From NCBI GenBank assembly GCA_947589495.1, contig CANQAK010000004.1:1-62344 (forward strand): 62,344 bases of DNA, given 5' to 3'. The notes under the pieces are model-generated. The model was not told the origin of the DNA. It saw nothing but the letters and a program-made list of their open reading frames with translations, and ran no database searches. Made by a program: the position numbers and the translations under genes. Shown here piece by piece: positions 1 to 62,344 of this stretch. How positions within the stretch are numbered: the first letter of the stretch is position 1; the number at the start of each line of letters is the position of its first letter. The stretch is from an uncultured Bacilli bacterium (GTDB lineage: Bacteria > Bacillota_I > Bacilli_A > RF39 > UBA660).

Positions 1-159
1 TTATTTTTCTAAATTCCCCCCTCTTTTATCTGTCTAATCTATTGACATATCTCCCGTTAACTTTAAGTAAATTGTATTTTTTTTACACAAATTAAAATAC
101 GTTTTCCTTATTTTAGTGGAATAACGTCAATCATATTTAATTAAATAGTATAATTTTTA

Positions 160-381
160 TTAATTAATTGTATCTAAGATAGAACTAACGATATCAATAG
201 TGTTAATCGCATCACTTATTTTATCAGTAGTTCTTTCTTTATACATATTTTTCATTTCTTTTATAAAATCTTTATAATATTCAGGATTTCTATTTAGATA
301 CTTAATATAATTACTATTTTCATCTAAATATTTTTTAAATTTTTTATTTTCTTGTAATTGTTGTTGTAAAAAATATTCCAT
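160..381 (-). CDS. small YlbE-like hypothetical protein
   Basis: The track ORF 160..393 starts at TTG. An internal ATG at 381 with GAGGA 6 nt upstream is the better start. The motif YLNRNPEYYKDF resembles my recollection of Bacillus YlbE. The gene follows a YlbD-like gene, as in Bacillus. Confidence 0.45.
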   Translation of the reverse strand: MEYFLQQQLQENKKFKKYLDENSNYIKYLNRNPEYYKDFIKEMKNMYKERTTDKISDAINTIDIVSSILDTIN

Positions 382-382
382 A

Positions 383-739
383 TTAATCCTCAAAAAATTT
401 ATTTAAAGGTCTACTAGTTAAAGGACCTTTTATAGCATTTTGAATATTACTTGTTCCTTTAGTAGTTAAATCTTCCACTACTCCTAAAGCTTTCTGAGCA
501 GTATTAATATGTTTTTGAATTTCATCTAAATTTATATTTTTCATAATATCAGTAATTTTTGGTGGATTTATTCTAGTAGGAGCGGAAGCTCTCTCATAAG
601 GTTTCCATGCACTTTCATCATTACCATAAACATCATATATTTCATAAAACGATTGCAATGTCATCTCTTTATTTTTAATAAATTCCACTAATTCTGGTTT
701 ATTACGCATAAATTCTTTAAATTCTTCTTTTTTACTCAC
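383..739 (-). CDS. YlbD-like protein (putative spore-coat associated)
   Basis: GTG start with GGTGA 6 nt upstream. The N-terminal FKEFMRNKPELVEFIKNKEMTLQSFYEIYDVYGNDESAW resembles Bacillus YlbD (FKEFVKKHPKLI...WQEIYEEW). This similarity is from memory only. Confidence 0.45.
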   Translation of the reverse strand: MSKKEEFKEFMRNKPELVEFIKNKEMTLQSFYEIYDVYGNDESAWKPYERASAPTRINPPKITDIMKNINLDEIQKHINTAQKALGVVEDLTTKGTSNIQNAIKGPLTSRPLNKFFED

Positions 740-782
740 TCTTATTCACCTAGTATATTTTATGATTAACTAGATATTTTTA

Positions 783-3257
783 TTATAATTTAAAGTCTTT
801 AGTAAAATCTTCTAAAGATTCTTTTTTTGGAGTTTCTTCAATTACTTTCTTTTCTTCTTTTTTCATAATTTTTTGAATTTCATATTTTAAAGCAAATTCA
901 TTAATATAACCTTTTCCTATATTACTACCATTACTTTGTAAATCCATTATTGGTATTTCACTATTTTTTAATTCTGTAATTTCATTATCTTTTTTAATAA
1001 TAATTATATCTTTAGCATTAGTAACATAAGCATTAACAACTTCATAGTTAACTGTTTTATTTTTCTTAATTAATAAACTACCTCTTTTAGCTCTACTAGT
1101 AACTTGTAAATCATCCATTTTTATTCTTTTAGCAGTATTATTATTTGTAAAAACATTTAAATATTCATCTAGATTACTAAAAGAAGAACCATATATAACT
1201 ACATCATCTTTTAAATTAATACTTTTTACTCCACTTGTTTTTAAACCACTTAATGGTACTTCATCAATTTTATATCTTAAATAATAACAATTTTTAGTTA
1301 CTAATAAAATATCTTCTTGACTAATAGATACATTTACTAATTCATCATTTTCTTTTAATTTAATTGCAGTATAAGTTTTATTATATCTTGAAACAATTAA
1401 AGATTTTTCATCAATTTGTTTAATCATTCCATTTCTAGTAAATAAAGTTAAATTTTTATTTTCTTCTAAAACAAAACTTGCTATTATTTTTTCATTTTCT
1501 TGTAAATTAACAATATTATTAACATGTTTACCTAATTCTTTCCATTTTGCTTCAAAAATTTTATGAACAGGAATAAACAAATAATTACCTAAATTAGTAA
1601 ATAAAATTAAATTTTCTAATGTAGTAGTTTCAAAAATATTAGTTACATAATCTCCTGGTTTCAATAAAGTTTCACCATCTCTAGCTCCAAATGATTTAGA
1701 AGATACTCTTTTTATATAACCTTCATTTGTAACTACAACGTTAACATTTTCTTTAGGTATTATACTTTGTAAATTTATTTTTATTTCTGTTATTTCATCA
1801 ACTATTTCAGTTTTTCTTGGTGTAGCATATTCTTTTTTAATTATTTTAAGTTCTTTTTTCATTACATATTTTAATGCTTCTTCATCACTTAAAATAGCTT
1901 TTAAACCTTCAATTAATTTCTTTAAAGCTTCCATTTCTTCTTCAAGTGCTACTACATCAGTATTAGTTAAACGATATAATTGTAAATTTACTATAGCTTC
2001 TGCTTGTTCTAAAGTAAATTTAAATTTTTCTACTAAATTATTTTTAGCATCACTTTTATTTTTACTTGCTCTAATTACTTTAATAACTTCATCTAAAATA
2101 GATATACATTTAATAAGTCCTTCAACTATATGTAATCTTTTTTCTTTAACTTGTAAATCAAATTTACATCTTCTTGTAATTACTTCTTTTTGATGAGTAA
2201 TATAAGCATCAATAATTTCTAATATTCCAAGTGTTTTTGGAGCCCTATTAACAATGGCAACCATATTATAATTATAAGATATTTGTAAATCAGTATTTTT
2301 AAGTAAATAATTTAAAATCAGTTCACGATTAGCTCCACTTTTAAGATCAATAACAATTCTTAAACCTTCTCTATCTGATTCATCTCTTACTTCTGCAATA
2401 CCATCTATTTTCTTATCAATTCTAATAGCATCTATTTTATTAACTAATATAGCTTTGTTAACATCAAAAGGAATTTCAGAAATAATAATTTTTTCTTTTC
2501 CTTTTTCTTTGACAACTTTATATTTAGATTTAACAATAATTCGACCTTTACCAGTTTTAAAAGCTTCTCTTATACCATTTTTTCCTTCACATATAGCCCC
2601 AGTAGGGAAATCTGGACCTTTAACTATTTCTAAAATAGTATCTAAATGACAATTAGGAGAATCAATTCTTTTTATAGTAGCATCAATGATTTCCCCTAGA
2701 TTATGGGGAGGAATATTTGTAGCATATCCCGCACTTATTCCCATTGTTCCATTGACTAATAAATTAGGATATTTTGCTGGTAAAACAGTAGGTTCAAGTA
2801 ATCTATCATCAAAATTAGGAGCCCATTCTACAGTATCTTTATCTAAATCACATAGTAATTCATTACTAATTTTAGAAAGTCTTGCTTCAGTATAACGATA
2901 AGCTGCTGCTGGATCTCCATCCATTGAACCATTATTACCTTTCATGTCAATTAAAATAGCATTTTGTTTCCACCATTGACTCATTCTTACCATAGCATCA
3001 TATACTGAAGAATCTCCATGGGGATGATATTTACCTAAAACATCTCCAACAGTAGTAGCACTCTTTAAATAATTTTTATCATAAGTATTACCAGATTTCC
3101 ACATGGCAAATAAAATTCTTCTTTGAACAGGTTTAAGTCCATCTCTAACATCAGGAATAGCTCTATCTTGAATAATTTCCTTTGCATAGGAAGCAAAACT
3201 TTTTTCCATGATTTCTTCAAGAGCATAATCTTCAATTTTTTTTAATATTTCTTGCAT
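783..3257 (-). CDS. parC: DNA topoisomerase IV subunit A
   Basis: 824 aa. Type IIA topoisomerase A-subunit motifs are present: [37 protein letters not shown] and the catalytic [16 protein letters not shown] and MSQ.W are ParC-like rather than GyrA-like. It lies immediately downstream of the B subunit. Confidence 0.85.
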
Positions 3258-3259
3258 AA

Positions 3260-5170
3260 CTAACCTTCTACTCTATAACTATCTTCCATAGTAAAGACAA
3301 TATTTTCTTCAATCCATTCTTTTCTTGGTTCAACTTTATCACCCATTAAAACATTTACTCTTTTTTCTGCAAGAGCAGCATCATAAATATTAACACGCAT
3401 TAAAGTTCTAGTATCTGGATTCATTGTAGTATCCCATAATTCATCTGCATTCATTTCTCCTAAACCTTTGTTTCTTGAGATAGTTGGTTTACCACTGTTT
3501 TCTGCAACAATTTTAAATCTTTCATCATCACTGTAAGCATAAAAATGTTTTTTACCATAATCTATTTTATATAATGGTGGTTTAGCTACATAAACTTTAC
3601 CAGCTTCTATTAAAGGTCTCATAAAACGATAAAAGAAAGTTAATAAAAGAATTTGAATATGAGAACCATCGACATCGGCATCAGTCATTATAATAACTTT
3701 ATCATAATTTGAATCTTCAGCAATAAAATCACTACCAATACCTGCCCCAATAGTATGAATAATAGTATTTATTTCTTCATTTTTTAAAATCTCTGCTACA
3801 CTAGTTTTTTCGGCATTAATAACTTTACCTCTTAAAGGTAAAATAGCTTGAAACTTTCTATTTCTTCCCATTTTTGCAGAACCACCAGCAGAATCTCCTT
3901 CGACTAAAAATAATTCATTTATTTTAGCATTTTTACTAGTTGCTGGAGCAAGCTTTCCAGATAAATTCTTTTCAATTTTCATCTTGCCTTTACCATTTCT
4001 AGCTTCTTCTCTTGCTTTTCTAGCAGCTTCTCTTGCAACTTTACTTTTTGATGCTTTATCAACTATATTTAAAGCAATTTCTTTATTTTCTTCTAAAAAG
4101 AATTTAATATTTTCATATGTAACACTTTCGGTGATACTTCTAGCTTCTGGTGTACCAAGTTTACCCTTTGTTTGTCCTTCAAATTGTAATAAATTTTCTG
4201 GTATTTTTAAATTAATAACAGCACTTAAGCCTTCTCTTACATCACTACCATCAAAAGTATTATCTTTTCCTTTAATTAAATTATTCATTTTAACATAATC
4301 ATTAAATGCTTTGGTTATACCTGTTTTAAATCCTACTTCATGTGTACCACCATCAGTTGTTTTAACATTGTTTACAAAAGAGACAATATTTTCATTATAT
4401 GTGTCAGTATATTGCATAGCAATATTTACTTCTATATCATTTTTCTTCCCTGTAAAATTAAGAACTTTATGTAATACATTTTTATCTTCATCCATATATT
4501 CAATAAAATTAGTAAGTCCTTCTTCATAATGATATTTTACTTCTCTTTTATTATCTTCATCAATAACTTCAATAGTAACATTAGGTATTAAAAAAGCACT
4601 TTCTTGCATTCTTTCACAAATTGTTGTATAAGAAAAATTACAATTTTTAAAAATACTATAATCAGGCCAGAATGTTACAACAGTACCTGTTTTTTTTGAT
4701 TCTCCAATAGTTTTAAGTGGAGAATCTACTTTTCCACCATCTTTAAAACGAATGTTAGAAATAACTCCTTCTCTATAAATAATTACATCCATTTTAGTAC
4801 TTAAAGCATTTACAACAGAACCACCAACACCATGAAGTCCTCCACTTACTTTATAGTTGCCTTCTTCAAATTTACCTCCAGCATGTAAAATTGTATAAAT
4901 AACTTCTGGTGTAGATTTACCACTTTCATGCATTCCAATAGGAACACCTCGACCATTGTCTGCAACTGTTATACTACCATCTTTATGTAAAACTATTTTT
5001 ATATGATTTCCATAACCATTTATTATTTCATCTATAGAATTATCAACTATTTCCCAAACTAAATGATGAAGTCCTCTTTTATCAGTTGAACCAATATACA
5101 TTCCTGGTCTTTTTCTAACTGCTTCAAGTCCTTCTAAAATTTTTATTGATGATGCATCATACTTTGTCAT
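3260..5170 (-). CDS. parE: DNA topoisomerase IV subunit B
   Basis: 636 aa. It has a GHKL ATPase N-terminus ([32 protein letters not shown]), the Toprim motif [10 protein letters not shown] and the motif [11 protein letters not shown]. It is paired with the ParC-like gene. Confidence 0.85.
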
Positions 5171-5249
5171 ATTCTATTCACCATAACTATTGTAACATAG
5201 TAAAAAAATCCATTCAACTAATCATGGACATTTTTTTGACACTTACTTT

Positions 5250-5286
5250 TTTTTAAAAAGAAAAGAATAGACTTGAAAATCTATTC
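5250..5286 (-). terminator. intrinsic terminator after the 5293..6369 gene
   Basis: Stem gaatag (5265..5270) pairs with ctattc (5281..5286). A U-run follows on the minus strand (plus-strand A-run 5255..5264). Confidence 0.5.
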
Positions 5287-5292
5287 CATTAA

Positions 5293-6369
5293 TTATTTAT
5301 TAATTGTATAAGTTTCTCCAGATAAATCATCTAAATTATAATCATTGAACATTGGATATTCTACTTTTTCAGGAATTTCAGGTTCTGTACTTTCCTTTTT
5401 TAGAGTAGGAAGTTCAATATCTAATTCTTCACTAGTTGGTACACTTACAGCTTCTCTATTTTCTGGTAAATCTATTTTTGGCATTTCAATATTTTCTTCT
5501 TTTTCTGGAACATAAACAGAACTAAATACTTGAGGACCATTTTTATATGTTGATGAAGTATTTACATCAGGTTGTACAGGTGTAGATGGAACGGGATTAA
5601 CTGGAATATCAATAACTGGTTCTGGTATTGGAGTACTAACTTGTTCCATTACTGGTTCTGTAAAACTAGGATTTTGTACTGTATTTGTTTCTAAGTTATT
5701 AATATTATTTATATCATGAGTTGGAACTTCATTAAATACAAATGGTTTTTCTTCAACTTTATCAAGTAATGGTTTATTTTCTATAGGAATTTCTTGATTA
5801 ATAACAGGTTGTACTATAGGTTCACTATTATTTTCTACATTACTCATAATATTTTCTTCAGGATTATTTTGAACTACTGGAGTATCTACTACATTATTTT
5901 CTAAAACTACTCCATTTGGTTCTTGATTATTACTCATATTAGAATTAAGATCCACATTATTATTAACATTACTATTAATATCATTATTTATATTGTTATT
6001 AGTATTTAAATCATTGTTAATAACATTAGCATTATTAACATCCATTTGAGGAGTATTAATTACTGGTTGAATTTCAGTTTCAGGTACATTATTAATTACA
6101 GGAATATCTTCAATTTTAGTCACTACTATTGTATCATTTTCTAATTTTTGAGCTTCTGTTTGAACATTTGTAGCTACACTATCTTCTTTAAAAGCATCAG
6201 CATTATTAATTTGTTGTAATTTTTTAGTAGCTTCTATCTCCCTATGTTTTTGATCTTTCTTACCAAAGAATAATATAATTATAAAAAGCAATAATAAAAC
6301 TGCGATTGATATCATTAAATATGTACCAAAATATTCATAACTATATAATTTATTTAAAAAATTTTCCAT
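5293..6369 (-). CDS. membrane-anchored low-complexity (Asn/Pro/Val/Glu-rich) protein
   Basis: One N-terminal TM helix (YLMISIAVLLLLFIIILFF) is followed by a long N/P/V/E-rich low-complexity region. I recognised no family. Confidence 0.55.
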   Translation of the reverse strand: MENFLNKLYSYEYFGTYLMISIAVLLLLFIIILFFGKKDQKHREIEATKKLQQINNADAFKEDSVATNVQTEAQKLENDTIVVTKIEDIPVINNVPETEIQPVINTPQMDVNNANVINNDLNTNNNINNDINSNVNNNVDLNSNMSNNQEPNGVVLENNVVDTPVVQNNPEENIMSNVENNSEPIVQPVINQEIPIENKPLLDKVEEKPFVFNEVPTHDINNINNLETNTVQNPSFTEPVMEQVSTPIPEPVIDIPVNPVPSTPVQPDVNTSSTYKNGPQVFSSVYVPEKEENIEMPKIDLPENREAVSVPTSEELDIELPTLKKESTEPEIPEKVEYPMFNDYNLDDLSGETYTINK

Positions 6370-6455
6370 TTAAATAAGCACCTCTTTATTCTACTATAAT
6401 ATAGATTAACATAAAAATTGTATTATTTCAAGATTTTAAGATTTATTTTTATAAA

Positions 6456-6698
6456 CTAAAACATTTTATCAATATTTTCTGGTACATTACCTCCCACTAC
6501 TCTTGAAACTATTTTATCACTTTGTTCTTTTGATATTTTTTTACCAGTCATTTTACTCAAAGTATCAATAACTTCTCTTAATGTTTGTTCATCTTTCATA
6601 TTTCCGTTTTGTAACTTTTGAGCTAATCCAATAATTGTATTTTTATCTACTTTAGTTTTCTTTTCAACTTTATTAAAAAAAGAATCACTTAAATTCAT
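6456..6698 (-). CDS. stage VI sporulation protein F-like
   Basis: 80 aa. FFNKVEKKTKVDKNTIIGLAQKLQNGNMKDEQTLREVIDTLSKMTGKKISKEQ matches the SpoVIF/YjcC pattern as I remember it. Confidence 0.55.
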   Translation of the reverse strand: MNLSDSFFNKVEKKTKVDKNTIIGLAQKLQNGNMKDEQTLREVIDTLSKMTGKKISKEQSDKIVSRVVGGNVPENIDKMF

Positions 6699-6746
6699 GT
6701 TTCACCTCTAACATATTATATGCCTAAGTAATTCTTTTGTTTCTTT

Positions 6747-7088
6747 TTATTTTTTATTGATTTTTTCTTCTAAAATAGATATTTCTTGTACTAAACTTTT
6801 ATTAATTTCATATAACTTAGATATACTTGTATAAATAGCAAATACTATATAAAATAATAAGAAAATTGCTATTAAAAATAACATATTGGGAGCATCTTTA
6901 AAACCACATATATTAGCTATATATTCAATTATATTTGGGAATATTATTAAAATTAACATAATTAAAAATATTAATGTCCAATACATACCATATTTCATTG
7001 ATATATTTTTATTTTTTATAGTTTTAAATATCATTATTAATCCAATAATTAAAAAAATAATTAAAAATACTCTTAAATTAAATTCCAT
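6747..7088 (-). CDS. small multi-pass membrane protein (DUF2304-like)
   Basis: 113 aa with 3-4 TM helices. It sits directly downstream of a GT2 polyprenol-phosphate glycosyltransferase, the usual DUF2304 context. Confidence 0.5.
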   Translation of the reverse strand: MEFNLRVFLIIFLIIGLIMIFKTIKNKNISMKYGMYWTLIFLIMLILIIFPNIIEYIANICGFKDAPNMLFLIAIFLLFYIVFAIYTSISKLYEINKSLVQEISILEEKINKK

Positions 7089-7091
7089 TTA

Positions 7092-7808
7092 CTATCTTTT
7101 CCTTTCAATAAAACTTCTTACTAACATAGCATATGATACTTTTACCATATAATAAATACTTTTTGTCGGAGTAACAAATGATTTTCCATGAACTCTTTTA
7201 TGCATTTTAACAGGTATTTCTTTAACTTTATAACCATTTTTAATAACTACTAAAACTGTTTCTGGTTCTGGATAATCATTAGGATAATCCTCTGCAAACA
7301 TTTTTATAATATCTTTATTTACTGCTCGAAAACCAGAAGTCATATCATAAATTTTTTTATTTGTTGTTAATTTTAAAATAAAAGATAATATAACATTTCC
7401 AAATTGTCTTATTTTAGTTGATTTAAATTCACTTAAATTTTTTATATATCTTGAGCCAACAGTCATATCACATTCACCATTTATAATTGGTTTAACTAAA
7501 TCATTAATATATTCGGCATCATGTTGATTATCTCCATCAAATTGAATAGCTATATCATAATTATTTTTTAAAGCATAAATATACCCAGTTTGAACTGAAC
7601 CTCCAATTCCTAAATTATGAATTAAATTTATTACTGGTAAATTATTTTTTTCACATATTTCTTTTGTATTATCTTTAGATCCATCATTAATTACAATATA
7701 ATCTAATTTATAATCACAATTAACTTTTACTTTATCTAAATTATGACATACATCTAAAATATTTTCTTCTTCATTATAAGCTGGTACAATTACTAAAACT
7801 CTTTTCAT
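7092..7808 (-). CDS. GT2 family glycosyltransferase (polyprenol-phosphate sugar synthase-like)
   Basis: It has VLVIVPAYNEEENI, the INDGSKDNT DxD region and the short GT2 architecture. The track start is 7829. The ATG at 7808 (MKRVLVIV) with upstream GGTGA avoids overlap with the preceding gene. Confidence 0.75.
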   Translation of the reverse strand: MKRVLVIVPAYNEEENILDVCHNLDKVKVNCDYKLDYIVINDGSKDNTKEICEKNNLPVINLIHNLGIGGSVQTGYIYALKNNYDIAIQFDGDNQHDAEYINDLVKPIINGECDMTVGSRYIKNLSEFKSTKIRQFGNVILSFILKLTTNKKIYDMTSGFRAVNKDIIKMFAEDYPNDYPEPETVLVVIKNGYKVKEIPVKMHKRVHGKSFVTPTKSIYYMVKVSYAMLVRSFIERKR

Positions 7809-7812
7809 AACA

Positions 7813-9087
7813 TCACCACTTTTTTTCATCTTTTTTTATTAAATTAATTATAGCTTTAGCTTTTTCACTCCAATCATTTTCCTTAGCTTCTTTATCTAAT
7901 AAATCAATATAATCTTTTTTATCTTTTAATGCCATAGATTCCTCTAATTTATTAATAAAATCTTCATGATTTTTACCAATTAATACTGATTTATATTTTA
8001 AACATTCTAATAAATTTGTTGTAACTATTGGTTTATGTAAAGCCATATATTCAAATATTTTAACAGGACTTGTAGATTTAGTTATATCATTTAATAAAAA
8101 TGGAATTATTAATATATCACATAATTTAGCATAATATTTTAAAATTTTATAATCTCTTGAACCCATAAAATAAATATTTTTTTCATCATTTATATTTTCA
8201 TCATAAGATTCATCATACTTAATTCCAAATAAAATTACATTATATTTATCAGTTTTAGCAATTTTTTTTATTAATTTATAATCAAACCATTTTGCTAAAG
8301 CACCATAATAACAAACATTAATTTTACCATTATTAATTATATTTAGATAATCTTTTTCAACTTGATAGTCATCTTTAAAATTTTTAAAAAAATTATAATC
8401 TACTCCATTAGAAGAAAATGCTAAATTAACTTCTCCTCTTTTTTTAACAACATCTTTTTTTAATTCATCTGCTGTTACTACAACATAAACATCTTTATTA
8501 GTCATTGCATATTCATATTTTTGAATAATATTTTGAGGCAATTCTTTAGTACCGGCAAGTTCTGGACTTAAATGATCAATATATTCATAAATAAATCTAA
8601 AACCATTATTAATATAATTTTTTATATCTTCTATAGTTAATTTCCAATCAGTAGAATAAAGTTCTATATATTTTGGTTTATTAATATTTTTTAACTCTTG
8701 CATAAGTAATTTATTTAATAAAATATTATTAAAATTAAATAAATATAAATTATTATCTTGCTTCTTTATTGTTTTTACTTTATCAGTCATTGTAGTTACT
8801 TCATATAAAAGTAAACATTTATTTTTAGCTAAATTATTTGCAATATGTTGAGGTCTTTGAAAAAGAGGAACATTATAACCAAAACTACTTCTCCATAAAA
8901 TAATTCTGTCATAATTACTATTTAAAATATTTTTTATTTCTTTTCGATATTTATTTTTTTGAAAAAATACTTTAAAACTAATTTTATCTAAATAATTTGC
9001 TTTAATATAAGCATATAATTTTTTAAAAAATCCTATAAATCCATATTTTTTATAAACATTTACTAATTTTGATATTTTATCTTTCAT
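7813..9087 (-). CDS. glycosyltransferase (GT1/GT4-like C-terminal domain)
   Basis: 424 aa. The C-terminal SPVKIFEYMALHKPIVTT resembles the GT-B nucleotide-sugar binding motif. Confidence 0.5.
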   Translation of the reverse strand: MKDKISKLVNVYKKYGFIGFFKKLYAYIKANYLDKISFKVFFQKNKYRKEIKNILNSNYDRIILWRSSFGYNVPLFQRPQHIANNLAKNKCLLLYEVTTMTDKVKTIKKQDNNLYLFNFNNILLNKLLMQELKNINKPKYIELYSTDWKLTIEDIKNYINNGFRFIYEYIDHLSPELAGTKELPQNIIQKYEYAMTNKDVYVVVTADELKKDVVKKRGEVNLAFSSNGVDYNFFKNFKDDYQVEKDYLNIINNGKINVCYYGALAKWFDYKLIKKIAKTDKYNVILFGIKYDESYDENINDEKNIYFMGSRDYKILKYYAKLCDILIIPFLLNDITKSTSPVKIFEYMALHKPIVTTNLLECLKYKSVLIGKNHEDFINKLEESMALKDKKDYIDLLDKEAKENDWSEKAKAIINLIKKDEKKW

Positions 9088-9132
9088 ATATTACCTCAAT
9101 TTCTTATTTTTATTATAATTAATTAAACTCAT

Positions 9133-10137
9133 TTAAGAGTTTTTTTGAATGAAGTTATAAGCATCTTTGCACATATCTTCTAAAGTAAATTCAGTTTTCC
9201 AATTTAATTCTTTTAAGGCTTTATCGGCACTTGCATAACAAGTTGCAATATCCCCACTTCTTCTTGGAGCAATTTTATAAGGAATTTTAACATTATTTAC
9301 TTTTTCAAAAGTTTTAACTATTTCTAAAACACTATAACCTTTACCAGTTCCAAGATTATAAATAAATAAACCTTTAGAACAATTATCTAATTTATTTAAT
9401 CCATTAACATGAGCTTTAGCTAAATCCATAATGTGAATATAATCTCTTACTCCCGTACCATCTGGGGTATCATAATCGTTTCCAAATACATTTAAACATT
9501 CTAATTCTTGATTAGCAACTTTGCATATATATGGCATTAAATTAGCTGGTATTCCATTTGGATTTTCACCAATTAAACCAGATTTATGTGCTCCGATAGG
9601 ATTAAAATATCTAAATATACATATTTTCCATTCATTATCTGAATTATATAAATCATTTAATATTTTTTCAACAAATAATTTACTTGTTCCATATGGATTA
9701 GTAGTTCCACCAATTAGAGCTTCCTCAGTTATAGGAAAAGTTTTTGGTTCCCCATAAACTGTTGCACTACTACTAAAAATTAATGATTTAACATTAAACT
9801 TTTTCATTACACTAATTAAAACTAAAACTGTACTAACATTATTAATATAATATTCAATGGGTTTAGAAACACTATCTCCAACTGATTTAAAAGCGGCAAA
9901 ATCAATTACAGAATTTATTTCATTTTCAGAAAAAATTTTTTCTAGTAATTCTTTATTAATCATGTCGCCTTCATAAAATTTAATTTCTTTACCTGTAATT
10001 TCTTTAATCTTATCTAAAACATCCCTTTTACTATTACTAAAATTATCAAGGCCAATAACTTCATAACCATGTTCTAATAATTCTACACAAGTATGACTAC
10101 CAATATAACCACAACAACCTGTAACAAATACTTTCAT
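9133..10137 (-). CDS. galE: UDP-glucose 4-epimerase
   Basis: 334 aa. It has the Rossmann motif VTGCCGYIGSH, the SSSATVYG and YGTSK catalytic motifs, and typical GalE length. Confidence 0.85.
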   Translation of the reverse strand: MKVFVTGCCGYIGSHTCVELLEHGYEVIGLDNFSNSKRDVLDKIKEITGKEIKFYEGDMINKELLEKIFSENEINSVIDFAAFKSVGDSVSKPIEYYINNVSTVLVLISVMKKFNVKSLIFSSSATVYGEPKTFPITEEALIGGTTNPYGTSKLFVEKILNDLYNSDNEWKICIFRYFNPIGAHKSGLIGENPNGIPANLMPYICKVANQELECLNVFGNDYDTPDGTGVRDYIHIMDLAKAHVNGLNKLDNCSKGLFIYNLGTGKGYSVLEIVKTFEKVNNVKIPYKIAPRRSGDIATCYASADKALKELNWKTEFTLEDMCKDAYNFIQKNS

Positions 10138-10214
10138 ATTAACACCTATCCTTTATTAATTTAATTATAACATATATTTAAAAAACTTCGTTATTAATTA
10201 AACGAAGTTAAAAA

Positions 10215-10850
10215 TTAAAATTCATCTGGCCAAAAATAATCTTCTAACATCAAACATAAGCAATGATAAATTGGCAAATGATATTCTTGAATTTTATAAG
10301 TTTCCAATGCTGGAGCTTTTATAGTAATGTCTGCTATTTGTGATAAATCACTATCATTTTGACCAGTTAAAGCAACAACTTTCATACCTTTAGCTTTAGC
10401 AGTAATTGCAGCCATTACTACATTTTTTGAATTACCAGAAGTAGATATTCCAAAAAATAAATCACCTTTATTTCCATAACCCAATACTTGTTGCGCAAAC
10501 GTTACTAAGGGATCTACATCATTTAGAAATGCTGTATTTAAACTTTCATGATTATTTAAAGAAATAGTAGGTAAAGCACCTTGTAAGTTGTTACAAAGTT
10601 CTTCACCATATTTTTTATTTTTCTTTATTTTTTTTATTAATGAATCAGGAATTTTTCTTTTTCTACAAAAAGATTTCATTAATTCTCCTACTATGTGATT
10701 AGAATCAGCAGCAGAACCACCATTACCTACAACTAAAACTAAATGATTATTTTTATAGGTTTGAACAAATAATTTAAAAACTTTTTCTAAATCATCTTTT
10801 ATTACTTCTAATTCTTTATATCTTTTTATTAAATCATCAATTCTTTTCAT
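10215..10850 (-). CDS. gmhA: SIS-domain phosphoheptose isomerase
   Basis: 211 aa. The SIS motifs GNGGSAADSNH and GISTSGNSKNV are present. It is adjacent to the heptose kinase, phosphatase and nucleotidyltransferase genes. Confidence 0.8.
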   Translation of the reverse strand: MKRIDDLIKRYKELEVIKDDLEKVFKLFVQTYKNNHLVLVVGNGGSAADSNHIVGELMKSFCRKRKIPDSLIKKIKKNKKYGEELCNNLQGALPTISLNNHESLNTAFLNDVDPLVTFAQQVLGYGNKGDLFFGISTSGNSKNVVMAAITAKAKGMKVVALTGQNDSDLSQIADITIKAPALETYKIQEYHLPIYHCLCLMLEDYFWPDEF

Positions 10851-12126
10851 TTAATATTTCCTTTACTCTATCTAATAAATCATATTCACTATTAACTTCA
10901 TAATAAGGAATATTTAAATTACTAGCTAATAATTTATCTTTTTCATCATCACCAATTACACAAGATAAACTTAAATCAATATTGTATTTTTCTACTGCTT
11001 GTTCAACTAATAAAGTTCCAGGTTTTCGACATCTACATTTTATTTTTAATTCTTTTATTTCTTCTGGAAATCCACTATCAGGATGATGAGGGCAATAATA
11101 TATATCATCTAAATAAGCACCACCCATACCAAGTAATGTTTCCATCTTATGATGAATTTCTTCTAACTCTTCAAAGGTTACTTCTCCTCTAGCTACTACT
11201 GGTTGATTTGTAATAACTATAGCTAAATAATCTGAATTATTTATTAATTTAATTGCATCAATAACATTATTGTTTAAAGAAAAATCATCTATATTAGTTA
11301 AAAAACCAACATATTTATTAATTGTACCATCTCTATCTAAAAAAATAGCTTTTTGTTTATTTTTTAAATTTCTTAAATATGGTTTATTATTTTTAATATC
11401 TTCAATTACTTGATAATATCTTTCTGGTGTTCCCATATCTTTAATATACTCTGGAGTATCATATGCATATAATTTTTTTAAAGGAATAAGTTTTTTTAAA
11501 ATATCTCTATCTAAATCATACTTTCCTAAAGTATTAACCATATCTAAAACTTCTTTTTTTAAAATATGTATTCCAGCATTAACTCTATTCTTATAATATT
11601 TTCTTTCATCTTCTTTACTTAACCATTTATAAACTAAACCATCTTTAGCAAAAATTAAGCCGCTATCAAATGGATGACTATTTGGATGTGTACATATTGT
11701 GGCTAATGCTTCTTTTTCATTATGAAATTCTATTAATTTTTGAATATTAATATCAAAAATGATATCTCCATTTACTAATAAAAAATTATCATTTTTTATT
11801 ATATTTTTTAAATAATAAAAACATCCAGCTGTTCCCAAGGGCATTTGTTCTTCAACATAAGTTATATTAACTCCAAATTCTTTTCCATCTTTAAAATGAT
11901 TTATAATTATATCTTTTAAATGCCCTACAACTAATATTATATTAGTTAAATTATTATTTTTAAAAAACTCTATTTGATATTCTAAAACTGGCTTGTTATT
12001 AAGTTTGATCATCGATTTAGGAACATCTTTATTTATTGATGAAATTCTTGTCCCTTTTCCGCCAGCTAATATAACTACTGATATATCCTTAATCATAAAT
12101 AACCCACGCTTTACATCCTTCTTCAT
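10837..12126 (-). CDS. bifunctional heptose 1-phosphate nucleotidyltransferase / heptose 1,7-bisphosphate phosphatase (HddC-GmhB fusion)
   Basis: The N-terminal sugar nucleotidyltransferase domain has VILAGGKGTRI. The C-terminal HAD-IIIA phosphatase domain has FLDRDGTIN, CPHHP and CRCRKPG. The start may instead be the ATG at 12096 (MIKDISVV), which overlaps the hddA stop by 8 nt. Confidence 0.75.
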   Translation of the reverse strand: MKKDVKRGLFMIKDISVVILAGGKGTRISSINKDVPKSMIKLNNKPVLEYQIEFFKNNNLTNIILVVGHLKDIIINHFKDGKEFGVNITYVEEQMPLGTAGCFYYLKNIIKNDNFLLVNGDIIFDINIQKLIEFHNEKEALATICTHPNSHPFDSGLIFAKDGLVYKWLSKEDERKYYKNRVNAGIHILKKEVLDMVNTLGKYDLDRDILKKLIPLKKLYAYDTPEYIKDMGTPERYYQVIEDIKNNKPYLRNLKNKQKAIFLDRDGTINKYVGFLTNIDDFSLNNNVIDAIKLINNSDYLAIVITNQPVVARGEVTFEELEEIHHKMETLLGMGGAYLDDIYYCPHHPDSGFPEEIKELKIKCRCRKPGTLLVEQAVEKYNIDLSLSCVIGDDEKDKLLASNLNIPYYEVNSEYDLLDRVKEILNEKN

Positions 12127-13117
12127 CTATAGTAGGTATTACTACTTTTCCATTTAAAGTTTTTAACTTTTCAATTAGTGAATATTTTTCATTAGGATTA
12201 CATAATATCATCATAAATCCTCCACCACCTGCTCCACTTATTTTAGCAGCTTTTCCACCATTTTCTATAACAAAATCATATAAATTATCTATTTCTTTAT
12301 TACTTATAGCACTAGACATTTTCTTTTTGGCTTGCCAACTTTTATTTAATTCGTTAGCCATTTCATTAAAATTAGCAGTTAATAAAGCATTTTTCATTAA
12401 TATAGCACTATCTTTAATTACATGCATTGCATTAATTGATTCTTTATTATTTTCTTTAGTATTTTTTATTTGATTATCAATTATTTCAGCACTTTTTCTG
12501 GATTTACCTGTAAAATATAAAACTAATTCACTCTCTAATTCATTCTTTATCCATCTTTTTACTCTTAAAGGTTCTATAATAACTTTATCTTTATGAAATT
12601 CCATAAAATTAAATCCACCAAAAGTTGCAGCATATTGATCTTGTTTACCACCACTTAATTTTAAATCACTTCTTTCAATTTTATATGCTAAAGATGCCAT
12701 ATCATAATCTCCTAAAGATAAATTAAGCCATTCAACAAAAGCTTTTAATATAGCCACTACCATAGTACTAGAACCACCTAAACCACAACCCATTGGAGCA
12801 TCAGAATAAGTTGTCATTTTAAAAGATAAATTTTCTAAATTATAATCTTTTACTAATCTATTATATACTCCTTTATGTAGTAATACTTTTCCATCTAGTG
12901 TATCTAAAAATTCTTTGCTATCACTTTCAAAATGTTCATTTAAATCTTTAGCATCAATAATAATTTTACCATCATTAGTAGGTTCAATTGTACAATATGC
13001 ATACATATTAATAGTAACGTTTAAAACTGCTCCTCCATAAATATCACAATATGGTGAAACATCTGTTCCACCTCCAGCTAATCCTAAACGGAGTGGAGCT
13101 TTAGCTCTTATAATCAT
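12089..13117 (-). CDS. hddA: D-glycero-alpha-D-manno-heptose 7-phosphate kinase (GHMP kinase)
   Basis: 342 aa. It has MIIRAKAPLRLGLAGGGTDVSPY and the GHMP motif GCGLGGSSTMVVA. Confidence 0.8.
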   Translation of the reverse strand: MIIRAKAPLRLGLAGGGTDVSPYCDIYGGAVLNVTINMYAYCTIEPTNDGKIIIDAKDLNEHFESDSKEFLDTLDGKVLLHKGVYNRLVKDYNLENLSFKMTTYSDAPMGCGLGGSSTMVVAILKAFVEWLNLSLGDYDMASLAYKIERSDLKLSGGKQDQYAATFGGFNFMEFHKDKVIIEPLRVKRWIKNELESELVLYFTGKSRKSAEIIDNQIKNTKENNKESINAMHVIKDSAILMKNALLTANFNEMANELNKSWQAKKKMSSAISNKEIDNLYDFVIENGGKAAKISGAGGGGFMMILCNPNEKYSLIEKLKTLNGKVVIPTIDEEGCKAWVIYD

Positions 13118-13134
13118 TTTGAATCCTTCTTTCT

Positions 13135-14007
13135 TTATAAAACATATATTATTAAAAATAAAATGACAATATATAATAAAATTAAGAAAATAATACTTTT
13201 ATGACTTAATACTACTTCAATTGGATCACCATGAGAACCATTTTCAATAATTAAACTATACATTTGAAGAATTATCATTATTAAAGGAACTGTATAAATT
13301 AAATAGTTATTACCAACATTTGCAACAACGTTTGGAACAATACACCACATACTATATGACATAACTGCTAGGCTTAAACATACATACATGTTTTTATCTA
13401 AAAATTCCTTATTATATAATTTTAAAGATTTTCTACTTTTTATTCCATTTTGAATAATTTCATTTCTTCTTTTACCAAAACCTAAATAAAATGCTCCAAA
13501 CATAATTGTTAAATATAACCAATTAGATAACATGACATCAATTAAAACCGAACCATAATATACTCTTAAAAGGAAACCAAAAGAAATAATAGCAACATCT
13601 ACTATGGGAATTTCTTTTAATTTTTTACTATATAATATATTAATTATAAAATATATGATAGGAATAATTATACTAGTTATTTTATGTGTAAAATAACTAG
13701 TAATTATATTTAGAAGAATAAATATAATTACTAAAAAAATTTCACAAATTTTGGCCTGTTTTATTGATATTTTTCCCGATGCAAGTGGTCTATTTTTTTT
13801 AATTGGATGTAATTTATCTTTTTCAATATCCATAATATCATTAATAATATATATAATAGAAGATGTAATTGAAAAAATTATAAATCCAAGTAAATCTAAA
13901 AATAGTAAATCTTTATTAAAAATACTTTGACTAAAAAATAAAGGTAAAAATATAAGTAAATTTTTAATATAATGTTTTACTCTAAATAATTTAAGATATT
14001 CTTTCAT
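13135..14007 (-). CDS. UbiA-family polyprenyl-phosphate phosphoribosyltransferase-like enzyme (DPPRT-like)
   Basis: 290 aa and about 8 TM helices. NDIMDIEKDKLHPIKKNRPLASGKIS matches the DPPRT signature ND..D.E.D..HP.K..RP.A.G. The N-terminal FRVKHYIKN resembles RP.QW.KN. Confidence 0.7.
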   Translation of the reverse strand: MKEYLKLFRVKHYIKNLLIFLPLFFSQSIFNKDLLFLDLLGFIIFSITSSIIYIINDIMDIEKDKLHPIKKNRPLASGKISIKQAKICEIFLVIIFILLNIITSYFTHKITSIIIPIIYFIINILYSKKLKEIPIVDVAIISFGFLLRVYYGSVLIDVMLSNWLYLTIMFGAFYLGFGKRRNEIIQNGIKSRKSLKLYNKEFLDKNMYVCLSLAVMSYSMWCIVPNVVANVGNNYLIYTVPLIMIILQMYSLIIENGSHGDPIEVVLSHKSIIFLILLYIVILFLIIYVL

Positions 14008-14452
14008 CTTTATTTCCTTTCTTAAATATTTTTTTATTAAATATAAATGTAAATAATATAACTATAACTGATATAAATGGTTTTGAATAAAACTCATCAA
14101 ATTTAACTATTTCCACCATAAACATTAAAAGTAAAGTATCAATTATTACTGATAATATTCGAACTACAAAATATTTTACAATACGTATTATTTCATCTTT
14201 AAAACCTAATATTTTTTTTTGAAAAACAATATATAAATTTAAATAATAAGAAATTAATGCTGCTATAAAATATGATAATAAAGAAGCAAAAACATAATAC
14301 ATTTTTATATTTAAAAATATTTTGTATAAAATCAAATTAATTATAACAGTTGTTACACCACAAATTCCATATTTAATTAATTCTTTATTTTTTATTATTA
14401 TTTCTTTTAATTTCTTCAAAAACTTTTTGATATTCTTCATAAATCCTTTCAT
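13991..14452 (-). CDS. GtrA-family membrane protein
   Basis: 153 aa with 4 TM helices. The size and layout are GtrA-like. The start is uncertain because the ORF overlaps the upstream GT4 gene. Confidence 0.6.
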   Translation of the reverse strand: MKGFMKNIKKFLKKLKEIIIKNKELIKYGICGVTTVIINLILYKIFLNIKMYYVFASLLSYFIAALISYYLNLYIVFQKKILGFKDEIIRIVKYFVVRILSVIIDTLLLMFMVEIVKFDEFYSKPFISVIVILFTFIFNKKIFKKGNKDERIS

Positions 14453-15509
14453 TTGTACAAAAATTTTCTAATTCTTTTTTTGTTTTTATATATTTTTGAC
14501 GATTATTTAATACTTTTATTATTTTTTTAGCTAAATCTTCTGGAGAATTAACTTTAGCTATTTCTCCCATTTTAGTTCTTTTAACAATTTGCCTTACCCC
14601 TGGTAAATCAGATGCTACAACTGGACAAGAACATTGCATTGCCTCAAATTGAACTAATCCCAAGGCCTCTAATGAATTAATACTAGGTAAAACAAAAACT
14701 CCTATTTTAGAATAAAAATCGTTTAATTCTTGATCAGATAATTTTCCTAAAAATTTAACATCTTTGATATTTTCTTCTTCAATAATTTTTTTTAATTCAT
14801 TAATTACACTACCACCTGCAACACCTAAATAATCTCCAGCTATTTCTAAAGAATATTGGGGATATTTATCTTTAATTATTTTAAAAGCTCTAATTAAAAC
14901 ATCTATTCCCTTTTCTTCAACAATTCTTCCACAAAATCCTATTACTTTATTATTTCTTTTAACATTTGTTTTACTAAATTCTCTAAATATAGGTAATATT
15001 TCTATTTCTTTATTAATATATTTTTTAGCAATTCTTGAACTTTTGGCATAATCTTTTGTTTCCACAATTATTTTATTAGCCTTTTTTAAAGCTATATTAT
15101 GGGAAAAATCCATAGTTTTAACAATAAAATTATTTATTAAACTAGGTGGTAAATTTATATCACAATGATAAGTTAAAATATTTTTCTCTGATTCAATTAA
15201 AGAAGAAATAAGTCCAGATTCTAGCATAGGTAAATGCATATTTACTACATCAGATTCCTTACTTAATTTACATGCTAAAGAAATGAATTTTGGACTTACT
15301 GTTCCTTTACTTATTTTCATAATTATGGGAGCTCTAATAACTTTTACATTATTAATTATTTCTTCATTAGGTAACTTTCTTTGATTATGATTAGAACAAA
15401 GTACAGTTACTTCATTATGCTCTGCTAATTTCTCAGCAATTTTTTTAGTAGTAACAGTAATTCCACTAATATAAGGATAATAATAATTAGCAATCATTAA
15501 TATTTTCAT
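14385..15509 (-). CDS. GT4 family glycosyltransferase
   Basis: 374 aa with a GT-B fold. Motifs include IGFCGRIVEEKG and EALGLVQFEAMQCSCPVVASDLPG (E-x7-E). Confidence 0.75.
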   Translation of the reverse strand: MKILMIANYYYPYISGITVTTKKIAEKLAEHNEVTVLCSNHNQRKLPNEEIINNVKVIRAPIIMKISKGTVSPKFISLACKLSKESDVVNMHLPMLESGLISSLIESEKNILTYHCDINLPPSLINNFIVKTMDFSHNIALKKANKIIVETKDYAKSSRIAKKYINKEIEILPIFREFSKTNVKRNNKVIGFCGRIVEEKGIDVLIRAFKIIKDKYPQYSLEIAGDYLGVAGGSVINELKKIIEEENIKDVKFLGKLSDQELNDFYSKIGVFVLPSINSLEALGLVQFEAMQCSCPVVASDLPGVRQIVKRTKMGEIAKVNSPEDLAKKIIKVLNNRQKYIKTKKELENFCTNERIYEEYQKVFEEIKRNNNKK

Positions 15510-17233
15510 GATTTAGCTCCATTATATTTTTTTATTAATTTCATATATTCTTTATTTGAAAGAGCATCATATTTATAAAAGCCATAAATTATTTGAGCAT
15601 TTTTAGTTAATTTATCTTGAATATAAGTAAATTTTATATTCTTATCTCTTAAGTTATAAAGTCCACCTGGAAAATATAAATCTTTAAAACTATCATCATT
15701 TGTGCTTATAAAAATTTGTTTTTGCATAGATAAATCAGATAAATATAATAATTCAGAATCTAACTCTTTACTATTATTATATGAATCAATAACATTTGGA
15801 ATATAAAAAGAAACATTTACAATTGCAATTAAACTAATTATATAAAAAGCTAAATTAGACATTAAATCTTTTCTTGATAGTAATGGAAATAAAACAATAA
15901 ATGGTAATAAATATATTTGAGGATAATATCTAGCTTGCCATACTATTGGTAAAAATGGGATTGGTAAAACAATACCACCAACTAATAGTAAAAGAACAAT
16001 TGTCCATTTGGATTTTTTGAGTATTAAATAAATAAGTTCTAAAAGGCCAATTGCAAATGATACACATAATAATCCTGAAAACCAAACACCAAAACCAGCA
16101 ATTCTTAAATCGGGATATTTTAAATCTTTTAATTCATTTTGATGTATAAAAAAAGGTACTTTCATTTTTACATTGTCATAATTAATACTTGTTTTAGAAA
16201 ATGTAGCATATAACCATTTTTCAAAACGATTATCTAAAACTTGAAAATTAACGGGTTCGTTATCATCTTCTAAATTAACACTTTTATTTCCTAATAAAGG
16301 ATAAAAAGCATTATTATTTAAAATAGTATTTTTAACATAAGTACTTGAACCGATTAAAAGAACTCCAGATGCATAAACTAGTACAAAATACCCTATCAAT
16401 TTAAAAACTACTTTATAATCTTTTTTGATAAGATTATTAATAATAATATATCCACCTAATAAACATGAAAATAAACCACATATAAATAAAGCTTGAAATT
16501 TTAAATTAATACATATTAATGTTGAACATATAAAAGTAATTAAATGATATTTATCTTTCATTTGAAAATCTTGATCATAAATCATATTAAATAAAGATAA
16601 AATAGATAAATATAGAGTTATTCCAACTACATCATCTAAATAATATGTTGAAAATTGTGATAAAAATAAAGGACTTAAAACTAAAGGAATCGAAATTAAA
16701 CTAGCTTTTAATTTACTTTTAGACATTTTAAAAGCTGTTTCATAAATATTATAAAAAAGTACAATACTCAATATTAAATCAATACATTTACCAACTTCAA
16801 TATTATCGAAAAAAGAATAAAATACTCCTGCAATAACTTCATATGCATTAGCATAATGTATTGCCCATAAATCTCCAGCTTTTGTATTATTTATAGGATT
16901 TAAACCATCAGCTAAAAGACCAATTAAATTTTTATGATAAGTATTACCATCCCAATAAAAATCATAATATTGCATACCTATTAAAGAAGTAAGATAAATT
17001 ATAAATAATATAATTAGAATATATTTTATAAAAATTTTATTATTATTAAATTCTTCTTTAAATACTTTATGAATTATTATAAAAGATAAAATAATATCAA
17101 AAATTAAAGTATAGTTATTTATATTTATATTAATTATATAACCTAGTGTTGTAGTAGAAAGTATAGTTGTAATAATTATAAGTAAAGATACAGCTATTAC
17201 TTTAAATTTTATGTCCTTAAAAAATTGTTTCAT
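15506..17233 (-). CDS. large polytopic membrane protein (GT-C-like glycosyltransferase or polymerase candidate)
   Basis: 575 aa with more than 10 predicted TM helices. It lies between a GT4/GtrA/DPPRT-like module and mnaA. I recognised no soluble domain. Confidence 0.45.
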   Translation of the reverse strand: MKQFFKDIKFKVIAVSLLIIITTILSTTTLGYIINININNYTLIFDIILSFIIIHKVFKEEFNNNKIFIKYILIILFIIYLTSLIGMQYYDFYWDGNTYHKNLIGLLADGLNPINNTKAGDLWAIHYANAYEVIAGVFYSFFDNIEVGKCIDLILSIVLFYNIYETAFKMSKSKLKASLISIPLVLSPLFLSQFSTYYLDDVVGITLYLSILSLFNMIYDQDFQMKDKYHLITFICSTLICINLKFQALFICGLFSCLLGGYIIINNLIKKDYKVVFKLIGYFVLVYASGVLLIGSSTYVKNTILNNNAFYPLLGNKSVNLEDDNEPVNFQVLDNRFEKWLYATFSKTSINYDNVKMKVPFFIHQNELKDLKYPDLRIAGFGVWFSGLLCVSFAIGLLELIYLILKKSKWTIVLLLLVGGIVLPIPFLPIVWQARYYPQIYLLPFIVLFPLLSRKDLMSNLAFYIISLIAIVNVSFYIPNVIDSYNNSKELDSELLYLSDLSMQKQIFISTNDDSFKDLYFPGGLYNLRDKNIKFTYIQDKLTKNAQIIYGFYKYDALSNKEYMKLIKKYNGAKS

Positions 17234-18354
17234 TATTCTCCTTTTTCTAAAAATTTATCTATAATTGCATCTACAATTCTTTCACTTGCATGTCCATCTC
17301 CATATGGATTAGATGCTTTGCTCATTTTTTCATAAGCAGCTTTATCTGTTAATAATTTTTTTGTTTCTTCATAGATTATTTCTTCTTCAGTTCCTACTAA
17401 TTTTAAAGTACCTGCTTTAATTCCTTCAGGACGTTCTGTAGTATCTCTTAATACTAATACTGGTTTTCCTAATGATGGAGCTTCTTCTTGAATTCCACCT
17501 GAGTCAGTTAAAATAAGATAAGCTTTATTTTGAAAATTATGGAAATCAAATACTTCTAAAGGTTCAATTAATCTAACTCTATCAGAGTTACCTAAGACTT
17601 CATTAGCTACTTCTCTTACTTTAGGATTTAAATGAATTGGATAAATAACTTTTACATCTTCAAATTCATCTACAATTCTTTTAATTCCTCTAAAGATATG
17701 TCGCATTGGTTCTCCAAGATTTTCTCTTCTATGAGCTGTAAGTAAAATTAATTTATCACTTTCTTTTATCCATTCTAATTCGGGATGTTTATACTCTTTA
17801 TTTATAGTTGTAGACATCGCATCAATAGCAGTATTTCCAGTTACATATATTTTATCCTCTTTAATATTTTCTTTAAGAAGATTTTCTTTACTTAAATTAG
17901 TTGGAGCAAAATACATATCGGTTAATGAATCAACCATTTGTCTATTCATTTCTTCTGGATATGGACTATATTTATCATATGTTCTAAGTCCTGCTTCTAC
18001 ATGACCTATAGCAACTTGTTCATAAAAAGCTGCAAGTGCTCCAGCAAATGTTGTAGTTGTATCTCCATGAACTAAAACAATATCGGGTTTTACTTCTTTT
18101 ATAACTTCTTCTAAGCCAAGTAAAGCTCTCGTAGTAATTTCTGCTAAAGATTGACCTTGTTTCATAATATTTAAATCATAATCTGGTTTAATTTTAAAAG
18201 TTTCTAAAACTTGATCAAGCATTTCTCTATGTTGAGCTGTTACACATACTATACATTCAATTTCTTGTCTTTTTTCTAATTCTTTTACAAGGGGAGCCAT
18301 TTTAATCGCTTCAGGTCTTGTACCAAAAATACTCATAACATTAATTTTTTTCAT
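17233..18354 (-). CDS. mnaA: UDP-N-acetylglucosamine 2-epimerase (non-hydrolysing)
   Basis: 373 aa. It has FGTRPEAIKMAPL, VHGDTTT, HVEAGLRT and TDSGGIQEEAPSLGKPVLVLR. Confidence 0.9.
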   Translation of the reverse strand: MKKINVMSIFGTRPEAIKMAPLVKELEKRQEIECIVCVTAQHREMLDQVLETFKIKPDYDLNIMKQGQSLAEITTRALLGLEEVIKEVKPDIVLVHGDTTTTFAGALAAFYEQVAIGHVEAGLRTYDKYSPYPEEMNRQMVDSLTDMYFAPTNLSKENLLKENIKEDKIYVTGNTAIDAMSTTINKEYKHPELEWIKESDKLILLTAHRRENLGEPMRHIFRGIKRIVDEFEDVKVIYPIHLNPKVREVANEVLGNSDRVRLIEPLEVFDFHNFQNKAYLILTDSGGIQEEAPSLGKPVLVLRDTTERPEGIKAGTLKLVGTEEEIIYEETKKLLTDKAAYEKMSKASNPYGDGHASERIVDAIIDKFLEKGE

Positions 18355-18356
18355 AT

Positions 18357-20141
18357 CTACACCTCTTTTTTAAATTCTACTTTTTTTGGTTCATCTTCTT
18401 CTTTTATAACATCAATTTTATATTTAGGTCTTTCAACATACATTTCTTGTGTATAAGAATTATAATATTTGATTATTTTATTTAATGAATTAACTAAATT
18501 CATTTCTTTTAAATATTTATCCATAATTTCATAATCATAATCACTTATACTATCATTATGTGTAATTGTTATTAAATTATTATAGTATGGAATTGTATAA
18601 GGATATAAAGAATAATATTTAGCATCATTATTATTATAACTTATTTTTCTTCCAATAGCATACGCTAATAAAATATTTTTTTCTCTATTTAAATTGTTAA
18701 AACATGATAAAGTAAATATTCTGGACAAATTAGAATATATTTCAAAACTTTCTCCAAATTTTTCATCAGGGAAATATATAAAATTATTATAATTTTTTTG
18801 TAATTTTTTTAAATTTGCATTATTTATTTCATCTATAATAACAAAATAATTAGAATAATTATTAGCTAATAAATTTTTTAATTCTTTTATTTCAATATTC
18901 TCTGAATTAATATGACAACCTAATATTGGTCTTTTTAAATTATATAATTTATCAACATAAAAACTTCTTGAATATAAATTTCTAGCTTTAAATACTTGTT
19001 TAGGAAAATCAATTCCTTTAAAAAGTTTACAAATTTCTTCTTTTTTATTCATTAAATAATAATAATTTTCATCTATTTTAATATATCCATCTTCATTAAG
19101 ATTTTTTGATGAAAAATTGATTTTCTTTGTACCTTTTTGTAAATTTACATCAACTGGTAATTTTAAAGCTATTTTTTTTAATAATTCTTCTTCATTTAAA
19201 TCTAAATCTTTTAATATTAAATTTGGTCTTATTTCACACCATTCTGCTCTTTTTTTCTCATATTCTTGTAATAATGAAATTCTTAATTGTTGATCTTTTA
19301 ATTTTTTAGTTTCTATTTCGTGACTCATAGAATTATCATGAATACGATAAAAATATAAAGGTTTATCTTCTTTAATATGTTTTATATGACCAGATTTAGA
19401 TAAACGTAACCAATAATCATAGTCTTCAGCTCCTACTACATCATCTGCATAATGACCTTTTAAAATATTACTATCAACTTTTCTATACATAAAGCTAGCA
19501 TTTACATAATTATCATTTCCTAATTTTAAAGGTTCTTCATTACGTAGTAATCTAATTATATTAGCTTTCTTAGTATCCCTATCAATATCTCTATACATCC
19601 CATAATAAGGTTTTCCTTTAGCATTTATAACATATACATCACCATATACTAAAGATGCATCTGGTTCTTCTAATAATTTTTTTACTAGTATTTCTATCAT
19701 ATTTTTAGACATAATATTATCAGCAGATGTCCAAGTAATAAAATCTCCAGTTACAAATTTATGTAAATGAGTTAAAGCTCTAGGTAATTTTTGATTTTTT
19801 TGAGTATATATACGAACATTTTTTATATTAGCATAAGGCTTTAATACTTCCATTAAATTATCTGTAGATCCATCATCCAATATTATTAATTCAATATTTT
19901 TATATGTTTGTTCTAAAATAGAATTAATCGATTCACGTACTATATTTGCATGATTATAAACTGGTAATAAAATTGATACTTTTGGGCCAGAATAAACTAT
20001 TTGACTATTCTTTTTATAACCACTTGGAATATAAGTTACATTTTTAAAAAATAAACTTTTCTTTCTAATTAAGTATCTTTTTATTTTATTAATTTTTTCT
20101 TTATTTGAAGACTTTAAAAATCTTTTAATTCTCTCATTCAT
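18357..20141 (-). CDS. GT2 family glycosyltransferase with long C-terminal extension
   Basis: 594 aa. The GT2 core has VSILLPVYNHANIV and LIILDDGSTD. Confidence 0.7.
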   Translation of the reverse strand: MNERIKRFLKSSNKEKINKIKRYLIRKKSLFFKNVTYIPSGYKKNSQIVYSGPKVSILLPVYNHANIVRESINSILEQTYKNIELIILDDGSTDNLMEVLKPYANIKNVRIYTQKNQKLPRALTHLHKFVTGDFITWTSADNIMSKNMIEILVKKLLEEPDASLVYGDVYVINAKGKPYYGMYRDIDRDTKKANIIRLLRNEEPLKLGNDNYVNASFMYRKVDSNILKGHYADDVVGAEDYDYWLRLSKSGHIKHIKEDKPLYFYRIHDNSMSHEIETKKLKDQQLRISLLQEYEKKRAEWCEIRPNLILKDLDLNEEELLKKIALKLPVDVNLQKGTKKINFSSKNLNEDGYIKIDENYYYLMNKKEEICKLFKGIDFPKQVFKARNLYSRSFYVDKLYNLKRPILGCHINSENIEIKELKNLLANNYSNYFVIIDEINNANLKKLQKNYNNFIYFPDEKFGESFEIYSNLSRIFTLSCFNNLNREKNILLAYAIGRKISYNNNDAKYYSLYPYTIPYYNNLITITHNDSISDYDYEIMDKYLKEMNLVNSLNKIIKYYNSYTQEMYVERPKYKIDVIKEEDEPKKVEFKKEV

Positions 20142-20152
20142 AAATTACTCCT

Positions 20153-22306
20153 TTACTCCTCCGTCTGTTGTTCTTTAAAGAAAACTTTTTTTACAAAAAC
20201 ATCGATTTTTAATTTTTTAGCTGTTTTAACTAAAGCTCTCCACCACCAATGTTGCCATAATTTGTTATTTCGATAAGTTTTATCTATAAAAGCATTTTTT
20301 AAATCTAAATTGTCATTAAAAATTAATTTAGTTGTTTCATTAAATAAAACTAAATATTGAATTGCAAACATTTCATTATCTAATATATCTTTTGAAACTT
20401 TTGAACCATTAGTTATATAATAATTTATTTTATTTTCAAATTCTTCATATATTTTTCTTATTGAGAAATTTTCTACAATATAATTTCGACAACGATTATT
20501 TTCTGTATAATAATTTTCATTTTCTAATATTTCTATAACTTTATCTTCATATAATTTTAATTCTTCTTTATCATAATTAAAATTCATTAAATCTTTACTT
20601 TCTTGAAAAGTTTTTATAATAGCACCAACTTTATTATTAATTACTTCTTTTTGACCTCCTACATCGGAACTAATTACTGGTGTATTCATAGATAATGATT
20701 CATAAGTAGTTAAAGTAATTCCTTCAAATAAGGCACATATAAATGTTAAATTAGCTAATTTATAATATTCTCTAATATCACTTTTTAAAGAAATTATTTT
20801 TACTACATTTTCTAAATTATTACTTTTTATATATTTTAAAATAGCTTCTTTTGCTTCGCCATCTCCAACCATTAAACAAACTATATCATCTCTTTTTTTA
20901 GATATATTTTTTAATACATTTAAAAGAAATAATGGCCTTTTTTCAAAACAAAATCTACAAGGATATAAAATAACTTTTTTATTTTTACAAAATTCTTTAG
21001 CTTCTTCATCAGTTATTTCAATAATATCAGGATTATATTTATCAGTGTCTACACCAATATACATTGTTTCTGTATTATGAACTTTTCTATGCATATCTTT
21101 ATATAATAATTCTTCTAAATGTTTGTTACAGCAAAAAGTTTTATCTAAATAATTTGCAACTGCAACTGAATCTCTTGGAAAACCACCATTACGCCATGCA
21201 TAATTTTCTACATGAATATAATCTAAAATAGGAATATCAGGAAATTGATATTTTAACCAAGGTATTAAATAATATCCATATAAACTACTTAATTGTAAAA
21301 TTAAATCTATATTTTTACTAACAATTAATGATTTTATAAAGTTTGCCCATTCTCTTCTTTTTAAAAAGGTCGTTAAATCATAAAAACCATCAACAACATT
21401 TTCTAATTTTTGTCTTGCTTCATAATTACATATTTCCGTACTAACTACATAAATATTATAACCTTTTGATTTTAAATATTTAAAAATATTATAATTAAAT
21501 AAATCAGCTCCCCCTATTTTATGCCAAGGTATCATACATAAAATATTTTTATTTTTTTCTAAAGTTCCTAATTTAATAGTTTCATTATTTGGTATTGTAT
21601 TAAAATCATAATTAGAACTACTTGGGAAATTTTTAAAACTTGCATTTTTTAATTTTATATGATTTTCTTGAGTATTTTTATGCCATATTCCATAAAAATC
21701 AAAATGAACTACTAAAAAATTTCCATCAACTTTATATAAATTATTTTCTAATTTAATTATATTTTTATAAATGTCTTTACGAAAACAAAAACTTCTTGAA
21801 GAAAAATTAATTATTTTTTTTCTAGTAGATACTACTATTTTATTTATAGTTTTTTCATCATCGATACTAATAACATTTGTATAAATAACTCCAGGCTTTT
21901 TATAATAAGTTATATAACTATAATATGTTTCTAATAAAGTTCTATCTAAAAATGTTTCAAAATCAATTTTAATTAAATAATCTGTATCAAAATTATCAAC
22001 TATATTTTCTAAATTATTTTTGAAAATAATTCTTGAATCATTAATATTATTTTCTTTTAAAAATTGTTCAAATCTTTTATTATTTTTTTTAGTTCCAATT
22101 ATAACCCATTCAAAACATTCATAAGTTTGTTCAAAAATACTATTAATTGTTTCAATATTAAAAGTGGTAAAATCATCAATAAGAGTATATAAAGAAAAGA
22201 ATGGTTTGATTTTTTTAGTAATTAACTTTTTAGTTAATACTTTACCTGGGTAATTATTAAAATTTATTAATTCTACTGCTTTTTTCATTTTTTTCACTTC
22301 TTTCAT
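20153..22306 (-). CDS. two-domain glycosyltransferase (GT2-like N-terminus, GT4-like C-terminus)
   Basis: 717 aa. The C-terminal FEGITLTTYESLSMNTPVISSDVGG is a GT-B E-x7-E type motif. The N-terminal region resembles a degenerate GT2. Confidence 0.6.
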   Translation of the reverse strand: MKEVKKMKKAVELINFNNYPGKVLTKKLITKKIKPFFSLYTLIDDFTTFNIETINSIFEQTYECFEWVIIGTKKNNKRFEQFLKENNINDSRIIFKNNLENIVDNFDTDYLIKIDFETFLDRTLLETYYSYITYYKKPGVIYTNVISIDDEKTINKIVVSTRKKIINFSSRSFCFRKDIYKNIIKLENNLYKVDGNFLVVHFDFYGIWHKNTQENHIKLKNASFKNFPSSSNYDFNTIPNNETIKLGTLEKNKNILCMIPWHKIGGADLFNYNIFKYLKSKGYNIYVVSTEICNYEARQKLENVVDGFYDLTTFLKRREWANFIKSLIVSKNIDLILQLSSLYGYYLIPWLKYQFPDIPILDYIHVENYAWRNGGFPRDSVAVANYLDKTFCCNKHLEELLYKDMHRKVHNTETMYIGVDTDKYNPDIIEITDEEAKEFCKNKKVILYPCRFCFEKRPLFLLNVLKNISKKRDDIVCLMVGDGEAKEAILKYIKSNNLENVVKIISLKSDIREYYKLANLTFICALFEGITLTTYESLSMNTPVISSDVGGQKEVINNKVGAIIKTFQESKDLMNFNYDKEELKLYEDKVIEILENENYYTENNRCRNYIVENFSIRKIYEEFENKINYYITNGSKVSKDILDNEMFAIQYLVLFNETTKLIFNDNLDLKNAFIDKTYRNNKLWQHWWWRALVKTAKKLKIDVFVKKVFFKEQQTEE

Positions 22307-23079
22307 ATATTACATTCTTTAAAATATTCATCACACAATTCTTTTCCCCCAATTTTTCTTATTTTTCCATGGTCTAACCACACAACTTTATCACACAATT
22401 TTTTTATAGATTCCAGAGTATGGGAGACATATAAAACAGTTGTTCCTCCCATTATCATATCCATCATTTTAGCTTCACTTTTAGCTTGAAAAGCAATATC
22501 TCCTACTGACAAAATTTCATCTACAATAAGTATTTCTGGTTCTACTATAGTAGCTATACTAAACGCAAGTCTTGCTACCATACCAGATGAGAAATTTTGA
22601 ACTGGAACATCTAAAAAATCTCTTAATTCAGCAAAATCAACAATTTCATCAAACTTAGAATCAATTAATTCTTTAGAATATCCCATAACAGCACCATCTA
22701 AATAAATATTTTCTCGTGCCGTTAGTTGAGGATCAAAACCAGCTCCTAATTCAATCATAGGACAAATATTACCATATGCATTAACTTTTCCTTTAGTAGG
22801 TTTCATAACCCCCGCAACTACTTTTAAAAGAGTTGATTTACCAGCACCATTACTACCAATAAATCCTACTACTTCTCCTCTTTTTATTTTAAAACTAACA
22901 TCTTTTAAAGCCCAAAATTCATTTTTCTTTTTTAATTCTTTTTTAGCTTTACGTTTTTTAGGATCAAACATATTTATAAAACCTTGTTTTAAAGAAAATC
23001 CTTTTTCAATTCCTAAATTAAAACGCATTGATACATTTTCTAAATTAATCATCATATCTTCTTGTTTCATATTAATCAC
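22303..23079 (-). CDS. tagH: polysaccharide/teichoic acid ABC exporter ATP-binding protein
   Basis: 258 aa. It has Walker A GSNGAGKST, the signature FSSGM, Walker B LIVDE and the typical Wzt/TagH N-terminus. Confidence 0.8.
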   Translation of the reverse strand: MINMKQEDMMINLENVSMRFNLGIEKGFSLKQGFINMFDPKKRKAKKELKKKNEFWALKDVSFKIKRGEVVGFIGSNGAGKSTLLKVVAGVMKPTKGKVNAYGNICPMIELGAGFDPQLTARENIYLDGAVMGYSKELIDSKFDEIVDFAELRDFLDVPVQNFSSGMVARLAFSIATIVEPEILIVDEILSVGDIAFQAKSEAKMMDMIMGGTTVLYVSHTLESIKKLCDKVVWLDHGKIRKIGGKELCDEYFKECNI

Positions 23080-23865
23080 CTATACATAATAAATAAATTT
23101 ATCTTGATTTTTCTTAAATACAAACATGCCAATTAAAAGAGTACCAAGACCAAATATTAAACAATAAATCCAAACATTTATTGCTGGAATTTGATTATAC
23201 AATATAATATCCCTAGAGAAATATATAAACCAATATAAAGGATTAAATTTAAATAAAAGTTGTAAATTTTCTGGAACAATAGATAAATCATACATAATCG
23301 GAGTCATATACATTAAAAGGGTTATAACAACTCCATATATATAAAACATATCTCTTAAAAAGACAGAAATTGTTGATAAAATAAAACCAACTCCTAAAGT
23401 AAACATAAATAAACAAATAAATGCAAATGGTAATAATAAATGATTTATATTTATTCCTGTCCCTGTTAAGAAAATAATAGCATATAAAGGAATTAATGTT
23501 AATAAAAAGTTAATTCCTACAAATAAACATTTTGATAATGGAAATATATATTTTGGAATATATACTTTATTTATTAATGAGAAATTACCAACAACACTAC
23601 TCATAGCTAAATTACTGGCTTCACTAAAATAGTTAAAAATGACAAGTCCACTCATTAAGTAAACCAAATAGTTAACATCAGGATTATTACTCATTCTAAA
23701 CATTTGTGTAAATACTAAAGCTAAAACGCTCATCGTAAGAAGTGGATAAAGTAAACTCCAAATAATACCCAATACACTTCTTTTATATTTTACTTTAAAA
23801 TCACGACTAACGAGTTGAAATAATAAAAATTTATATTTCTTTATACTGTATATAATATTTTTCAT
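23080..23865 (-). CDS. tagG: ABC-2 type polysaccharide/teichoic acid exporter permease
   Basis: 261 aa with 6 TM helices. The N-terminal LVSRDFKVKYKRSVLGIIWS motif is typical of ABC-2 permeases. Confidence 0.8.
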   Translation of the reverse strand: MKNIIYSIKKYKFLLFQLVSRDFKVKYKRSVLGIIWSLLYPLLTMSVLALVFTQMFRMSNNPDVNYLVYLMSGLVIFNYFSEASNLAMSSVVGNFSLINKVYIPKYIFPLSKCLFVGINFLLTLIPLYAIIFLTGTGININHLLLPFAFICLFMFTLGVGFILSTISVFLRDMFYIYGVVITLLMYMTPIMYDLSIVPENLQLLFKFNPLYWFIYFSRDIILYNQIPAINVWIYCLIFGLGTLLIGMFVFKKNQDKFIYYV

Positions 23866-26066
23866 AGATTCTCCTCTAACTCATTATTATTATACCAAAA
23901 GTTACCAAATAATACTAGAAATAGAAATTGTCCTAAAATAAATAGTTGTTTAAATCTTTTTGGTTCTTTAATCATTCTATATAACCATTCTAATTTTAAC
24001 TTTCTAAAAATTTTTGGAGCTCTTTTAATATTGTTACTGAAAACATCAAATGTTCCTCCAACTGGCATAATAATTTTTATATCTTTAAATTTATCTTTAT
24101 TTTCAATAATAAAATTTTCTTGTAAAGGACTACCTAATGCTACAAATAAAATATCTGGCTTACATTTAAGTATATCTTTTAATACTTCTTCTTTTTTAGT
24201 ATACCCATTTTTATAACCAACTATTTGAATATTTTGATATTTTTTTTCTAAATTAATTTTAGTATTTTTAACTGATGATTCTTTAGCACCATATAAATAT
24301 ATTTTATATTTTTTTTCAATAGATTTTTGGCAAATACTTTCAACTAATTCAATTCCAGGAATACTTTTTTTAATATTATCACTTTTTAACTTAGAAGCTA
24401 AAACAATACCATTTCCATCAGGAATATTAAATTTTTCTTGATTAAATTCATTTAATACTTTTTTATTTTTTCTAAAATTCATTATTATTAAAGGATTAAT
24501 ATTATAAATTATTACTTGATTTTTACTTTCAAAAATTTCTTTTTCAATATCCTCCATACTTTTAGTACTTGTTTTAAATCCTAAAAAATATTCATAATCT
24601 TCTTTTAAACTTTTTTTATTAATATTACTTAAAGCATACCCTATAACAAAAGAAATTGGAATAATTGTACTAGTGGCATTTAAAATATTACCGGTAAAAT
24701 AAGATGATACTAAAAAGTAAAAAATACTAAATATTAACATTAAATTTTCATATTTAAAATATTTTTTCATATTAAATATTGTTTTAAATCCCATATACAT
24801 AAGAATTACAATATTTACTCCTAAAATTAAAATTACCCCCAATATTCCTAAAGCATAATATTGCATTACATAATCAGATTCAATATTAAAAATGTTCATA
24901 ACTCTGTCATAACCAATACCTAAATATTTATCTAGCTTATTATTATTTAAACTTTTAACTCTTTTAATAACTTGCAATTCTAAAAATCTTGTATCATTTA
25001 TCTTCGTTGTATTCATACTAACATAATTCTCATAAAATTCTCTATCTACTTCAATTGGATAATAAAAATTATAAAAATTAGATGAAATATTAAAATCATT
25101 TATATATTCTTTTAACTCTTCAATACTTAAATCACTTAAAATTATTGGTTCAGTTACTTCTTCAACTTGTTTTTCTGGTACTTCTTCATTAAACATATTA
25201 TCATATAATACATTTCTACTTAATAAAGGACATACATTATATAAAGTTAAAGATAAAACTAATAATAAAACCATTAATATCCCATATTTATAATTTAATT
25301 TTTCATTTTGCATAAAAGAAGTAATTAAGTAAAAAATAAATGCTGCAATTAATATAATAAAAGTTGAATAAGAAGATATTCTTGTTCCTAAAATAAATAA
25401 TGATAAGATAATTAAAATAACATTTATTATATTAAACAAGTTTATTTTTTCTTTTAATTTAATTAAAATTATTGGTAAATATAATACTAAGATGGCTGAT
25501 ATTTGATTTGTTAAATGAAAATATCCTTTGCTAGATGAAATAGCATAATCAATATAAGGAATAGTAAACCAATCAAATATATTATATGTTACTGGCTCAA
25601 AACTATAAGAAGTATAACCTATTTTAAATATATTACAAATAACTATTGATAAACTAATTAAAAAAGCAGATAGACTAATTAATTTATAAAATTTATCTTT
25701 ATCATATTGTAATTTATAAATAATAAATATTAAAAAGACATTCATAAACATTTTAATAAAATATAATATTTCAGATGAATATCTAAATACTGTATTAAAA
25801 GGTATAGAAAATAAAGAAGCATTCCATAAATGTAATCCAATATAAATAATCAGTATAAAAAAATATATTAAAAGTAATTTACGTTCTTTTTTAGTAGCAT
25901 ACTTAAAATAAATAATTAAAAATAAAATAGTAATAAAACCTACTCTAATTAAAGTAGAAATACTATTATAAAATATATGTAAATCTAAAATTATAGAAAA
26001 AAGATAAAATATAAAAATATAATTAATTAAATTTTCTCTTGATAGTAGTTTTTGTAAATACTTCAT
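23862..26066 (-). CDS. fusion protein: O-antigen-ligase/polymerase-like membrane domain + WecG/TagA (GT26) glycosyltransferase
   Basis: 734 aa. About 480 aa form a polytopic membrane region. The C-terminal domain has LYGAKE, PDILFVALGSPLQE, PVGGTFDVFS and LEWLYRMIKEPKR, typical of TagA/WecG/CpsF. Confidence 0.7.
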   Translation of the reverse strand: MKYLQKLLSRENLINYIFIFYLFSIILDLHIFYNSISTLIRVGFITILFLIIYFKYATKKERKLLLIYFFILIIYIGLHLWNASLFSIPFNTVFRYSSEILYFIKMFMNVFLIFIIYKLQYDKDKFYKLISLSAFLISLSIVICNIFKIGYTSYSFEPVTYNIFDWFTIPYIDYAISSSKGYFHLTNQISAILVLYLPIILIKLKEKINLFNIINVILIILSLFILGTRISSYSTFIILIAAFIFYLITSFMQNEKLNYKYGILMVLLLVLSLTLYNVCPLLSRNVLYDNMFNEEVPEKQVEEVTEPIILSDLSIEELKEYINDFNISSNFYNFYYPIEVDREFYENYVSMNTTKINDTRFLELQVIKRVKSLNNNKLDKYLGIGYDRVMNIFNIESDYVMQYYALGILGVILILGVNIVILMYMGFKTIFNMKKYFKYENLMLIFSIFYFLVSSYFTGNILNATSTIIPISFVIGYALSNINKKSLKEDYEYFLGFKTSTKSMEDIEKEIFESKNQVIIYNINPLIIMNFRKNKKVLNEFNQEKFNIPDGNGIVLASKLKSDNIKKSIPGIELVESICQKSIEKKYKIYLYGAKESSVKNTKINLEKKYQNIQIVGYKNGYTKKEEVLKDILKCKPDILFVALGSPLQENFIIENKDKFKDIKIIMPVGGTFDVFSNNIKRAPKIFRKLKLEWLYRMIKEPKRFKQLFILGQFLFLVLFGNFWYNNNELEENL

Positions 26067-26134
26067 TATTGCACCTCTTTTATACTATGTAATCTAATTA
26101 TAACTTATAAAATATAAAAAAGAAAGAAATTCCA

Positions 26135-27181
26135 CTATTTCTTTCTTTTATGGTCATATAATATATCTGTTTTTAATATAACAAATAAGATTAAAATCAT
26201 TACTAATAAATATAATACTATTGCTTCATGATTATTACCAATTACATATAAAATTGAAATAACTGCAAAGATTAAATTAATTAAATAAATAATTAAAATA
26301 CTTATTTTTGGAGAAAATTTCAATTTTAGTAATTGATGGTGAAAATGTTCTTTATCCGGAGCTCCAATATTTTCACCTTTAATAAGTCTTCTAAAAATAG
26401 CAAATAAAGTATCACATATAGGAATAGCTAAAATAGTTATTGGAATAATTAAAGATGTAAGAGTTGCTACTTTAAATCCTAAAAGAGAGATAACTGCTAT
26501 TATAAAACCTAAAAATAAACTACCTGAATCTCCCATAAAAATTTTAGCGGGAGGAAAATTAAAAACTAAAAATCCTAATGTTGAACCTAACATAATTAAA
26601 GATAATATTATATCAAGTCCTCCTAATTTATTTAAAATAAAAGCTATAATTCCTATTGTTAAAAAATAAATAGTACTAACTCCAGCAGCTAAACCATCTA
26701 AACCATCTATAATATTTATAGCATTTGATATAGCTACTATAAAAAATGTTGATAATATGTAACTTATTAACATATTAAATTTTAAATGTATTCCTAAAAA
26801 AGTAATTTCATTAAAATATATTTGACCATATAATACCACTATTAAAGCCGCAATTATTTGAACTAAAAATTTATATCGAGCTCTAATTGGTTTAACATCA
26901 TCAAAAATACCAATTAACAAGATAATAAAAGATCCTATTAGTATTGATAACATTTGAGTAGTAATTTCTCCATATAAAATATAACCTAAAAGAAATGCTC
27001 CAAATATTGCTAAACCACCTAGTCTAGGCATTGGCTTTTTATGAACTTTTCTTTCATTTGGAAAATCAATCGCTCCAACATGACGAGCAATTTTTTGACA
27101 TATTGGTACTAATAATAAGCTAGTAATAAAAGTAATAATTATTATTTCTAACACATTATGACCATTTACATTCCAATACAT
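26135..27181 (-). CDS. tagO: UDP-GlcNAc:undecaprenyl-phosphate GlcNAc-1-phosphate transferase
   Basis: MraY/WecA family. It has PNERKVHKKPMPRLGGLAIF, NAINIIDGLDGLA and FMGDSGSLFLGF. The track start is 27229. The ATG at 27181 with GGTG 7 nt upstream is more plausible. Confidence 0.8.
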   Translation of the reverse strand: MYWNVNGHNVLEIIIITFITSLLLVPICQKIARHVGAIDFPNERKVHKKPMPRLGGLAIFGAFLLGYILYGEITTQMLSILIGSFIILLIGIFDDVKPIRARYKFLVQIIAALIVVLYGQIYFNEITFLGIHLKFNMLISYILSTFFIVAISNAINIIDGLDGLAAGVSTIYFLTIGIIAFILNKLGGLDIILSLIMLGSTLGFLVFNFPPAKIFMGDSGSLFLGFIIAVISLLGFKVATLTSLIIPITILAIPICDTLFAIFRRLIKGENIGAPDKEHFHHQLLKLKFSPKISILIIYLINLIFAVISILYVIGNNHEAIVLYLLVMILILFVILKTDILYDHKRKK

Positions 27182-27255
27182 ATTTAAACACCTATTATTA
27201 TTATACCTAATAAATAATAAAAAAGCCATAAAATTACTTATGACTTATCATTTAT

Positions 27256-28674
27256 TTACTTTTTCTTCTTTTTTTTACTTTTTTTATCATCTTCAAATAA
27301 ATCATACATTTCTGTATCATCATCACTAGAAATTATTTCTTCAATGTTATCTTTCTTTTTATCTTCTAGTGGCTTTTCTTCTTCAACTTTGTTTGTTTTT
27401 TCTTTATTTTCTTTCTTTTCTTTTTTGGGCTTTTTAATATCTTGATCATTTTTCAATACTTGTACCAATTTTTTCTTATTAACACTTAAATGTATTATAC
27501 ATATTACTGATAAAAGTAACGCTACTGAAAAAGCTATAATTATATATAAATATGTTTGATTTAATTTACTTAAATTATCTAATTGAGTAGAATCATATAA
27601 ACTAAATGTCTTATTAATTGTATCATATAAGTAAAAATCTTTTTTACCAGTTTCAATATTCATTGCATAAACTATGTATGATTTTGAACTATTACCCATT
27701 TTACCTACTTTATAATTTTCTCCATCTATATCAAGAGTAGTTTTATCTATTCCTAAAATTTCTTCTTCAAAATCTAAAATAATTAATTTAATACTTGCCC
27801 CGGTTAATTCATTATATTTTTCATATTTACCATTACTATATACAAAGCTTAAAATTGTACCATCTTCTTTTTTTAACCCTACTAAAGTATAATCAATTTT
27901 AGGATTATAACAACCGGGAATTAAATTATCATTAATGGTTACATCTCTTTCAGTAAATGGTTCTTGACATAAATAATTATCTCTTATTTTAACTACTGTA
28001 TAATTTTCTCCATCTACTTGAACATTAATAGGATTTTCATCAACTACATTAACAATTAAATTATATGTTTTAGATTCACCATTCTCTGCTTTAACTACAA
28101 CTGCAATATTATTAATTCCTTCAACTACATTAACTTCTCCTGCTCCAGAAACACTTGCATAACCATCAGTAGGAGTAGCACTTATATTAACACTCTTTGT
28201 TCCTTCGGGAACATTTACAGTATAATCAAAAATATTTTTATCAAAGGAAGGAGAAATTTCATAACCTTCTACACTTAATGATTTTAATGTATTATCTTTT
28301 GATTTTTCTCTTGGTAATGAAACTGTTATTTGAATTGTTTGAGCACCAGAAACAGGACTACCATTATTATCACTAACACTAAAAGGGGTAACTGTAATAG
28401 TAGAGGTTCCCACATTTAAAGCACTCAATGTAATGCTATAAGAACCATTTTCAATCCATGCTCGATCTTCACTTACAGAAATAACAGAAGAATTAGAAGA
28501 AGTAATATTAAATCTTCCTATAACATTTCCACCATTTATAGTCAACTTTGTAGAAGAACCTTTAGTTAAATTTTTACTTCCTACTCCAATACTATAAGCA
28601 GCAGCTTCTACATTAGTTAAACCAATAAATAACATAGTAATTAATAACAATACTTTTATAAAATTCTTTTTCAT
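27256..28674 (-). CDS. surface protein with Ig-like and cadherin-like beta-sandwich domains and a C-terminal membrane anchor
   Basis: It has a signal peptide. NTLKSLSVEGYEISPSFDKNIFDYTVNVP is the cadherin-like (PF12733-type) pattern. A C-terminal TM helix is followed by a K/E-rich tail. Confidence 0.6.
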   Translation of the reverse strand: MKKNFIKVLLLITMLFIGLTNVEAAAYSIGVGSKNLTKGSSTKLTINGGNVIGRFNITSSNSSVISVSEDRAWIENGSYSITLSALNVGTSTITVTPFSVSDNNGSPVSGAQTIQITVSLPREKSKDNTLKSLSVEGYEISPSFDKNIFDYTVNVPEGTKSVNISATPTDGYASVSGAGEVNVVEGINNIAVVVKAENGESKTYNLIVNVVDENPINVQVDGENYTVVKIRDNYLCQEPFTERDVTINDNLIPGCYNPKIDYTLVGLKKEDGTILSFVYSNGKYEKYNELTGASIKLIILDFEEEILGIDKTTLDIDGENYKVGKMGNSSKSYIVYAMNIETGKKDFYLYDTINKTFSLYDSTQLDNLSKLNQTYLYIIIAFSVALLLSVICIIHLSVNKKKLVQVLKNDQDIKKPKKEKKENKEKTNKVEEEKPLEDKKKDNIEEIISSDDDTEMYDLFEDDKKSKKKKKK

Positions 28675-28678
28675 TTCA

Positions 28679-30394
28679 TTACCTTCCCATTATACTATTT
28701 TTTATTTTAACATAATCAGTAGCACCAATTGAATTATTATTATCAGCATCAGCTGCTAAACTTTGTGAAATATTTAATTCACTACCAGATTTTTCCATAA
28801 TATAATTTTTGATTTTAACATAATCGGTAGCACCTATTCCACCATCACCATCGACATCCCCTTTTACAACAATTGTATAATTAGCAGTTTCACTACCATT
28901 ACTAATTGTTATAACTTGTCCAGTTTTAATAATCGAATCATCACTAGCACCACTTACACTAACTGAATAACCATTTAATTTATTTTTAATATCAGATATT
29001 TTTGAATTTATTTCAAAGCCTATTAAACACCCTTGTTGTACTGAAACATTTATATTATTTAATGCACTATTTATACCAGCTGAATTATCAGAACTAGTTT
29101 TAACATTATCAGATCCACCACTTGCCCAAACTAATCCTTCTAAGATAGGACTTTCAGCACTACTACTTGCTCCTATATTAAAGAAATTAAATAATCCTTT
29201 ATAAGTTACCCCTTTATAAGTAAATTCTGCTCCACTAGTAGCTTTTGAACCATTATTACCTGATTCTTGTTTAGCTAAACTAGCTAAATAAACAGGACTC
29301 ATATTAGCAGTTTTTCCTGCTTCAACAAAGATATCAGCATAAGACATATTATCCAAGAAAGAATATTCTGCCATAAATGTTCCTTTTAAAACAGATTGAA
29401 CAACTGTTGATGTATAATTATCACTATAAGTCAAAGATTCAAACATTAATATTCTTTCAGCATTTAAGAAATTTCTTGGATCTAAATAATAACTTACAGT
29501 TTCTCTATTAGCAATATACCAACCATTTTCAGTTTGAATACGACTTCCACTAGATAAATCATAATATTTATCTCCACCTTGAATAGAACTTAAACTTTTT
29601 TCAGCGGTAACAGCACTATTAAAATCTAAATTAGTATGAAGTGCTTTAAAAGTCCAATTTGGATAACTATTATGAATAAGTCTTAATTTACATTTATAAC
29701 TTTCTGGAAATTGTTGAGTATTTAAAGCACTTTCAAATGCTTGATCAGATAAAGCATTTTGACATGAATTATCAATATCTTTTCCAGGTAGATAAGTATA
29801 ATCTGGCATATTATTAAATACGGGAATAGTAAACTCAAGTGGTAAACTTAATAAATTATTTTCTTTATAACTTTTATAACTTGTGTATGCTTCTGAATAT
29901 GGCGCTGCTAAATTAGCCATATATTGATGATTATATACTTTATATGATCCATTTGGATTAACATTAAATTTCTTTAAATAAGAAGTGAATTGTCCTTTAC
30001 TTATATAAGAAGATGAAATAAATTTAGCTCCTCCAACTATTGCACTTTTAGGACTTGTCCAAGGTCTATCATAAATATCTCCTGAAACATTTCCTGATTC
30101 ATCAATTAAAGATGTATAATCTCGACAAACATATCCTGTTTTAGTTCCTTCATAATATATTTGATACCATCCATTAGAACAAGAATCATTACTTTTCGTA
30201 ATATTATTATTAACTAAACTATATTCAGCATTTTTATTTAATTTTTTAATTATTGAATAATTTGTACCTGCACCACTTCGTAAATTAACATCAGTTCCCA
30301 CTATTTTTAAACGACTTTGAGCATAACAAAAATTCATACTTAGTACGAATAAAAAACAACTAAATAACATAATATTTAAATGTCTTATCTTCAT
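28679..30394 (-). CDS. secreted SH3b - N-acetylglucosaminidase - dockerin protein (putative autolysin)
   Basis: It has a signal peptide, an SH3b-like segment (VNLRSGAGTNYSIIKKL) and a glucosaminidase core (FVEAGKTANMSPVYLASLAKQESG). Two C-terminal dockerin-type repeats are present: GDVDGDGGIGATDYVKIKNYIM and ADADNNNSIGATDYVKIKNSIM. Confidence 0.7.
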   Translation of the reverse strand: MKIRHLNIMLFSCFLFVLSMNFCYAQSRLKIVGTDVNLRSGAGTNYSIIKKLNKNAEYSLVNNNITKSNDSCSNGWYQIYYEGTKTGYVCRDYTSLIDESGNVSGDIYDRPWTSPKSAIVGGAKFISSSYISKGQFTSYLKKFNVNPNGSYKVYNHQYMANLAAPYSEAYTSYKSYKENNLLSLPLEFTIPVFNNMPDYTYLPGKDIDNSCQNALSDQAFESALNTQQFPESYKCKLRLIHNSYPNWTFKALHTNLDFNSAVTAEKSLSSIQGGDKYYDLSSGSRIQTENGWYIANRETVSYYLDPRNFLNAERILMFESLTYSDNYTSTVVQSVLKGTFMAEYSFLDNMSYADIFVEAGKTANMSPVYLASLAKQESGNNGSKATSGAEFTYKGVTYKGLFNFFNIGASSSAESPILEGLVWASGGSDNVKTSSDNSAGINSALNNINVSVQQGCLIGFEINSKISDIKNKLNGYSVSVSGASDDSIIKTGQVITISNGSETANYTIVVKGDVDGDGGIGATDYVKIKNYIMEKSGSELNISQSLAADADNNNSIGATDYVKIKNSIMGR

Positions 30395-30547
30395 GTTATA
30401 CCAACTTTCTATAATATTTTATCACATTTTTCTATATAATTCGCTATTTAAACTGTTATTTTGACATTTTTTTCATCTGGTTTACATTTTTTCACTATGA
30501 ATTTTAAAAAACTTATATTATAATATTACCTAAAGGAACTGATTAAT

Positions 30548-30931
30548 ATGCATAGAAATTTTGATGCCATTGACATTTTTTTTATCATTGTAATACTTAT
30601 TTATTTCTTTATATTGCTTTTATTCATAGTAATTTTTATTGATAAATATTTTAATATTGATAAAGAAAAAGAAGTAAAAGTTAAAAAGAAGAAACCTAAA
30701 ACTAAGAAAAAAAGTTCTGTTAAAAAAATTAATACTAAAAAACCAAGTATTAAAAATACAAAAAAAGATAAAGAAAAAACTATTCCAAGTCCAGTTAAAA
30801 ATAAAGTTAAAACTAAAAAATCTTCAACTTCAAATAAAAAATTAAGAGCTAATAAAACTAAGAAAAAAACACCATATAAAAGAAATTATAAAAATAATAT
30901 TTCTTATGTTAAAAATAATCCAAAAAAATAA
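30548..30931 (+). CDS. membrane-anchored lysine-rich hypothetical protein
   Basis: 127 aa with one TM helix and an extremely K-rich tail. Coding status is plausible (terminator at 30930..30962) but unproven. Confidence 0.4.
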   Translation: MHRNFDAIDIFFIIVILIYFFILLLFIVIFIDKYFNIDKEKEVKVKKKKPKTKKKSSVKKINTKKPSIKNTKKDKEKTIPSPVKNKVKTKKSSTSNKKLRANKTKKKTPYKRNYKNNISYVKNNPKK

Positions 30932-30962
30932 AAATACGTCAAAATGTATTTTTATTTTTTTT
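30930..30962 (+). terminator. intrinsic terminator
   Basis: Stem aaatac (30932..30937) pairs with gtattt (30946..30951), followed by a T-run. Confidence 0.5.
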
Positions 30963-31029
30963 ATATTTTAATTAAAAAGGAAGTGATGAGTAGCGTTGCC
31001 TATTCCAAATTTTTTAGAGAAATTCCATT

Positions 31030-31158
31030 TTGAAAGGAGCACAAAGTGCTTTTATTAAAGTCTTTTTAGTAATTATTTTTATTTTGCTATACATTATTAT
31101 TATATTAGTTATTAAAAACGGCCGTCTGCTTAATGTTGTTATACAACATTTAAATTAG
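31030..31158 (+). CDS. diverged third copy of small hydrophobic ORF (weak start)
   Basis: It occupies the same relative position as the 34-codon ORFs at 32835 and 34608. It encodes a 42-codon hydrophobic peptide (..FIKVFLVIIFILLYIIIILVIKNGR..) only from a TTG start. The well-placed AAGGAG+GTG at 31046 opens only a 7-codon frame. It may be decayed. Confidence 0.2.
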   Translation: MKGAQSAFIKVFLVIIFILLYIIIILVIKNGRLLNVVIQHLN

Positions 31159-31190
31159 CAATGAAACACATTTTCCAGACGGTGTAAAAC

Positions 31191-31276
31191 TCACGCTTCC
31201 TAATATTTAGGATACTCTATTTTTATATATTACAATCTTGTTTTGAATATTAAACTGAAGAAGTTTAATATTTTTT
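31191..31276. repeat. partial copy of the distal part of the ~0.5 kb inter-paralogue spacer
   Basis: cacgcttcctaatatt...tactctatttttatat(at)attacaat...tgaatattaaactgaagaagtttaatat is shared with 32978..33062 and, in its left part, with 34751..34798. Confidence 0.8.
31246..31272. other. AT-rich perfect hairpin 5 nt beyond the stop codon of paralogue 1
   Basis: aatattaaac-tgaagaa-gtttaatatt forms a 10-bp stem with a 7-nt loop. No U-run follows on the gene strand. Confidence 0.7.
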
Positions 31277-32533
31277 CTAACTTTTTATGTAGAATGGATC
31301 GGAACTTGTCCCTGCTCCCCCTAATTCTATATCAGACGTTAGATAGAAGACTGGGCGAATCGCATACGTATATTTCAAGGTGTTGTCGCTGATTCCGCCA
31401 AACTGATTCACAAACCACGCTTGGTAGAAAGGGTCCGAGCTACTCCATAGACCAATTCGCGACATGGTCCATTCATAGTCCGATGTTGTTCCCCCATTTT
31501 TTGAAATATGCATCCAGCCATTGTTTATACATTTTTGATATGTTTCTTGCCCTAAACGCATATGACAATTTGTTACGTTTGCTTGATAATAGTAATCATG
31601 TAAATATATTAATCCTATTGGTGCAGTATCACTCATTTGTTTCCATTTCTGATCTGTTATTAATTTATAATCTTTATCATAATATTGGGGTGCATCTTGT
31701 CCAGTCTCTATTCTATATGTTTGATCTGCACTTTCGATTAATGTTTCCTCATAATCATATCCTATATCTCCATACCACCATTCTTGTGGCTCTATTTTTC
31801 CTTTTATTTCTTCATTTAATGTACTTAAGAATGAATTACCATTTGTATTTAATTCTTTAAATAAGTCACTTTCTGGCCATTCGGGACAATCTCCTCCTTC
31901 ACAATAAACGTTAGTAGATGGGTCCACACTATATTTTGCATTCCATGCTTTTGTCCCTATGCTTTTTTGTTTCATCACTTTAATATTTCCTTCTGGAGTG
32001 ATTCCAATGATTCGATACATTTCATTAGATCCTGATGCACAATTTGCTTGTCCTATTTGCTTTAGGCATATATAGTTATTTACATTTGTTCCTTGATATC
32101 TATACATTCCTCCAACTAAATCTATACTCAATCCACTATCTGCTTGACTTTGTAGTGTTTGTAATGTTTGTGGTACTTTATCAAAATATAAATAACAATA
32201 TGATGTTTTATTTGTACTTACTGTTACTTTATTATTTTCCAAATCATATTCTAAACTGTTTTCTATTTTTTCTCCATTATTATCCATACATCCTGATTTT
32301 TCTTCATTTAACATATAACCTTCTCCTGGAAAACTTGATTCTTCTTTATACTGTCCATCTGTGCCTTTTACCATTATGGCAAACATACTATTTTTTTCTA
32401 CATCTACTACATCTTTTAACTTTACTTCATCTAATTGTGTTTGATATGCCGTATGTTTATGACATATTAAAAAGGTACTTACTGTTAGTATTACTCCTAT
32501 TACAAATATTACTGTAGTTTTTCTTTTCTCCAT
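31277..32533 (-). CDS. variable surface protein paralogue 1 (signal-anchored, C-terminal lectin-like domain with hypervariable segment)
   Basis: The track ORF starts at GTG 32545. The ATG at 32533 (MEKRKTT, GGTGA 8 nt upstream) matches the start of paralogue 2. Motifs shared with the other copies: GGMYRYQG, MYRIIGITPEGNIKVMKQ, CPEWPESD, WWYGD, GLIYLHDYYYQ, GWMHISKN, EWTMSR and RPVFYLTSDIELGGAG. Confidence 0.8.
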   Translation of the reverse strand: MEKRKTTVIFVIGVILTVSTFLICHKHTAYQTQLDEVKLKDVVDVEKNSMFAIMVKGTDGQYKEESSFPGEGYMLNEEKSGCMDNNGEKIENSLEYDLENNKVTVSTNKTSYCYLYFDKVPQTLQTLQSQADSGLSIDLVGGMYRYQGTNVNNYICLKQIGQANCASGSNEMYRIIGITPEGNIKVMKQKSIGTKAWNAKYSVDPSTNVYCEGGDCPEWPESDLFKELNTNGNSFLSTLNEEIKGKIEPQEWWYGDIGYDYEETLIESADQTYRIETGQDAPQYYDKDYKLITDQKWKQMSDTAPIGLIYLHDYYYQANVTNCHMRLGQETYQKCINNGWMHISKNGGTTSDYEWTMSRIGLWSSSDPFYQAWFVNQFGGISDNTLKYTYAIRPVFYLTSDIELGGAGTSSDPFYIKS

Positions 32534-32602
32534 TATATAATTCACCTTTTCTTTTTGTTAATAACTTACTATTATTTATTAACTCATCTATCCTATATGG
32601 TT

Positions 32603-32629
32603 ATTATATAATACCCCCCCCGGAGTCAA
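32603..32629 (-). promoter_or_regulatory. candidate sigma-A promoter of paralogue 1 with (G)8 in the spacer
   Basis: The minus strand reads TTGACT (32624..32629) - CC GGGGGGGG TATTA - TATAAT (32603..32608). The spacer is 15 nt. The homopolymer is at 32614..32621. Confidence 0.6.
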
Positions 32630-32834
32630 GTTTTAAAATTTATTTTGTTGTTAATTTTATGTTTTTTTTAAACATTCCATTTTTCTTGTGTCTTATTTTG
32701 ACTGGTTTTGTCGAAAGTATTTACAAATAAAAAATCCTATTATTTAATAGAGACTTATGGAAGTGTTGGTACTGACGTCACCTTTAAACTGATTTTCAGG
32801 GGGATTTATTTCTCAGGAAAGAGGTGAGACGGTT

Positions 32835-32939
32835 ATGAAAGCAAAAACTTTAAATAAGTTATTGTTATTAATAATAATAATTTTGTCCATTATTATTTTA
32901 ATAGACAAATTAAAAGACGTCGTCCTTATAGTAGGATAA
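32835..32939 (+). CDS. 34-aa hydrophobic peptide (candidate type I toxin-like small protein), copy A
   Basis: ATG with AGAGGTGA 7 nt upstream. The peptide is MKAKTLNKLLLLIIIILSIIILIDKLKDVVLIVG: a charged N-terminus, one TM helix and a charged tail. It is conserved at 34608..34712 with only hydrophobic substitutions. A candidate promoter TTGACT lies at 32698..32703. Confidence 0.5.
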   Translation: MKAKTLNKLLLLIIIILSIIILIDKLKDVVLIVG

Positions 32940-32987
32940 CGTCTATCTAAATATATAATTTAGGTGACGTGAAATATCACGCTTCCT
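32907..32987 (-). ncRNA. candidate antisense RNA overlapping the 3' end of small ORF A
   Basis: The minus strand carries a TTGTAA (33017..33022) - 17 nt - TATACT (32994..32999) promoter. Downstream are hairpin gcgtga-tat-ttcacgt, then hairpin 32915..32944 (agacgttatcc/ggacgacgtct) followed by UUUUAAUUU. It could alternatively be the 3' UTR and terminator of paralogue 2. Confidence 0.35.
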
Positions 32988-33033
32988 AATATTAGTATAC
33001 TCTATTTTTATATATATTACAATTCTTTTTTGA

Positions 33034-33058
33034 ATATTAAACTGAAGAAGTTTAATAT
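33034..33058. other. AT-rich perfect hairpin 5 nt beyond the stop codon of paralogue 2
   Basis: atattaaac-tgaagaa-gtttaatat forms a 9-bp stem with a 7-nt loop. It is the same element as 31246..31272. Confidence 0.7.
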
Positions 33059-33062
33059 CTTT

Positions 33063-34319
33063 CTAACTTGCTATGTAGAATGGTTCAGTTGTTGATCCTG
33101 CTCCTCCTAATTCTATATCGGATGTTAAATAGAATACTGGACGAACCGAATATTCATTTTTCAAGCTGTCCTTGCCGACACTGCCACTCGAAGTCACACG
33201 CCACGCATAGAAGTAAATACTTGAGCTTTCAGCTCGACCTATACGGGACATGGTCCATTCAGCTTGCTCGTTATCCGTAAATGAATTATCATTTTTTGAT
33301 ATGTGCATCCAACCGTTATCTTTACATTGTGTATGTGTATTGTTATCATAATGACAGATATTTGATGTTGATTGATAATAATAATCATGTAAATATATTA
33401 ATCCTATTTTTGCTTTGCTATTCATTTTTGCCCATTTTCCTGTTTCTATTGCTCCTTGTTTTAGTTTTGGATAATATTGACTGTCTACTTGACCTGTTTC
33501 TATTTGATATATTTCATCTGCTGTTTTATTTGCATAATCATAGTTTATATCACCATACCACCAATCCCAATCTTCTATTTTATTTTTTATATCACTAGAT
33601 AAATTACTTAAGAATGAATCACTATCTGCGTTTAATGTTTTATATATTTCACTATCTGGCCATTCTGGACAGCCACCATCATCACATTTGTATTTCTCTG
33701 TGGACGTTTTTTCATCATATTTTGTATTCCATACGAATGTATTTGTTCCATTATTTGTATATTTTGTTTGTTTCATTACTTTTATATTTCCTTCAGGAGT
33801 GATTCCTATGATTCGATACATTTCATCTGTTTTTTCTTTACAATTTGTATTATTTAAACTTCCTAAACAAATGTAATTATTTACATCTGCACCTTGGTAT
33901 CTATACATTCCTCCAACAGGATTTGTACTTAAACCACTGCCTTCTTTTCTTATATCGTCTACTGACAATTGTTTATCAAAATACAAATAACAATATGATG
34001 TTTGCCCTGTACTTACTATTACTTGTTGACTATCTTCATCATATGATAAACTATTTGGTATTAACTCGTTATTATTATCCATACACCCTGATTTATCTTT
34101 ATTTAGTTTGTAACCTTTTTCTGGAAAACTATCACTTGGTGCATATTCTCCATTTTCTTTTACCATTATTGCAAACATATTATTATCTTTTATATCTTTT
34201 AATTTTACTTCATCTAATTGTGTTGTTTGATATGCCGTATGTTTATGACATATTAAAAAGGTACTTACTATTAACATTACTCCTATTACAAATATTATTG
34301 TTGTTTTTCTTTTCTCCAT
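33063..34319 (-). CDS. variable surface protein paralogue 2
   Basis: 418 aa. It has the same architecture and motif islands as paralogue 1. The first ~40 aa are near-identical. Confidence 0.8.
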   Translation of the reverse strand: MEKRKTTIIFVIGVMLIVSTFLICHKHTAYQTTQLDEVKLKDIKDNNMFAIMVKENGEYAPSDSFPEKGYKLNKDKSGCMDNNNELIPNSLSYDEDSQQVIVSTGQTSYCYLYFDKQLSVDDIRKEGSGLSTNPVGGMYRYQGADVNNYICLGSLNNTNCKEKTDEMYRIIGITPEGNIKVMKQTKYTNNGTNTFVWNTKYDEKTSTEKYKCDDGGCPEWPDSEIYKTLNADSDSFLSNLSSDIKNKIEDWDWWYGDINYDYANKTADEIYQIETGQVDSQYYPKLKQGAIETGKWAKMNSKAKIGLIYLHDYYYQSTSNICHYDNNTHTQCKDNGWMHISKNDNSFTDNEQAEWTMSRIGRAESSSIYFYAWRVTSSGSVGKDSLKNEYSVRPVFYLTSDIELGGAGSTTEPFYIAS

Positions 34320-34391
34320 ATTATATAATTCACCTTTTCTTTTTTGTTAATAACTTACTATTATTTATTAACATCTCTATCTTATAAGGTT

Positions 34392-34419
34392 ATTATATAA
34401 TACCCCCCCCCGGAGTCAA
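34392..34419 (-). promoter_or_regulatory. candidate sigma-A promoter of paralogue 2 with (G)9 in the spacer
   Basis: The minus strand reads TTGACT (34414..34419) - CC GGGGGGGGG TATTA - TATAAT (34392..34397). The spacer is 16 nt. The homopolymer is at 34403..34411. Confidence 0.6.
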
Positions 34420-34607
34420 GTTTCAATTTTTATTTTGTTGTTAACTTTATGTTTTTCTTGTGTCTTATTTTGACTGGTTTTGTCGAAAGTATTTACAAAT
34501 AAAAAATTCTATTATTTAATAGAAACTTATGGAAGTGTTGGTACTGACGTCACCTTTAAACTGATTTTCAGGGGGATTTGGTTCTTCAGAAAAGAGGTGA
34601 GACGGTT

Positions 34608-34712
34608 ATGAAAGCAAAAACTTTAAATAAGTTCTTGTTATTAATTATATTAATTTTGTTACTATTTATTTTAGTAGACAAATTAAAAGACGTCGTCCTT
34701 ATAGTAGGATAA
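34608..34712 (+). CDS. 34-aa hydrophobic peptide (candidate type I toxin-like small protein), copy B
   Basis: The peptide is MKAKTLNKFLLLIILILLLFILVDKLKDVVLIVG. It has the same RBS (AGAGGTGA) and the same N- and C-terminal residues as copy A. A candidate promoter TTGACT lies at 34470..34475. Confidence 0.5.
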   Translation: MKAKTLNKFLLLIILILLLFILVDKLKDVVLIVG

Positions 34713-34760
34713 CGTCTATCTAAATAAATAATTTAGGTGGCGTGAAATATCACGCTTCCT
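34680..34760 (-). ncRNA. candidate antisense RNA overlapping the 3' end of small ORF B
   Basis: The minus strand carries TTGTAA (34790..34795) - 17 nt - TATACT (34767..34772). Terminator-like hairpin 34688..34717 is followed by a U-rich run. No large gene lies upstream on this strand, so here a read-through 3' UTR cannot explain it. Confidence 0.4.
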
Positions 34761-34828
34761 AATATTAGTATACTCTATTTTTATATATATTACAATATCT
34801 TGTTTTAGCATTTACATTTCAAAATTAT

Positions 34829-34861
34829 AAAAAAAATAATTTTACTTTGCTAGTAAAATTA
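34829..34861 (-). terminator. intrinsic terminator of the lipoprotein gene
   Basis: A 10-bp stem, taattttact (34837..34846) with agtaaaatta (34852..34861), is followed by a U8 run on the minus strand. Confidence 0.75.
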
Positions 34862-34863
34862 CT

Positions 34864-35403
34864 TTAATTAACATCATAATTATAGACACCATGAATTTTT
34901 AATAAATCGTTTTCAGTAGGTTGTTCTACAACATACTCTTTATCTTCTTTAGATACTGTAAATGTAATTGTATAATCTACTTTATCAGTAGTATCTTTCA
35001 TTTTATCTAATTTAAAATCCATATATTTTTCAACACTATAATCGCCATTCTCATCATTAAATTCTTCACGATTATTTTCTAAATATATTGAAGCATCATC
35101 TTGAGCTTTATATAAATCATATACAGTAATTTTTACAGTAACATAACTTACATCATTATCATATTCTTCCTCTAAAATTTCATAACTTAGATCTTTATAT
35201 TGTTTTTTTAAAATATCACGATATTTATCTTTTTGAGATTCACTTAAACTTTCTTTATCAACAACACTTTCTAAATCAACTAAAACTTCACTATCTAAAG
35301 ATTTATATTTTTTTAAATAAGTATCAACTGCCCCTCTTGCAGTATCTTTTCCACAACCAGTAAGAAGAACTAAAACTAGAAACAATGCCCATAACTTTTT
35401 CAT
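34864..35403 (-). CDS. lipoprotein, function unknown
   Basis: 179 aa with a signal peptide and lipobox LLTGC. The mature part is acidic. Confidence 0.65.
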   Translation of the reverse strand: MKKLWALFLVLVLLTGCGKDTARGAVDTYLKKYKSLDSEVLVDLESVVDKESLSESQKDKYRDILKKQYKDLSYEILEEEYDNDVSYVTVKITVYDLYKAQDDASIYLENNREEFNDENGDYSVEKYMDFKLDKMKDTTDKVDYTITFTVSKEDKEYVVEQPTENDLLKIHGVYNYDVN

Positions 35404-35444
35404 TAAATCACATCCTAGTTTTATTATTTATCAAAAAGAAAAAA

Positions 35445-36077
35445 TTATACATTATTATATGATAATTTAATTAATTCATATATATGTAGTTCTTTTTCTG
35501 AAAGGGGTAAACTTAACTTCTTTTTCATTAATTCATACATTTTATTAACATCATCAATTAATTCATCAAACCATTCTAAATAAACATACTTAAGTTTACT
35601 AAACTCTTTTCTTTTAAACATATTATCTATTTCTAATTTAATTATTTTTTTTATTTTTAATTCTTGTCTAGTTTCCCTATTAACAACATCTTTCTCAATA
35701 ATTTTATAATCTATTTTACTTAAACTAACATTATAAATAAATTCATTAATATTAAGTTCATCTTCCATTATTAAACTACTTTTATTTATAAGTTTACCAT
35801 TTTCTTGAAATTCTAAAGCTATATTATTTTTACCATCACTAAATATACATGTATAAGCTAAATATTCATTTTGTTTTAATTTAGTTTTATTTTCTATCTT
35901 TTTTAGAAATTCTTCTGGTACTTCAATAATCTTTGATATCATATTATTTATAGTTTTAGAATCAACATGTATCAAAGGTATTTTTTTAACATATTCAATT
36001 GTATCATCTTTATCCCATTCATAAAACATACAATATTTTTCTTGAAAATTTAAAAGTACATCATAATAATAGTCCAT
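35445..36077 (-). CDS. conserved hypothetical protein
   Basis: 210 aa and soluble. The N-terminal YYDVLLNFQEKYCMFYEWDKDDTIEYVKKIPLIHV resembles a Firmicute family I cannot name. Confidence 0.5.
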   Translation of the reverse strand: MDYYYDVLLNFQEKYCMFYEWDKDDTIEYVKKIPLIHVDSKTINNMISKIIEVPEEFLKKIENKTKLKQNEYLAYTCIFSDGKNNIALEFQENGKLINKSSLIMEDELNINEFIYNVSLSKIDYKIIEKDVVNRETRQELKIKKIIKLEIDNMFKRKEFSKLKYVYLEWFDELIDDVNKMYELMKKKLSLPLSEKELHIYELIKLSYNNV

Positions 36078-36285
36078 TTTTCTTTTTCCTTCCTAATAAT
36101 ATAATTATAATAATACTTCCAATAAAGAATAAATCACAATAAATACTTCTAATAATAAAATAAACAAATTCAAGAAAACTATACCCTATAATAAATAAAT
36201 TTAAATATAAAATTATAAAAAATAACCCAATTACAGCCATAATAAAACTAATTAAAAACAACATTATATAAAACATACTTATCAA
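36061..36285 (-). CDS. small membrane protein
   Basis: 74 aa with two TM helices. Coding status is uncertain. Confidence 0.35.
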   Translation of the reverse strand: MISMFYIMLFLISFIMAVIGLFFIILYLNLFIIGYSFLEFVYFIIRSIYCDLFFIGSIIIIILLGRKKKNGLLL

Positions 36286-36342
36286 TATATTTTATTTACA
36301 AATTAATAAAAATATTATATAATTAAATTAGGTGATAATAAT

Positions 36343-37152
36343 ATGGATTATATAACATGTATAATATTAGGACTTATTCAAGGAATAACTGAACCACTTC
36401 CTATTTCTTCAAGTGGACATGTATTTTTATTTAAAAATATGTTTAATACTACTATTTTTAATGATTCTTTTAATTTTGAAATTATTTCTAATTTTGGTTC
36501 ATTTTTAGCTATACTATTTATTTTTAGAAAAGAAATAATTACCCTTATTAAAAATTTCTTTTTATATATATTTAGTTCTAAAAAAAGAAAGAATAATAAA
36601 AATGGTTTTGTTTATATAATGAAACTTATTATAAGTACTATACCTGTAGGTATAACTGGTATACTATTTAATGATTATTTAGAAACTCATTTTAATTCAT
36701 TAAATATGTTAGCATTTACATTTTTATTTACAGCTTTAATGCTTTATTTAGTTAGAAATATTAAAGGTACTAAAAATAATGATGAAATTACTTTTAAAGA
36801 TGCTATAATAATTGGTTTATTTCAAGCAATTACAATTATACCTGGAATAAGTAGAAGTGGTACTACTTTAGTAGCATGTTTACTTTGTAAATTAAAAAGA
36901 GATGATGCTTTAAAATATACTTTTATGTTATATTTTCCAGTTAGTTTAGGAACTATGTTATTAAAAGTACCAGAATTAATTAATACCCCAAATAGTTTAT
37001 TAATGCCTTATTTAATAGGAATGTTAATTGCATTAATAGTAACATATTTATCATATTTATGGTTAAGTAATATTGTTAAAAAAGGTAAATTATGGAAATT
37101 TTCTATTTATTGTTTATGTTTAGCTTTATTTATCTTTATATATTTTAGATAG
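36343..37152 (+). CDS. uppP: undecaprenyl-diphosphate phosphatase
   Basis: 269 aa. BacA/UppP motifs are present: GLIQGITEPLPISSSGH and PGISRSGTT. Confidence 0.85.
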   Translation: MDYITCIILGLIQGITEPLPISSSGHVFLFKNMFNTTIFNDSFNFEIISNFGSFLAILFIFRKEIITLIKNFFLYIFSSKKRKNNKNGFVYIMKLIISTIPVGITGILFNDYLETHFNSLNMLAFTFLFTALMLYLVRNIKGTKNNDEITFKDAIIIGLFQAITIIPGISRSGTTLVACLLCKLKRDDALKYTFMLYFPVSLGTMLLKVPELINTPNSLLMPYLIGMLIALIVTYLSYLWLSNIVKKGKLWKFSIYCLCLALFIFIYFR

Positions 37153-37175
37153 AACTTTATGTTCTATTTTTTTTT
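37151..37175 (+). terminator. intrinsic terminator of uppP
   Basis: Hairpin agaac-tttat-gttct is followed by a T-run. Confidence 0.6.
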
Positions 37176-37185
37176 AATAAAAAAA

Positions 37186-37244
37186 GGGAGTTAGTTAGAC
37201 TCCCAGGGTTAAGTTAAGTCTATTTTAACGTCTTCGTTGACGAG
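37186..37244. repeat. structured ~60-nt 3' element, copy 1 (orphan)
   Basis: gggagTtagttagActccc agggttaagttaagtctattttaacgtcttcgttgacgag. Relative to copies 2 and 3, the first hairpin keeps its stem while the loop differs. Confidence 0.8.
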
Positions 37245-37378
37245 TAAATAAAAATTCATTTACTTATAGTATTTTATAATATTTATTATTATTTGTAAAT
37301 CCTAAATTTTTATACACTTATATTGTATCAATTTTATTGAATAATGTAAAATACTTTTAATAATATTTCATAAAAAAA

Positions 37379-37438
37379 GGGAGGTCGTTACTTCTCCCAG
37401 GGTTAAGTTAAATCTATTTTAACGTCTTCGTTGACGAG
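37379..37438. repeat. structured ~60-nt 3' element, copy 2 (directly downstream of paralogue 3)
   Basis: gggaggtcgttacttctccc agggttaagttaaatctattttaacgtcttcgttgacgag. On the minus strand, GGGAG..CTCCC followed by a U-run acts as a terminator for 37466..39598. Confidence 0.8.
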
Positions 37439-37465
37439 TTTTTTTTATTTTACTTATTTAGTATT

Positions 37466-39598
37466 TTATGAATTTGCTATGTAGAATGGTTCTGAGGTTG
37501 TACCTGCTCCTTCTAACGTTATATCAGAGGTTAGATAGAAGACTGGTCGTACATCATTCTTAGCCTCTAAGCCGTTTCCGTTGACACTGCCTTCCTGATT
37601 TACGATCCACGTATTAAACCAATCGTACGCTCTATCTCGACCAACACGAGTCATCGTCCATTCATAATTCGACGTTGTTTCTGCATTTTTACTCATATGC
37701 ATCCAACCATTATCTTTACATACTCCAGATTGGTTAGTTTTAGGATGACAATTATCTGATGTTGATTGATAATAATAATCATGTAAATACATTAATCCTA
37801 TTTTTGCTTTATTACTCATTTTTTGCCATCTTCCTGTTTCTACTTCACCAGTTACCCTTTTTGGATAATAATGGCTATCTAGTTGACCTGTTTCTATCTT
37901 CCAAATCTCTTTCGCTGATGTATTTGCATAATCAATATATATATCTCCATAATACCATTCCCAGTCTTCAATTTTATTCTGTATTCCACTAGTCAATTTA
38001 CTTAAAAACGAATCACTATTTCCGTTTAATGTTGTGTATATAGTACTTGCTGGCCATTCCGGGCATCCTCCACCTAGTCCACATGTTGAATCTTTATAGT
38101 TTGTATTCCATGCATATTTTCCTATACTTGTTTGTTTCATTACTTTTATATTTCCTGATGGTGTTACTCCTATAATTCTATACATATTATCATCGTAGCC
38201 ATTTTCTTTTGCACTAGTACATTCATTTGATCCTACTCCGCTCAAACATATAAAGTTGTTTACATTATTACCTTTTAATGTGTCTGTTCCTTGATATCTA
38301 TATATTCCTCCGACTAATGTCGAACTTAATGTTTTTGTTGTATCTTTACTTCTTAATGTGTTTTCTAAATCTGTTACTATTGTAAATGGTTCTTCTAATG
38401 TTCCTTTTCCTTCTACTTCTATATCATTTTTCAAATAGAAAACAGGGCGAACCACATACATATTGTTTAACTCATTCCCGCCAGCCACAACACCATTCGG
38501 GTTCACACTCCACGCACGGAAAATAGAACCAGTGGTACCACTCCGACCCTCACGCGACATAGTCCATTCTATATCAGATGATGTTCCTCCATTCTTTGAT
38601 ATATGCATCCATCCTTGACTTACACAATCTTCATAATTATTATTTTTTGTGCTATGACAACTCTCTTGGTTTGCTTGGTAATAATAATCATGTAAGTACA
38701 TTAATCCTATATTGGCTTTTTCTTCCATTTGAATCCATCTTTTGTCTGTTACTTCTTCTTTATTATTTGAATTATGTCCATAGTATTTTGTATCTTTTTG
38801 ACCTGTTTCTACTTGATATACTTCATTTGCTATTAGTGTTCCTACAAAATTAAAGTGCATATCACCATACCACCACTTTTGGGGTTCTATTTTATTTTGT
38901 ATATTTTTATCTAATGTATTATAAAATGTATTATTTAATGTTGTAAATATATCACTTTCTGGCCATTCTGGACAACTATCATCTCCACACTTTGAATCAT
39001 TAGAATTTTCGTTCCATCTATATTTACTTGTTCCACTATTTGTAAATTTTGTTTGCTTTATTATCTTTATATTTCCTTCTGGTGTTACTCCAATTATCCT
39101 GTACATATCATCACTTTGATTTAAACAATCACTTCCTAAACATATATAATTATTAACTTTATCATTTGTTCCTTGATATCTATACATTCCTCCGATTAAA
39201 ATTTTACTTAATGTATTTGTTGTGTCAACTTCTCTTAATTGTTTTACCATTTTAGATTCTTTGTCAAAATATAAATAACAATAGGATGTTTTATTTGAAA
39301 TAAGTGTTACTTTATTACTTTCTGAATCATATGTTAAACTGTTTTCAATTTTGACTCCATTATTATCCATACATCCTGATTTTTCTGTATTTAATACATA
39401 ACCTTTTTCAGGAAACGTCGATTGTTCAGTATATTCTCCACTATCATTTTGAAGCATTATCGCAAACATATTATTTTTTTCTACTTCTTTCAAACTTACT
39501 GTATCCAATGTTGCATTTGCCGATTTATTTTTGTTTATAAAAACTATACTTGTTGTTAATAATAATATTAATATAGAAATTATTCCAATTTTTTTCAT
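37466..39598 (-). CDS. variable surface protein paralogue 3 with two tandem C-terminal modules
   Basis: 710 aa: a signal anchor plus N-domain, then two complete copies of the GG(M/I)YRYQG...RPVFYL...EPF(T/Y)I module. The first ends near aa 410 at EPFTIVT. Each module has its own hypervariable segment. Confidence 0.8.
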   Translation of the reverse strand: MKKIGIISILILLLTTSIVFINKNKSANATLDTVSLKEVEKNNMFAIMLQNDSGEYTEQSTFPEKGYVLNTEKSGCMDNNGVKIENSLTYDSESNKVTLISNKTSYCYLYFDKESKMVKQLREVDTTNTLSKILIGGMYRYQGTNDKVNNYICLGSDCLNQSDDMYRIIGVTPEGNIKIIKQTKFTNSGTSKYRWNENSNDSKCGDDSCPEWPESDIFTTLNNTFYNTLDKNIQNKIEPQKWWYGDMHFNFVGTLIANEVYQVETGQKDTKYYGHNSNNKEEVTDKRWIQMEEKANIGLMYLHDYYYQANQESCHSTKNNNYEDCVSQGWMHISKNGGTSSDIEWTMSREGRSGTTGSIFRAWSVNPNGVVAGGNELNNMYVVRPVFYLKNDIEVEGKGTLEEPFTIVTDLENTLRSKDTTKTLSSTLVGGIYRYQGTDTLKGNNVNNFICLSGVGSNECTSAKENGYDDNMYRIIGVTPSGNIKVMKQTSIGKYAWNTNYKDSTCGLGGGCPEWPASTIYTTLNGNSDSFLSKLTSGIQNKIEDWEWYYGDIYIDYANTSAKEIWKIETGQLDSHYYPKRVTGEVETGRWQKMSNKAKIGLMYLHDYYYQSTSDNCHPKTNQSGVCKDNGWMHMSKNAETTSNYEWTMTRVGRDRAYDWFNTWIVNQEGSVNGNGLEAKNDVRPVFYLTSDITLEGAGTTSEPFYIANS

Positions 39599-39654
39599 GC
39601 AACTTCTCCTTACATCAAATTTGTTTATCGTATTATGTTACGAGTTTCAACATA

Positions 39655-39683
39655 ATTATAATCGTAAAATGCTACGATGTCAA
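39655..39683 (-). promoter_or_regulatory. consensus sigma-A promoter of paralogue 3
   Basis: The minus strand reads TTGACA (39678..39683) - 17 nt - TATAAT (39655..39660). An AAGGAG RBS precedes the ATG at 39598. There is no homopolymer. Confidence 0.65.
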
Positions 39684-39700
39684 TAAGGAGTTTAAAAAAT

Positions 39701-39919
39701 ATGAAAATAGATGTTAAAAAGTATAAAACAAATGAAATATTTAAGTTTATAAGACAAGCTACTAATTTGACTCAAGAAGAATTAGCTAAAAAAGTTAATA
39801 TTAGTAAAAGTTCTATTGAGAAATATGAATATGGTACTGTTAATTATACATTTGAAACGCTTGTTAAAATAGCTAAAGCTTGTGATTTAGATATATTTAT
39901 AGTAAGTAAAAAGAAATAG
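39701..39919 (+). CDS. XRE-family helix-turn-helix transcriptional regulator
   Basis: The HTH_3 pattern is FIRQATNLTQEELAKKVNISKSSIEKYEYG. The track start is 39677. The ATG at 39701 with AAGGAG 10 nt upstream is preferred. Confidence 0.7.
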   Translation: MKIDVKKYKTNEIFKFIRQATNLTQEELAKKVNISKSSIEKYEYGTVNYTFETLVKIAKACDLDIFIVSKKK

Positions 39920-39933
39920 GTTACTATTTCTTT

Positions 39934-41160
39934 TTACTTACATATAGCTAGATAATATTTCTTTTTACCTTTTTTAATTAAATATACTTTATTATCTATA
40001 GCATTTTCTTTTTTAACTAAATATGTTGGATCATTTATTTTTTTATTATTTAAACTAATTGCATTACCCCCTACAAGTTCTCTTGCTTCTCTTTTACTAG
40101 AACATATTTTACTATTTACAAGTAAATCTTCTAAAAGACAATCTTCTTCTAAATCAATATGTTCCATGTCTTTAAAATTATTTAAGATATCATTAGCAGA
40201 TAATTTAGTTATATCTTCACTAAATAAAGCTTTACTCATTATTTTAGCTTTATTAAATTCTTCTTCTCCATGTAAGAAAGTAATTATTTCTTTAGCAAGT
40301 ATTTCTTGAGCCATTCTTTTTTCTGGTTCTTTTTTATGTTCTTCTTCTATTTTATCAATTTCTTCTTTAGATAAAAATGTTAACATCTTTAAATATTTAA
40401 TAACTATTTTATCACTAGTATTAATTAAATATTGGTATAATTCATAACTAGATGTTTTATTTTTATCAAGCCATAAGGCATTGCCTTCAGTTTTACCAAA
40501 TTTAACTCCATTAGCATCAAGAACAAGTGGCATAGTCATACCATATAATTCAACATCTTCTTTTTTACGTGCTAATTCTATACCAGTTGTAATATTACCC
40601 CATTGATCTGATCCTGCAACTTGAAGAGTAACACCCTTATCTTTATATAGTTGGACAAAGTCCATACCTTGTAAAATAGTATAAGCAAACTCACAAAAAG
40701 TAATACCTGATTCTAATCTTCTATTAATAATATCTTTATCTAACATATAATTAACATTAATATATTTACCATAATCTCTTAAAAAATCTAAAACTGATAA
40801 ATTTTTAGTCCAGTCATAATTATTTACAACTTCAAAACCAAATATTTCTTTTGCTTGACGAGTCAATCCTTCAACATTTTTTTGTACAAGTTCTTTAGAA
40901 ATCATTTGTCTTTCATTAGATGGTTTAGGATCTCCGATTAACCCTGTTGCTCCCCCAATTAATAAAATAGGTTTATGACCGTACTTAGCAAGCCTAGAAG
41001 CAATTAAAAATGATGAAAAATGACCAATATGCATTGAATCTGCAGTGGGATCAGTTCCAATATAAAAAGTTAATTTCTCTTCATTTAATTTCTTTTCTAA
41101 AAGAGGACTACTAATATCTTTAATAAGTCCACGCCATTTTAAATCTTCAAAACAATTCAT
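39934..41160 (-). CDS. tyrS: tyrosine--tRNA ligase
   Basis: 408 aa. It has the HIGH motif (MHIGH), the KMSKS-type motif KFGKTEG and a C-terminal S4-like domain. A T-box leader with UAC triplets lies upstream. Confidence 0.9.
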   Translation of the reverse strand: MNCFEDLKWRGLIKDISSPLLEKKLNEEKLTFYIGTDPTADSMHIGHFSSFLIASRLAKYGHKPILLIGGATGLIGDPKPSNERQMISKELVQKNVEGLTRQAKEIFGFEVVNNYDWTKNLSVLDFLRDYGKYINVNYMLDKDIINRRLESGITFCEFAYTILQGMDFVQLYKDKGVTLQVAGSDQWGNITTGIELARKKEDVELYGMTMPLVLDANGVKFGKTEGNALWLDKNKTSSYELYQYLINTSDKIVIKYLKMLTFLSKEEIDKIEEEHKKEPEKRMAQEILAKEIITFLHGEEEFNKAKIMSKALFSEDITKLSANDILNNFKDMEHIDLEEDCLLEDLLVNSKICSSKREARELVGGNAISLNNKKINDPTYLVKKENAIDNKVYLIKKGKKKYYLAICK

Positions 41161-41164
41161 AAAA

Positions 41165-41395
41165 AATCTCTCCTTTAAAATAAAAATTCATAAATTAAGA
41201 TTTAAGGACGAATTAATATCCGCGGTACCACCTTAATTTATGAATTAAACATACACTTTATTCTTGTAACGTAAGAAAACGATTTAGCTCCAGAGTCGTA
41301 AATTCCATCAGCACTAACAATTAAATTATACAATTATTTTCTTTAAATAGCAAATTATATTAATTTATTCCATCTAAACAATTATCATAAATCCA
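41165..41395 (-). promoter_or_regulatory. T-box leader (tRNA-Tyr responsive) upstream of tyrS
   Basis: The minus strand carries the T-box sequence ttaaGGTGGTACCGCG at 41221..41236. A 15-bp perfect terminator helix (41185..41199 with 41232..41246) is followed by a U-run. UAC triplets occur in the candidate specifier region around 41262..41275. Confidence 0.8.
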
Positions 41396-41398
41396 TTT

Positions 41399-42121
41399 TT
41401 ACATTTCAATATCAACATTATGATAAATTTCTGTTACATCATCAATAATATCTAACATATTATAAAGTTTTTTAAATGTTTCAGCATCTTCACCATCTAA
41501 AGTAATTTTTTCTTTAGGAAACATTCCTACTTGATCTATTTCATATTCTACATTAGGAATAAATTTTTCTACTACATCTTTAACTTTATCATGATCATTT
41601 GGTTTCATAGTAATAGTTACTTCATCATTTTCTACTTCATAATCAATTATTTCTATACCTTCATTTAAAAGATTTTCAAATAACTCATCACTTTTATCAC
41701 ACTTAAATGTTAAAACTCCAATATAATCATAATTATATGAAACAGAATTAGTTACTCCTAAACTTTTACCTACTTTATTAAAAGCAGCCCTTACTTCTCC
41801 AACAGTTCTATTAACATTATCTGTTAAACATTTAATTATTAAGGTAGATGCTCCAGGACCAAATCCTTCATAAACAACTTCTTGATAGTCTTCATTAGAT
41901 CCACCTTTAGCTTTTTCAATAGCTCTATTAATAATATCATTAGGTACTTGTTGTTTTTTAGCTTTTTCTACTATTCTTTTTAAAACAATATTAGAATCTA
42001 TTTCAGGTACCCCTTTTTTAGCAGCTAAATAAATTTCTTTAGCAAACGTAGTATAAATTTTTCCTCTAGCTGCTCCCGTTTTTTGTATACTATACTTTCT
42101 TACTTCATATGCTCTTCCCAT
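41399..42121 (-). CDS. YebC/PmpR-family transcriptional regulator (YeeN-like)
   Basis: 240 aa. The N-terminal pattern is MGRAYEVRK...IYTTFAKEIYLAAKKG...NRAIEKAKG. Confidence 0.8.
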   Translation of the reverse strand: MGRAYEVRKYSIQKTGAARGKIYTTFAKEIYLAAKKGVPEIDSNIVLKRIVEKAKKQQVPNDIINRAIEKAKGGSNEDYQEVVYEGFGPGASTLIIKCLTDNVNRTVGEVRAAFNKVGKSLGVTNSVSYNYDYIGVLTFKCDKSDELFENLLNEGIEIIDYEVENDEVTITMKPNDHDKVKDVVEKFIPNVEYEIDQVGMFPKEKITLDGEDAETFKKLYNMLDIIDDVTEIYHNVDIEM

Positions 42122-42130
42122 AAATTCCTC

Positions 42131-43180
42131 CTATAAAAATTTTAAATTTCTTATAAAATCATAAACAAAATGTTTATTTTTAGTATATTTTTTAACATAT
42201 TTTATTTCATCCATAATTTTATAAATTTTAAAATAAGTAAAATTCTCTTTAATCATAACATATTCTAAAGCTTTTATAATAACATCTTTATTATTTTCTG
42301 CTCTAAAATATTTTTTTACTTTAGTGATTAAATCAACATTTACTTTCCTCGCTAAAGTATTATACCAAAACATTGAGTGTTTTTTAAAGATAAAATTATA
42401 TCCATCATAATTTTTTAATAATTTTAATGTATCATAATATCCTAATTTAATATTTTCATTTATTTTACTTTTATTAACATTTAAAGTACTTCCTAAAAAT
42501 CTTGAAGGAGTAATTTTAATTACTCTATCTTGATATTCTTTTTTTACTTTTTGACTTTTACCAATCCCTTGTATTTCTACTGAATATATTTTATCATAAC
42601 CTTTTTCTATTAACATATTTATAGGGTTATTATCATAAAATCCTCCATCAATATAATATTTATTATCAATAAATTTTTCCATTTTAAAAATTGGTAAATT
42701 ACAACTTGCTAATATATATTCTGGTATATGCCCTTTTTTCATATCTTTTTTAAACAAATAAAGGGGTTTTAAATCATTAACTCTTACAGTTACGAGTCCA
42801 TAATCCATTTTACTTTTTCTTATTTTTTCTTCATCAATCATTTCTTTTAAAATATTTTTTAAATTTTTATTATCAATTCCTTTATTTTGAATAATTAAAG
42901 TCATTTGTTCAATTCCATAAATTAATTCTTTAAATTTATCTTCATTATTAACACTTTCTGTATATTTAGTATTAAAATTTAATAATTCTCCAATATCAAC
43001 ATTTTTCCAAAAATTATATAATTCTTGTTCCATACCACTGACAATTAAAGCAGCATTAAAAGACCCAATTGAAGTACCTACTACTCCATCAATATTTATT
43101 CCACATTTTTTAAAGGCTAAATAAGCCCCTACTTGATAAGAACCTTTAGTTCCTCCGCCAGCTAACACAAGTCCTGTCAT
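42131..43180 (-). CDS. patatin-like phospholipase
   Basis: It has GGGTKGSYQVG (oxyanion hole), GTSIGS (GxSxG) and the DGG motif. Confidence 0.75.
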   Translation of the reverse strand: MTGLVLAGGGTKGSYQVGAYLAFKKCGINIDGVVGTSIGSFNAALIVSGMEQELYNFWKNVDIGELLNFNTKYTESVNNEDKFKELIYGIEQMTLIIQNKGIDNKNLKNILKEMIDEEKIRKSKMDYGLVTVRVNDLKPLYLFKKDMKKGHIPEYILASCNLPIFKMEKFIDNKYYIDGGFYDNNPINMLIEKGYDKIYSVEIQGIGKSQKVKKEYQDRVIKITPSRFLGSTLNVNKSKINENIKLGYYDTLKLLKNYDGYNFIFKKHSMFWYNTLARKVNVDLITKVKKYFRAENNKDVIIKALEYVMIKENFTYFKIYKIMDEIKYVKKYTKNKHFVYDFIRNLKFL

Positions 43181-43183
43181 AAA

Positions 43184-44116
43184 TTACCCCTTAATTCTTT
43201 TTATATATAATAATGGTTTAGCTAATATTTTTTGAACTTTTCTTTTTTTACCAACATTATTTAATCTTCTATAATAATTATATAAACTATCATTTCTATA
43301 ATGAATTATATTTTCTAAATTATCACTATCAGATAAAATTGGACTTAAATAATCTTTATCTAAAAATATTCTGGATAAAATATATCTTAAACTTATTCCA
43401 TAGTTTTCTAATATCTTTTTTAATAAATCATCATAAATAATTCTTCCATCTTTACCTAATCCTACATTAAATATCTTTTTATTTAATTCTTTTTTATAAT
43501 CAATAGCTTTCACAAACGCATAAGCAGCATCTTTATTAGTAGTAACTTCCACTAGTAAATTTTTCTTTACATTATACATAAATGGTAAATCTTTAATATT
43601 ATTTAATACTAATGGTAATCTAAATATTGTATAATTTTTTAATTTTTTAATAATTAATTGTTCTGTTAAATATTTATTATAACTATAGTTAGTTAATGAT
43701 GAAGAAATAACTTTTTCTTTAATACTTCCACTTAAACTACTATCATATAGTGAAGTAGTTGATGCATATATTAAAAAACATTTTTCATTATAATAATTAA
43801 TTGCTTTAATTATATTTTCTGTTCCATTATAATCAACTATTTCACCAACTCTTTTATTAAAATCACTTAAAGGTGGCATAATACTTGCTAAATGAATAAT
43901 ATAATCATGTCCTTTAACTAATGCTTCAATTAAAATAGAATCATTAACATCTCCATAAATAATATTTATTCTTCTTCGATATTTTTTTAATCTTTTAATA
44001 GTTTTCTTATTTTTTAAATCAAGAGCAGTTATTTCATATTTACCTTCACTTAATAAATATTTTATTACTTCTAGTCCTATACTTCCAGCAGCTCCTGTTA
44101 CTAATACTTTTTTCAT
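43184..44116 (-). CDS. NAD(P)-dependent epimerase/dehydratase family protein
   Basis: It has the Rossmann motif VLVTGAAGSIG and SDR-extended length. Confidence 0.65.
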   Translation of the reverse strand: MKKVLVTGAAGSIGLEVIKYLLSEGKYEITALDLKNKKTIKRLKKYRRRINIIYGDVNDSILIEALVKGHDYIIHLASIMPPLSDFNKRVGEIVDYNGTENIIKAINYYNEKCFLIYASTTSLYDSSLSGSIKEKVISSSLTNYSYNKYLTEQLIIKKLKNYTIFRLPLVLNNIKDLPFMYNVKKNLLVEVTTNKDAAYAFVKAIDYKKELNKKIFNVGLGKDGRIIYDDLLKKILENYGISLRYILSRIFLDKDYLSPILSDSDNLENIIHYRNDSLYNYYRRLNNVGKKRKVQKILAKPLLYIKRIKG

Positions 44117-44133
44117 AAATTTTCACCCAACAC

Positions 44134-44871
44134 TTATATCCATTTTATTAAATAAGTTATAAATAATACTATTATACCTACTATTATACCATAACCTGTC
44201 TCTTTTTTCTTTAAAGAATTTTTAATTTCTCCATATAATTCAAATATTAAAATATATAAAAGCATTCCAAATGTTAATGCAATTAATATACTTATAATAA
44301 ATTCATTTAATGAACCAAATATCATAATAAAAATAGCCCCAATAAAAGAACTTAAACATAAAAGTATTATTAAAAATTTATTATTACTTTTATTATTAAT
44401 TAAATTACCTATTTGAAACCCTAATGGTATATTATGTAAAGAAATACTTATTGCCATTAAAACCCCTGATAAAGGTTCATTTAAAGCAATTGTGTATAAG
44501 GTTACTCCCTCGATTAAATTATGTATAACTAAAGCAACCATTGTAATAATACCTATATGTTCTAAATGTTCTTCTTTAACAGTTTTATTCTTCGTATGTT
44601 CATGAGAATGATGAGGAATTAATTTATCTAACAATATAAATATTATAAATCCTAATATTAATGGAATAATTAACAATATATTATTAAATTCTAATAATTC
44701 ATCTAATAAATCAAATAATAATAGTCCTAATAATACAACAAATGCTAAAGACATTGTAAAATTAAGCATTTTTTCTTTATGTTTTACATTTTTTAAAACT
44801 ATTATTCCTACTAAAAAAGAAAGTCCTGTTAATATAGCTAAAATTAAACTTAGGGCCATAAATATCACCAT
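44134..44871 (-). CDS. ZIP-family metal (zinc) transporter
   Basis: 245 aa and polytopic. It has the His-rich loop HHSHEH and the HNIPLG motif. Confidence 0.65.
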   Translation of the reverse strand: MVIFMALSLILAILTGLSFLVGIIVLKNVKHKEKMLNFTMSLAFVVLLGLLLFDLLDELLEFNNILLIIPLILGFIIFILLDKLIPHHSHEHTKNKTVKEEHLEHIGIITMVALVIHNLIEGVTLYTIALNEPLSGVLMAISISLHNIPLGFQIGNLINNKSNNKFLIILLCLSSFIGAIFIMIFGSLNEFIISILIALTFGMLLYILIFELYGEIKNSLKKKETGYGIIVGIIVLFITYLIKWI

Positions 44872-44929
44872 TTAAATTTTAACACTATTCAATAAAAAAA
44901 GATATGGTAAATCCATATCCTTTATTAAA

Positions 44930-47863
44930 CTACTTATATCTTTTACAATCTTTTACTTCAAATTTTACTTCTCCAACTGACTTTTTACCAGCGTTATTAC
45001 TTTGATTATAATCTCGGTAATTTCTAAATTTTAATGAAATATCCCACTTATGAGTAGTTATTTCTCTTGAACTTGCATTATTTTCAATAGATATTTCTCC
45101 GATTTTATATGAAGTATTTTCAATAATATCGACATCATATGTATGTTTAGCAGTAACACTATTTGTTGTTATATAACCATCTAACTCTAATATTAATTGA
45201 TTATTTAAAGTAGCCATATATCCTCTGTCATCTATATACTTGTTTTGGAAACTATTTTCTTTAGCAGTATAATTAACATAATAAGTACATATTGTTCTAT
45301 CTTTATTAGAAGTTAGTGATATTGAAGAACTTGTCTTTTCACTTGTAATGTCTATGTGGTCATTAGTTCCAACATTTTCTTTAGACATTTCATCATCAGT
45401 AACTAATAATTTTACTTCTCCACCATTAGCTAATGTAACTAATGCATCTACATCCCCATCATCATTTTCATCATCAGGTTTAGAATCATCACAATTCTTA
45501 TCACATTGGCCATCGCCATCTTCATCGATGTTTTTATCAGGGGTTCTATCACCATCAGTATCACAATTTAAATCACATTTATTGTCGCTATTGGTATCAC
45601 AGTTTAAATCACACTTACCATCATTATCGATATCACAATTTGTATCACATGTACCATCATTATTATTATCACAGTTTTTGTCACATATGCCATCATCGTT
45701 AGTATCAACATTTTTATCAGGGACTTTATCACCATTGGTATCACAATTCTTATCACATACACCATCTTTGTTAGTGTCACAATTTAAATCGCATTGGCCA
45801 TTACCAGTAGTATCACAATTTAAATCGCATTGTCCATCATTATTGGTGTCACAATTTTTGTCACACTTATTATCATTGTTGGTATCACAGTTTGTATCGC
45901 ATTTACCGTCTTTATTTGTGTCACAATTTAAATCACATTTACCGTCATTATTTGTATCACAATTTAAATCACATTGTCCATCATTATTTGTGTCACAGTT
46001 TTTGTCACACTTATTATCACCGTTGGTATCACAATTCTTATCACAAGTACCATCTTTATTTGTGTCACAATTTAAATCGCATTGTCCATCATTATTGAAA
46101 TCACAATTCTTATCACACTTATTATCGTTATTAGTATCACAATTTCTATCACAAATGCCATCACCATTATTGTCACAATTCAAGTCACAATTACCATCAT
46201 TGTTGTTATCACAATTCAAGTCGCATTTATCATCGTTATTAGTATCACAATTTCTATCGCACTTATTATCACCGTTGGTATCGCAGTTCTTATCGCATTT
46301 ACCGTCTTTATTTGTATCACAATTTAAATCACACTTGCCATCATTATTTGTATCAACATTAGTGTCTGGTTTTTTATCTCCATTGGTATCACAGTTTAAA
46401 TCACATTTACCATCTTTATCAGTATCTTCATTTAAATCTGGATCTCCATCTCCATCTGTATCTATATTTAAATCAGGGAATCCATCATTGTTGTTATCAC
46501 AATTTAAATCGCATTTACCGTCTCCATCTTTATCAACATTTAAATCCGGTATGTAATCTCCGTCAGTGTCACAATTTAAGTCACACTTACCATCACCATC
46601 AGTATCTTCATTAACTTTATTTTTATCAGGGATGCCATCTCCATCTGTATCTATATTTACATCTGGTTCTCCATCACCATCGATATCAACATTTACGTCT
46701 GGTTTAAAATCTCCATTTTTATCACAATTTAAATCGCATTTACCATCGTCATTTTTATCAACATTTAAATCTGGTTCTCCATCACCATTCATATCAACAT
46801 TTACATCTGGAATATTATCGCCATTTTTATCACAGTTTAAATCACATTTACCATCTCCGTCAGTATCTTGATTTAATAAATTTCTGTCTGGCTTTCCGTC
46901 AGAATCAGTGTTAATATCTGGTTTGCCATCGCCATTGGTATCTATTCCATAGTTTCCACTCGTATCATCATCGATATTAAAGTCTGGAATACCATCTCCA
47001 TTAACATCTATATTTATATCAGGGTTACCATCATTATTTGTATCTATATTTACATCTGGTTTATTATTTCCATTTGTATCAACATTCAAATCTGGTTTTA
47101 AATCTCCATCTTTATCAATATTTAGGTCTGGTGTACCATCACCATTGACATCAACATTTAAATCTGGTTTGCCATCGCCATCTTTATCGATATTTAAATC
47201 TGGAATATTATCACCATTTTTGTCACAGTTTAAATCGCATTTATTGTCTCCATCAGTATCTTGATTTAATAAATTTCTATCTGGTTTACCATCAGAATTA
47301 GTTTTAATATCCGGTTTACCATCACCATTGGTGTCTATTTCATAATTTCCATCAGTATCATCATCAATATTAAAGTCTGGAATACCATCACCATTAACAT
47401 CTATATTTATATCAGGGATACCGTCTCCATCTATATCAATATTTAAATCAGGTTTCTTATCTCCATCAGTATCTATATTTATATCAGGGATACCATCGCC
47501 ATCTAAATCAATATTATAATCTGGATAATTGTCATTATTAACATCACAGTTTAAATCACATTTACCATCTTTATCAGTATCTTGGTTAATAAGATTTTTA
47601 TCAGGGATTCCATCACCATTTGTATCTATATTAAAAATAGCTTTATTAGTTTTTCCATAAGTAATATTTGCATCAGGTTTTCCATCATTATTTAAATCAG
47701 CATTAAGTTGATTACTTAAATTAACACCTGTACCAAAAAAATCCATTGTAAATGTTGTAAATAATAATATTAAAGTTAAAAGCATTATTATTATCATAAT
47801 AACAATAGCCATTAATTTTTTCTTTTTTAATTCTACATAATCCATATTTAAATCTACATTCAT
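44930..47863 (-). CDS. 977-aa secreted/anchored protein made of Asp/Asn-rich calcium-binding-type repeats, many with paired cysteines
   Basis: An N-terminal TM helix is followed by about 740 aa of D-x-(D/N)-x-D-G-x-P-D and C-D-x-N-C-D-x-N-x-D-G-x repeats. These resemble thrombospondin type 3 repeats. A ~180-aa non-repetitive C-terminal domain follows. Confidence 0.75.
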   Translation of the reverse strand: MNVDLNMDYVELKKKKLMAIVIMIIIMLLTLILLFTTFTMDFFGTGVNLSNQLNADLNNDGKPDANITYGKTNKAIFNIDTNGDGIPDKNLINQDTDKDGKCDLNCDVNNDNYPDYNIDLDGDGIPDINIDTDGDKKPDLNIDIDGDGIPDINIDVNGDGIPDFNIDDDTDGNYEIDTNGDGKPDIKTNSDGKPDRNLLNQDTDGDNKCDLNCDKNGDNIPDLNIDKDGDGKPDLNVDVNGDGTPDLNIDKDGDLKPDLNVDTNGNNKPDVNIDTNNDGNPDINIDVNGDGIPDFNIDDDTSGNYGIDTNGDGKPDINTDSDGKPDRNLLNQDTDGDGKCDLNCDKNGDNIPDVNVDMNGDGEPDLNVDKNDDGKCDLNCDKNGDFKPDVNVDIDGDGEPDVNIDTDGDGIPDKNKVNEDTDGDGKCDLNCDTDGDYIPDLNVDKDGDGKCDLNCDNNNDGFPDLNIDTDGDGDPDLNEDTDKDGKCDLNCDTNGDKKPDTNVDTNNDGKCDLNCDTNKDGKCDKNCDTNGDNKCDRNCDTNNDDKCDLNCDNNNDGNCDLNCDNNGDGICDRNCDTNNDNKCDKNCDFNNDGQCDLNCDTNKDGTCDKNCDTNGDNKCDKNCDTNNDGQCDLNCDTNNDGKCDLNCDTNKDGKCDTNCDTNNDNKCDKNCDTNNDGQCDLNCDTTGNGQCDLNCDTNKDGVCDKNCDTNGDKVPDKNVDTNDDGICDKNCDNNNDGTCDTNCDIDNDGKCDLNCDTNSDNKCDLNCDTDGDRTPDKNIDEDGDGQCDKNCDDSKPDDENDDGDVDALVTLANGGEVKLLVTDDEMSKENVGTNDHIDITSEKTSSSISLTSNKDRTICTYYVNYTAKENSFQNKYIDDRGYMATLNNQLILELDGYITTNSVTAKHTYDVDIIENTSYKIGEISIENNASSREITTHKWDISLKFRNYRDYNQSNNAGKKSVGEVKFEVKDCKRYK
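45490..46370. repeat. 36-nt (12-codon) tandem coding repeats
   Basis: About twenty units of CD.NCD.N.DG. lie back to back. Nucleotide-level periodicity is visible (gtatcacaatttaaatcacat...). Confidence 0.8.
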
Positions 47864-47873
47864 TTTAATCCCC

Positions 47874-48563
47874 CTAACCTGCTATATTTTTTGCTAAGCT
47901 TGGATCTTCATAATTATCTTTTTCATCTCTACCATTTATCGTAGCACTCTTAATATCTAATTTTAAATAAATTAATTTTCCAATTTCTGAAGTTGGTGTA
48001 TCTTCAGCTAACCATAGATATACTTTATATTGCTTTTTATTCTTTGATGTAACATTATCTCTTAAAATTGGATAACTATTATCTCCAGTAGAAGTTAAAG
48101 CAGTAATTGTTGTACTATAAACTTTGTTATTTTCATCTCCAAAATTAACCCATTTATTTGCTGTTTCATCATGAATGCCTATTTTAAGATGTTCTAAAGA
48201 AAGTTTTTCTTCACTTTTTTGATTTTCTGGAATACTTGCATCATCATAACTTAAAGTGACAGAAAAATCTGCATCAAGATCTCCTTGATTGTCTAAGGTT
48301 AATTCAGCATAATCTCCAGTTGCTACAGAATCTTCAGCTGTAGGTAATTTAGAATTTTCAGTTGGAAACATTTCTTTGCCAGTTATTGCTTTTGTATTAT
48401 TAACAACAACATTTAAACTTCCTGTTGTTAGTTCTTGAACATTTTCTTGAGACTTAACAGTAAAAAATGCTGAATAAGAAACATTCAGTACAATTAATGT
48501 CAATGCAATTACGGATATAAAAACAATTTTTGTATTTTGTTTCAACTTTCCATCTGATATCAT
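47874..48563 (-). CDS. secreted protein with TasA/camelysin-type (SipW-class-like) signal peptide
   Basis: 229 aa. The N-terminus FISVIALTLIVLNVSYSAFFTVKSQ resembles the A(Y/F)F(T/S/N)D class of alternate signal peptides. It sits immediately upstream of the repeat protein. Confidence 0.4.
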   Translation of the reverse strand: MISDGKLKQNTKIVFISVIALTLIVLNVSYSAFFTVKSQENVQELTTGSLNVVVNNTKAITGKEMFPTENSKLPTAEDSVATGDYAELTLDNQGDLDADFSVTLSYDDASIPENQKSEEKLSLEHLKIGIHDETANKWVNFGDENNKVYSTTITALTSTGDNSYPILRDNVTSKNKKQYKVYLWLAEDTPTSEIGKLIYLKLDIKSATINGRDEKDNYEDPSLAKNIAG

Positions 48564-48696
48564 CTATGTCACCTTATTATAAGTTTAACACATAATTAGC
48601 TAACCGACAATACATAAATTTCAATTATTTTTTAAATTTGTTTACAATTAAGATTATTTAATGCTATAATAGCTTGGTTAAACGGGGTGAATTATA

Positions 48697-50505
48697 ATGG
48701 AAATTAGAAATGTTGCAATTATTGCACACGTTGACCACGGTAAAACTGCGTTGGTTGATGAAATATTAAAATATGTAGGAACATTTAGAGAAAATCAAGA
48801 TGTTTCCAATTTTTCGTTGGATTCTAATGATATAGAAAAAGAAAGAGGAATTACCATTTTAGCTAAAACTACATCAATTATTTATAATGGTATCAAAATT
48901 AATATTTTAGATACACCAGGACATGCTGACTTTGGTGGCGAAGTTGAACGTATTATGAAAATGGTTGATGGAGTTATTCTAGTAGTTGATGCTTATGAAG
49001 GGCCAATGCCTCAAACTAAGTTTGTATTGAAAAAAGCAATTGATGCTGGAGTAAAACCAATTGTGGTTATTAACAAAGTAGATAAACCAACTGCTAGAAT
49101 TAAAGAAGTTGTTGATGAAGTTTTAGAATTATTCTTAGATTTAGGGGCAAATGATAATCAATTAGATTTTAAAGTTGCTTACACTTCAGCATTAAATGGT
49201 ACATCTAGTTTAGATCCAGATATTAATACACAAGAAAAATCTTTTAAATGTGTTTTAGATTTAATTATTAATGAAATAAATGCACCAGAAGGAGATGAAA
49301 ATAAACCACTTCAATTTCAACCTGCTCTACTAGATTATAATGATTATGTTGGACGTATTGCTATTGGAAGAGTATTTAATGGAAAGATTAAAGTTGGACA
49401 AATGGTTAATTGTTTAAGATTAGATGGAACTGAGAAAAACTTTAGAGTTCAAAAATTATTTGGATTTACTGCTCTATCCAAAGTTGAAGTTGAAGAAGTT
49501 GAAACAGGAGATATTTGTGCTATAGCAGGACTTGAAGATATTTCAGTTGGAGAAACTATTACTGAAGTAGGAATGCATGAAAAATTACCTATTATTCATA
49601 TTGATGAACCTACATTACAAATGACTTTTGGAGTTAACACTTCTCCATTTGCAGGTAAAGATGGTAAATTACTTACATCAAGAAAAATTGGTGAAAGATT
49701 AATAAAAGAAACACAAAAAGATGTTAGTTTAAAAGTAGAACAAATAGATTCAGAAAATTTCTTAGTATCTGGTCGTGGTGAATTACATTTATCTATATTA
49801 ATAGAAAATATGCGTCGTGAAGGTTTTGAATTACAAGTTTCTAAACCTAAAGTTATTATTAAAGAAATTGATGGCGTAAAATGTGAACCTTATGAAGATT
49901 TACAAATTGAAGTTGATGATGAATATATGGGTGGTGTAATTGAAGAATTAAGTACAAGAGGTGCTAATATGATAAATATGGTTCATATTGGTAATGTTAC
50001 GAGAATTACTTACACAATTCCATCACGAGGATTAATTGGATTTAGTACAAATTTTATGACTTTAACTAAAGGCTATGGAATAATGAATCATACTTTTAAA
50101 GAATATGCACCCGCTGCTAATGTAGATTTAGGGGAAAGAAAACTAGGTGTTCTTGTATCAAGTGAAACAGGAAAATCTACTGCTTATGGTTTAGGTCAAC
50201 TTGAGGACCGTGGTATTATGTTTGTAGAACCTAATACTGAGGTTTATGAAGGAATGATTGTTGGAGAATGTAACCGTGATAATGATTTAGCAATAAATAT
50301 TGTTAAAGGTAAGGAACTTACTAACACAAGAGCAGCTTTTTCTGATAAAACTGTAGTTTTAAAAAGACCAAGACCTATTACTTTAGAGTATGCATTAGAA
50401 TATATTAATCAAGATGAACTTGTAGAGGTTACACCTAACCATATTAGACTTAGAAAAGTTATTTTAAATACTGAGCTTAGAAAAAAATATGATGCTAAAA
50501 AATAA
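48697..50505 (+). CDS. typA: translational GTPase TypA/BipA
   Basis: 602 aa. It has [23 protein letters not shown] and NKVD, with the BipA domain order. Confidence 0.9.
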
Positions 50506-50515
50506 CATCATATTT

Positions 50516-50926
50516 TTATTTGGTAATTTTTTTATAATCTTCAAAACTGTTTGGAATAGGAGGCATACCACATAATTCCATGTATTGTTTTTTTAATAAT
50601 TCTACTCTTTTTTCATATTGTTCTAAAATTAAATGAGATTCTACTACATTCCATAATAGATTAACTCTATCATCGGAAACATAATTAACTGTTCTATCTA
50701 TTTTAAATCTTTCTATACAACTTTGAAAAGTTTCACTTTCATCGGAAACATCTTTAATAGCAATTAATTCATTAGTAAAAAAATCTCTATAATAAACATT
50801 TTCTGCCTCAACATTTAAAAATACTAAATTTTGAACTTTATCATACATATCTTTACGACATAAATGAAAATTTCCTCTAAAGTCTGTTAAAATATATAAT
50901 TTTTTTAAATCCAATGATGGAACCAT
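50516..50926 (-). CDS. hypothetical protein
   Basis: 136 aa. I recognised no family. Confidence 0.4.
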   Translation of the reverse strand: MVPSLDLKKLYILTDFRGNFHLCRKDMYDKVQNLVFLNVEAENVYYRDFFTNELIAIKDVSDESETFQSCIERFKIDRTVNYVSDDRVNLLWNVVESHLILEQYEKRVELLKKQYMELCGMPPIPNSFEDYKKITK

Positions 50927-51039
50927 AATAATCTCTCCTCAACACAAAATATTATAATTAAATTGAAAAATAAAATCAACTTTATTCAAATTATATTGAT
51001 TAATAAATTGGTTCATGTTAAACTATCATTATGTCATTT

Positions 51040-51116
51040 AGCCCGTTGGTGAAGTGGCTTAACACACTGCGTTCTCAGCGCAGCATTCACGGGTTCGAAC
51101 CCCGTACGGGTTACCA
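51040..51116 (+). tRNA. tRNA-Glu (anticodon CUC), CCA encoded
   Basis: A hand-folded cloverleaf fits. The acceptor stem is agcccgt/acgggtt with one G-U pair. The anticodon stem is ctgcg/cgcag with loop ttCTCag. The T arm is acggg-ttcgaac-cccgt. The sequence is close to my memory of Bacillus tRNA-Glu. Confidence 0.8.
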
Positions 51117-51289
51117 AAGAAATTTATATTCGGGAGTTTTCCGAGTTATCATAAAAGCGACTTATCAAAAAGTCGTTTTTATAATAACTAAATATGTCAA
51201 GAACATCTTGTATAACATAATATTTGACACCCTATTGACATTTTTTTTGAAATATGCTACAATTAATACGTATTTAAGGGGGATTTTAT

Positions 51290-52441
51290 ATGGAACGTGT
51301 TGATACACAAAATAAAAAATATAAATTAATACAACCTATAGATAATAATACAATTGGAATAGATATAAGAGATGTTGCATCAATTGCAACATCATACTTG
51401 TCTTCAAAAAAGACATTTTATAAATTTAAAGGAAATAAAGTAATTATTTATCCTGATAAAAGAGTTACATATATTCATGATAATATTTTTGTCATTGATT
51501 TAAGTGTATTATCTGATGTAGAAATTATTCTTAAAGATGGTAGAATCAAAAACATAACAAATATAAATGGACATTATGTTTCTTCTAAATTGAAACCAGT
51601 TGATGATGAAGCAAGAAAAAGAGCTAAAGAAGAAAATGCTTTAAGAAATGCCTTAATTAAATGTGCTTCATTATGTATTGCTGGTTCAATAATTTTTAAT
51701 GTAGCTTCTAAAAAATTAAATAATGATAATGAAAAAGAATTAGAAAATAAAGAAAAAATAGAAAATTATTCTACAATTAATAATAAAAATGAAAAATTTA
51801 CATTAGCTTATGATGATGATATTGAAACAATTAATAAGAAAATTAGTTTTATACAAAAAAATTATAATTTAACTAGTCAAGAATTCTGGGAAATTGCTTA
51901 TACTGTTTTAGCTGAAGCTAAAAATAATAGTTATGATGATGCTTACGGTGTAATTAATACAATTTATAATAGAACAATAGATACTAGATGGAATGAATAT
52001 ATAAGTAGTTTAGTTGCAGGAGAAAATTCTGGAAATAGTTTATATAGCCAAGTAATTGCTCCTACCCAATTTGAAGGATATAAAAGTAATGCTTATTATG
52101 AATATGTTCATATGGATAAAAATACAATAGTTTATTTACCAGGGTTCTGTGCTATAATTGATTTCTTATACAATAATGGTTTAGGATATCCTGATTGTAA
52201 ATATCCATATATGAGTTTCATGAGTGATTATTATGTTTTCCCAGAAGAATTTGAGTTTCGTTTAGGATATAATGCAGAAAGAATTGTAATTGGAGGAAAC
52301 CAATATTTTGATCCAATGACTTTAGATGAATTAAGTGAAGGATATGAAAAAACTGCATGTTATTATGAAACTGAAAGTTCAACAATTATTTTACCAAATC
52401 AAAATAATAATGAATTAGTTAGAAGTAGAGGAATGAATTAG
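51290..52441 (+). CDS. membrane-anchored protein with SleB/CwlJ-type cell wall hydrolase (Hydrolase_2) domain
   Basis: 383 aa. IAYTVLAEAKNNSYDDAYGVINTIYNR...VIAPTQFEGY matches the Hydrolase_2 core pattern. It has an internal TM helix. Confidence 0.55.
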   Translation: MERVDTQNKKYKLIQPIDNNTIGIDIRDVASIATSYLSSKKTFYKFKGNKVIIYPDKRVTYIHDNIFVIDLSVLSDVEIILKDGRIKNITNINGHYVSSKLKPVDDEARKRAKEENALRNALIKCASLCIAGSIIFNVASKKLNNDNEKELENKEKIENYSTINNKNEKFTLAYDDDIETINKKISFIQKNYNLTSQEFWEIAYTVLAEAKNNSYDDAYGVINTIYNRTIDTRWNEYISSLVAGENSGNSLYSQVIAPTQFEGYKSNAYYEYVHMDKNTIVYLPGFCAIIDFLYNNGLGYPDCKYPYMSFMSDYYVFPEEFEFRLGYNAERIVIGGNQYFDPMTLDELSEGYEKTACYYETESSTIILPNQNNNELVRSRGMN

Positions 52442-52519
52442 TCATTCCTTTTTTTGTTAAAGGAAATATAATCACATAAATAAATTTCTAAAATATATTA
52501 TAATGTGAGGAGTGTTTAT

Positions 52520-53521
52520 GTGAAGAAAAATGTTTTATATGTTTTAACTGGTTTAATAATTTTAGTAATTATTGGTCTTGTTATTAGTTTAATATTTATA
52601 AATAAAGATGATAATACAGAAAATGATACAGTTAAAACTATTAAGGTTTCGGAAGTTACTCATAGTATTTTTTATACTCCATTTTATGTAGCAATTGAAA
52701 ATGGTTATTTTAAAGAAGAAGGAATTGATATAGATTTACTACTTGTTAGTGGTAGTGATAATGTAGCGGCCTCTGTACTTTCAAATGATACAGAAGTTGG
52801 ACTTGCTGGACCTGAATCAGCAGTATATGTTTATTTAGGAAAAGAAAAAGATTATTTACAAGTATTTGCAGGTCTTACTAAAAGAGATGGTCAGTTTATG
52901 TTATCAAGATCTTCAAAAGAATTTGATTGGCATGATTTAATTGGAAAAGAAATTTTGATTGGTAGAAAAACTGGTATGCCTGGATTAAGCTTTTTAAGAG
53001 CTTTAAAAAATCAAGGAATTAATCCGGATGATGTCAATATAAATGAATCAATTGAATTTGCAGAAATTTCAGGAGCATTTATTGGTGGCGAAGGCGATTA
53101 TGTAAATCTTTTTGAACCTCTTGCATCAAAGTTAGTTGATAATAATAATGGTTACATTGTTACAAGTGTTGGAGCAGCCTCAGATGCATTTCCATATACA
53201 GCTTTTTATGCAAGAAAAAGTTATATTAATGATAATAAAGATTTATTAATTAAATTTTCTAAAGCTCTTAAAAAAGGAATAGATTTTACATTTAATAATG
53301 ATGGAAATACAATAGCAGAATCTATTCAAAATCAATTTAGTGATACAAGTATTGAAGATTTAAGTGTAATGATTGAAAGATATAAAGAATCTGATGCTTG
53401 GCTTACAACACCGTTTGTTGAAGAAGATTTTTATAATACTTTAATAAATTTACTTGAAGAAAATGGATTAATTAATGAGACTGTTTACTATAAAGATATG
53501 GTAAATAATATGTATGAATAA
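52520..53521 (+). CDS. ABC transporter substrate-binding protein (NMT1/THI5, sulfonate/nitrate/taurine family)
   Basis: The track start is GTG 52505. The GTG at 52520 with GAGGAG 7 nt upstream is preferred. It has a signal anchor and an SsuA/NMT1-like body. Confidence 0.65.
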   Translation: MKKNVLYVLTGLIILVIIGLVISLIFINKDDNTENDTVKTIKVSEVTHSIFYTPFYVAIENGYFKEEGIDIDLLLVSGSDNVAASVLSNDTEVGLAGPESAVYVYLGKEKDYLQVFAGLTKRDGQFMLSRSSKEFDWHDLIGKEILIGRKTGMPGLSFLRALKNQGINPDDVNINESIEFAEISGAFIGGEGDYVNLFEPLASKLVDNNNGYIVTSVGAASDAFPYTAFYARKSYINDNKDLLIKFSKALKKGIDFTFNNDGNTIAESIQNQFSDTSIEDLSVMIERYKESDAWLTTPFVEEDFYNTLINLLEENGLINETVYYKDMVNNMYE

Positions 53522-54263
53522 ACTATTAGAAATTAAAAATTTAACTAAAAATTATCATACCATAGAAGGTGAATGCGAAGCTATTAAAGATTTTAATTTA
53601 GAAGTTAAAAATGGTGAAATTATTTCTTTGGTTGGACCTTCTGGATGTGGAAAATCAACTTTGTTATCAATAATATCAGGACTTGATAAAGAATATACTG
53701 GCATTATTAATAAAGATTCTAAAATAAAAATGGCTTATATGTTACAAAGTGATGCTCTACTACCCTGGTTAACTATTTATGAAAATGCTTTATTAGGTTT
53801 AAAAATAAAACACAATATGACTAAAGAAAATATTGAATATGTTGATTATTTATTAGATTTTTATAATTTAAAAGATTTTAAAAATAACTATCCTAAAAGT
53901 TTGTCTGGAGGTATGAAGCAAAGAGTTGCTCTTATAAGGACTCTTGCTTTAAAACCAGACATCTTACTTTTAGATGAACCTTTTAGTGCTCTCGATCAAC
54001 AATCCAGATTAATTATAAGTGATGATGTTTATAAAATTTTAAAAAAAGAAAATAAAACAGCAATACTAGTAACTCATAATATTGAAGAAGCTATTATATT
54101 CTCAGATAAAGTTGTTGTTTTATCTAAAAGACCTGCTAAAATCAAAAAAATTATTCCTATTGATATAGCAAATAAAGATTCTATTTATGAAAGAAGAAAA
54201 GATCCTAATTTTCATAAATATTTTGATAATATATGGAAGGATTTAGATAATAATGAGTCCTGA
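53514..54263 (+). CDS. ABC transporter ATP-binding protein (SsuB/TauB-like)
   Basis: It has Walker A GPSGCGKST, the signature LSGGMKQR and Walker B LLLDEP. Confidence 0.8.
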   Translation: MNKLLEIKNLTKNYHTIEGECEAIKDFNLEVKNGEIISLVGPSGCGKSTLLSIISGLDKEYTGIINKDSKIKMAYMLQSDALLPWLTIYENALLGLKIKHNMTKENIEYVDYLLDFYNLKDFKNNYPKSLSGGMKQRVALIRTLALKPDILLLDEPFSALDQQSRLIISDDVYKILKKENKTAILVTHNIEEAIIFSDKVVVLSKRPAKIKKIIPIDIANKDSIYERRKDPNFHKYFDNIWKDLDNNES

Positions 54264-55047
54264 ACAAAAAAAATTTATCAAAAAAATAAAAATTAATAAA
54301 ATAAAAATTTGGTTATGTCAAATTTTAATAATAATTTTATTCCTTGGAATGTGGGAATTTTTTGTCAATAAAGGAATTATTAGTTCATTTATCTATTCAA
54401 GTCCATCCAGAATAATTAAAACTGTTATTGAACTTATAAATAATCATAACTTTTTTATTCATATCTTTGTTACATTAAAAGAAGTAATAATTGCTTTTAT
54501 ATTAGGAATTACATTAGGTTTTATAATTGCTTTAATTTTATATGAATTTAAATTTTTAGCTAAAGTTATGGACCCTTTTTTAACTATGTTAAATTCTTTA
54601 CCAAAAGTAGCCTTGGGTCCCCTAATTATTATTATATGCGGTGCTAATTCTAAAAGTGTAATTGTGATGGCTTTATTAATAAATTTAATTGTTAGTATAA
54701 TTACAATATATAATGGTTTTTTATGTACAGATGAATATAGATTAAAATTATTTAAAACGATGAAGGCATCTAAAATTCAAACATTAACCATGCTTGTAAT
54801 TCCAAGTAGCTATCAAACCATTATTGCATCTTTTAAATTATGCGTTGCTCAAACTTTAATTGGGGTTATTATGGGAGAATTTTTAGTTAGTAAACAAGGA
54901 CTAGGTTATTTAATCGTGTATGGTAAACAAGTCTTTAATTTAAATTATATAATGACAGGAATTGTTATTTTAGCTTTAATTTCCTATATTTTATATAAAT
55001 TAATTGTTTTATTAGAAAATAAACTATTAAAACATTTACGAGATTGA
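54253..55047 (+). CDS. ABC transporter permease (SsuC/TauC-like)
   Basis: 264 aa with 6 TM helices. It is translationally coupled to the ATPase gene. A terminator hairpin gagattgaa/ttcaatctc lies at about 55040..55070. Confidence 0.75.
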   Translation: MSPEQKKFIKKIKINKIKIWLCQILIIILFLGMWEFFVNKGIISSFIYSSPSRIIKTVIELINNHNFFIHIFVTLKEVIIAFILGITLGFIIALILYEFKFLAKVMDPFLTMLNSLPKVALGPLIIIICGANSKSVIVMALLINLIVSIITIYNGFLCTDEYRLKLFKTMKASKIQTLTMLVIPSSYQTIIASFKLCVAQTLIGVIMGEFLVSKQGLGYLIVYGKQVFNLNYIMTGIVILALISYILYKLIVLLENKLLKHLRD

Positions 55048-55193
55048 AAAATTCAATCTCTTTTTTTTATTATTTTCTGACTGTATCTTTATTTGAGAAA
55101 TAGCGATTTTTTTCAGTTTTTCAAGTCCTTCAATATTATTTAAAATTGTAAAATTTTTAGTTTTCTTAACTTTAAAATACACAAAAATATAAA

Positions 55194-55245
55194 AAAGTAA
55201 GGTTTAAGCTTAATTTTTAAATAAGCAACCTTACTTTTTATATAA
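55194..55245 (-). terminator. intrinsic terminator of the 55306..56559 gene
   Basis: gtaaggtt...aaccttac forms a stem with a U-run on the minus strand. Confidence 0.55.
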
Positions 55246-55305
55246 TTTTATTTTTTAAATTTATATAAGACTATTCTAAATTTTCATTTTTTTAAAAAGT
55301 TTTTA

Positions 55306-56559
55306 TTATTGAACTTTTTCATAAACTGCAATATATTTATAGGCAATACCAGTTTCTCCATTTAACGTGATGTTTTTTCGATCAGAAATTATTTCCCATT
55401 GTTTAAATTTATAACCAGATTTTGCTTCAGGTGCTTTCATTGTATATTCTTTAATACTAGCTCTTTTAGCATAAAGAACATTACCTTTTAATTGATTTGT
55501 ACTAGAATCAAGGAAACCAACACACTCATTTAAATCACATGAGAATTCTGCAAACCAAATACAACCTGAACCAGATTCACCACATCTAGATGTTGTATAA
55601 TAATTATTATGATCATAAAGACGTACTGTTATTGGATTTAAAGTACTATAAAAATGAAATTCTACCTCATGTTTTTCTTCTTCTGGATAATGACCATATT
55701 TTTCTTTATAAGCTTCTTCGTATTGTTCACGATCTAATTTTTCTCCTTTTGCTGCTGCTTCTAACACATTTTTAAGTTGTTCATCAGTAAGCGTTCTATT
55801 TTCATTAGTCTCAGAATTTTTTGCTGCAGTATTATTGTTATTATTTTCAGTAGTAGTTTTAGTTTCATTAGTTGTAGTTTGAGTTGTTGTTTGTTTAGTT
55901 CCTGTTTTAGTTTTTGTTTCTTGTTTTACTTCAGTTTGAGTTTTTTGTACTTCTGAAGGAGTATTTTGATTTTGCTCTTCAACTTCTTGGCTTTTTCTTA
56001 ATTCTTCTTCTAAAGTTTTTTTATTCTCTTCTGCTTTTTGAACTCTTTGTTCAGCTGCTTTTTTAGTTTCTTGGGCATCAGCAATGGCTTTTTCAGCTCT
56101 TTGAACTTTATCATTAGCATCTTTTTTAGTTGCTTCTGCTTTATTCACAGCTTCTTCAGCAGCTTTAACTTTTTCTAAAGCAGCATCTCTTTCTTCTTTT
56201 GTTTTAGCATTTTTAACTTCAGCTTCAGCCAACTTTTTAGCTTCTTTAGCTTTTGTTACTGCTTCTTCTGCTGCAACAACTTCTTTTTGAGCTGTTTCTT
56301 TAGCTTCTGTTGCCTTTTCTACTTCTTTATTTGCTTCATCAAGTACTTCTTTAGATTCATTAACTTCATTTTCTGCTTCAACTAATACATTAGGATTTTT
56401 TGCTTCTAAACTTTCATTTTCTATAAAAGTTATTTTTCCATCATTACTTTCTTCCAATGAATTATTGAAACTAACTGCAATAACACCAGCAGTTACTGCT
56501 GTAACAGCTCCAAAACTTAAAAGTATACCTTTTATTGCACTAAATGATAACATTTTCAT
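55306..56559 (-). CDS. signal-anchored surface protein with Lys/Ala/Glu coiled-coil region and Cys-containing C-terminal domain
   Basis: 417 aa. It has KAEEAV/KKAAE heptad-like repeats, a T/N/Q-rich linker and a C-terminal domain with a GYKFKQW motif (like the Listeria-Bacteroides repeat). Confidence 0.6.
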   Translation of the reverse strand: MKMLSFSAIKGILLSFGAVTAVTAGVIAVSFNNSLEESNDGKITFIENESLEAKNPNVLVEAENEVNESKEVLDEANKEVEKATEAKETAQKEVVAAEEAVTKAKEAKKLAEAEVKNAKTKEERDAALEKVKAAEEAVNKAEATKKDANDKVQRAEKAIADAQETKKAAEQRVQKAEENKKTLEEELRKSQEVEEQNQNTPSEVQKTQTEVKQETKTKTGTKQTTTQTTTNETKTTTENNNNNTAAKNSETNENRTLTDEQLKNVLEAAAKGEKLDREQYEEAYKEKYGHYPEEEKHEVEFHFYSTLNPITVRLYDHNNYYTTSRCGESGSGCIWFAEFSCDLNECVGFLDSSTNQLKGNVLYAKRASIKEYTMKAPEAKSGYKFKQWEIISDRKNITLNGETGIAYKYIAVYEKVQ

Positions 56560-56716
56560 AAAACATCAACTTCCTTTCAAATTGCTTTTTATATGCATTA
56601 TTATATATTATTATATGAATAATGTAAAGGTTCATCTAACTCAATTAACCTGGAAAAATATAACATTAAATTTTATTCTCGATATGTCTTTAACCATGAT
56701 CACTATGGGATAATTT

Positions 56717-57448
56717 TTAGTTACTTAAAAATCCACTATTGGTTTGAAATTCATTTCCATAAAATTCTGGTACTCTACCATTTACTACTAAAGATGCTAT
56801 TAAAATATCATAATTTAATTTTTTATTTTCTTTTTCCATCGGAGTTATAATTAATTTTTGCATTTCAACGGTAATATATATTTCTAATAAAGCATTATTA
56901 AATCCATAATCTGTAACTTTAGTTTTTATATTTGTTAAAATTGTATTACTTAATTTAATTACTACTGGTATTTTAGGTCCCAAATTATTTAAAAAAATAT
57001 TTTTACTATTAATAAATAATGGAATATTTAAAACTAAACCATTATTTCCTTCTTTTAAATAAAAATCTTCAGAATCAATTGTTATTTTACCATTTTCTAA
57101 ATTTTCAATTCCATCTTCTAATATTTTAGTAACATTTGTTAATATTTCATAAGTTTTTTCTAAATTATAATTTACAGATAAAATTTCATTATTATTATTT
57201 TTATTTATTTCAAGTAAATTATTAACACTTTTATTATTAATTACATCATCAGTAATTAATTCATTAAAAAATTCATAAATAATTTTATCTATTTTATCAT
57301 TAACTAAAATACTAACACTTTTATTTATTTTATGAGCATAGATATTAAAAAGAATAATAGCACAAATAAATATACAAAAAAATACAATAATCATTTTTTT
57401 AGCTATTGTATTTTTATTATTTATTTTATGAGATTTAAATCTTTTCAT
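56717..57448 (-). CDS. sporulation protein YunB-like
   Basis: 243 aa with an N-terminal TM helix. The overall layout and the C-terminal VVNGRVPEFY resemble YunB as I remember it. Confidence 0.5.
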   Translation of the reverse strand: MKRFKSHKINNKNTIAKKMIIVFFCIFICAIILFNIYAHKINKSVSILVNDKIDKIIYEFFNELITDDVINNKSVNNLLEINKNNNNEILSVNYNLEKTYEILTNVTKILEDGIENLENGKITIDSEDFYLKEGNNGLVLNIPLFINSKNIFLNNLGPKIPVVIKLSNTILTNIKTKVTDYGFNNALLEIYITVEMQKLIITPMEKENKKLNYDILIASLVVNGRVPEFYGNEFQTNSGFLSN

Positions 57449-57456
57449 ATTAAATA

Positions 57457-58251
57457 TTATGAAAGAATGAATGTTTTAATAAGTAATATTATTCCAATTA
57501 CAAAAATCAAAATAACTATTCCAATAATAACTTTTATAAACACATTATTTGTTTCAATACTTTTAGAAAAATCTTCAATATCTTCAAAATCATCTTCATT
57601 TAATGCATTTGAAGATGTATAAAATGAGTTTATCATTTTAGTACTAGTTAAATCTTCTTTTTCTTCTTCTATTTTATTAACATCTTCTGTTTCTTCTTTT
57701 AAACCTTCTAAAACTTCAGTATTATCACTACCTTTTAATTCACTTAATATATCTAAAGAATCATTTTGAGAATTTTTTTCATTTAAAGCAATTGTATTTA
57801 TTAAAGTTTTTAGATTTTCTTCAGCATCACACTCATCATCATCTAAATTATTTTTATTTAAATTTAAATTATTTAATATATCATATTGGGTATCTCTTAA
57901 TTTTTTAAATCTTTCTTCTTCATAATTATCTGATTTCTTTTCGCGAGCTTTTTCTAAAATAACATTAATATCATATTCTTTAGTATCTTCTTGTTCTACT
58001 TTTTCTTCTTCAACATCCTCTATTCTGATACTTTTTCTTTTAGGTAAACTGTTATATTTAGTATCTAAAATCTTTTTTATTTTTTCAACATCAATTTCTT
58101 TTTCATTTTCTCCTAAAATAGTTGTATTACTTTTTACTTCAAAATTATTCAATTCACTTTTACTAATTTCTTTGTACAAGTCTTCATTTCTACTATATCT
58201 TGTACTAATTAATTCATCTTCATTATAATATTTATTCATGCGTGAACTCAT
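57457..58251 (-). CDS. acidic protein with C-terminal membrane anchor, function unknown
   Basis: 264 aa, rich in E/D/N. The C-terminal TM helix is VFIKVIIGIVILIFVIGIILLI. Confidence 0.5.
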   Translation of the reverse strand: MSSRMNKYYNEDELISTRYSRNEDLYKEISKSELNNFEVKSNTTILGENEKEIDVEKIKKILDTKYNSLPKRKSIRIEDVEEEKVEQEDTKEYDINVILEKAREKKSDNYEEERFKKLRDTQYDILNNLNLNKNNLDDDECDAEENLKTLINTIALNEKNSQNDSLDILSELKGSDNTEVLEGLKEETEDVNKIEEEKEDLTSTKMINSFYTSSNALNEDDFEDIEDFSKSIETNNVFIKVIIGIVILIFVIGIILLIKTFILS

Positions 58252-58405
58252 AGTAACACCTCTAGCATAATAATAACATAAATACTATTAATTTTAAATC
58301 CATAATTTTACAAAGTATGACAATAAAGATGTTTTTTAGACAAATAACTTAATAAAAATTGCATTTAACTTTTTTTTCTAATATAATTAAAAAGGAGGTT
58401 ATGAT

Positions 58406-58669
58406 ATGAAGAAATTATTTGTTAATAAAGAAGCTTGTATAGGATGTGGTTCATGTATTGCCATAGACTCTGAACATTTTGATTTTGATGATGATGGATT
58501 ATCAATGGTAATTAGTCAAGAAAATATTGAAAGTGATAATGCTAAAAACGCTATGTCTTCTTGTCCTACTAATGCAATTAGTTATTCAGAAGATGAAAAT
58601 GATGAAAAAGAAGAATGTTGTGAACATTGTCAAAACAAATGTGATTGTAAAAATTCTGAAAATGAATAA
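58406..58669 (+). CDS. ferredoxin
   Basis: 87 aa with CIGCGSC...C, an acidic tail and a good AGGAGG RBS. A terminator hairpin actgc/gcagt follows at about 58671..58695. Confidence 0.75.
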   Translation: MKKLFVNKEACIGCGSCIAIDSEHFDFDDDGLSMVISQENIESDNAKNAMSSCPTNAISYSEDENDEKEECCEHCQNKCDCKNSENE

Positions 58670-58688
58670 AACTGCTAAAATGCAGTTT

Positions 58689-59402
58689 TTATTTTAAATT
58701 ATATAATTCTTTTACTTCTTCTTTACTAATAGGTCTATATTCTCCACTTTTTAAATCATCTACAGTTAAAAAAGAAAATTTAGTTCTTGTTAACTTTAAA
58801 ACATCATAACCTAAAACTTCAAATAATTTTTTAATAATATGATTTCTTCCTTCATGAATTGTTACTTCTACTAAAGAAGTATTTTTTAATTTATCTATTT
58901 TTCTAACCTTTACATAATCTATAATTAGTTTTCGATCATCAATAATTATTCCTTTTCTTAATTTTTTAAAATCTACTTCATTTAATAGGCCATTAATTTT
59001 AGCTACATATGTTTTATAAATTTTATGTTTAGGATGCATTAAAATATTTGCTAAATTTCCATCATTAGTTAAAATTATGGCCCCAGTAGTATTATAATCA
59101 AGTCTTCCTACTGGATAAATTCTTGCTTTAGTTTTAATCAAACTTACTACTGTTTTTCTATTTTTATCATCTGTAACACTACAAATAACTTCTCTTGGTT
59201 TATTTAAAAGATAATATTCTTTAACTTCATTTTTTGAAATAATTTCATCATCAACTGTAATTACATCATTACTACTTACTTTAAAACCTAAAGTATTTAC
59301 TACTTCTCCATTAACTTTAACACGATTATTTATAATTAACTCTTCGGCTTTTCTTCGTGAAGTATAACCACTATTTGCAATTACTTTTTGAAGTCTTTCC
59401 AT
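58689..59402 (-). CDS. rluB: 23S rRNA pseudouridine synthase (RluB/RsuA family)
   Basis: It has an S4 domain (MERLQKVIANSGYTSRRKAEELI) and the catalytic GRLDYNTTG. Confidence 0.8.
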   Translation of the reverse strand: MERLQKVIANSGYTSRRKAEELIINNRVKVNGEVVNTLGFKVSSNDVITVDDEIISKNEVKEYYLLNKPREVICSVTDDKNRKTVVSLIKTKARIYPVGRLDYNTTGAIILTNDGNLANILMHPKHKIYKTYVAKINGLLNEVDFKKLRKGIIIDDRKLIIDYVKVRKIDKLKNTSLVEVTIHEGRNHIIKKLFEVLGYDVLKLTRTKFSFLTVDDLKSGEYRPISKEEVKELYNLK

Positions 59403-59435
59403 AATATCACCAACAAAAATAGTATAGCAAATTAA

Positions 59436-59957
59436 TTAAGAAAAGAAAAGATTTGTTAAAACTACAGCAGCAGTAATACCAATAAAATCTGCAAATAAAC
59501 CTACCCATAAAGCATGTTTAATTTTAGTTATTTTTATACTTCCAAAATAAAGAGCTATAACATAAATAGTGGTATCAGTACATCCTTGTAATATTGATGC
59601 TAATCTTCCAATAAATGAATCTGGACCAAAACTTTTAAAAATATCGTTCATTATAGCTAAAGAGGCTGTACCTGATACAGGCCTTAATAAGGCCATGGGA
59701 ATTATTTCTACTGGTACACTTATATTTCCAATAAAAGGAGATATTAGTTTAAGAAAAAAATTTAAAACATGACTATCTAAAAAAATATTTATTGCAAAAA
59801 TCATAGCAATTATAGCAGGAAAAATACTAAAAGTTGTCATTAAACCTTCTTTAGCACCTTCTAAAAAAGTATCATAAACATTAATTTTTTTCTTTACTCC
59901 ATAAAAAACTATAACAATTATAAAAATAGGTAAAATTATTTTAGATATTATTTCCAT
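59436..59957 (-). CDS. spmB: spore maturation protein B
   Basis: 173 aa membrane protein. It is the last gene of the conserved dacB-spmA-spmB arrangement. Confidence 0.75.
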   Translation of the reverse strand: MEIISKIILPIFIIVIVFYGVKKKINVYDTFLEGAKEGLMTTFSIFPAIIAMIFAINIFLDSHVLNFFLKLISPFIGNISVPVEIIPMALLRPVSGTASLAIMNDIFKSFGPDSFIGRLASILQGCTDTTIYVIALYFGSIKITKIKHALWVGLFADFIGITAAVVLTNLFFS

Positions 59958-60535
59958 TCTTTATTTCTCTTTCTAATGAAGTAATCAAGAGTAATACCTG
60001 CTATAGAAGAACATAAAGTAGCAATTATTGCTGGTAATATTATTTCACCTGGAGAATTTGAATTATAAGCTACTCTTAAAGCTAATATTGTTGTAGGTAT
60101 TAATGTTACTCCTGCTGTATTCAAAATTAAAAAAGTAATCATAGAAGAACTTGCTGTATCTTTTTTGGGATTAATTTTTTGTAGTTCATTCATTGCTTTT
60201 AAACCTGCTGGAGTTGCAGCACTTCCAAGACCTAACATATTTGCAGCAATATTTGAAGAAATATAACCTAATGCTTTATTATCTTTAGGAATACTTGGAA
60301 ATAATTTATGAAGTATAGGACTAAGTAAATGAGCAAATTTGTTTAAAAGGCCACTATCTTCTGCAATTTTTAATATGCCAGTCCAAAGAACAATAACAGG
60401 TAATAAATCTAAAATTAAATCAAGTGCTTCATTTGCATTAGTTAAAATACTATTATTGATAACATTAATATTACCACTTAAAAGAGAATAAATGATACCA
60501 CTTCCAATAAGAAATGCCCATATATACCCTACCAT
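59948..60535 (-). CDS. spmA: spore maturation protein A
   Basis: 195 aa membrane protein related to nucleoside-recognition/Gate domains. It lies between dacB and spmB. Confidence 0.75.
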   Translation of the reverse strand: MVGYIWAFLIGSGIIYSLLSGNINVINNSILTNANEALDLILDLLPVIVLWTGILKIAEDSGLLNKFAHLLSPILHKLFPSIPKDNKALGYISSNIAANMLGLGSAATPAGLKAMNELQKINPKKDTASSSMITFLILNTAGVTLIPTTILALRVAYNSNSPGEIILPAIIATLCSSIAGITLDYFIRKRNKEWK

Positions 60536-61620
60536 TTAAATAACCAACCTTTAAATTTTTCCCACCAACTCATTTTTTCTTTTTCTTCTATTTTTTTAAT
60601 ATAAATTGGTTCTTTATGATAAATTGTATCATCTAATATTACTTCTACATATCCAACTATATCATCATCATTATAATTTTCTAATTTCATTAAATTAACA
60701 TTTAAATTAATTTTTTTATATTCTTCTTTATTAAGTGTCATATTAAAATTATGTTTTACAAATAATTTTGCATCGTTATAATAATCATCATTTTTAACTT
60801 TAAATTTATTTTTATTTATTAATTCATAACTTTTATAATTAGAAAAAATATCATTATATAATGTACGATGATCTTCCCAGTCATTTGGATCATTCAAAGT
60901 TACAACAACTAAATTCATATTATTTTTGCTACCTGTAGAAACAAGAGTACGACGAGCAAGTTCAGTAAATCCTGTTTTTCCCCCAGTAATATAATCTTCG
61001 TTTAACAATTTATTTTTATTGTGCCATACATAAGTTTTATTACTTGTTTTAGCAGTGTAATCTTTAGTTTTAAATATTTCTCTAAATGTACTATTTTCCA
61101 TTGCATACTTAGTTAATTTTGCCATATCTAGTACTGTAGATGTATTAGCATCTCCATTATTTTCTTCTAAACCATGAGGGTTATAAAATGTAGTATGTGT
61201 CATATCTAAATTAGTTGCATATTCATTCATTAAATAAACAAATTCTTCTTTACTACCACTTATAGCTTGAGCAATCATTAAAGCTGCATCATTACCACTT
61301 CGAAGCATTAAACCATATAATAAATCTCTTAAAGTTATTTTTTCTCCTACTTCGATGTATATTGCACTTCCATAAGCTTTATATATAATATCAGTTACTG
61401 TAATTTTTTCATCTAAATTACCTTTTTCAATTGCTATTAGTGCTGTCATTATTTTGGTTGTACTTGCAATTAATCTTTCTTTATCTAAATTGTAACCATA
61501 TAATACTCTTCCAGTATCTAAATCCATTGTAATTGCACTTGATGCACTAATTCCTAAAACTTTTAAAGGTAATATAAGTAAAATCAATAATAGTAACCAA
61601 TTCTTTTTCAATTCTTTCAC
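60529..61620 (-). CDS. dacB: D-alanyl-D-alanine carboxypeptidase (sporulation-type PBP5*)
   Basis: It has a signal peptide and the motifs SxxK (ASTTKIMT), SGN and KTG (GGKTGFT). It lies upstream of spmAB. Confidence 0.8.
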   Translation of the reverse strand: MKELKKNWLLLLILLILPLKVLGISASSAITMDLDTGRVLYGYNLDKERLIASTTKIMTALIAIEKGNLDEKITVTDIIYKAYGSAIYIEVGEKITLRDLLYGLMLRSGNDAALMIAQAISGSKEEFVYLMNEYATNLDMTHTTFYNPHGLEENNGDANTSTVLDMAKLTKYAMENSTFREIFKTKDYTAKTSNKTYVWHNKNKLLNEDYITGGKTGFTELARRTLVSTGSKNNMNLVVVTLNDPNDWEDHRTLYNDIFSNYKSYELINKNKFKVKNDDYYNDAKLFVKHNFNMTLNKEEYKKINLNVNLMKLENYNDDDIVGYVEVILDDTIYHKEPIYIKKIEEKEKMSWWEKFKGWLFKW

Positions 61621-61670
61621 CTAAGAAATTATATGAATAACAAATGAAAAAATGTTAAAACAATTAAAAA

Positions 61671-61730
61671 GGGAGGTCGTTACTTCTCCCAGGGTTAAGT
61701 TAAGTCTATTTTAACGTCTTCGTTGACGAG
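61671..61730. repeat. structured ~60-nt 3' element, copy 3 (directly downstream of the truncated paralogue)
   Basis: It differs from copy 2 (37379..37438) at a single position. A minus-strand GGGAG..CTCCC hairpin plus U-run forms a terminator. Confidence 0.8.
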
Positions 61731-61741
61731 TTTTTTATTTG

Positions 61742-62305
61742 TTATGAAACTATGTAGAATGGATCATCTATCGTTCCTGAACCTTTTAATCCTATATTTT
61801 TCTTCAAGTAAAATACCGGGCGAATTGCCAACTTAGCGTTCTGATTGGAGGTGAAGAGATCGCCACTAGAAGATACAACCCATGAATAGTATTTATCACT
61901 GTTACTATTCATTGGGCCTGTCCGCGTCATCATCCATTCACTCTCTGAACCTCCATTTTTTGTTATATGCATCCAACTTCCTTTACATGTTATTTCATAA
62001 TCTGTTCTACAACTTGTATTATGTCCTTCTTTGCTTCCTGAATATGCATAATCATGTATATACATTAATGCTATCTTTGATTGTTTACCTTTCGTCCATG
62101 TTTCGTTTGTAATTAATTCTCCACTTGCATTATAATATTGTGTTGTTGTTTTCCCTGTTTCTATCTTATATGCTTCTTCTGTGGTTATATTTTCATTTTG
62201 TACTAAATTCCACCCTACATCCCCATAAATATAATTCCATTCTTCTATTTTTCTTTGTATTCCACTATTGTTAATGGTACTATAAAAATGTAAGAAAAAG
62301 TCCAA
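61742..62305 (-). CDS. 5'-truncated member of the variable surface protein family (C-terminal module only; possible pseudogene or silent cassette)
   Basis: 187 aa counted from a TTG. An in-frame stop lies at 62324..62326 just upstream. Homology starts at the ...IQRKIEEWNYIYGD motif, so the signal anchor, N-domain and first half of the module are missing. The window ends at 62344, so upstream context is unseen. Confidence 0.55.
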   Translation of the reverse strand: MDFFLHFYSTINNSGIQRKIEEWNYIYGDVGWNLVQNENITTEEAYKIETGKTTTQYYNASGELITNETWTKGKQSKIALMYIHDYAYSGSKEGHNTSCRTDYEITCKGSWMHITKNGGSESEWMMTRTGPMNSNSDKYYSWVVSSSGDLFTSNQNAKLAIRPVFYLKKNIGLKGSGTIDDPFYIVS

Positions 62306-62344
62306 ATAAAACTGTAGGATTTCCTACATAATTAAAAGGACTTA

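Follow-up and report, generated by a model that had tools for sequence, protein, structure and literature searches.

A Tandem Array of Surface-Protein Genes with G-Tract Promoters in an Uncultured Gut Bacterium: A Putative Phase-Variable, Recombining Family

Organization of the Locus

Why should the spacer between two tandem paralogous genes be better conserved than the genes themselves? The question is raised by a locus in a 62,344-nucleotide stretch of DNA (the window) from an uncultured gut bacterium whose GC content is 24%. The original prediction described tandem units of ~1.8 kb, regarded their spacer as non-coding DNA conserved contrary to the neutral expectation, and proposed a contingency or antigenic-variation locus. 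Genes A (31277-32533) and B (33063-34319) are both found on the minus strand and code paralogous proteins of 418 amino acids each (57% amino-acid identity); their stop-to-stop distance of 1786 bp confirms the tandem arrangement. Directly past the stop codon of gene B there is a perfect 10-bp hairpin, ATATTAAACT-5-AGTTTAATAT (33034-33058), with an identical copy past gene A (31247-31272); it belongs to a conserved 3′ block. Paralogue C (37466-39598, minus strand; 710 amino acids) has two tandem ectodomains and mosaic segments in common with A and B, while a partial fourth paralogue (61742-62344, minus strand) is cut by the end of the window. BacA and an SH3/dockerin protein are also encoded in the window.

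In principle, misassembly of a repeat in a metagenome-assembled contig could have produced the tandem array or made its spacers look nearly identical. Independent short-read contigs of the same strain do break at the repeat boundaries: L001 stops at window position 34764, and L198, which reaches ~980 nt past the flanking 571-aa gene, is expected from gene coordinates to end at ~31375, the 3′ end of gene A. However, the copies are distinguishable, with 29 substitutions and six indels between the spacers and genes that differ by more than 30%, and up to the point where it breaks off L001 matches the window at 100% identity. Independent assemblies of other species (e.g., L054, L004, L006, L031) moreover show the same layout of tandem family genes, G-tract promoters and intergenic cassette (see below). 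An artefact is thus hardly credible.

Identity of the Encoded Proteins

The best reading of the proteins encoded by A and B, guided by structure modelling, is that they are membrane-anchored surface proteins with a DUF6273/C-type-lectin-like fold. The AlphaFold model of the gene B protein (pLDDT 87.8) comprises an N-terminal transmembrane helix (residues 3-31), a beta domain (49-116) and a DUF6273-like globular domain (138-416). Foldseek retrieved phage DUF6273 proteins (E 7.5e-9 to 1e-4) and the Thomasclavelia ramosa IgA protease structure 9qa6 (E 4.5e-6). No Pfam match above threshold was obtained for the window proteins; weak matches to PF19789 were found in 8 of 16 close homologues. The eight motif islands listed by the original prediction are all present in both proteins, and their residues are mostly invariant or nearly so among 16 homologues. 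ThomasA, the T. ramosa IgA protease represented by 9qa6, has an N-terminal domain annotated as DUF6273 (PMC12402451), and DUF6273 domains have been described both as C-type-lectin-like and as diversification targets (PMC10743442).

Divergence of the Spacer and of the Gene Body

[quoted passage not shown] The spacer is indeed better conserved than the gene, as had been claimed. The spacer proper has 448 matches in 504 aligned columns and 29 substitutions (p = 0.061; Jukes-Cantor K = 0.063). The scattered substitutions, the 18-nt indel (32667-32684) and the 1-nt homopolymer change reported originally were all recovered, together with an A5/A6 run and 1-, 2- and 4-nt indels that had been missed. 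The homopolymer change is the G8/G9 tract (32614-32621 versus 34403-34411) within the promoter.

Divergence between A and B was estimated by the NG86 method. The whole gene has a dS of 0.52 and a dN of 0.31, codons 1-36 have a dS of 0.10 and a dN of 0.04, and dS in body segments is 0.37-0.70. Synonymous sites in the body have thus diverged 5-10 times more than the spacer (K = 0.063), the comparison on which the original prediction had staked its claim. The diversifying selection that it invoked finds no such backing, the pairwise dN/dS being ~0.6 and not above 1. Nor is the conserved block restricted to the spacer, as first described: it takes in the final ~35 codons of the upstream gene, the whole spacer and the opening ~40 codons of the gene that follows. 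The description of the spacer as non-coding DNA evolving against neutrality has to be abandoned, since it holds a promoter, a 5′UTR and a complete opposite-strand small-ORF/antisense-RNA cassette.

These many conserved elements (promoter, UTR, small ORF, RNAs) might suggest that purifying selection on function alone preserved the spacer while the genes evolved fast under relaxed or positive selection, making recombination unnecessary. Such an account is already disfavoured and we rate it as highly improbable. The same elements are only ~67-80% identical between species, against 94% between A and B, and A equals B at 52 of the 53 cassette columns that differ in both other species. Selection at the protein level is also unable to raise dS from the value of codons 1-36 to that of the body, and the mosaic breakpoints described below are significant. 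The conserved block is young, since its identity extends to synonymous positions and to positions that are unconstrained between species. At the level of sequence, these comparisons demonstrate a recent duplication or gene conversion (concerted evolution) of the block, beyond constraint alone, and ectodomain-coding parts that are much older; the concerted evolution or recent common ancestry advanced for the spacer is thereby upheld.

Mosaic Structure of the Genes

The maximum chi-square method identified two mosaic breakpoints, for each of which 0 of 300 permutations reached the observed value (p < 1/300), in line with the recombination originally proposed for the genes. The conserved ends of gene A are B-like at 63 of 70 informative sites, whereas its codons 63-424 are B-like at only 120 of 247, a near-even split between B and C1. 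Codons 60-105 of gene A are 81-89% identical to C1 and codons 198-394 of gene B are C2-like. Mosaic blocks are common to homologues from other genomes. The gene bodies are thus, with statistical support, mosaics of segments that other paralogues share. Because even the best internal donors reach no more than 81-89% identity with the mosaic segments, either the conversions are of some age or the donors lie elsewhere in the genome. The module formed by promoter, 5′UTR and signal anchor recurs at 91-97% identity in L084, where the genomic context is unrelated. Segmental gene conversion might use the conserved 5′ and 3′ blocks as homology arms and thereby reshuffle the ectodomains.

A Toxin-Antitoxin-Like Cassette in the Spacer

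The strand opposite to the surface genes codes a 34-amino-acid peptide in each unit: small ORF B (34608-34712, plus strand; MKAKTLNKFLLLIILILLLFILVDKLKDVVLIVG), preceded by the Shine-Dalgarno (SD) sequence AAAGAGGTG, and small ORF A (32835-32939, plus strand; MKAKTLNKLLLLIIIILSIIILIDKLKDVVLIVG). The predicted toxin-like transcription unit B (34492-34761, plus strand; A equivalent 32720-32988) starts with the promoter hexamers TTTACA (34492-34497) and TTTAAT (34515-34520), spaced by 17 nt. Its structured mRNA of ~240 nt (34522-34761; fold z-score -5.0) is closed by a 5′-3′ helix in which compensatory changes are present. The convergent antisense unit (34681-34795, minus strand; A equivalent ~32908-33022) has hexamers TTGTAA (34795-34790) and TATACT (34772-34767), again with a 17-nt spacer. 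The predicted antisense RNA of ~80 nt (34760-34681; z-score -7.1) shows complementarity to the small-ORF mRNA at the mRNA's 3′ end. It is predicted to form two hairpins, of which the second, with UUUU directly after it, is a terminator. A third, diverged cassette (30961-31249, plus strand; nhmmer E = 1.4e-50) is located downstream of gene A, and its gene-A-proximal ~55 nt keep ~90% identity to the other copies.

Homologues of the small ORF were found in L054, in the third cassette of the window and, with a disrupted start, in L057; the antisense promoter hexamers and their 17-nt spacing are kept in the same three. Both cassette promoters, the SD, the ORF, the terminator hairpin and the closing helix are conserved among copies. 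The peptide has no match among known toxin families. With its 34-aa hydrophobic peptide, structured mRNA and convergent antisense RNA, the module is predicted to resemble a type I toxin-antitoxin system, a reading based on sequence and structure prediction over five copies, two of them nearly identical.

The element is divergent from the surface gene in the window and co-directional with it in L054, L031 and L057, as might be expected of an invertible or mobile DNA switch controlling that gene. This role appears very remote: a search for flanking inverted repeats found none, the window encodes no recombinase, both window copies share one orientation, and the promoter of the surface gene is outside the element.

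The G-Tract Promoter and its Possible Switching

Both units have a sigma-70-type promoter of the form TTGACT-CC-G8/G9-TATTA-TATAAT, in which the G run separates the -35 and -10 hexamers. In the gene B promoter (34392-34419, minus strand; 11/12 match in the consensus scan) the -35 TTGACT (34419-34414) is followed by CC, G9 (34411-34403), TATTA and the -10 TATAAT (34397-34392), giving a 16-nt spacer. The gene A promoter (32603-32629, minus strand) has the same sequence with a G8 tract (32621-32614). Its 15-nt spacing is outside the canonical 16-18 window, and the consensus scan, run for 16-18 nt, had no match there. The gene B promoter is followed by a conserved 5′UTR (34320-34391, minus strand; A equivalent 32534-32602) with SD AAAGGTG, 91% identical in the third genomic context, L084. 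The two promoter runs are the only G/C homopolymers of at least 7 nt in the window.

The G-tract promoter precedes family genes at 45-53 places in relatives, where the proteins are only 30-40% identical, and a metagenome scan raised the set to 139 promoters from related rabbit, goat and human-gut MAG and metagenome contigs (G6, 5; G7, 7; G8, 110; G9, 17). An N-terminal hydrophobic segment (membrane-anchor or signal-like) is encoded by 107 of 112 ORFs downstream of these promoters. The design also precedes at least one further protein family and is spread over many species. Tract length differs between paralogous promoters of one MAG and, on different contigs, within groups of near-identical promoter flanks (93-94% or more), with tract indels enriched ~8-fold per nucleotide relative to 300 nt of flanks; low-coverage MAG and metagenome consensus sequences can carry homopolymer errors. 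As far as these sequences tell, the scan establishes the G tract as a clade-wide, length-polymorphic feature of promoters of membrane-anchored or secreted proteins. Around 45% of the family genes of relatives have no G tract and carry an operator-type promoter beside an HTH gene. The same holds for paralogue C, whose promoter adjoins a divergent HTH gene (39677-39919).

Slipped-strand mispairing within the tract could set the hexamer spacing to 15, 16 or 17 nt and thus turn family members individually on or off. The alternative is ordinary tandem duplication of old paralogues whose flanks were recently homogenised, with G8 as a fixed promoter element (e.g., a site or structural feature for a clade-specific regulator) and no phase variation. 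G8 accounts for 79% of the promoters and is kept under total spacings of both 15 and 16 nt, and some G9 variants arose by a T-to-G substitution that leaves the length unchanged; a sequence-specific function of G8 would explain this dominance no less well than a spacing switch would. A fixed element nevertheless seems unlikely to us, though it deserves real weight. Eight consecutive Gs in a genome of 24% GC are by nature liable to slippage, G6-G9 variants and the excess of tract indels are observed, and the tract is located where spacing sets promoter strength. Nearly all the genes that it precedes, moreover, encode proteins whose N-terminus carries a hydrophobic segment, the class that is switched in known contingency systems.

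We therefore favour, with a probability of about 0.6, a phase-variable and recombining family of surface proteins with a DUF6273/C-type-lectin-like fold, a contingency locus of the mycoplasma Vlp type whose switching itself we infer. The original proposal of a contingency-type locus is then largely borne out, by the tract in the promoter spacer and its varying length in relatives and not by the grounds first given. Each unit would be a four-part cassette (opposite-strand toxin-antitoxin-like module, G8/G9 promoter, conserved 5′UTR with signal-anchor segment, and variable ectodomain), the units being adjacent members of a multigene family of membrane-anchored proteins. Tract switching combined with ectodomain reshuffling could yield a combinatorially variable cell surface.

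Comparison with Known Systems

Type I toxin-antitoxin systems with 3′-overlapping antisense RNAs are known in Firmicutes (TxpA/RatA, BsrG/SR4, Fst/RNAII). The cassette shares their hydrophobic peptide of ~30-60 aa, a long structured mRNA with 5′-3′ pairing and, by prediction, a short convergent antisense RNA with an intrinsic terminator over the mRNA 3′ end. It differs from them in being the spacer inside a surface-gene array, and in being predicted from sequence. The window proteins are similar in fold to the DUF6273 (PF19789) targets of diversity-generating retroelements (DGRs) in gut phages and to the N-terminal domain of the T. ramosa IgA protease. Neither a reverse transcriptase nor a template repeat was found near the locus, so diversification here would proceed via recombination and phase variation and not via a DGR.

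The vlp genes of Mycoplasma hyorhinis combine a highly conserved 5′ non-coding region and signal sequence with divergent external domains. Homopolymer or dinucleotide promoter tracts switch vlp and the vmm gene of M. mycoides (PMC10502178); according to the summary given there, which cites Citti & Wise 1995, each vlp member has its own promoter, switched by homopolymer insertions and deletions. The present locus is likewise a clustered multigene family of surface proteins with a homopolymer in the promoter (here a G tract between -35 and -10), a conserved 5′UTR and signal anchor, and a variable ectodomain. The tract is G8/G9 here and poly-A (A17-20) in vlp. The proteins are not lipoproteins (no lipobox was seen by eye) and have an N-terminal signal anchor instead; their genes are without in-frame tandem repeats for size variation and code a folded lectin-like ectodomain of ~380 aa. 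Here the host is an uncultured gut lineage, and it is from sequence that we infer switching.

Contingency promoters with a tract in the -35/-10 spacer are also found in Neisseria and Haemophilus (porA, opc, hifA/B), and the poly-G/C tracts of Neisseria are typically 8-11 nt long. In M. mycoides Vmm, a repeat tract in the promoter spacer alters the hexamer spacing and hence transcription of the surface protein (PMC10502178). Like the present promoter, all of these drive surface genes and carry a simple-sequence tract between the hexamers, but they represent single or few unrelated loci per genome, whereas here one design is used across many paralogues and species.

Organization of the Tandem Array

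The window is chromosomal DNA of 24% GC whose genes include topoisomerase subunits (among them a ParE/GyrB-type protein), a large polysaccharide-synthesis cluster, BacA, TyrRS and BipA. Genes A (31277–32533) and B (33063–34319), tandem paralogues coding for 418-aa surface proteins, both lie on the minus strand and have stop codons 1786 bp apart. Each is preceded by a spacer of about 0.5 kb (spacers A and B), and genes at 30394 and 34864 bound the array. Short-read contigs of ENA samples (L001–L003) match parts of the window at 99.9–100%. Contig L001 ends at 34764, inside spacer B, and contig L198, judged from the gene coordinates, would end at ~31375, in the 3′-terminal part of gene A. Because short-read assemblies made independently from the same strain stop in this way close to where the conserved blocks begin or end, the tandem array is missing from most public assemblies of the organism. 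Look-ups of identical proteins, run for gene B, for the 34-aa peptide encoded in the spacers and for the close homologues of gene B at NCBI, gave no further assemblies, only same-strain short-read contigs.

Two other ORFs of the window deserve mention. A 127-aa ORF adjoining the array (30548–30931), also called as a gene in the independent assembly L198, carries a TM segment at its N-terminus and a tail extremely rich in lysine (KKKKPKTKKKSSVKK...). A 977-aa ORF (44930–47863) has extensive internal repeats 63–70% identical in DNA and no Pfam match; it may be another repetitive surface protein.

A Young Conserved Block Flanks Mosaic Genes

Global alignment of the two units gave identities of 0.90–0.97 for the spacer plus the opening ~100 nt of the gene, 0.48–0.80 for the gene body, and 0.80–0.90 for the last ~100 nt of the gene with ~70 nt downstream. 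Of 477 aligned bases, 29 are substituted between spacers A and B (K = 0.063). The scattered substitutions, the 18-nt indel and the 1-nt homopolymer change (G8/G9) of the original prediction were all recovered, together with four other small indels. The 18-nt indel (32667–32684) probably arose by slippage or duplication, since it is sited in a local 17-nt tandem repeat of 2.5 copies (32630–32672). The two proteins are 57% identical. Their dS is 0.52 overall, 0.10 in codons 1–36 and 0.37–0.70 in the body; the spacers are thus far more similar to each other than the synonymous sites of the gene body, and better conserved than the gene, as had been proposed from inspection of the sequence.

This pattern had been ascribed to constraint or to concerted evolution of the spacer. 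The spacer elements are just ~67–80% identical between species, cassette copies A and B share the same base at 52 of 53 columns in which the window departs from both other species, and the low divergence reaches the synonymous sites within codons 1–36. The conserved block is therefore young, a product of gene conversion or duplication; the DNA that codes for the ectodomains is old. Constraint alone is insufficient to account for a conserved spacer next to a divergent gene.

The bodies of genes A and B are mosaics of paralogue segments. The nearest relative of gene A codons 60–105 is the first domain (C1) of paralogue C (37466–39598, minus strand), which carries two tandem ectodomains (81–89% identity), and that of gene B codons 300–345 is its second domain, C2 (75–88%). 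Codons 1–100 of gene B are closest to a gene found in another genomic context at locus L084 (82–97%). The partial paralogue D at the window end (61742–62344) was excluded from this sliding-identity comparison, its alignment being out of frame. In maximum chi-square analysis none of 300 permutations reached the observed value, for the A/B/C1 as for the B/A/C2 breakpoint. Sharing by blocks is also seen among homologues from other assemblies, e.g., VPQTLQTLQS versus QLSVDDI/QLSVNDL. Of the two processes invoked earlier for the genes, recombination is borne out by these breakpoints, whereas diversifying selection is not, the dN/dS of ~0.6 giving no indication of positive selection. More generally, gene conversion explains patterns of conserved spacers and divergent genes better than selection alone.

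The promoter, 5′UTR and signal-anchor segment precedes the L084 gene at 91–97% identity in a context without the small-ORF cassette described below. For this reason it behaves as a portable, homogenized “expression module”.

The G-Tract Promoter

A promoter of sequence TTGACT-CC-G(8 or 9)-TATTA-TATAAT is found on the gene strand 72–75 nt before the ATG of both genes, with a simple-sequence repeat between its −35 and −10 hexamers. The unit B promoter (G9, 16-nt spacing) scored 11/12 in a consensus scan; that of unit A (G8, 15-nt spacing) falls outside the 16–18 nt range accepted by the scan. These tracts are the sole G/C homopolymers of at least 7 nt in the 62-kb, 24%-GC window. In 887 kb from relatives, 62 G/C runs of at least 6 nt were counted; ~55 of them, including all runs of at least 7 nt, lie within a G-tract promoter.

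The arrangement TTGAC(A/T)...G(n)...TATAAT precedes family genes in 45–53 places among 80 loci of GTDB species representatives (rabbit and goat gut “Bacilli bacterium” MAGs whose family proteins are 30–40% identical). Scanning metagenome contigs for the pattern gave 112 stretches, the majority being human-gut contigs of 22–30% GC (e.g., ORPK01000137 and OBLG01000004) with the sequence TTGAC(A/T)T-G8-T(A/G)TATTA-TATAAT-AACCTTATAAAG. Among 112 ORFs lying downstream of the pooled promoters considered below, 62 fit the family profile, the remainder including a second family, and 107 begin with a hydrophobic anchor or signal. An origin of the poly-G in sequencing error is rejected, since more than 100 independent assemblies have it inside a promoter that is conserved. 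No earlier account of the G-tract promoter, or of the protein family in these bacteria, was found in a literature search.

The second family (600–715 aa) follows the G8 promoter in L089, L090, L137, L157, L161 and other human-gut contigs. Its conserved motifs are SGANAPVLASNMIPVYYDE...WVWIPRF...SSRFVITNE, and its N-termini (e.g., ...SYALFSFTKTS, ...AYRFSASGT) recall what we take to be SipW-type signals.

Both hexamers are conserved in the 139 pooled promoters, whose spacing is mostly 15–17 nt and whose tracts are G6 (5), G7 (7), G8 (110) and G9 (17). In consensus assemblies, tract length varies over the range G6–G9, with G8 strongly dominant, both between paralogous promoters of one MAG and between near-identical promoters of different contigs. 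Eight near-identical groups (40 sequences) contain five tract-length variants in ~10 nt, against 19 indels for 300 nt of flanking sequence, an ~8-fold enrichment per nucleotide that is again a property of consensus assemblies. Slippage within the G run would alter the spacing of the hexamers and so toggle expression. The main rival is a fixed regulatory role for G8, and it keeps this place because G8 dominates at 15-nt and 16-nt spacings alike; we consider it unlikely, though a serious contender to slippage-driven switching.

Individual promoters depart from the common form. The run near position 9800 of locus L079 is interrupted (GGGAGGGG) and may be a ‘locked’ tract. A T-to-G substitution creates G9 with unchanged spacing in L091, L100 and L106, and the T following G8 is lost in L166.

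Family Members without the G Tract and the 3′ Element

About 45% of the family genes in relatives, and likewise paralogue C, have no G tract. Paralogue C has a perfect TTGACA-17-TATAAT promoter (39655–39683) with the palindrome-like sequence ATCGTAGCATTTTACGAT, adjoining a divergent XRE-type HTH gene (39677–39919). Many of the other genes lacking the tract also have an operator-like promoter, and several adjoin a divergent gene. Because of these two sets of promoters the family seems, as far as sequence can tell, to have two regulatory modes.

An element of ~80–95 nt, CTCGTCAACGAAGACGTTAAAATAGAnTTAACTTAACCCTGGGAG...CTCCC-TTTTTTT, combines a small hairpin and a terminator on the minus strand. 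It occurs twice after paralogue C (37366–37460 and 37172–37266, 194 nt apart), after the partial paralogue at the window end (61666–61744), and after family genes in seven loci of other species. It directly follows the gene in four coordinate-checked loci (including L042, L049 and L054) and lies further downstream in L019 and L070. The element has no Rfam match.

Fold of the Surface Proteins

Searches of the surface proteins against Pfam and NCBIfam gave no significant family; for the window proteins nothing was found in Pfam at E ≤ 0.01, the gathering threshold of PF19789 not being reached, and a PDB-sequence profile search returned nothing. Sub-threshold PF19789 matches were obtained for 8 of 16 homologues (best E 3e-4), and a few relatives carry precomputed PF19789 matches. 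AlphaFold modelling on a 74-sequence alignment (pLDDT 87.8; an earlier 16-sequence run gave 58) yielded an N-terminal TM helix (3–31), a low-confidence linker, a small beta domain (49–116) and a globular domain (138–416). Foldseek matched the model to gut-phage DUF6273 proteins (E down to 7.5e-9) and to the T. ramosa IgA protease structure 9qa6 (E 4.5e-6), with modest TM scores of 0.3–0.6. The modelled structure thus assigns the window proteins to the DUF6273 fold. DUF6273 domains are C-type-lectin-like and are targets of DGRs in phages (PMC10743442); in ThomasA, which is the IgA protease of T. ramosa, the N-terminal domain carries the DUF6273 annotation (PMC12402451). That the genes are themselves DGR targets, an idea prompted by this fold, was ruled out: no template repeat was found, repeats in the array region occur between paralogues only, and there is no reverse transcriptase among the scanned window ORFs.

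A Predicted Small-ORF/Antisense Cassette in the Spacers

The spacers had been regarded as plain non-coding DNA, a description that does not hold: besides the G-tract promoter they carry, on the opposite strand, a small-ORF cassette. Each encodes a 34-aa hydrophobic peptide of single-TM type (MKAKTLNK...DKLKDVVLIVG) with a strong SD (AAAGAGGTG) and its own TTTACA-17-TTTAAT promoter, features conserved at L054 and L057. A third, diverged copy lies downstream of gene A (30961–31249). The alignment of the spacer copies, the two rabbit-gut MAG loci (L054, L057) and the third window copy shows conservation of TTTACA-17-TTTAAT, a ~85-nt 5′UTR and the ORF. Also conserved, on the opposite strand, is a convergent promoter, TTGTAA-17-TATACT. 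Four or five copies retain this promoter along with a terminator hairpin, and the two predict an antisense RNA of ~80 nt (34760–34681, minus strand, in unit B) whose 3′ end is a GC-rich hairpin with a U run. The predicted small-ORF mRNA (34522–34761, plus strand, in unit B) is closed by a 5′–3′ helix with compensatory changes between species. Both predicted RNAs are far more stable than shuffled controls (z-scores of −5.0 for the mRNA and −7.1 for the 80-nt antisense RNA). This predicted architecture is that of a type I toxin-antitoxin module. The small peptides have no significant family in Pfam/NCBIfam, and an Rfam search (E ≤ 1) of window positions 30400–40000, spacers included, gave no match. 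“Non-coding” spacers of AT-rich genomes call for caution, since they can conceal small-ORF/antisense modules.

A decayed remnant of the cassette 3′ end (...HKLKYVFLILVE* followed by hairpin-like sequence), 78% identical to the spacer copies, is found at the extreme start of the window (78–132).

The orientation of the cassette varies between species, but it was rejected as an invertible element: no convincing inverted repeats surround the spacer elements, and there is no recombinase among the scanned window ORFs.

A Proposed Contingency Promoter in Gut Bacilli and Its Relation to Known Systems

The pattern first noticed in the sequence is genuine and has biological meaning: the locus is probably a contingency family of the promoter-SSR kind whose genes are gene-conversion mosaics. 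In the mechanism that we propose, each family member of this type would be transcribed from its own G-tract promoter, and the conserved 5′ and 3′ blocks would mediate the segmental gene conversion among paralogues that produces the observed mosaicism. The small-ORF/antisense cassette shares in the homogenization of the promoter; it may serve for selfish stabilization or provide recombination homology, or its role may be unrelated. The broader reading, to which we give a probability of roughly 0.4, is that a ‘contingency promoter’, TTGAC(A/T)-N0–3-G8-N5–8-TATAAT, is shared across a clade of very low-GC gut Bacilli (from rabbit, goat and human) and drives, in each genome, many genes for membrane-anchored or secreted proteins that belong to two families or more. 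With slippage occurring independently at each tract, the surface would become combinatorially phase-variable, a Vlp-like strategy that had until now been linked to pathogens lacking a cell wall. Some lineages would interleave the new type-I-TA-like module, homogenized with the promoter and maybe stabilizing the array or supplying homology for ectodomain shuffling.

If the G tracts switch, abundant uncultured gut bacteria, human-gut relatives included, carry a large undescribed phase-variable surface repertoire. The lectin-like surface proteins share the fold diversified by gut-phage DGRs and that of an IgA protease N-terminal domain, and the repertoire would then matter for how these bacteria evade immunity (IgA), resist phages and persist as strains in the gut. 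The G8 promoter also offers a simple sequence signature for spotting contingency genes in metagenomes.

Switching by promoter tracts has precedents in vlp and vmm (PMC10502178). Vlp proteins are lipoproteins with a lipobox, whereas by eye the N-terminus of the window proteins, MEKRKTTIIFVIGVMLIVSTFLICHKH, has no canonical [LVI][ASTVI][GAS]C, and the N-terminal Cys is missing in paralogues such as C and the homologous proteins P0013 and P0016. Vlp genes also vary in size through in-frame tandem repeats, while TRF detected no significant coding repeats in genes A or B. Inversion shufflons of the Vsa/Vpma type need a recombinase and inverted sites; neither a recombinase among the scanned window ORFs nor convincing inverted repeats around the spacer elements were found, and the paralogues here all lie on one strand. 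The spacer cassette matches none of the type I toxin-antitoxin families compared (Fst/Ldr, TxpA/BsrG and the Rfam antitoxin RNAs). What is new relative to these systems is the uncultured host lineage, the poly-G tract, the lectin-like ectodomain and the new TA-like module within the spacer.

What the first reader, a model, noticed from the sequence alone, without database searches (positions are those of the whole stretch)
31277..31480. Hypervariable, G+C-rich, adenine-poor segment at the 3' end of every copy of the surface-protein module (copy 1)
Between the invariant EWTMSR and RPVFYL motifs, all five modules carry ~32-34 codons that are almost unalignable at the protein level:
- LWSSSDPFYQAWFVNQFGGISDNTLKYTYAI
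- RAESSSIYFYAWRVTSSGSVGKDSLKNEYSV
- EGRSGTTGSIFRAWSVNPNGVVAGGNELNNMYVV
- VGRDRAYDWFNTWIVNQEGSVNGNGLEAKNDV
- TGPMNSNSDKYYSWVVSSSGDLFTSNQNAKLAI

The same stretch is compositionally foreign. My hand count is about 45% G+C for 31321..31480 and about 51% for 38441..38570. A parC sample (1021..1080) gives about 20%. In 38441..38570 the coding strand has only about 19% A. Synonymous choices shift too: Arg is mostly CGN (one AGA in the copy-3b segment), whereas the parC codons I checked use AGA. Ser TCG and Ala GCG also appear, so amino-acid content alone does not explain the shift.

Three hypotheses fit some of this:
(a) The segments are targets of a diversity-generating retroelement acting in trans. 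Adenine-specific mutagenesis depletes A, and scaffold residues use A-poor codons. However, no RT or template repeat is in the window, and the copies differ at too many positions to share one template.
(b) Frequent gene conversion between cassettes with GC-biased repair.
(c) A targeted hypermutation process not yet described.

Some variable codons show NNC or NTC patterns across copies (agc/ggc/aac/ttc; atc/gtc/gtc/ctc). This is weakly reminiscent of AAC-templated diversification.
Basis: partly seen in the sequence, partly recalled or inferred. Interest (0 to 1): 0.8.

Follow-up and report, generated by a model that had tools for sequence, protein, structure and literature searches.

The report
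DGR variable regions in surface proteins
The G+C-rich, adenine-poor stretches are most likely the variable regions of a diversity-generating retroelement, a known reverse-transcriptase system that rewrites the binding tip of surface proteins; its enzyme and templates are not on this contig.

Summary
The five segments are the five highest G+C peaks of this 24.5% G+C window, apart from one tRNA. GC3 is 0.48 in the segments, 0.16 in the rest of the same genes and 0.08 in other genes. A3 is 0.15 against 0.51.

They lie where relatives of this protein family carry proven DGR variable regions (VRs). In related uncultured-Bacilli MAGs the family genes sit beside a cassette of template repeats (TRs), a MutS_I-like ORF, bAvd and a reverse transcriptase. 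There, VR and TR differ almost only where the TR has adenine (for example 90 matches, 18 A-mismatches, 0 others). In three samples of one relative, all 36 real differences in 5.8 kb fall inside the VR.

TRs are built from AAT/AAC codons and carry almost no third-position A (0.04). That explains the composition.

The window holds no RT or TR. A metagenome that contains a 7.2-kb stretch identical to the window also holds an RT+TR contig. Window copies 1, 2 and 5 differ from that TR preferentially at its adenines, but not exclusively. Their own templates were not recovered.

Verdict: DGR variable regions served in trans by several templates. This is a new member of a known kind.

The parts
31351..31462 (-). 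Variable region (VR) of copy 1. It runs from the Ser codon of EWTMSR to the first base of the Val codon of RPVFYL. 112 nt, G+C 0.49, A 0.24.
   Evidence: Boundaries were set by analogy with the VR/TR homology limits in relatives (TCGCG... to ...CGCCCAG). Against the partial TR of L083 there are 15 mismatches at 30 TR adenines and 9 at 55 other positions (p=0.0013).
31277..32545 (-). Copy 1 gene. It encodes a membrane-anchored surface protein: N-terminal TM helix, a beta-sandwich, then a DUF6273/C-type-lectin-like domain that carries the VR. The likely start is the ATG at 32533.
   Evidence: ORF list. AlphaFold model with pLDDT 85. Foldseek hits to a DUF6273-bearing IgA peptidase, to the Lcl C-terminal domain and to C-type lectin domains. 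433 homologues.
33137..33248 (-). VR of copy 2. 112 nt, G+C 0.48.
   Evidence: Against the L083 TR there are 13 mismatches at 30 TR adenines and 8 at 55 other positions (p=0.004). The core GCGTGGCGTGTGACTTCG matches the TR core with 3 mismatches.
33063..34319 (-). Copy 2 gene, a tandem duplicate of copy 1 with a period of about 1786 nt.
38443..38557 (-). VR of copy 3a, the first module of the two-module gene. 115 nt, G+C 0.53, A 0.17.
   Evidence: It has one extra codon relative to the main TR class, so it needs a template of different length.
37543..37651 (-). VR of copy 3b, the second module. 109 nt, G+C 0.47.
37466..39598 (-). Two-module gene (710 aa) carrying VRs 3a and 3b.
   Evidence: An identical copy is present in ENA assemblies ERZ27249221 and ERZ27249211.
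61816..61927 (-). VR of copy 5. 112 nt, G+C 0.46.
   Evidence: (18 of 30 against 16 of 55, p=0.0055).
61742..62305 (-). Copy 5: the 3' part of a family gene at the contig end. The frame is interrupted by stops upstream.
31340..31357 (-). RPVFYL-coding boundary of copy 1. CGCCCAG is the last stretch shared with TRs. The next bases, TCTTCTATCT, differ from the TR continuation CCCACTATAA. This resembles an IMH versus IMH* arrangement.
   Evidence: VR/TR alignments in relatives break exactly after CGCCCAG. The same nucleotides are present in the window copies.

Best explanation
The five segments are variable regions (VRs) of a diversity-generating retroelement.

Proposed mechanism:
1. Elsewhere in the genome, short self-contained template units are transcribed. 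Each has a promoter, a 5' element TAGGTARTCTT, an AAT/AAC-rich template repeat (TR), a spacer whose AAGATTATCTA can pair with the 5' element, and a terminator.
2. A DGR-type reverse transcriptase, with a bAvd-like partner, copies the TR into cDNA and misreads adenines.
3. The cDNA replaces the homologous stretch of a target gene, between ...TCGCG and CGCCCAG.

The TRs carry adenine almost only at first and second positions of AAY codons. All other positions use G, C or T. The written VR is therefore A-poor and G+C-rich, and it is hypervariable at the AAY-derived codons. Scaffold residues stay fixed.

The VR forms the surface strands and loops of a DUF6273/C-type-lectin-like domain on a membrane-anchored protein. 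The result is a variable ligand-binding tip.

The window copies differ in length and at non-adenine positions, so they must be served by several different TRs.

Shown here: the composition, homology to proven VRs, the mechanism in relatives, and adenine-biased mismatches to a TR from the same metagenome.
Inferred: that this RT/TR belongs to the window's genome, that each window VR has its own template, and that writing is recent or ongoing.
For: (1) RT genes near family genes in relatives. A search with the BPP-1 reverse transcriptase found RT genes next to family genes in three related MAG loci. These are RVT_1 proteins with an adjacent bAvd-like ORF.

(2) TR/VR pairs with adenine-specific mismatches (matches / mismatches at TR adenines / other mismatches):
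- L104: 90/18/0
- L019: 87/14/0
- L046: 95/13/4
- L085 against L083: 69/12/1
- In trans, between contigs of one MAG: L017 VR against L097 TR 94/12/2; L088 VR against L091 TR 94/14/3; L068 VR against L046 TR 94/11/7

(3) Activity in nature. Three samples carry the same RT protein and are identical over 5.8 kb. The exceptions are 36 differences, all within 8131-8207 (the VR), plus 3 differing columns at the very start of the alignment, which I take to be edge artefacts.

(4) Several TRs per genome. There are two in L019 and an array of four in L046. In the goat MAG, TRs lie on four different contigs.

(5) TR composition explains the anomaly. TRs are 0.437 G+C. A at codon positions 1/2/3 is 0.43/0.41/0.04. 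AAT (167) and AAC (51) are the commonest codons. Window VRs have A3 0.15 and GC3 0.48.

(6) Link to the window.
- ENA sample ERZ27249221 holds a contig 100% identical to window 36934-44160.
- The same sample holds an RT+TR contig (L083), the target matching that TR (L085), and a further contig carrying a two-module family gene (L001).
- Window VRs c1, c2 and c5 differ from that TR preferentially at its adenines: 15/30 against 9/55, 13/30 against 8/55, and 18/30 against 16/55.
- Against a consensus of 18 sequences taken as TRs (one, from L075, is evidently a chance motif match), four window VRs mismatch at 50 of 96 TR-A sites and 35 of 152 conserved non-A sites (p=4.6e-6).

(7) Fold and literature. 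The fold is C-type-lectin/DUF6273-like. Published work places the VRs of DGR targets at the C-terminus of DUF6273 in Faecalibacterium prophage proteins (PMC11792537), and describes further DUF6273-bearing DGR targets with a C-type-lectin-like fold (PMC10743442).
Against: - No RT and no TR unit are in the window.
- No recovered TR matches any window VR cleanly. The best have 8-9 non-adenine mismatches in 85 nt. c3a and c3b show no significant adenine bias against the L083 TR (p about 0.15).
- Window copies differ from each other at third codon positions as much as at first and second positions. They therefore do not share one template.
- The two other assemblies that cover copy 3 have identical VRs. 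No variation of the window's own VRs has been seen. These assemblies come from the same project, so they are not independent.
- Linking L083 to the window's genome rests only on co-occurrence in one sample, similar coverage and matching cluster contig lengths. It is not physical linkage.
Confidence: 0.85

Rival explanations
1. Relic VRs. The segments were written by a DGR in the past but are no longer targeted, because templates were lost or diverged. What is seen is a fossil signature now drifting.
For: There are 8-18 non-adenine mismatches to the nearest TR. Third-position divergence between copies is high. c3 VRs are identical in two other assemblies, one of which differs from the window by 5 SNPs elsewhere. 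Some family members in other MAGs have VR-position segments at background G+C, for example L002 0.28 and L067 0.23. This shows that decay does occur in the family.
Against: In a genome with GC3 of 0.08-0.16, an unwritten segment should lose its GC3 of 0.48 and regain third-position A. All five still carry the full signature. The boundary sequences TCGCG and CGCCCAG needed for homing are intact in most copies. An RT+TR contig is present in the same sample.
Confidence: 0.25
2. Frequent gene conversion among the paralogous cassettes, with GC-biased repair, raises G+C and shuffles the segment.
For: There are many paralogues per genome. Copies 1 and 2 are a tandem duplication.
Against: - No shared identical tracts exist between window VRs. 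Copies 1 and 2 are 67% identical in the VR, with no long identical runs.
- The flanks that would mediate conversion are not G+C-enriched.
- The bias is specifically against adenine on the coding strand, not against A+T. T stays at 0.25-0.33.
- The mechanism does not predict the adenine-specific TR/VR mismatches seen in relatives.
Confidence: 0.04
3. Selection alone. The binding site favours Gly, Ser, Tyr, Trp and Arg, and amino-acid content produces the G+C rise.
For: The segment is enriched in G, S, Y, W and R.
Against: Synonymous sites shift as strongly as the rest. Four-fold-site G+C is 47% against 13% in the rest of the same genes (p=3e-12), and A falls from 74% to 20%.
Confidence: 0.02
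4. A targeted hypermutation process not yet described, unrelated to DGRs.
For: None specific. It is only the absence of RT and TR from this contig.
Against: Every feature is accounted for by the DGR cassettes found beside homologous genes.
Confidence: 0.02

Closest known systems
Bordetella phage BPP-1 DGR (brt, bAvd, TR, mtd VR)
   Same: A DGR-type RT detectable with Brt (E about 1e-27). A bAvd-like accessory protein. Adenine-specific TR-to-VR differences. The VR lies in a C-type-lectin-like fold near the C-terminus. Homology ends at a G+C-rich boundary, after which the VR and TR continuations diverge (IMH-like).
   Different: - The system appears cellular rather than phage-borne. There was no hit in IMG/VR.
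- There are several TR units per genome.
- There are many paralogous targets, most of them remote.
- About 27 codons follow the VR.
- The cassette has an extra MutS_I-like ORF.
Treponema denticola TvpA-type DGR with remote targets (PMC4891356; PMC5758913)
   Same: One cellular DGR serves several paralogous surface-protein genes, some of them away from the cassette.
   Different: In the published surveys, remote targets were assigned by matching the cassette's TR. Here the targets differ in length and at non-adenine sites, and need several TRs.
DUF6273-domain DGR targets of gut phages (Tentaclins, PMC10743442; Faecalibacterium prophages, PMC11792537)
   Same: The same domain type. DUF6273 resembles a C-type lectin. 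In the Faecalibacterium prophage targets the VR maps to the C-terminal part of the domain (PMC11792537).
   Different: Those are phage receptor-binding or decoration proteins. Here the proteins are membrane-anchored and chromosomal, in a large paralogous family. The Pfam match is below threshold.
Multi-TR DGRs (Stenotrophomonas sp. [quoted passage not shown]
   Same: More than one TR per element.
   Different: Here there are up to four TRs in tandem. Further TR units lie on other contigs of the same MAG, each with its own promoter-like and terminator-like elements.

Membership tests
Diversity-generating retroelement (target VR) | A DGR-clade reverse transcriptase encoded in the same genome | tested here: inconclusive
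   None is in the window. One is present beside family genes in related MAGs. One is on contig L083 from sample ERZ27249221, which also holds 7.2 kb identical to the window. Genome linkage is inferred.
Diversity-generating retroelement (target VR) | A template repeat that differs from the VR essentially only at TR adenines | tested here: inconclusive
   Met in relatives: 90/18/0, 87/14/0 and 69/12/1. For window VRs there is only adenine-biased mismatch to non-cognate TRs: c1 15/30 against 9/55; c2 13/30 against 8/55; pooled p=4.6e-6. Cognate TRs were not recovered.
Diversity-generating retroelement (target VR) | Template adenines concentrated in AAY codons, with scaffold and third positions free of adenine | tested here: met
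   In TRs of the family, A is 0.43/0.41/0.04 at codon positions 1/2/3, with AAT and AAC dominant. Window VRs have A3 0.15 against 0.51 in the rest of the genes.
Diversity-generating retroelement (target VR) | VR located in a ligand-binding C-type-lectin-like fold near the C-terminus of the target protein | tested here: met
   AlphaFold model with pLDDT 85; VR residues lie in strands at about 358-402 with block means of 92-97. Foldseek hits: 9qa6, a DUF6273-bearing protein, at E=1.2e-5; the Lcl C-terminal domain and C-type lectin domains at weak E-values.
Diversity-generating retroelement (target VR) | An accessory variability determinant (Avd) in the cassette | tested here: met
   Shown in relatives only. 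The bAvd (PF22296) match is below Pfam's cut-off in the direct scan (27.2 bits against 40). The precomputed annotation lists it unmarked for two loci and as weak for three others.
Diversity-generating retroelement (target VR) | Between-strain differences confined to the VR | tested here: inconclusive
   Met in a relative: all 36 real differences in 5.8 kb lie within the VR. Not seen for the window's copy 3, which is identical in two assemblies from the same project. Copies 1, 2 and 5 have no second assembly.
Diversity-generating retroelement (target VR) | cDNA synthesis and mutagenic retrohoming demonstrated | not testable with these tools
   Requires experiment.
Pfam DUF6273 (PF19789) | Match to the family HMM above the gathering score | tested here: not met
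   Only copy 3 matches, at 14.2 bits against a 23.5 cut-off (E=0.041). Four listed homologues (P0002, P0005, P0007, P0106) carry a precomputed PF19789 hit. The family is best called DUF6273-like on the basis of fold.

The most novel reading that the evidence does not exclude
These small-genome gut Bacilli may run a distributed, multi-template DGR network.
- Self-contained TR units, each with its own promoter-like and terminator-like elements, are scattered over the chromosome.
- One RT serves them all.
- Several TRs of different length may compete for the same VR ('template switching'). That would add combinatorial diversity on top of adenine mutagenesis across dozens of paralogous surface lectins.
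- Some of these genes also sit behind homopolymer-G promoters that could switch expression by slippage.

Together this would be a layered surface-variation system.
Probability: 0.35. Interest if true: 0.6.

Novelty: new member of a known kind. Interest (0 to 1): 0.35.

Why it matters
It explains a striking compositional anomaly with a known mechanism. It also shows that local G+C, A3 and GC3 profiles alone can flag DGR targets in very A+T-rich genomes, even when the RT and templates lie on other contigs. That is common in fragmented MAGs, and cassette-based DGR finders miss such remote targets.

It marks a large family of membrane-anchored lectin-like proteins as the programmable surface of an uncultured, host-associated Bacilli lineage.

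The multi-template arrangement, if confirmed, would widen the known sequence space a single DGR can reach.

Tried and rejected
- **TR scan of the window.** I scanned for a TR with an 'identical or TR=A' score. Only A-rich tracts scored. The TR 3' motif, the TR core and the spacer motif are absent from the window.
- **RT search in the window.** A YxDD regex and a Brt phmmer search found none.
- **Rfam on the window.** Only the tRNA matched.
- **First related-loci run, with the single protein.** It found nothing. The alignment-based run worked.
- **Hunt for cognate TRs.** I looked up RT homologues P0127, P0140, P0132, P0133 and P0139. This yielded more cassettes but no template matching a window VR.
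- **Degenerate '[VR base or A]' pattern on genome contigs.** It matched only poly-A runs, so the scan was wasted.
- **TR motif in other collections.** There were no hits in viral contigs or metagenome contigs.
- **Codon-position test for a single shared template.** It failed: positions 1, 2 and 3 differ equally. I therefore dropped the one-TR model.
- **P0009 look-up.** It is not on record. NCBI contigs of the closest relatives were not retrievable. I take this to mean that the source MAG is withheld from the index. That is an inference.
Full report

Yes. The window is 24.5% G+C, and 130-nt windows have sd 0.060. The stretches between the EW(T/M)M(S/T)R and RPVFYL motifs of the five family modules reach 0.46-0.51. 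Together with tRNA-Glu (51040-51116) they are the six highest peaks in 62 kb.

- G+C is 0.450 for 31321-31480, 0.508 for 38441-38570 and 0.20 for 1021-1080.
- Coding-strand A is 0.192 in 38441-38570.

The shift is not due to amino-acid content.

| Measure | VR segments | Rest of family genes | 17 other genes |
|---|---|---|---|
| GC3 | 0.48 | 0.16 | 0.08 |
| A3 | 0.15 | 0.51 | 0.43 |
| A at four-fold sites | 20% | 74% | 40% |

The four-fold-site A difference between the segments and the rest of the same genes has p=3e-22. Arg is CGN in 15 of 16 codons inside the segments. It is AGA/AGG in 18 of 21 in the rest of the genes.

The stretch is also the least conserved 30-residue window of the protein. 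Mean pairwise identity is 0.26 among the window copies and 0.24 among 36 family members.

- A scaffold (G, xW-V, G, mostly L) is kept, so 'unalignable' is too strong.
- The flanking motif is not invariant across copies.
- The fifth copy is a 3' fragment at the contig end.

**2. What are the genes?**

Each module encodes an N-terminal transmembrane helix, a beta-sandwich and a C-terminal mixed alpha/beta domain.

An AlphaFold model of copy 1 (36-sequence alignment, pLDDT 85, pTM 0.78) places the variable stretch in well-predicted strands at about residues 358-402.

Foldseek against the PDB gives:
- the Thomasclavelia ramosa IgA peptidase as best hit (9qa6, E=1.2e-5); its N-terminal domain is annotated DUF6273 (PMC12402451);
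- then the Legionella Lcl C-terminal domain;
- then a long run of C-type lectin domains at weak E-values.

Pfam gives only a sub-threshold DUF6273 match. DUF6273 is described as C-type-lectin-like and as a DGR target domain. In Faecalibacterium prophage targets the variable region maps to its C-terminal part (PMC10743442, PMC11792537).

The family has 433 detectable homologues. Those that carry a name, and the genome loci, come from uncultured Bacilli MAGs of animal guts. Many paralogues occur per genome; one rabbit MAG gave more than 20 loci.

The G+C-rich, A-poor signature at this position is family-wide but variable. Mean segment A is 0.25 against 0.42 in the upstream 600 nt. Segment G+C ranges from 0.23 to 0.57.

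**3. The mechanism, shown in relatives**

I searched the fetched loci with the BPP-1 reverse transcriptase. This found RT genes 1.3-3.5 kb downstream of family genes in three MAGs. They are RVT_1 proteins. Each is preceded by a bAvd-like ORF and a small MutS_I-like ORF.

Between the target gene and these ORFs lie template repeats. Their differences from the neighbouring VR fall almost entirely at TR adenines. The table gives matches / mismatches at TR adenines / other mismatches.

| VR | TR | Relation | Result |
|---|---|---|---|
| L104 | L104 | cis | 90/18/0 |
| L019 | L019 | cis | 87/14/0 |
| L046 | L046 | cis | 95/13/4 |
| L085 | L083 | separate contigs, one sample | 69/12/1 |
| L017 | L097 | different contigs, same MAG | 94/12/2 |
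| L088 | L091 | different contigs, same MAG | 94/14/3 |
| L068 | L046 | different contigs, same MAG | 94/11/7 |

The system is active in nature. Three metagenome assemblies encode the identical RT protein and are identical over 5.8 kb. The exceptions are 36 differences, all within the VR (8131-8207), plus 3 differing columns at the very start of the alignment, which I take to be edge artefacts.

**4. Why the composition is odd**

Twenty TRs of this class average 0.437 G+C in genomes of about 25% G+C. Their adenines sit at codon positions 1 and 2 (0.43 and 0.41) and almost never at position 3 (0.04). AAT (167) and AAC (51) are by far the commonest codons. Scaffold codons are GCG, TGG, GTG, TCG, GGY, GTC, TTG, ACG and CGC.

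A VR copied from such a template inherits A-free third positions. In the cis pairs, roughly half of the template's first- and second-position adenines are changed.

**5.

These genomes carry several TRs. There are two in L019 and a tandem array of four in L046. In the goat MAG, TRs lie on four different contigs. One of them (L028) lies about 500 nt upstream of a family gene, on a contig region where the Brt search of the fetched loci found no RT.

TRs differ in length in their 5' half and at non-adenine positions.

Each TR unit looks like an independent transcription unit:
- a TATAAT box;
- a 5' element TAGGTARTCTT;
- the TR;
- CGCCCAG followed by CCCACTATAACTT...GATARTATGG...GGGAAGATAG;
- AAGATTATCTA, which is complementary to the 5' element;
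- a terminator-like hairpin.

So paralogous VRs need not share a template, and neither RT nor TR need be near a target. Within the window, third positions differ between copies as much as first and second positions do. That rules out one shared TR and fits several.

**6. Link to this window**

The window has no RT and no TR unit.

ENA assembly ERZ27249221 contains a contig 100% identical to window 36934-44160, including both VRs of copy 3. The same assembly holds:
- contig L083, with a partial TR, the MutS_I-like ORF, the ORF at the bAvd position and RT P0134;
- L085, whose VR matches that TR at 69/12/1;
- L001, a contig carrying a two-module family gene (P0002).

Coverage of these contigs is similar, 2.2-4.2x.

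The table gives mismatches of window VRs against the L083 TR.

| Copy | At 30 TR adenines | At 55 other positions | p |
|---|---|---|---|
| c1 | 15 | 9 | 0.0013 |
| c2 | 13 | 8 | 0.004 |
| c5 | 18 | 16 | 0.0055 |
| c3b | 14 | 18 | 0.15 |
| c3a | 20 | 29 | 0.16 |

Copy 3a has one extra codon, so the ungapped comparison is a poor test for it.

I also compared four window VRs with a consensus of 18 sequences taken as TRs. One of these, from L075, is evidently a chance motif match. Mismatches fall at 50 of 96 TR-adenine columns and at 35 of 152 conserved non-adenine columns (p=4.6e-6).

The homing boundaries seen in relatives (TCGCG... and ...CGCCCAG) are present in the window copies, with minor variants.

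I conclude that the window VRs were written from TRs of this class. The cognate TRs were not recovered, and I think they lie in the unseen part of the TR array or elsewhere in the genome.

**7. What remains uncertain**

- No variation of the window's own VRs has been observed. Two assemblies covering copy 3 are identical. One of them differs from the window by five clustered SNPs elsewhere. They come from one project, so this is weak evidence.
- The 8-18 non-adenine mismatches to the nearest TR could mean other templates or post-writing drift.
- The undiminished GC3 of 0.48, in a genome that drives third positions to 0.08-0.16, argues for recent writing. Family members with background G+C at this position show what decay looks like.
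- I put 0.85 on 'DGR-written VRs' and about 0.6 on 'still being rewritten'.

**8. Rivals**

- GC-biased gene conversion does not predict a bias specifically against coding-strand adenine. It does not predict unshifted flanks, the absence of shared tracts, or the TR/VR pattern in relatives.
- Amino-acid selection alone is refuted by the four-fold-site statistics.
- A new hypermutation process is unnecessary.

**9. Comparison with known systems, and novelty**

This is a DGR in the BPP-1 sense: an RT detectable with Brt, a bAvd-like partner, adenine-specific TR-to-VR transfer and a C-type-lectin-like target. The following features are also already described:
- remote targets, as in Treponema denticola (PMC4891356, PMC5758913);
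- a DUF6273-type target domain, as in gut phages (PMC10743442, PMC11792537);
- more than one TR, as in Stenotrophomonas sp. SKA14 and in 53 DGRs of a recent survey (PMC6642488, PMC11661182).

The element appears cellular. There is no match in IMG/VR, and the cassette sits among housekeeping genes.

The finding is therefore a new member of a known kind.

The less ordinary features were seen in relatives, not in the window:
- tandem and dispersed self-contained TR units;
- dozens of paralogous targets;
- a conserved MutS_I-like ORF in the cassette;
- one locus whose VR differs in length between samples and resembles different TR types, which suggests template switching.

No paper in the searched library links DGRs to RF39.

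**10. Verdict**

Interest is modest (0.35), because the mechanism is known. The value lies in showing that composition alone can reveal remote DGR targets in an A+T-rich MAG, and in the multi-template architecture that deserves follow-up.

Noticed in passing
window 32614-32621 and 34403-34411 (minus-strand promoters of copies 1 and 2): A near-consensus promoter has a homopolymer G tract in its spacer: TTGACT-CC-G8-TATTA-TATAAT upstream of copy 1, and the same with G9 upstream of copy 2. The spacers are 15 and 16 nt. These are the only G or C runs of 7 nt or more in the 62-kb window. This is a candidate slipped-strand phase-variation switch for the DGR target genes. Copy 3 has an ordinary TTGACA/TATAAT-type promoter without a tract.
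   Followed up: partly
window 31277-34319, 37466-39598 against other genes: Outside the VR, the family genes strongly prefer A-ending codons (74% A at four-fold sites). Seventeen other genes on the same contig prefer T-ending codons (54% T, 40% A). The family therefore has a distinct codon usage even apart from the VR.
   Followed up: no
window 31215-34800: Copies 1 and 2 form a tandem duplication with a period of about 1786 nt. Its intergenic and 5' parts are 81-93% identical. That is more conserved than the coding body, which is 60-78% identical.
   Followed up: no
window 31247-31272 and 33033-33058: A conserved A+T-rich hairpin (ATATTAAACT-GAAGA-AGTTTAATAT) lies just after the stop codons of copies 1 and 2, about 80 nt downstream of the VR. 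It could be a terminator or a target-site structure.
   Followed up: no
L104 about 640-760 (NCBI GCA_964634865.1): The VR of this relative carries an in-frame TAG exactly where its TR has AAG. The mutagenesis appears to have produced a stop codon in the assembled variant.
   Followed up: no
L019 4573-4959; L098 9288-9677; L101 525-899; L104 1301-1687: A small ORF (124-140 aa) with a weak MutS domain I match lies between the TRs and bAvd in the cassettes examined. An ORF of 89-102 aa follows the RT. Neither is part of the canonical DGR set.
   Followed up: no
L098/L099/L100 8100-8220: The same target gene in three samples carries VRs of different length (612 against 611 aa). Each resembles a different TR type and none matches the adjacent TR cleanly. 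This suggests that several TRs can write into one VR.
   Followed up: partly
L019 3209-4355; L046 8930-10100; L086-L097: TR units come with their own TATAAT box, complementary 5' and 3' elements and a terminator-like hairpin. They occur in tandem arrays of up to four. In the goat MAG they lie on four different contigs; in L028 one sits about 500 nt upstream of a family gene, in a region where the Brt search found no RT.
   Followed up: partly
L019 3581-4114: An ORF with a CdiA C-terminal toxin domain match (E=2.4e-15) sits between the two TRs of the goat-MAG cassette.
   Followed up: no
window 43808-43832: Assembly ERZ27249211 (L108) is identical to the window over 6.3 kb except for five substitutions clustered within 25 nt, at 43808, 43811, 43820, 43823 and 43832. 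They lie in the ORF at 43184-44116, whose product carries epimerase/dehydratase-type Pfam matches. This may be a short recombination tract.
   Followed up: no
window 44930-47863 and 55306-56559: Two long minus-strand ORFs (977 and 417 aa) have no Pfam match. They show raised G+C (0.30-0.33), and 55801-56400 has a very strong negative AT skew. They may be further surface proteins.
   Followed up: no
window 61742-62344: Copy 5 lies at the contig end and has stop codons upstream of the conserved domain. It is either a truncated pseudogene or an assembly break inside a repeated gene.
   Followed up: no
L099 11641-19778: In one sample, an element of about 8 kb is inserted directly downstream of the DGR cassette. 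It carries a Tn916-Xis-like gene and a phage-integrase-family gene. The insertion is absent in the other two samples.
   Followed up: no

What the first reader, a model, noticed from the sequence alone, without database searches (positions are those of the whole stretch)
32603..32629. Poly(G) tract inside the -35/-10 spacer of the paralogue 1 promoter (8 nt here, 9 nt in the sister copy)
The minus strand reads TTGACT-CC-GGGGGGGG-TATTA-TATAAT. It lies about 60 nt upstream of the GGTGA RBS and the ATG at 32533. The homopolymer at 32614..32621 makes the spacer 15 nt. The otherwise identical promoter of paralogue 2 has nine G (34403..34411), giving a 16-nt spacer.

An 8-9 nt G/C run is conspicuous in DNA this AT-rich, and I noticed no other comparable run in the window. 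A length-variable homopolymer between -35 and -10 is the classic slipped-strand phase-variation switch. Known examples are Neisseria porA/opc poly-G or poly-C, Mycoplasma hyorhinis vlp poly-A and Haemophilus hif TA repeats.

The 17-nt optimum would need n=10, so both copies look like low or off states one or two slippage steps from ON.
Basis: partly seen in the sequence, partly recalled or inferred. Interest (0 to 1): 0.85.

Follow-up and report, generated by a model that had tools for sequence, protein, structure and literature searches.

The report
Poly-G promoter switch, surface-protein gene family
An 8-9 base run of G sits between the two recognition boxes of a promoter that is copied almost letter for letter in front of 20 or more surface-protein genes per genome in uncultured, mycoplasma-related gut bacteria, and it is most likely a slippage-driven on/off switch of a well-known kind.

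Summary
On the minus strand, TTGACT-CC-G8-TATTA-TATAAT lies at 32629-32603, and the sister copy has G9 at 34403-34411. These are the only G/C runs of 7 or more in a 24.5% GC window.

The element is not a local oddity. I found 82 copies of the same core, TTGACT-YC-G(n)-TAWTA-TATAMT, in at least six species-level MAGs of uncultured Bacilli from rabbit and goat gut. One MAG carries up to 26 copies. Each copy sits in front of a homologue of the window's paralogues, which share only 28-39% protein identity.

Tract length is 8 in 58 copies, 9 in 23, 7 in one, and never 10. No G/C run of 7 or more lies outside the element in 583 kb of these loci. Two loci that encode identical proteins in different samples read 8, 8 and 9.

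Other strong promoters in the same DNA prefer 17-nt and 16-nt spacers, not 15. Non-poly-G paralogues use TTGAC(A/T)-17-TATAAT with an XRE repressor operator in the spacer.

The best reading is a slipped-strand phase-variable promoter family, comparable to Mycoplasma vlp, Treponema tpr and Neisseria porA. G9 (16 nt) probably gives expression and G8 (15 nt) probably gives little or none. This is a new member of a known kind. No expression or read-level data were available.

The parts
32624..32629 (-). -35 hexamer TTGACT of the paralogue 1 promoter
   Evidence: Read directly. The hexamer is invariant in all 82 lineage copies found, though the search patterns required it. A TTGACA variant occurs in L220.
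32614..32621 (-). Poly-G tract, 8 G, preceded by CC; it makes the spacer 15 nt
   Evidence: Across the lineage n is 7 (1 copy), 8 (58 copies) or 9 (23 copies).
32603..32608 (-). -10 hexamer TATAAT, preceded by TATTA at 32609-32613
   Evidence: The goat and JGI lineage has TAATA-TATACT in the same geometry.
32555..32567 (-). Conserved motif AAGTTATTAACAA, about 35-40 nt downstream of the -10 box
   Evidence: It lies in the 5'UTR here but forms codons 2-6 (MQVINKK / MQVVNKK) in bin69 and RGIG2961. Every complete copy of the motif has the poly-G core upstream (40 of 40).
31277..32533 (-). Paralogue 1 gene (418 aa): N-terminal membrane helix, linker, beta-rich domain and DUF6273-type domain
   Evidence: AlphaFold model has pLDDT 87.7. 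Foldseek top hit is 9qa6, E = 3.7e-5. Residues 131-417 are 50% identical to the DUF6273-positive part of P0002.
34392..34419 (-). Sister promoter TTGACT-CC-G9-TATTA-TATAAT; G9 at 34403-34411, spacer 16 nt
33063..34319 (-). Paralogue 2 gene (418 aa), 57% identical to paralogue 1
   Evidence: The repeat unit is mosaic: upstream region and N-terminus 92-98% identical, gene body 45-77%.
32835..32939 (+). 34-codon hydrophobic small ORF with its own promoter and leader, divergent from the paralogue 1 promoter
   Evidence: Homologues lie next to poly-G promoters in four other lineages, but co-directional with the downstream gene there.
34608..34712 (+). Second copy of the small ORF, upstream of paralogue 2
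39655..39683 (-). Contrast promoter of the third, long paralogue (37466-39598): TTGACA-17-TATAAT with a palindrome in the spacer; divergent XRE-type HTH gene at about 39701-39919 (+)
   Evidence: The same arrangement occurs in L147, L148 and L152 with Pfam HTH_3 neighbours.

Best explanation
The poly-G tract is the variable part of a slipped-strand (simple-sequence-repeat) phase-variable sigma-A promoter.

**Proposed mechanism.** The promoter skeleton is TTGACT ... TATAAT, followed by a short leader. It drives a monocistronic gene for a membrane-anchored, DUF6273/lectin-like surface protein. Polymerase slippage on the G run during replication adds or removes one G. This changes the -35/-10 spacing between 15 nt (G8) and 16 nt (G9), and with it the strength of RNA polymerase binding. 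G9 is probably the expressing state and G8 the weak or silent state. G10 (17 nt) would be strongest but was not seen.

**Family context.** The same promoter module heads 20 or more paralogues per genome in related species, and two in this window. Each gene would switch independently, so a clonal population would display many combinations of surface proteins.

**What is shown.** Sequence, geometry, copy number, conservation and tract-length polymorphism.

**What is inferred.** That the hexamers are the working promoter, that the length changes arise by slippage at high rate, and which length is 'on'.
For: 1. The tract sits in the spacer of the best promoter match upstream of both genes.
2. There are 82 copies of TTGACT-YC-G(n)-TAWTA-TATAMT: MAGs bin69 (26), bin46 (20), RGIG2961 (23), bin107 (3), bin22 (1) and bin90 (1), ENA contigs (2), fully bounded copies on JGI contigs (4), and the window (2). 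All have n = 7, 8 or 9.
3. The proteins downstream are only 28-39% identical to the window's, yet the core is the same. Housekeeping proteins of the window versus bin46 and bin69 are 57-87% identical, so the element spans deep divergence.
4. The -10 box changes (TATAAT to TATACT) and the 5-nt filler changes (TATTA to TAATA), but the geometry 6 + 2 + n + 5 + 6 is kept.
5. In bin69 the element starts directly after the terminator hairpin and T-run of the preceding gene, so it must supply the promoter.
6. Every G/C run of 7 or more in 583 kb of these loci is inside the element; none lies outside.
7. Length differs among paralogues within each genome: 15:8 (G8:G9) in RGIG2961, 14:11:1 (G8:G9:G7) in bin69, 18:2 (G8:G9) in bin46.
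8. Length also differs at two loci that encode identical proteins in different samples. The P0073 locus reads 8, 8, 9 and the P0080 locus reads 8, 8, 9.
9. G9 is not an artefact of contig ends: 8 of 35 internal copies versus 15 of 47 near locus ends, Fisher p = 0.46.
10. Strong promoters outside the element in the same DNA are enriched at spacers of 17 nt (63 versus about 23 in shuffles) and 16 nt (40 versus 25), but not 15 nt (14 versus 26). Four family members without poly-G all have exactly 17-nt spacers.
11. The products look like surface proteins: membrane helix, linker and ectodomain. The gene shows a mosaic of conserved ends and a divergent body.
12. Precedents exist. T. pallidum tpr and tp0126 poly-G promoters have an 8/9 G boundary (PMC7864442). 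M. hyorhinis vlp has poly-A in the promoter of every family member (PMC10502178). C. jejuni poly-G tracts have a modal length of 9, maintained by insertion bias at G8 and deletion bias at G11 (PMC3401435).
Against: - No read-level data, so heterogeneity within a population is not shown.
- The two 'G9' orthologous alleles (L160, L165) lie 1-2 nt from contig starts, where assemblies are least reliable.
- The length distribution is very narrow (8 or 9 in 81 of 82 copies) and never reaches the canonical 17-nt optimum. A fixed functional element with slight noise could give the same pattern.
- The search patterns required exact flanks, so flank invariance is partly by construction. partly offsets this: all 40 complete copies of the independent downstream motif have an intact core.
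- The transcription start site is not mapped.
- The mismatch-repair status of the organism is unknown.
Confidence: 0.7

Rival explanations
1. The G run is a fixed, sequence-specific part of a conserved regulatory module. Examples would be a binding site for a family-specific regulator, or a rigid spacer needed by this promoter. On this view 8 versus 9 G is near-neutral variation and not a switch, and expression is controlled by a protein factor.
For: - The length distribution is extremely narrow, with no G10 or longer and almost nothing below G8.
- The CC/TC and TAWTA flanks are conserved along with the tract.
- A second conserved motif, AAGTTRTTAACAA, lies at a fixed distance downstream whether or not it is coding. 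This suggests an additional DNA- or RNA-level control site.
- Sister paralogues are controlled by XRE repressors with operators in the same spacer position.
Against: - No candidate regulator gene is linked to the poly-G copies. The XRE gene accompanies only the non-poly-G copies.
- One base of spacer length is rarely neutral for a sigma-70-type promoter, and 15-nt spacers are avoided elsewhere in this DNA.
- A run of 8-9 G is intrinsically slippage-prone, and it is the only such run tolerated in these AT-rich genomes.
- A narrow modal length is also what true poly-G contingency loci show in C. jejuni (PMC3401435).
Confidence: 0.15
2. The module is mainly a recombination or gene-conversion substrate. 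On this view the shared promoter, leader and signal sequence lets variable gene bodies be exchanged between loci, giving antigenic variation by recombination. The G run would be incidental or a recombination hotspot.
For: - The two window units are mosaic: ends 92-98% identical, body 45-77%.
- The same module sits in front of divergent bodies and breaks many assemblies at contig ends.
- A Y1 (IS200/IS605-type) transposase gene lies directly upstream of one copy (L220).
Against: - Every copy found has a full promoter and an intact reading frame. There are no silent, promoter-less cassettes of the kind seen in pilE/pilS- or tprK-type systems.
- No inverted repeats bracket the promoter.
- Recombination does not explain why a G run, and only there, is kept at 8-9 bases.
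- This rival is compatible with the switch model rather than exclusive of it.
Confidence: 0.08
3. The 8 versus 9 difference is a sequencing or assembly error at a homopolymer, and the real tract has a single length.
For: - Many contigs have low coverage (about 3-12x in the contig names).
- Several contigs end inside or next to the tract.
Against: - The same 8/9 split appears in independent projects and pipelines: rabbit MAGs, goat MAG, JGI and ENA assemblies.
- The split is asymmetric: 23 copies at +1 against one at -1.
- The proportions differ between genomes (10% to 42% G9).
- G9 is as common at internal sites as near ends.
- Contig breaks are expected anyway at a repeat of roughly 100 nt present 20 or more times.
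Confidence: 0.04
4. In the window the tract serves the divergent small ORF, either as the start region of a plus-strand transcript (reiterative transcription on a C run) or as part of a shared bidirectional promoter, as in Haemophilus hifA/hifB.
For: - TATTATATAATA is a perfect palindrome, so a TATAAT also reads on the plus strand, 1 nt before the C run.
- A small ORF with a conserved leader lies about 200 nt away on the plus strand.
Against: - No acceptable -35 box exists for that plus-strand -10 box (my reading).
- The small ORF has its own TTTACA-17-TTTAAT promoter about 110 nt closer to it, and that promoter is conserved in L211.
- In the other lineages the small ORF is co-directional with and upstream of the tract, or absent.
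- The palindrome is not conserved in the TAATATATACT variant.
Confidence: 0.03

Closest known systems
[quoted passage not shown]
   Same: - A multigene family in which each member is its own transcription unit.
- The promoter, leader and N-terminal signal region are highly conserved, while the gene body is divergent.
- A homopolymer sits in the promoter of every member.
- Independent switching gives combinatorial surface display.
- The host here is a Mollicutes-related lineage: BipA is 63-74% identical to MAGs labelled Mycoplasma, Mollicutes, Tenericutes or Anaeroplasma.
   Different: - The tract is G, not A, in a 25% GC genome.
- The products are not lipoproteins with tandem-repeat region III. 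They are membrane-anchored DUF6273-type globular proteins with no canonical lipobox (my reading of the N-termini).
- There are 20-26 copies scattered around the genome rather than one cluster.
- The organism appears to have a cell wall: UppP in the window, with Peptidase_S11, PASTA kinase and EzrA in related loci.
Treponema pallidum tpr family and tp0126 poly-G promoters (Giacani et al., as described in PMC7864442)
   Same: - Poly-G of about 7-12 lies in the promoters of several paralogous surface-protein genes.
- Tracts of 8 and 9 G dominate in populations.
- For tprE, G and J only 8 or fewer G permit transcription. For tp0126 the tract lies between -35 and -10, with an optimum at a 17-nt spacer.
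   Different: - In tprL the tract overlaps the -10 region rather than the spacer.
- T. pallidum has a GC-rich genome where G runs are common. Here the run is unique to the element.
- The polarity may be opposite: there 8 or fewer G is on, here 9 is the better spacing.
- The T. pallidum cases have experimental support and this one has none.
Neisseria meningitidis porA poly-G between -35 and -10 (as described in PMC7864442; the 11/10/9 G = high/medium/none series is from my own knowledge of van der Ende et al. 1995)
   Same: The homopolymer G lies exactly in the spacer. One-base steps move the spacing through 17, 16 and 15 nt and give graded expression.
   Different: - porA is a single gene, not a family-wide module.
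- It is found in a Gram-negative pathogen.
- Tracts reach the 17-nt state in isolates, whereas none of the 82 copies here does.
Campylobacter jejuni poly-G/C contingency loci (PMC3401435)
   Same: - The genome is AT-rich and poly-G/C runs are confined to about 30 contingency loci.
- The modal length is 9. Insertion bias at G8 and deletion bias at G11 explain a narrow length distribution.
   Different: The C. jejuni tracts are mostly inside reading frames, acting as translational frameshift switches, and the genes are unrelated to one another.

Membership tests
Simple-sequence-repeat (slipped-strand) promoter-spacer phase variation / contingency locus | A homopolymer or short repeat long enough to be hypermutable (about 7 units or more) | tested here: met
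   G8 at 32614-32621 and G9 at 34403-34411.
Simple-sequence-repeat (slipped-strand) promoter-spacer phase variation / contingency locus | The repeat lies between the functional -35 and -10 elements, so its length sets the spacing | tested here: inconclusive
   Met at the sequence level. The match is TTGACT/TATAAT, 11 of 12, the geometry is conserved across lineages despite changes in the -10 box and filler, and the element directly follows terminators. The transcription start site is not mapped.
Simple-sequence-repeat (slipped-strand) promoter-spacer phase variation / contingency locus | Repeat number varies between strains or populations at the same locus | tested here: inconclusive
   Two loci encoding identical proteins read 8, 8 and 9 across samples, but both G9 alleles are at contig starts. 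Paralogous copies vary between 7 and 9, including at internal sites.
Simple-sequence-repeat (slipped-strand) promoter-spacer phase variation / contingency locus | Repeat number is heterogeneous within one clonal population and switches reversibly at high frequency | not testable with these tools
   No reads and no cultures were available.
Simple-sequence-repeat (slipped-strand) promoter-spacer phase variation / contingency locus | Expression level depends on repeat number | not testable with these tools
   Indirect evidence only: other strong promoters in this DNA use 17-nt and 16-nt spacers but not 15-nt.
Simple-sequence-repeat (slipped-strand) promoter-spacer phase variation / contingency locus | The controlled gene encodes a surface-exposed or surface-modifying product | tested here: met
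   Prediction only. The model shows an N-terminal helix at 2-28, a disordered linker and a globular ectodomain. The ectodomain is a DUF6273-type domain by homology to P0002. The Foldseek top hit is the T. ramosa IgA peptidase.
Mycoplasma vlp-type variable lipoprotein system | A multigene family sharing a conserved promoter, leader and signal sequence with a homopolymer in the promoter | tested here: met
   Up to 26 copies in one MAG, each with a conserved leader and N-terminus.
Mycoplasma vlp-type variable lipoprotein system | The products are lipoproteins (lipobox Cys) with size-variable tandem-repeat regions | tested here: not met
   No canonical lipobox is seen in MEKRKTT..FLICHKH or MQVINKK..IFICLS (my reading). 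The body is a globular cysteine-rich domain, not repeats. The system therefore works like vlp but is not a member.
Invertible-promoter (inverton) phase variation | The promoter is bracketed by inverted repeats and found in both orientations | tested here: not met
   No bracketing inverted repeats were found. All 82 copies face their gene.

The most novel reading that the evidence does not exclude
The element may define a genus-spanning combinatorial surface-variation system in a commensal, uncultured, Mollicutes-related gut lineage. It would comprise 20-26 independently switching poly-G promoters per small genome, allowing on the order of a million or more on/off combinations.

The toggle would run at the unusual 15/16-nt boundary rather than around 17 nt. 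The module would be interchangeable with an XRE operator in the same spacer position and is accompanied by a conserved small membrane-peptide gene.

A stronger version is that the promoter module is itself copied or moved in front of new genes, acting as a portable phase-variable promoter.
Probability: 0.4. Interest if true: 0.7.

Novelty: new member of a known kind. Interest (0 to 1): 0.55.

Why it matters
Homopolymer switches in promoter spacers are textbook biology for a few pathogens: Neisseria, Treponema, Mycoplasma and Bordetella. Here the same device appears as a strictly conserved, many-copy module in uncultured commensals of herbivore guts. In these genomes it is the only place where a G run of 7 or more is tolerated.

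If the switch is real, these small-genome bacteria devote 20 or more genes to stochastic variation of lectin-like surface proteins. Plausible selective pressures are host IgA or phages.

The element also gives a simple sequence signature, TTGACT-YC-G8/9-TAWTA-TATAMT. With it, metagenomic reads could report the on/off state of each gene in natural populations without any need for cultivation.

Tried and rejected
2. **Contig look-ups that failed or were uninformative.** P0009 and P0027 are not on record. P0051, P0011, P0033 and P0059 proved to be non-poly-G paralogues. They were useful only as the XRE/17-nt contrast.
3. **More orthologous comparisons.** P0095 and P0067 gave contigs that break inside the element, so no tract length could be read, apart from L220 with G7.
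4. **Alternative promoter registers.** In the window, TTAAAA-17-TATTAT and TTGAAA-18-TATTAT were reported by the scan. The equivalent upstream hexamers are not conserved in bin69 or RGIG2961, so I rejected them.
5. **SigB-type promoter using GGGTAT as the -10 box.** No conserved GTTTAA-like -35 box is present across copies, so I rejected it (my reading).
6. **Inverton.** No bracketing inverted repeats were found.
7. **Structured RNA.** Rfam found only a tRNA in the window. The leader hairpin is no better than shuffled sequence, z = -0.48.
8. **Phage origin.** The pattern is absent from viral contigs.
9. **Sequence relatives with solved structures.** None was found. Pfam finds nothing directly on the two paralogues.
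10. **Small ORF as a window-specific artefact.** Rejected, because it is conserved in other lineages.

Full report
**1. What is in the window**

On the minus strand the sequence reads TTGACT (32629-32624), CC, G8 (32621-32614), TATTA, TATAAT (32608-32603). It is followed by a leader of about 56 nt, the RBS GGTGA (32546-32542) and the ATG at 32533.

The sister copy reads TTGACT-CC-G9-TATTA-TATAAT at 34419-34392, with the run at 34403-34411. The consensus scan rates this copy 11 of 12 with a 16-nt spacer.

The window is 24.5% G+C. The only G/C runs of 6 or more are these two and an unrelated C6 at 16-21, which lies in an RBS-like GAGGGGGG on the other strand. From the base frequencies, about 0.01-0.02 runs of 8 or more are expected by chance (my arithmetic).

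**2. The genes**

Both promoters head 418-aa proteins: 31277-32533 and 33063-34319, both on the minus strand. They are 57% identical. The two form a tandem repeat unit of about 1.8 kb. Its upstream region and first roughly 30 codons are 92-98% identical, while the gene body is only 45-77% identical.

An AlphaFold model built on 51 homologues (pLDDT 87.7) shows an N-terminal helix at residues 2-28, a disordered linker at 28-48, and a beta-rich globular ectodomain. The only significant Foldseek match is the Thomasclavelia ramosa IgA peptidase 9qa6 (E = 3.7e-5), followed by weak C-type-lectin folds. According to PMC12402451, the N-terminal domain of that enzyme is a DUF6273.

Pfam does not hit the two paralogues directly. 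However, residues 131-417 are 50% identical to the second half of homologue P0002, which scores above threshold for DUF6273. The products are therefore most likely membrane-anchored, lectin-like surface proteins. This is a prediction.

**3. The element is a multi-copy module in a whole lineage**

A search of one genome per species with the core pattern found 22 copies in one rabbit-gut MAG, Lapin-027 bin69. A slightly relaxed pattern found 73 stretches.

Tabulated together with the window, ENA contigs and JGI contigs, there are 82 lineage copies of TTGACT-YC-G(n)-TAWTA-TATAMT:

| Source | Copies |
|---|---|
| bin69 | 26 |
| RGIG2961 (goat rectum) | 23 |
| bin46 | 20 |
| JGI contigs (fully bounded copies) | 4 |
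| bin107 | 3 |
| ENA contigs | 2 |
| Window | 2 |
| bin22 | 1 |
| bin90 | 1 |

One further match, with G13, lies in an unrelated Clostridia MAG.

- **Downstream genes.** They are homologues of the window's paralogues at only 28-39% identity.
- **Divergence spanned.** Housekeeping proteins of the window versus bin46 and bin69 are 57-87% identical. The core has therefore been kept across genus-level or deeper divergence.
- **Position.** In bin69 the element begins directly after the terminator hairpin and T-run of the preceding gene. It must therefore provide the promoter.
- **Conserved geometry.** In the goat and JGI lineage the filler is TAATA and the -10 box is TATACT. The geometry of hexamer, 2 nt, G(n), 5 nt, hexamer is unchanged. 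This supports the assignment of TTGACT and TATAAT as the working boxes.
- **Exclusivity.** In 583 kb of these loci, every G/C run of 7 or more is inside the element and none is outside.
- **Link to the downstream motif.** Every complete occurrence of the independent motif AAGTTRTTAACAA has an intact core upstream, 40 of 40.
- **Not viral.** The pattern is absent from viral contigs.

**4. Tract length**

Across the 82 copies, n is 7 once, 8 in 58 copies and 9 in 23 copies. It is never 10 or more. Proportions differ between genomes: bin46 has 18 G8 and 2 G9; RGIG2961 has 15 G8 and 8 G9; bin69 has 14 G8, 11 G9 and one G7. G9 is as frequent at internal sites as near locus ends (8 of 35 versus 15 of 47, p = 0.46). 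One TTGACA-CC-G7 variant also exists, in L220.

The closest available test of same-locus variation uses two genes whose exact protein occurs on contigs from several samples:

- **P0073 locus:** G8 (L156), G8 (L158), G9 (L160).
- **P0080 locus:** G8 (L162), G8 (L163), G9 (L165).
- **Other contigs:** they break inside the tract.

Both G9 alleles are within 1-2 nt of a contig start, so this evidence is suggestive and not firm. No read data were available, so heterogeneity within a population, the defining property of phase variation, remains untested.

**5. Which length is 'on'?**

In the same 583 kb, strong -35/-10 pairs (at least 11 of 12) outside the element were compared with shuffled sequence:

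| Spacer (nt) | Observed | Shuffled |
|---|---|---|
| 17 | 63 | about 23 |
| 16 | 40 | 25 |
| 15 | 14 | 26 |

Spacers of 17 and 16 nt are enriched and 15 nt is not.

Family members without the G run have TTGAC(A/T)-17-TA(T/A)AAT, with a palindromic operator in the spacer and a divergent XRE-type HTH gene. The third paralogue in the window shows this: promoter at 39683-39655, gene at 37466-39598, HTH gene at about 39701-39919. L147, L148 and L152 show the same arrangement.

The skeleton is thus the same, and the poly-G version is one or two bases short of it. Because G10 is never seen while G9 makes up 28% of copies, I consider G9 (16 nt) the expressing state, perhaps sub-maximal, and G8 (15 nt) the weak or silent state. 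In this window, paralogue 2 would be on and paralogue 1 off.

The narrow length range does not argue against slippage. In AT-rich C. jejuni, poly-G contingency tracts have a modal length of 9, which is kept by insertion bias at G8 and deletion bias at G11 (PMC3401435). In T. pallidum, the tpr-associated tracts are dominated by 8 and 9 G, with an expression boundary between them (PMC7864442).

**6. Rivals**

- **Fixed regulatory element with neutral 8/9 variation.** This is the main alternative (0.15). It is favoured by the narrow distribution and by the second conserved motif downstream. It is disfavoured by the lack of any linked regulator and by the avoidance of 15-nt spacers elsewhere.
- **Recombination substrate (0.08).** This is compatible with the switch model and does not exclude it. 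No silent cassettes exist and no inverted repeats bracket the promoter.
- **Sequencing error (0.04).** This is unlikely given four independent data sources, the asymmetry of the split and the internal-site result.
- **A role for the divergent small ORF (0.03).** This does not generalise, because the small ORF is co-directional or absent elsewhere and has its own promoter.

**7. Organism**

BipA from the window is 88-91% identical to six rabbit 'uncultured Bacilli' MAGs. It is 72-74% identical to MAGs labelled Mycoplasma sp., Mollicutes, Tenericutes or Erysipelotrichaceae, and 63-66% identical to Anaeroplasma and Acholeplasmatales.

This places the window in a Mollicutes-related gut lineage. 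It appears to retain cell-wall functions: UppP in the window, and a Peptidase_S11 carboxypeptidase, a PASTA kinase and EzrA in related loci. No paper in the searchable library describes this element.

**8. Comparison with known systems and verdict**

In function the closest matches are the M. hyorhinis vlp family, the T. pallidum tpr and tp0126 poly-G promoters, and N. meningitidis porA.

- **vlp.** It has a homopolymer in the conserved promoter of every family member (PMC10502178).
- **Not a vlp member.** The products are not repeat-bearing lipoproteins.
- **General class.** It fits simple-sequence-repeat promoter-spacer contingency loci. Of the defining features of that class, those readable from sequence are met or partly met. 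Those that need reads, RNA or reporters are untested.

I rate it a new member of a known kind. Its notable features are copy number, strict conservation across genera, exclusivity of the G run in the genome, and its occurrence in uncultured commensals. Confidence in the switch model is 0.7 and interest is 0.55.

Noticed in passing
window 32835-32939 (+) and 34608-34712 (+); leader from about 32693; also L168, L169, L175, L179, L195, L203, L206, L211, L162, L189, L196, L024: A 33-34-codon hydrophobic small ORF (MKAKTLNKLLLLII...DKLKDVVLIVG) has its own TTTACA-17-TTTAAT promoter and a leader of about 80 nt. It is conserved next to poly-G promoters in at least four lineages. Elsewhere it is co-directional with and 100-170 nt upstream of the promoter. 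In the window, the roughly 300-nt leader-plus-ORF segment is inverted relative to the promoter. It could be a small membrane protein or a type-I-toxin-like peptide. Whether the inversion is fixed or switchable is unknown.
   Followed up: partly
window 32555-32567 (-) and 34344-34356 (-); all lineage loci: The motif AAGTT(A/G)TTAACAA, which contains the palindrome GTTA-T-TAAC, lies about 30-40 nt downstream of the -10 box in every lineage. In bin69 and RGIG2961 it forms codons 2-6 (MQVINKK). In the window and bin107 it is in the 5'UTR. In L178 it opens a 14-codon upstream ORF (MEVINNNNLHNITK). This suggests a DNA- or RNA-level function such as an operator.
   Followed up: partly
window 39655-39683 (-), 39701-39919 (+), 37466-39598 (-): The third, 710-aa paralogue has a perfect TTGACA-17-TATAAT promoter with a palindrome (ATCGTAGCATTTTACGAT) filling the spacer, and a divergent XRE-type HTH gene. 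The same design occurs in L147, L148 and L152. The family therefore has two alternative control modules in the same spacer position.
   Followed up: partly
L208 7578-7609 (Clostridia MAG RGIG3872, roe deer caecum): TTGACT-TC-G13-TAATA-TATAAT (20-nt spacer) lies upstream of an unrelated membrane-protein gene (MNKFKTVVSPIFVLV...) in a 39% GC contig. It is either an independent poly-G promoter or a transferred module.
   Followed up: partly
L220 142-561 and 620-660: A Y1 (IS200/IS605-type) transposase gene lies directly upstream of a TTGACA-CC-G7-TAATA-TATAAT promoter heading homologue P0067.
   Followed up: no
window 27256-30394 (-): Two further putative surface-protein genes lie downstream of paralogue 1. 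One has SH3_3 plus dockerin domains (571 aa) and the other a cadherin-like domain (472 aa). The region is thus a cluster of surface-protein genes.
   Followed up: no
P0002, P0003-P0007 (710-724 aa homologues): The long paralogues contain two tandem copies of the C-terminal DUF6273-type domain. Paralogue 1 residues 131-417 align twice to P0002.
   Followed up: no
L187 (bin46) 79-4466 versus window 34864-37152: In bin46, a poly-G-driven two-gene unit (148 aa and 518 aa) lies next to the same UppP, DUF3603 and lipoprotein neighbours as in the window, at 69-84% identity. The neighbourhood is therefore old.
   Followed up: partly
distant homologues P0092, P0102-P0107: Distant family members have N-termini of the type ...GGTYAYF / GSAFAYYQ, which resemble TasA/camelysin-type (SipW-dependent) signal peptides. 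This comparison is from my own knowledge and was not tested.
   Followed up: no
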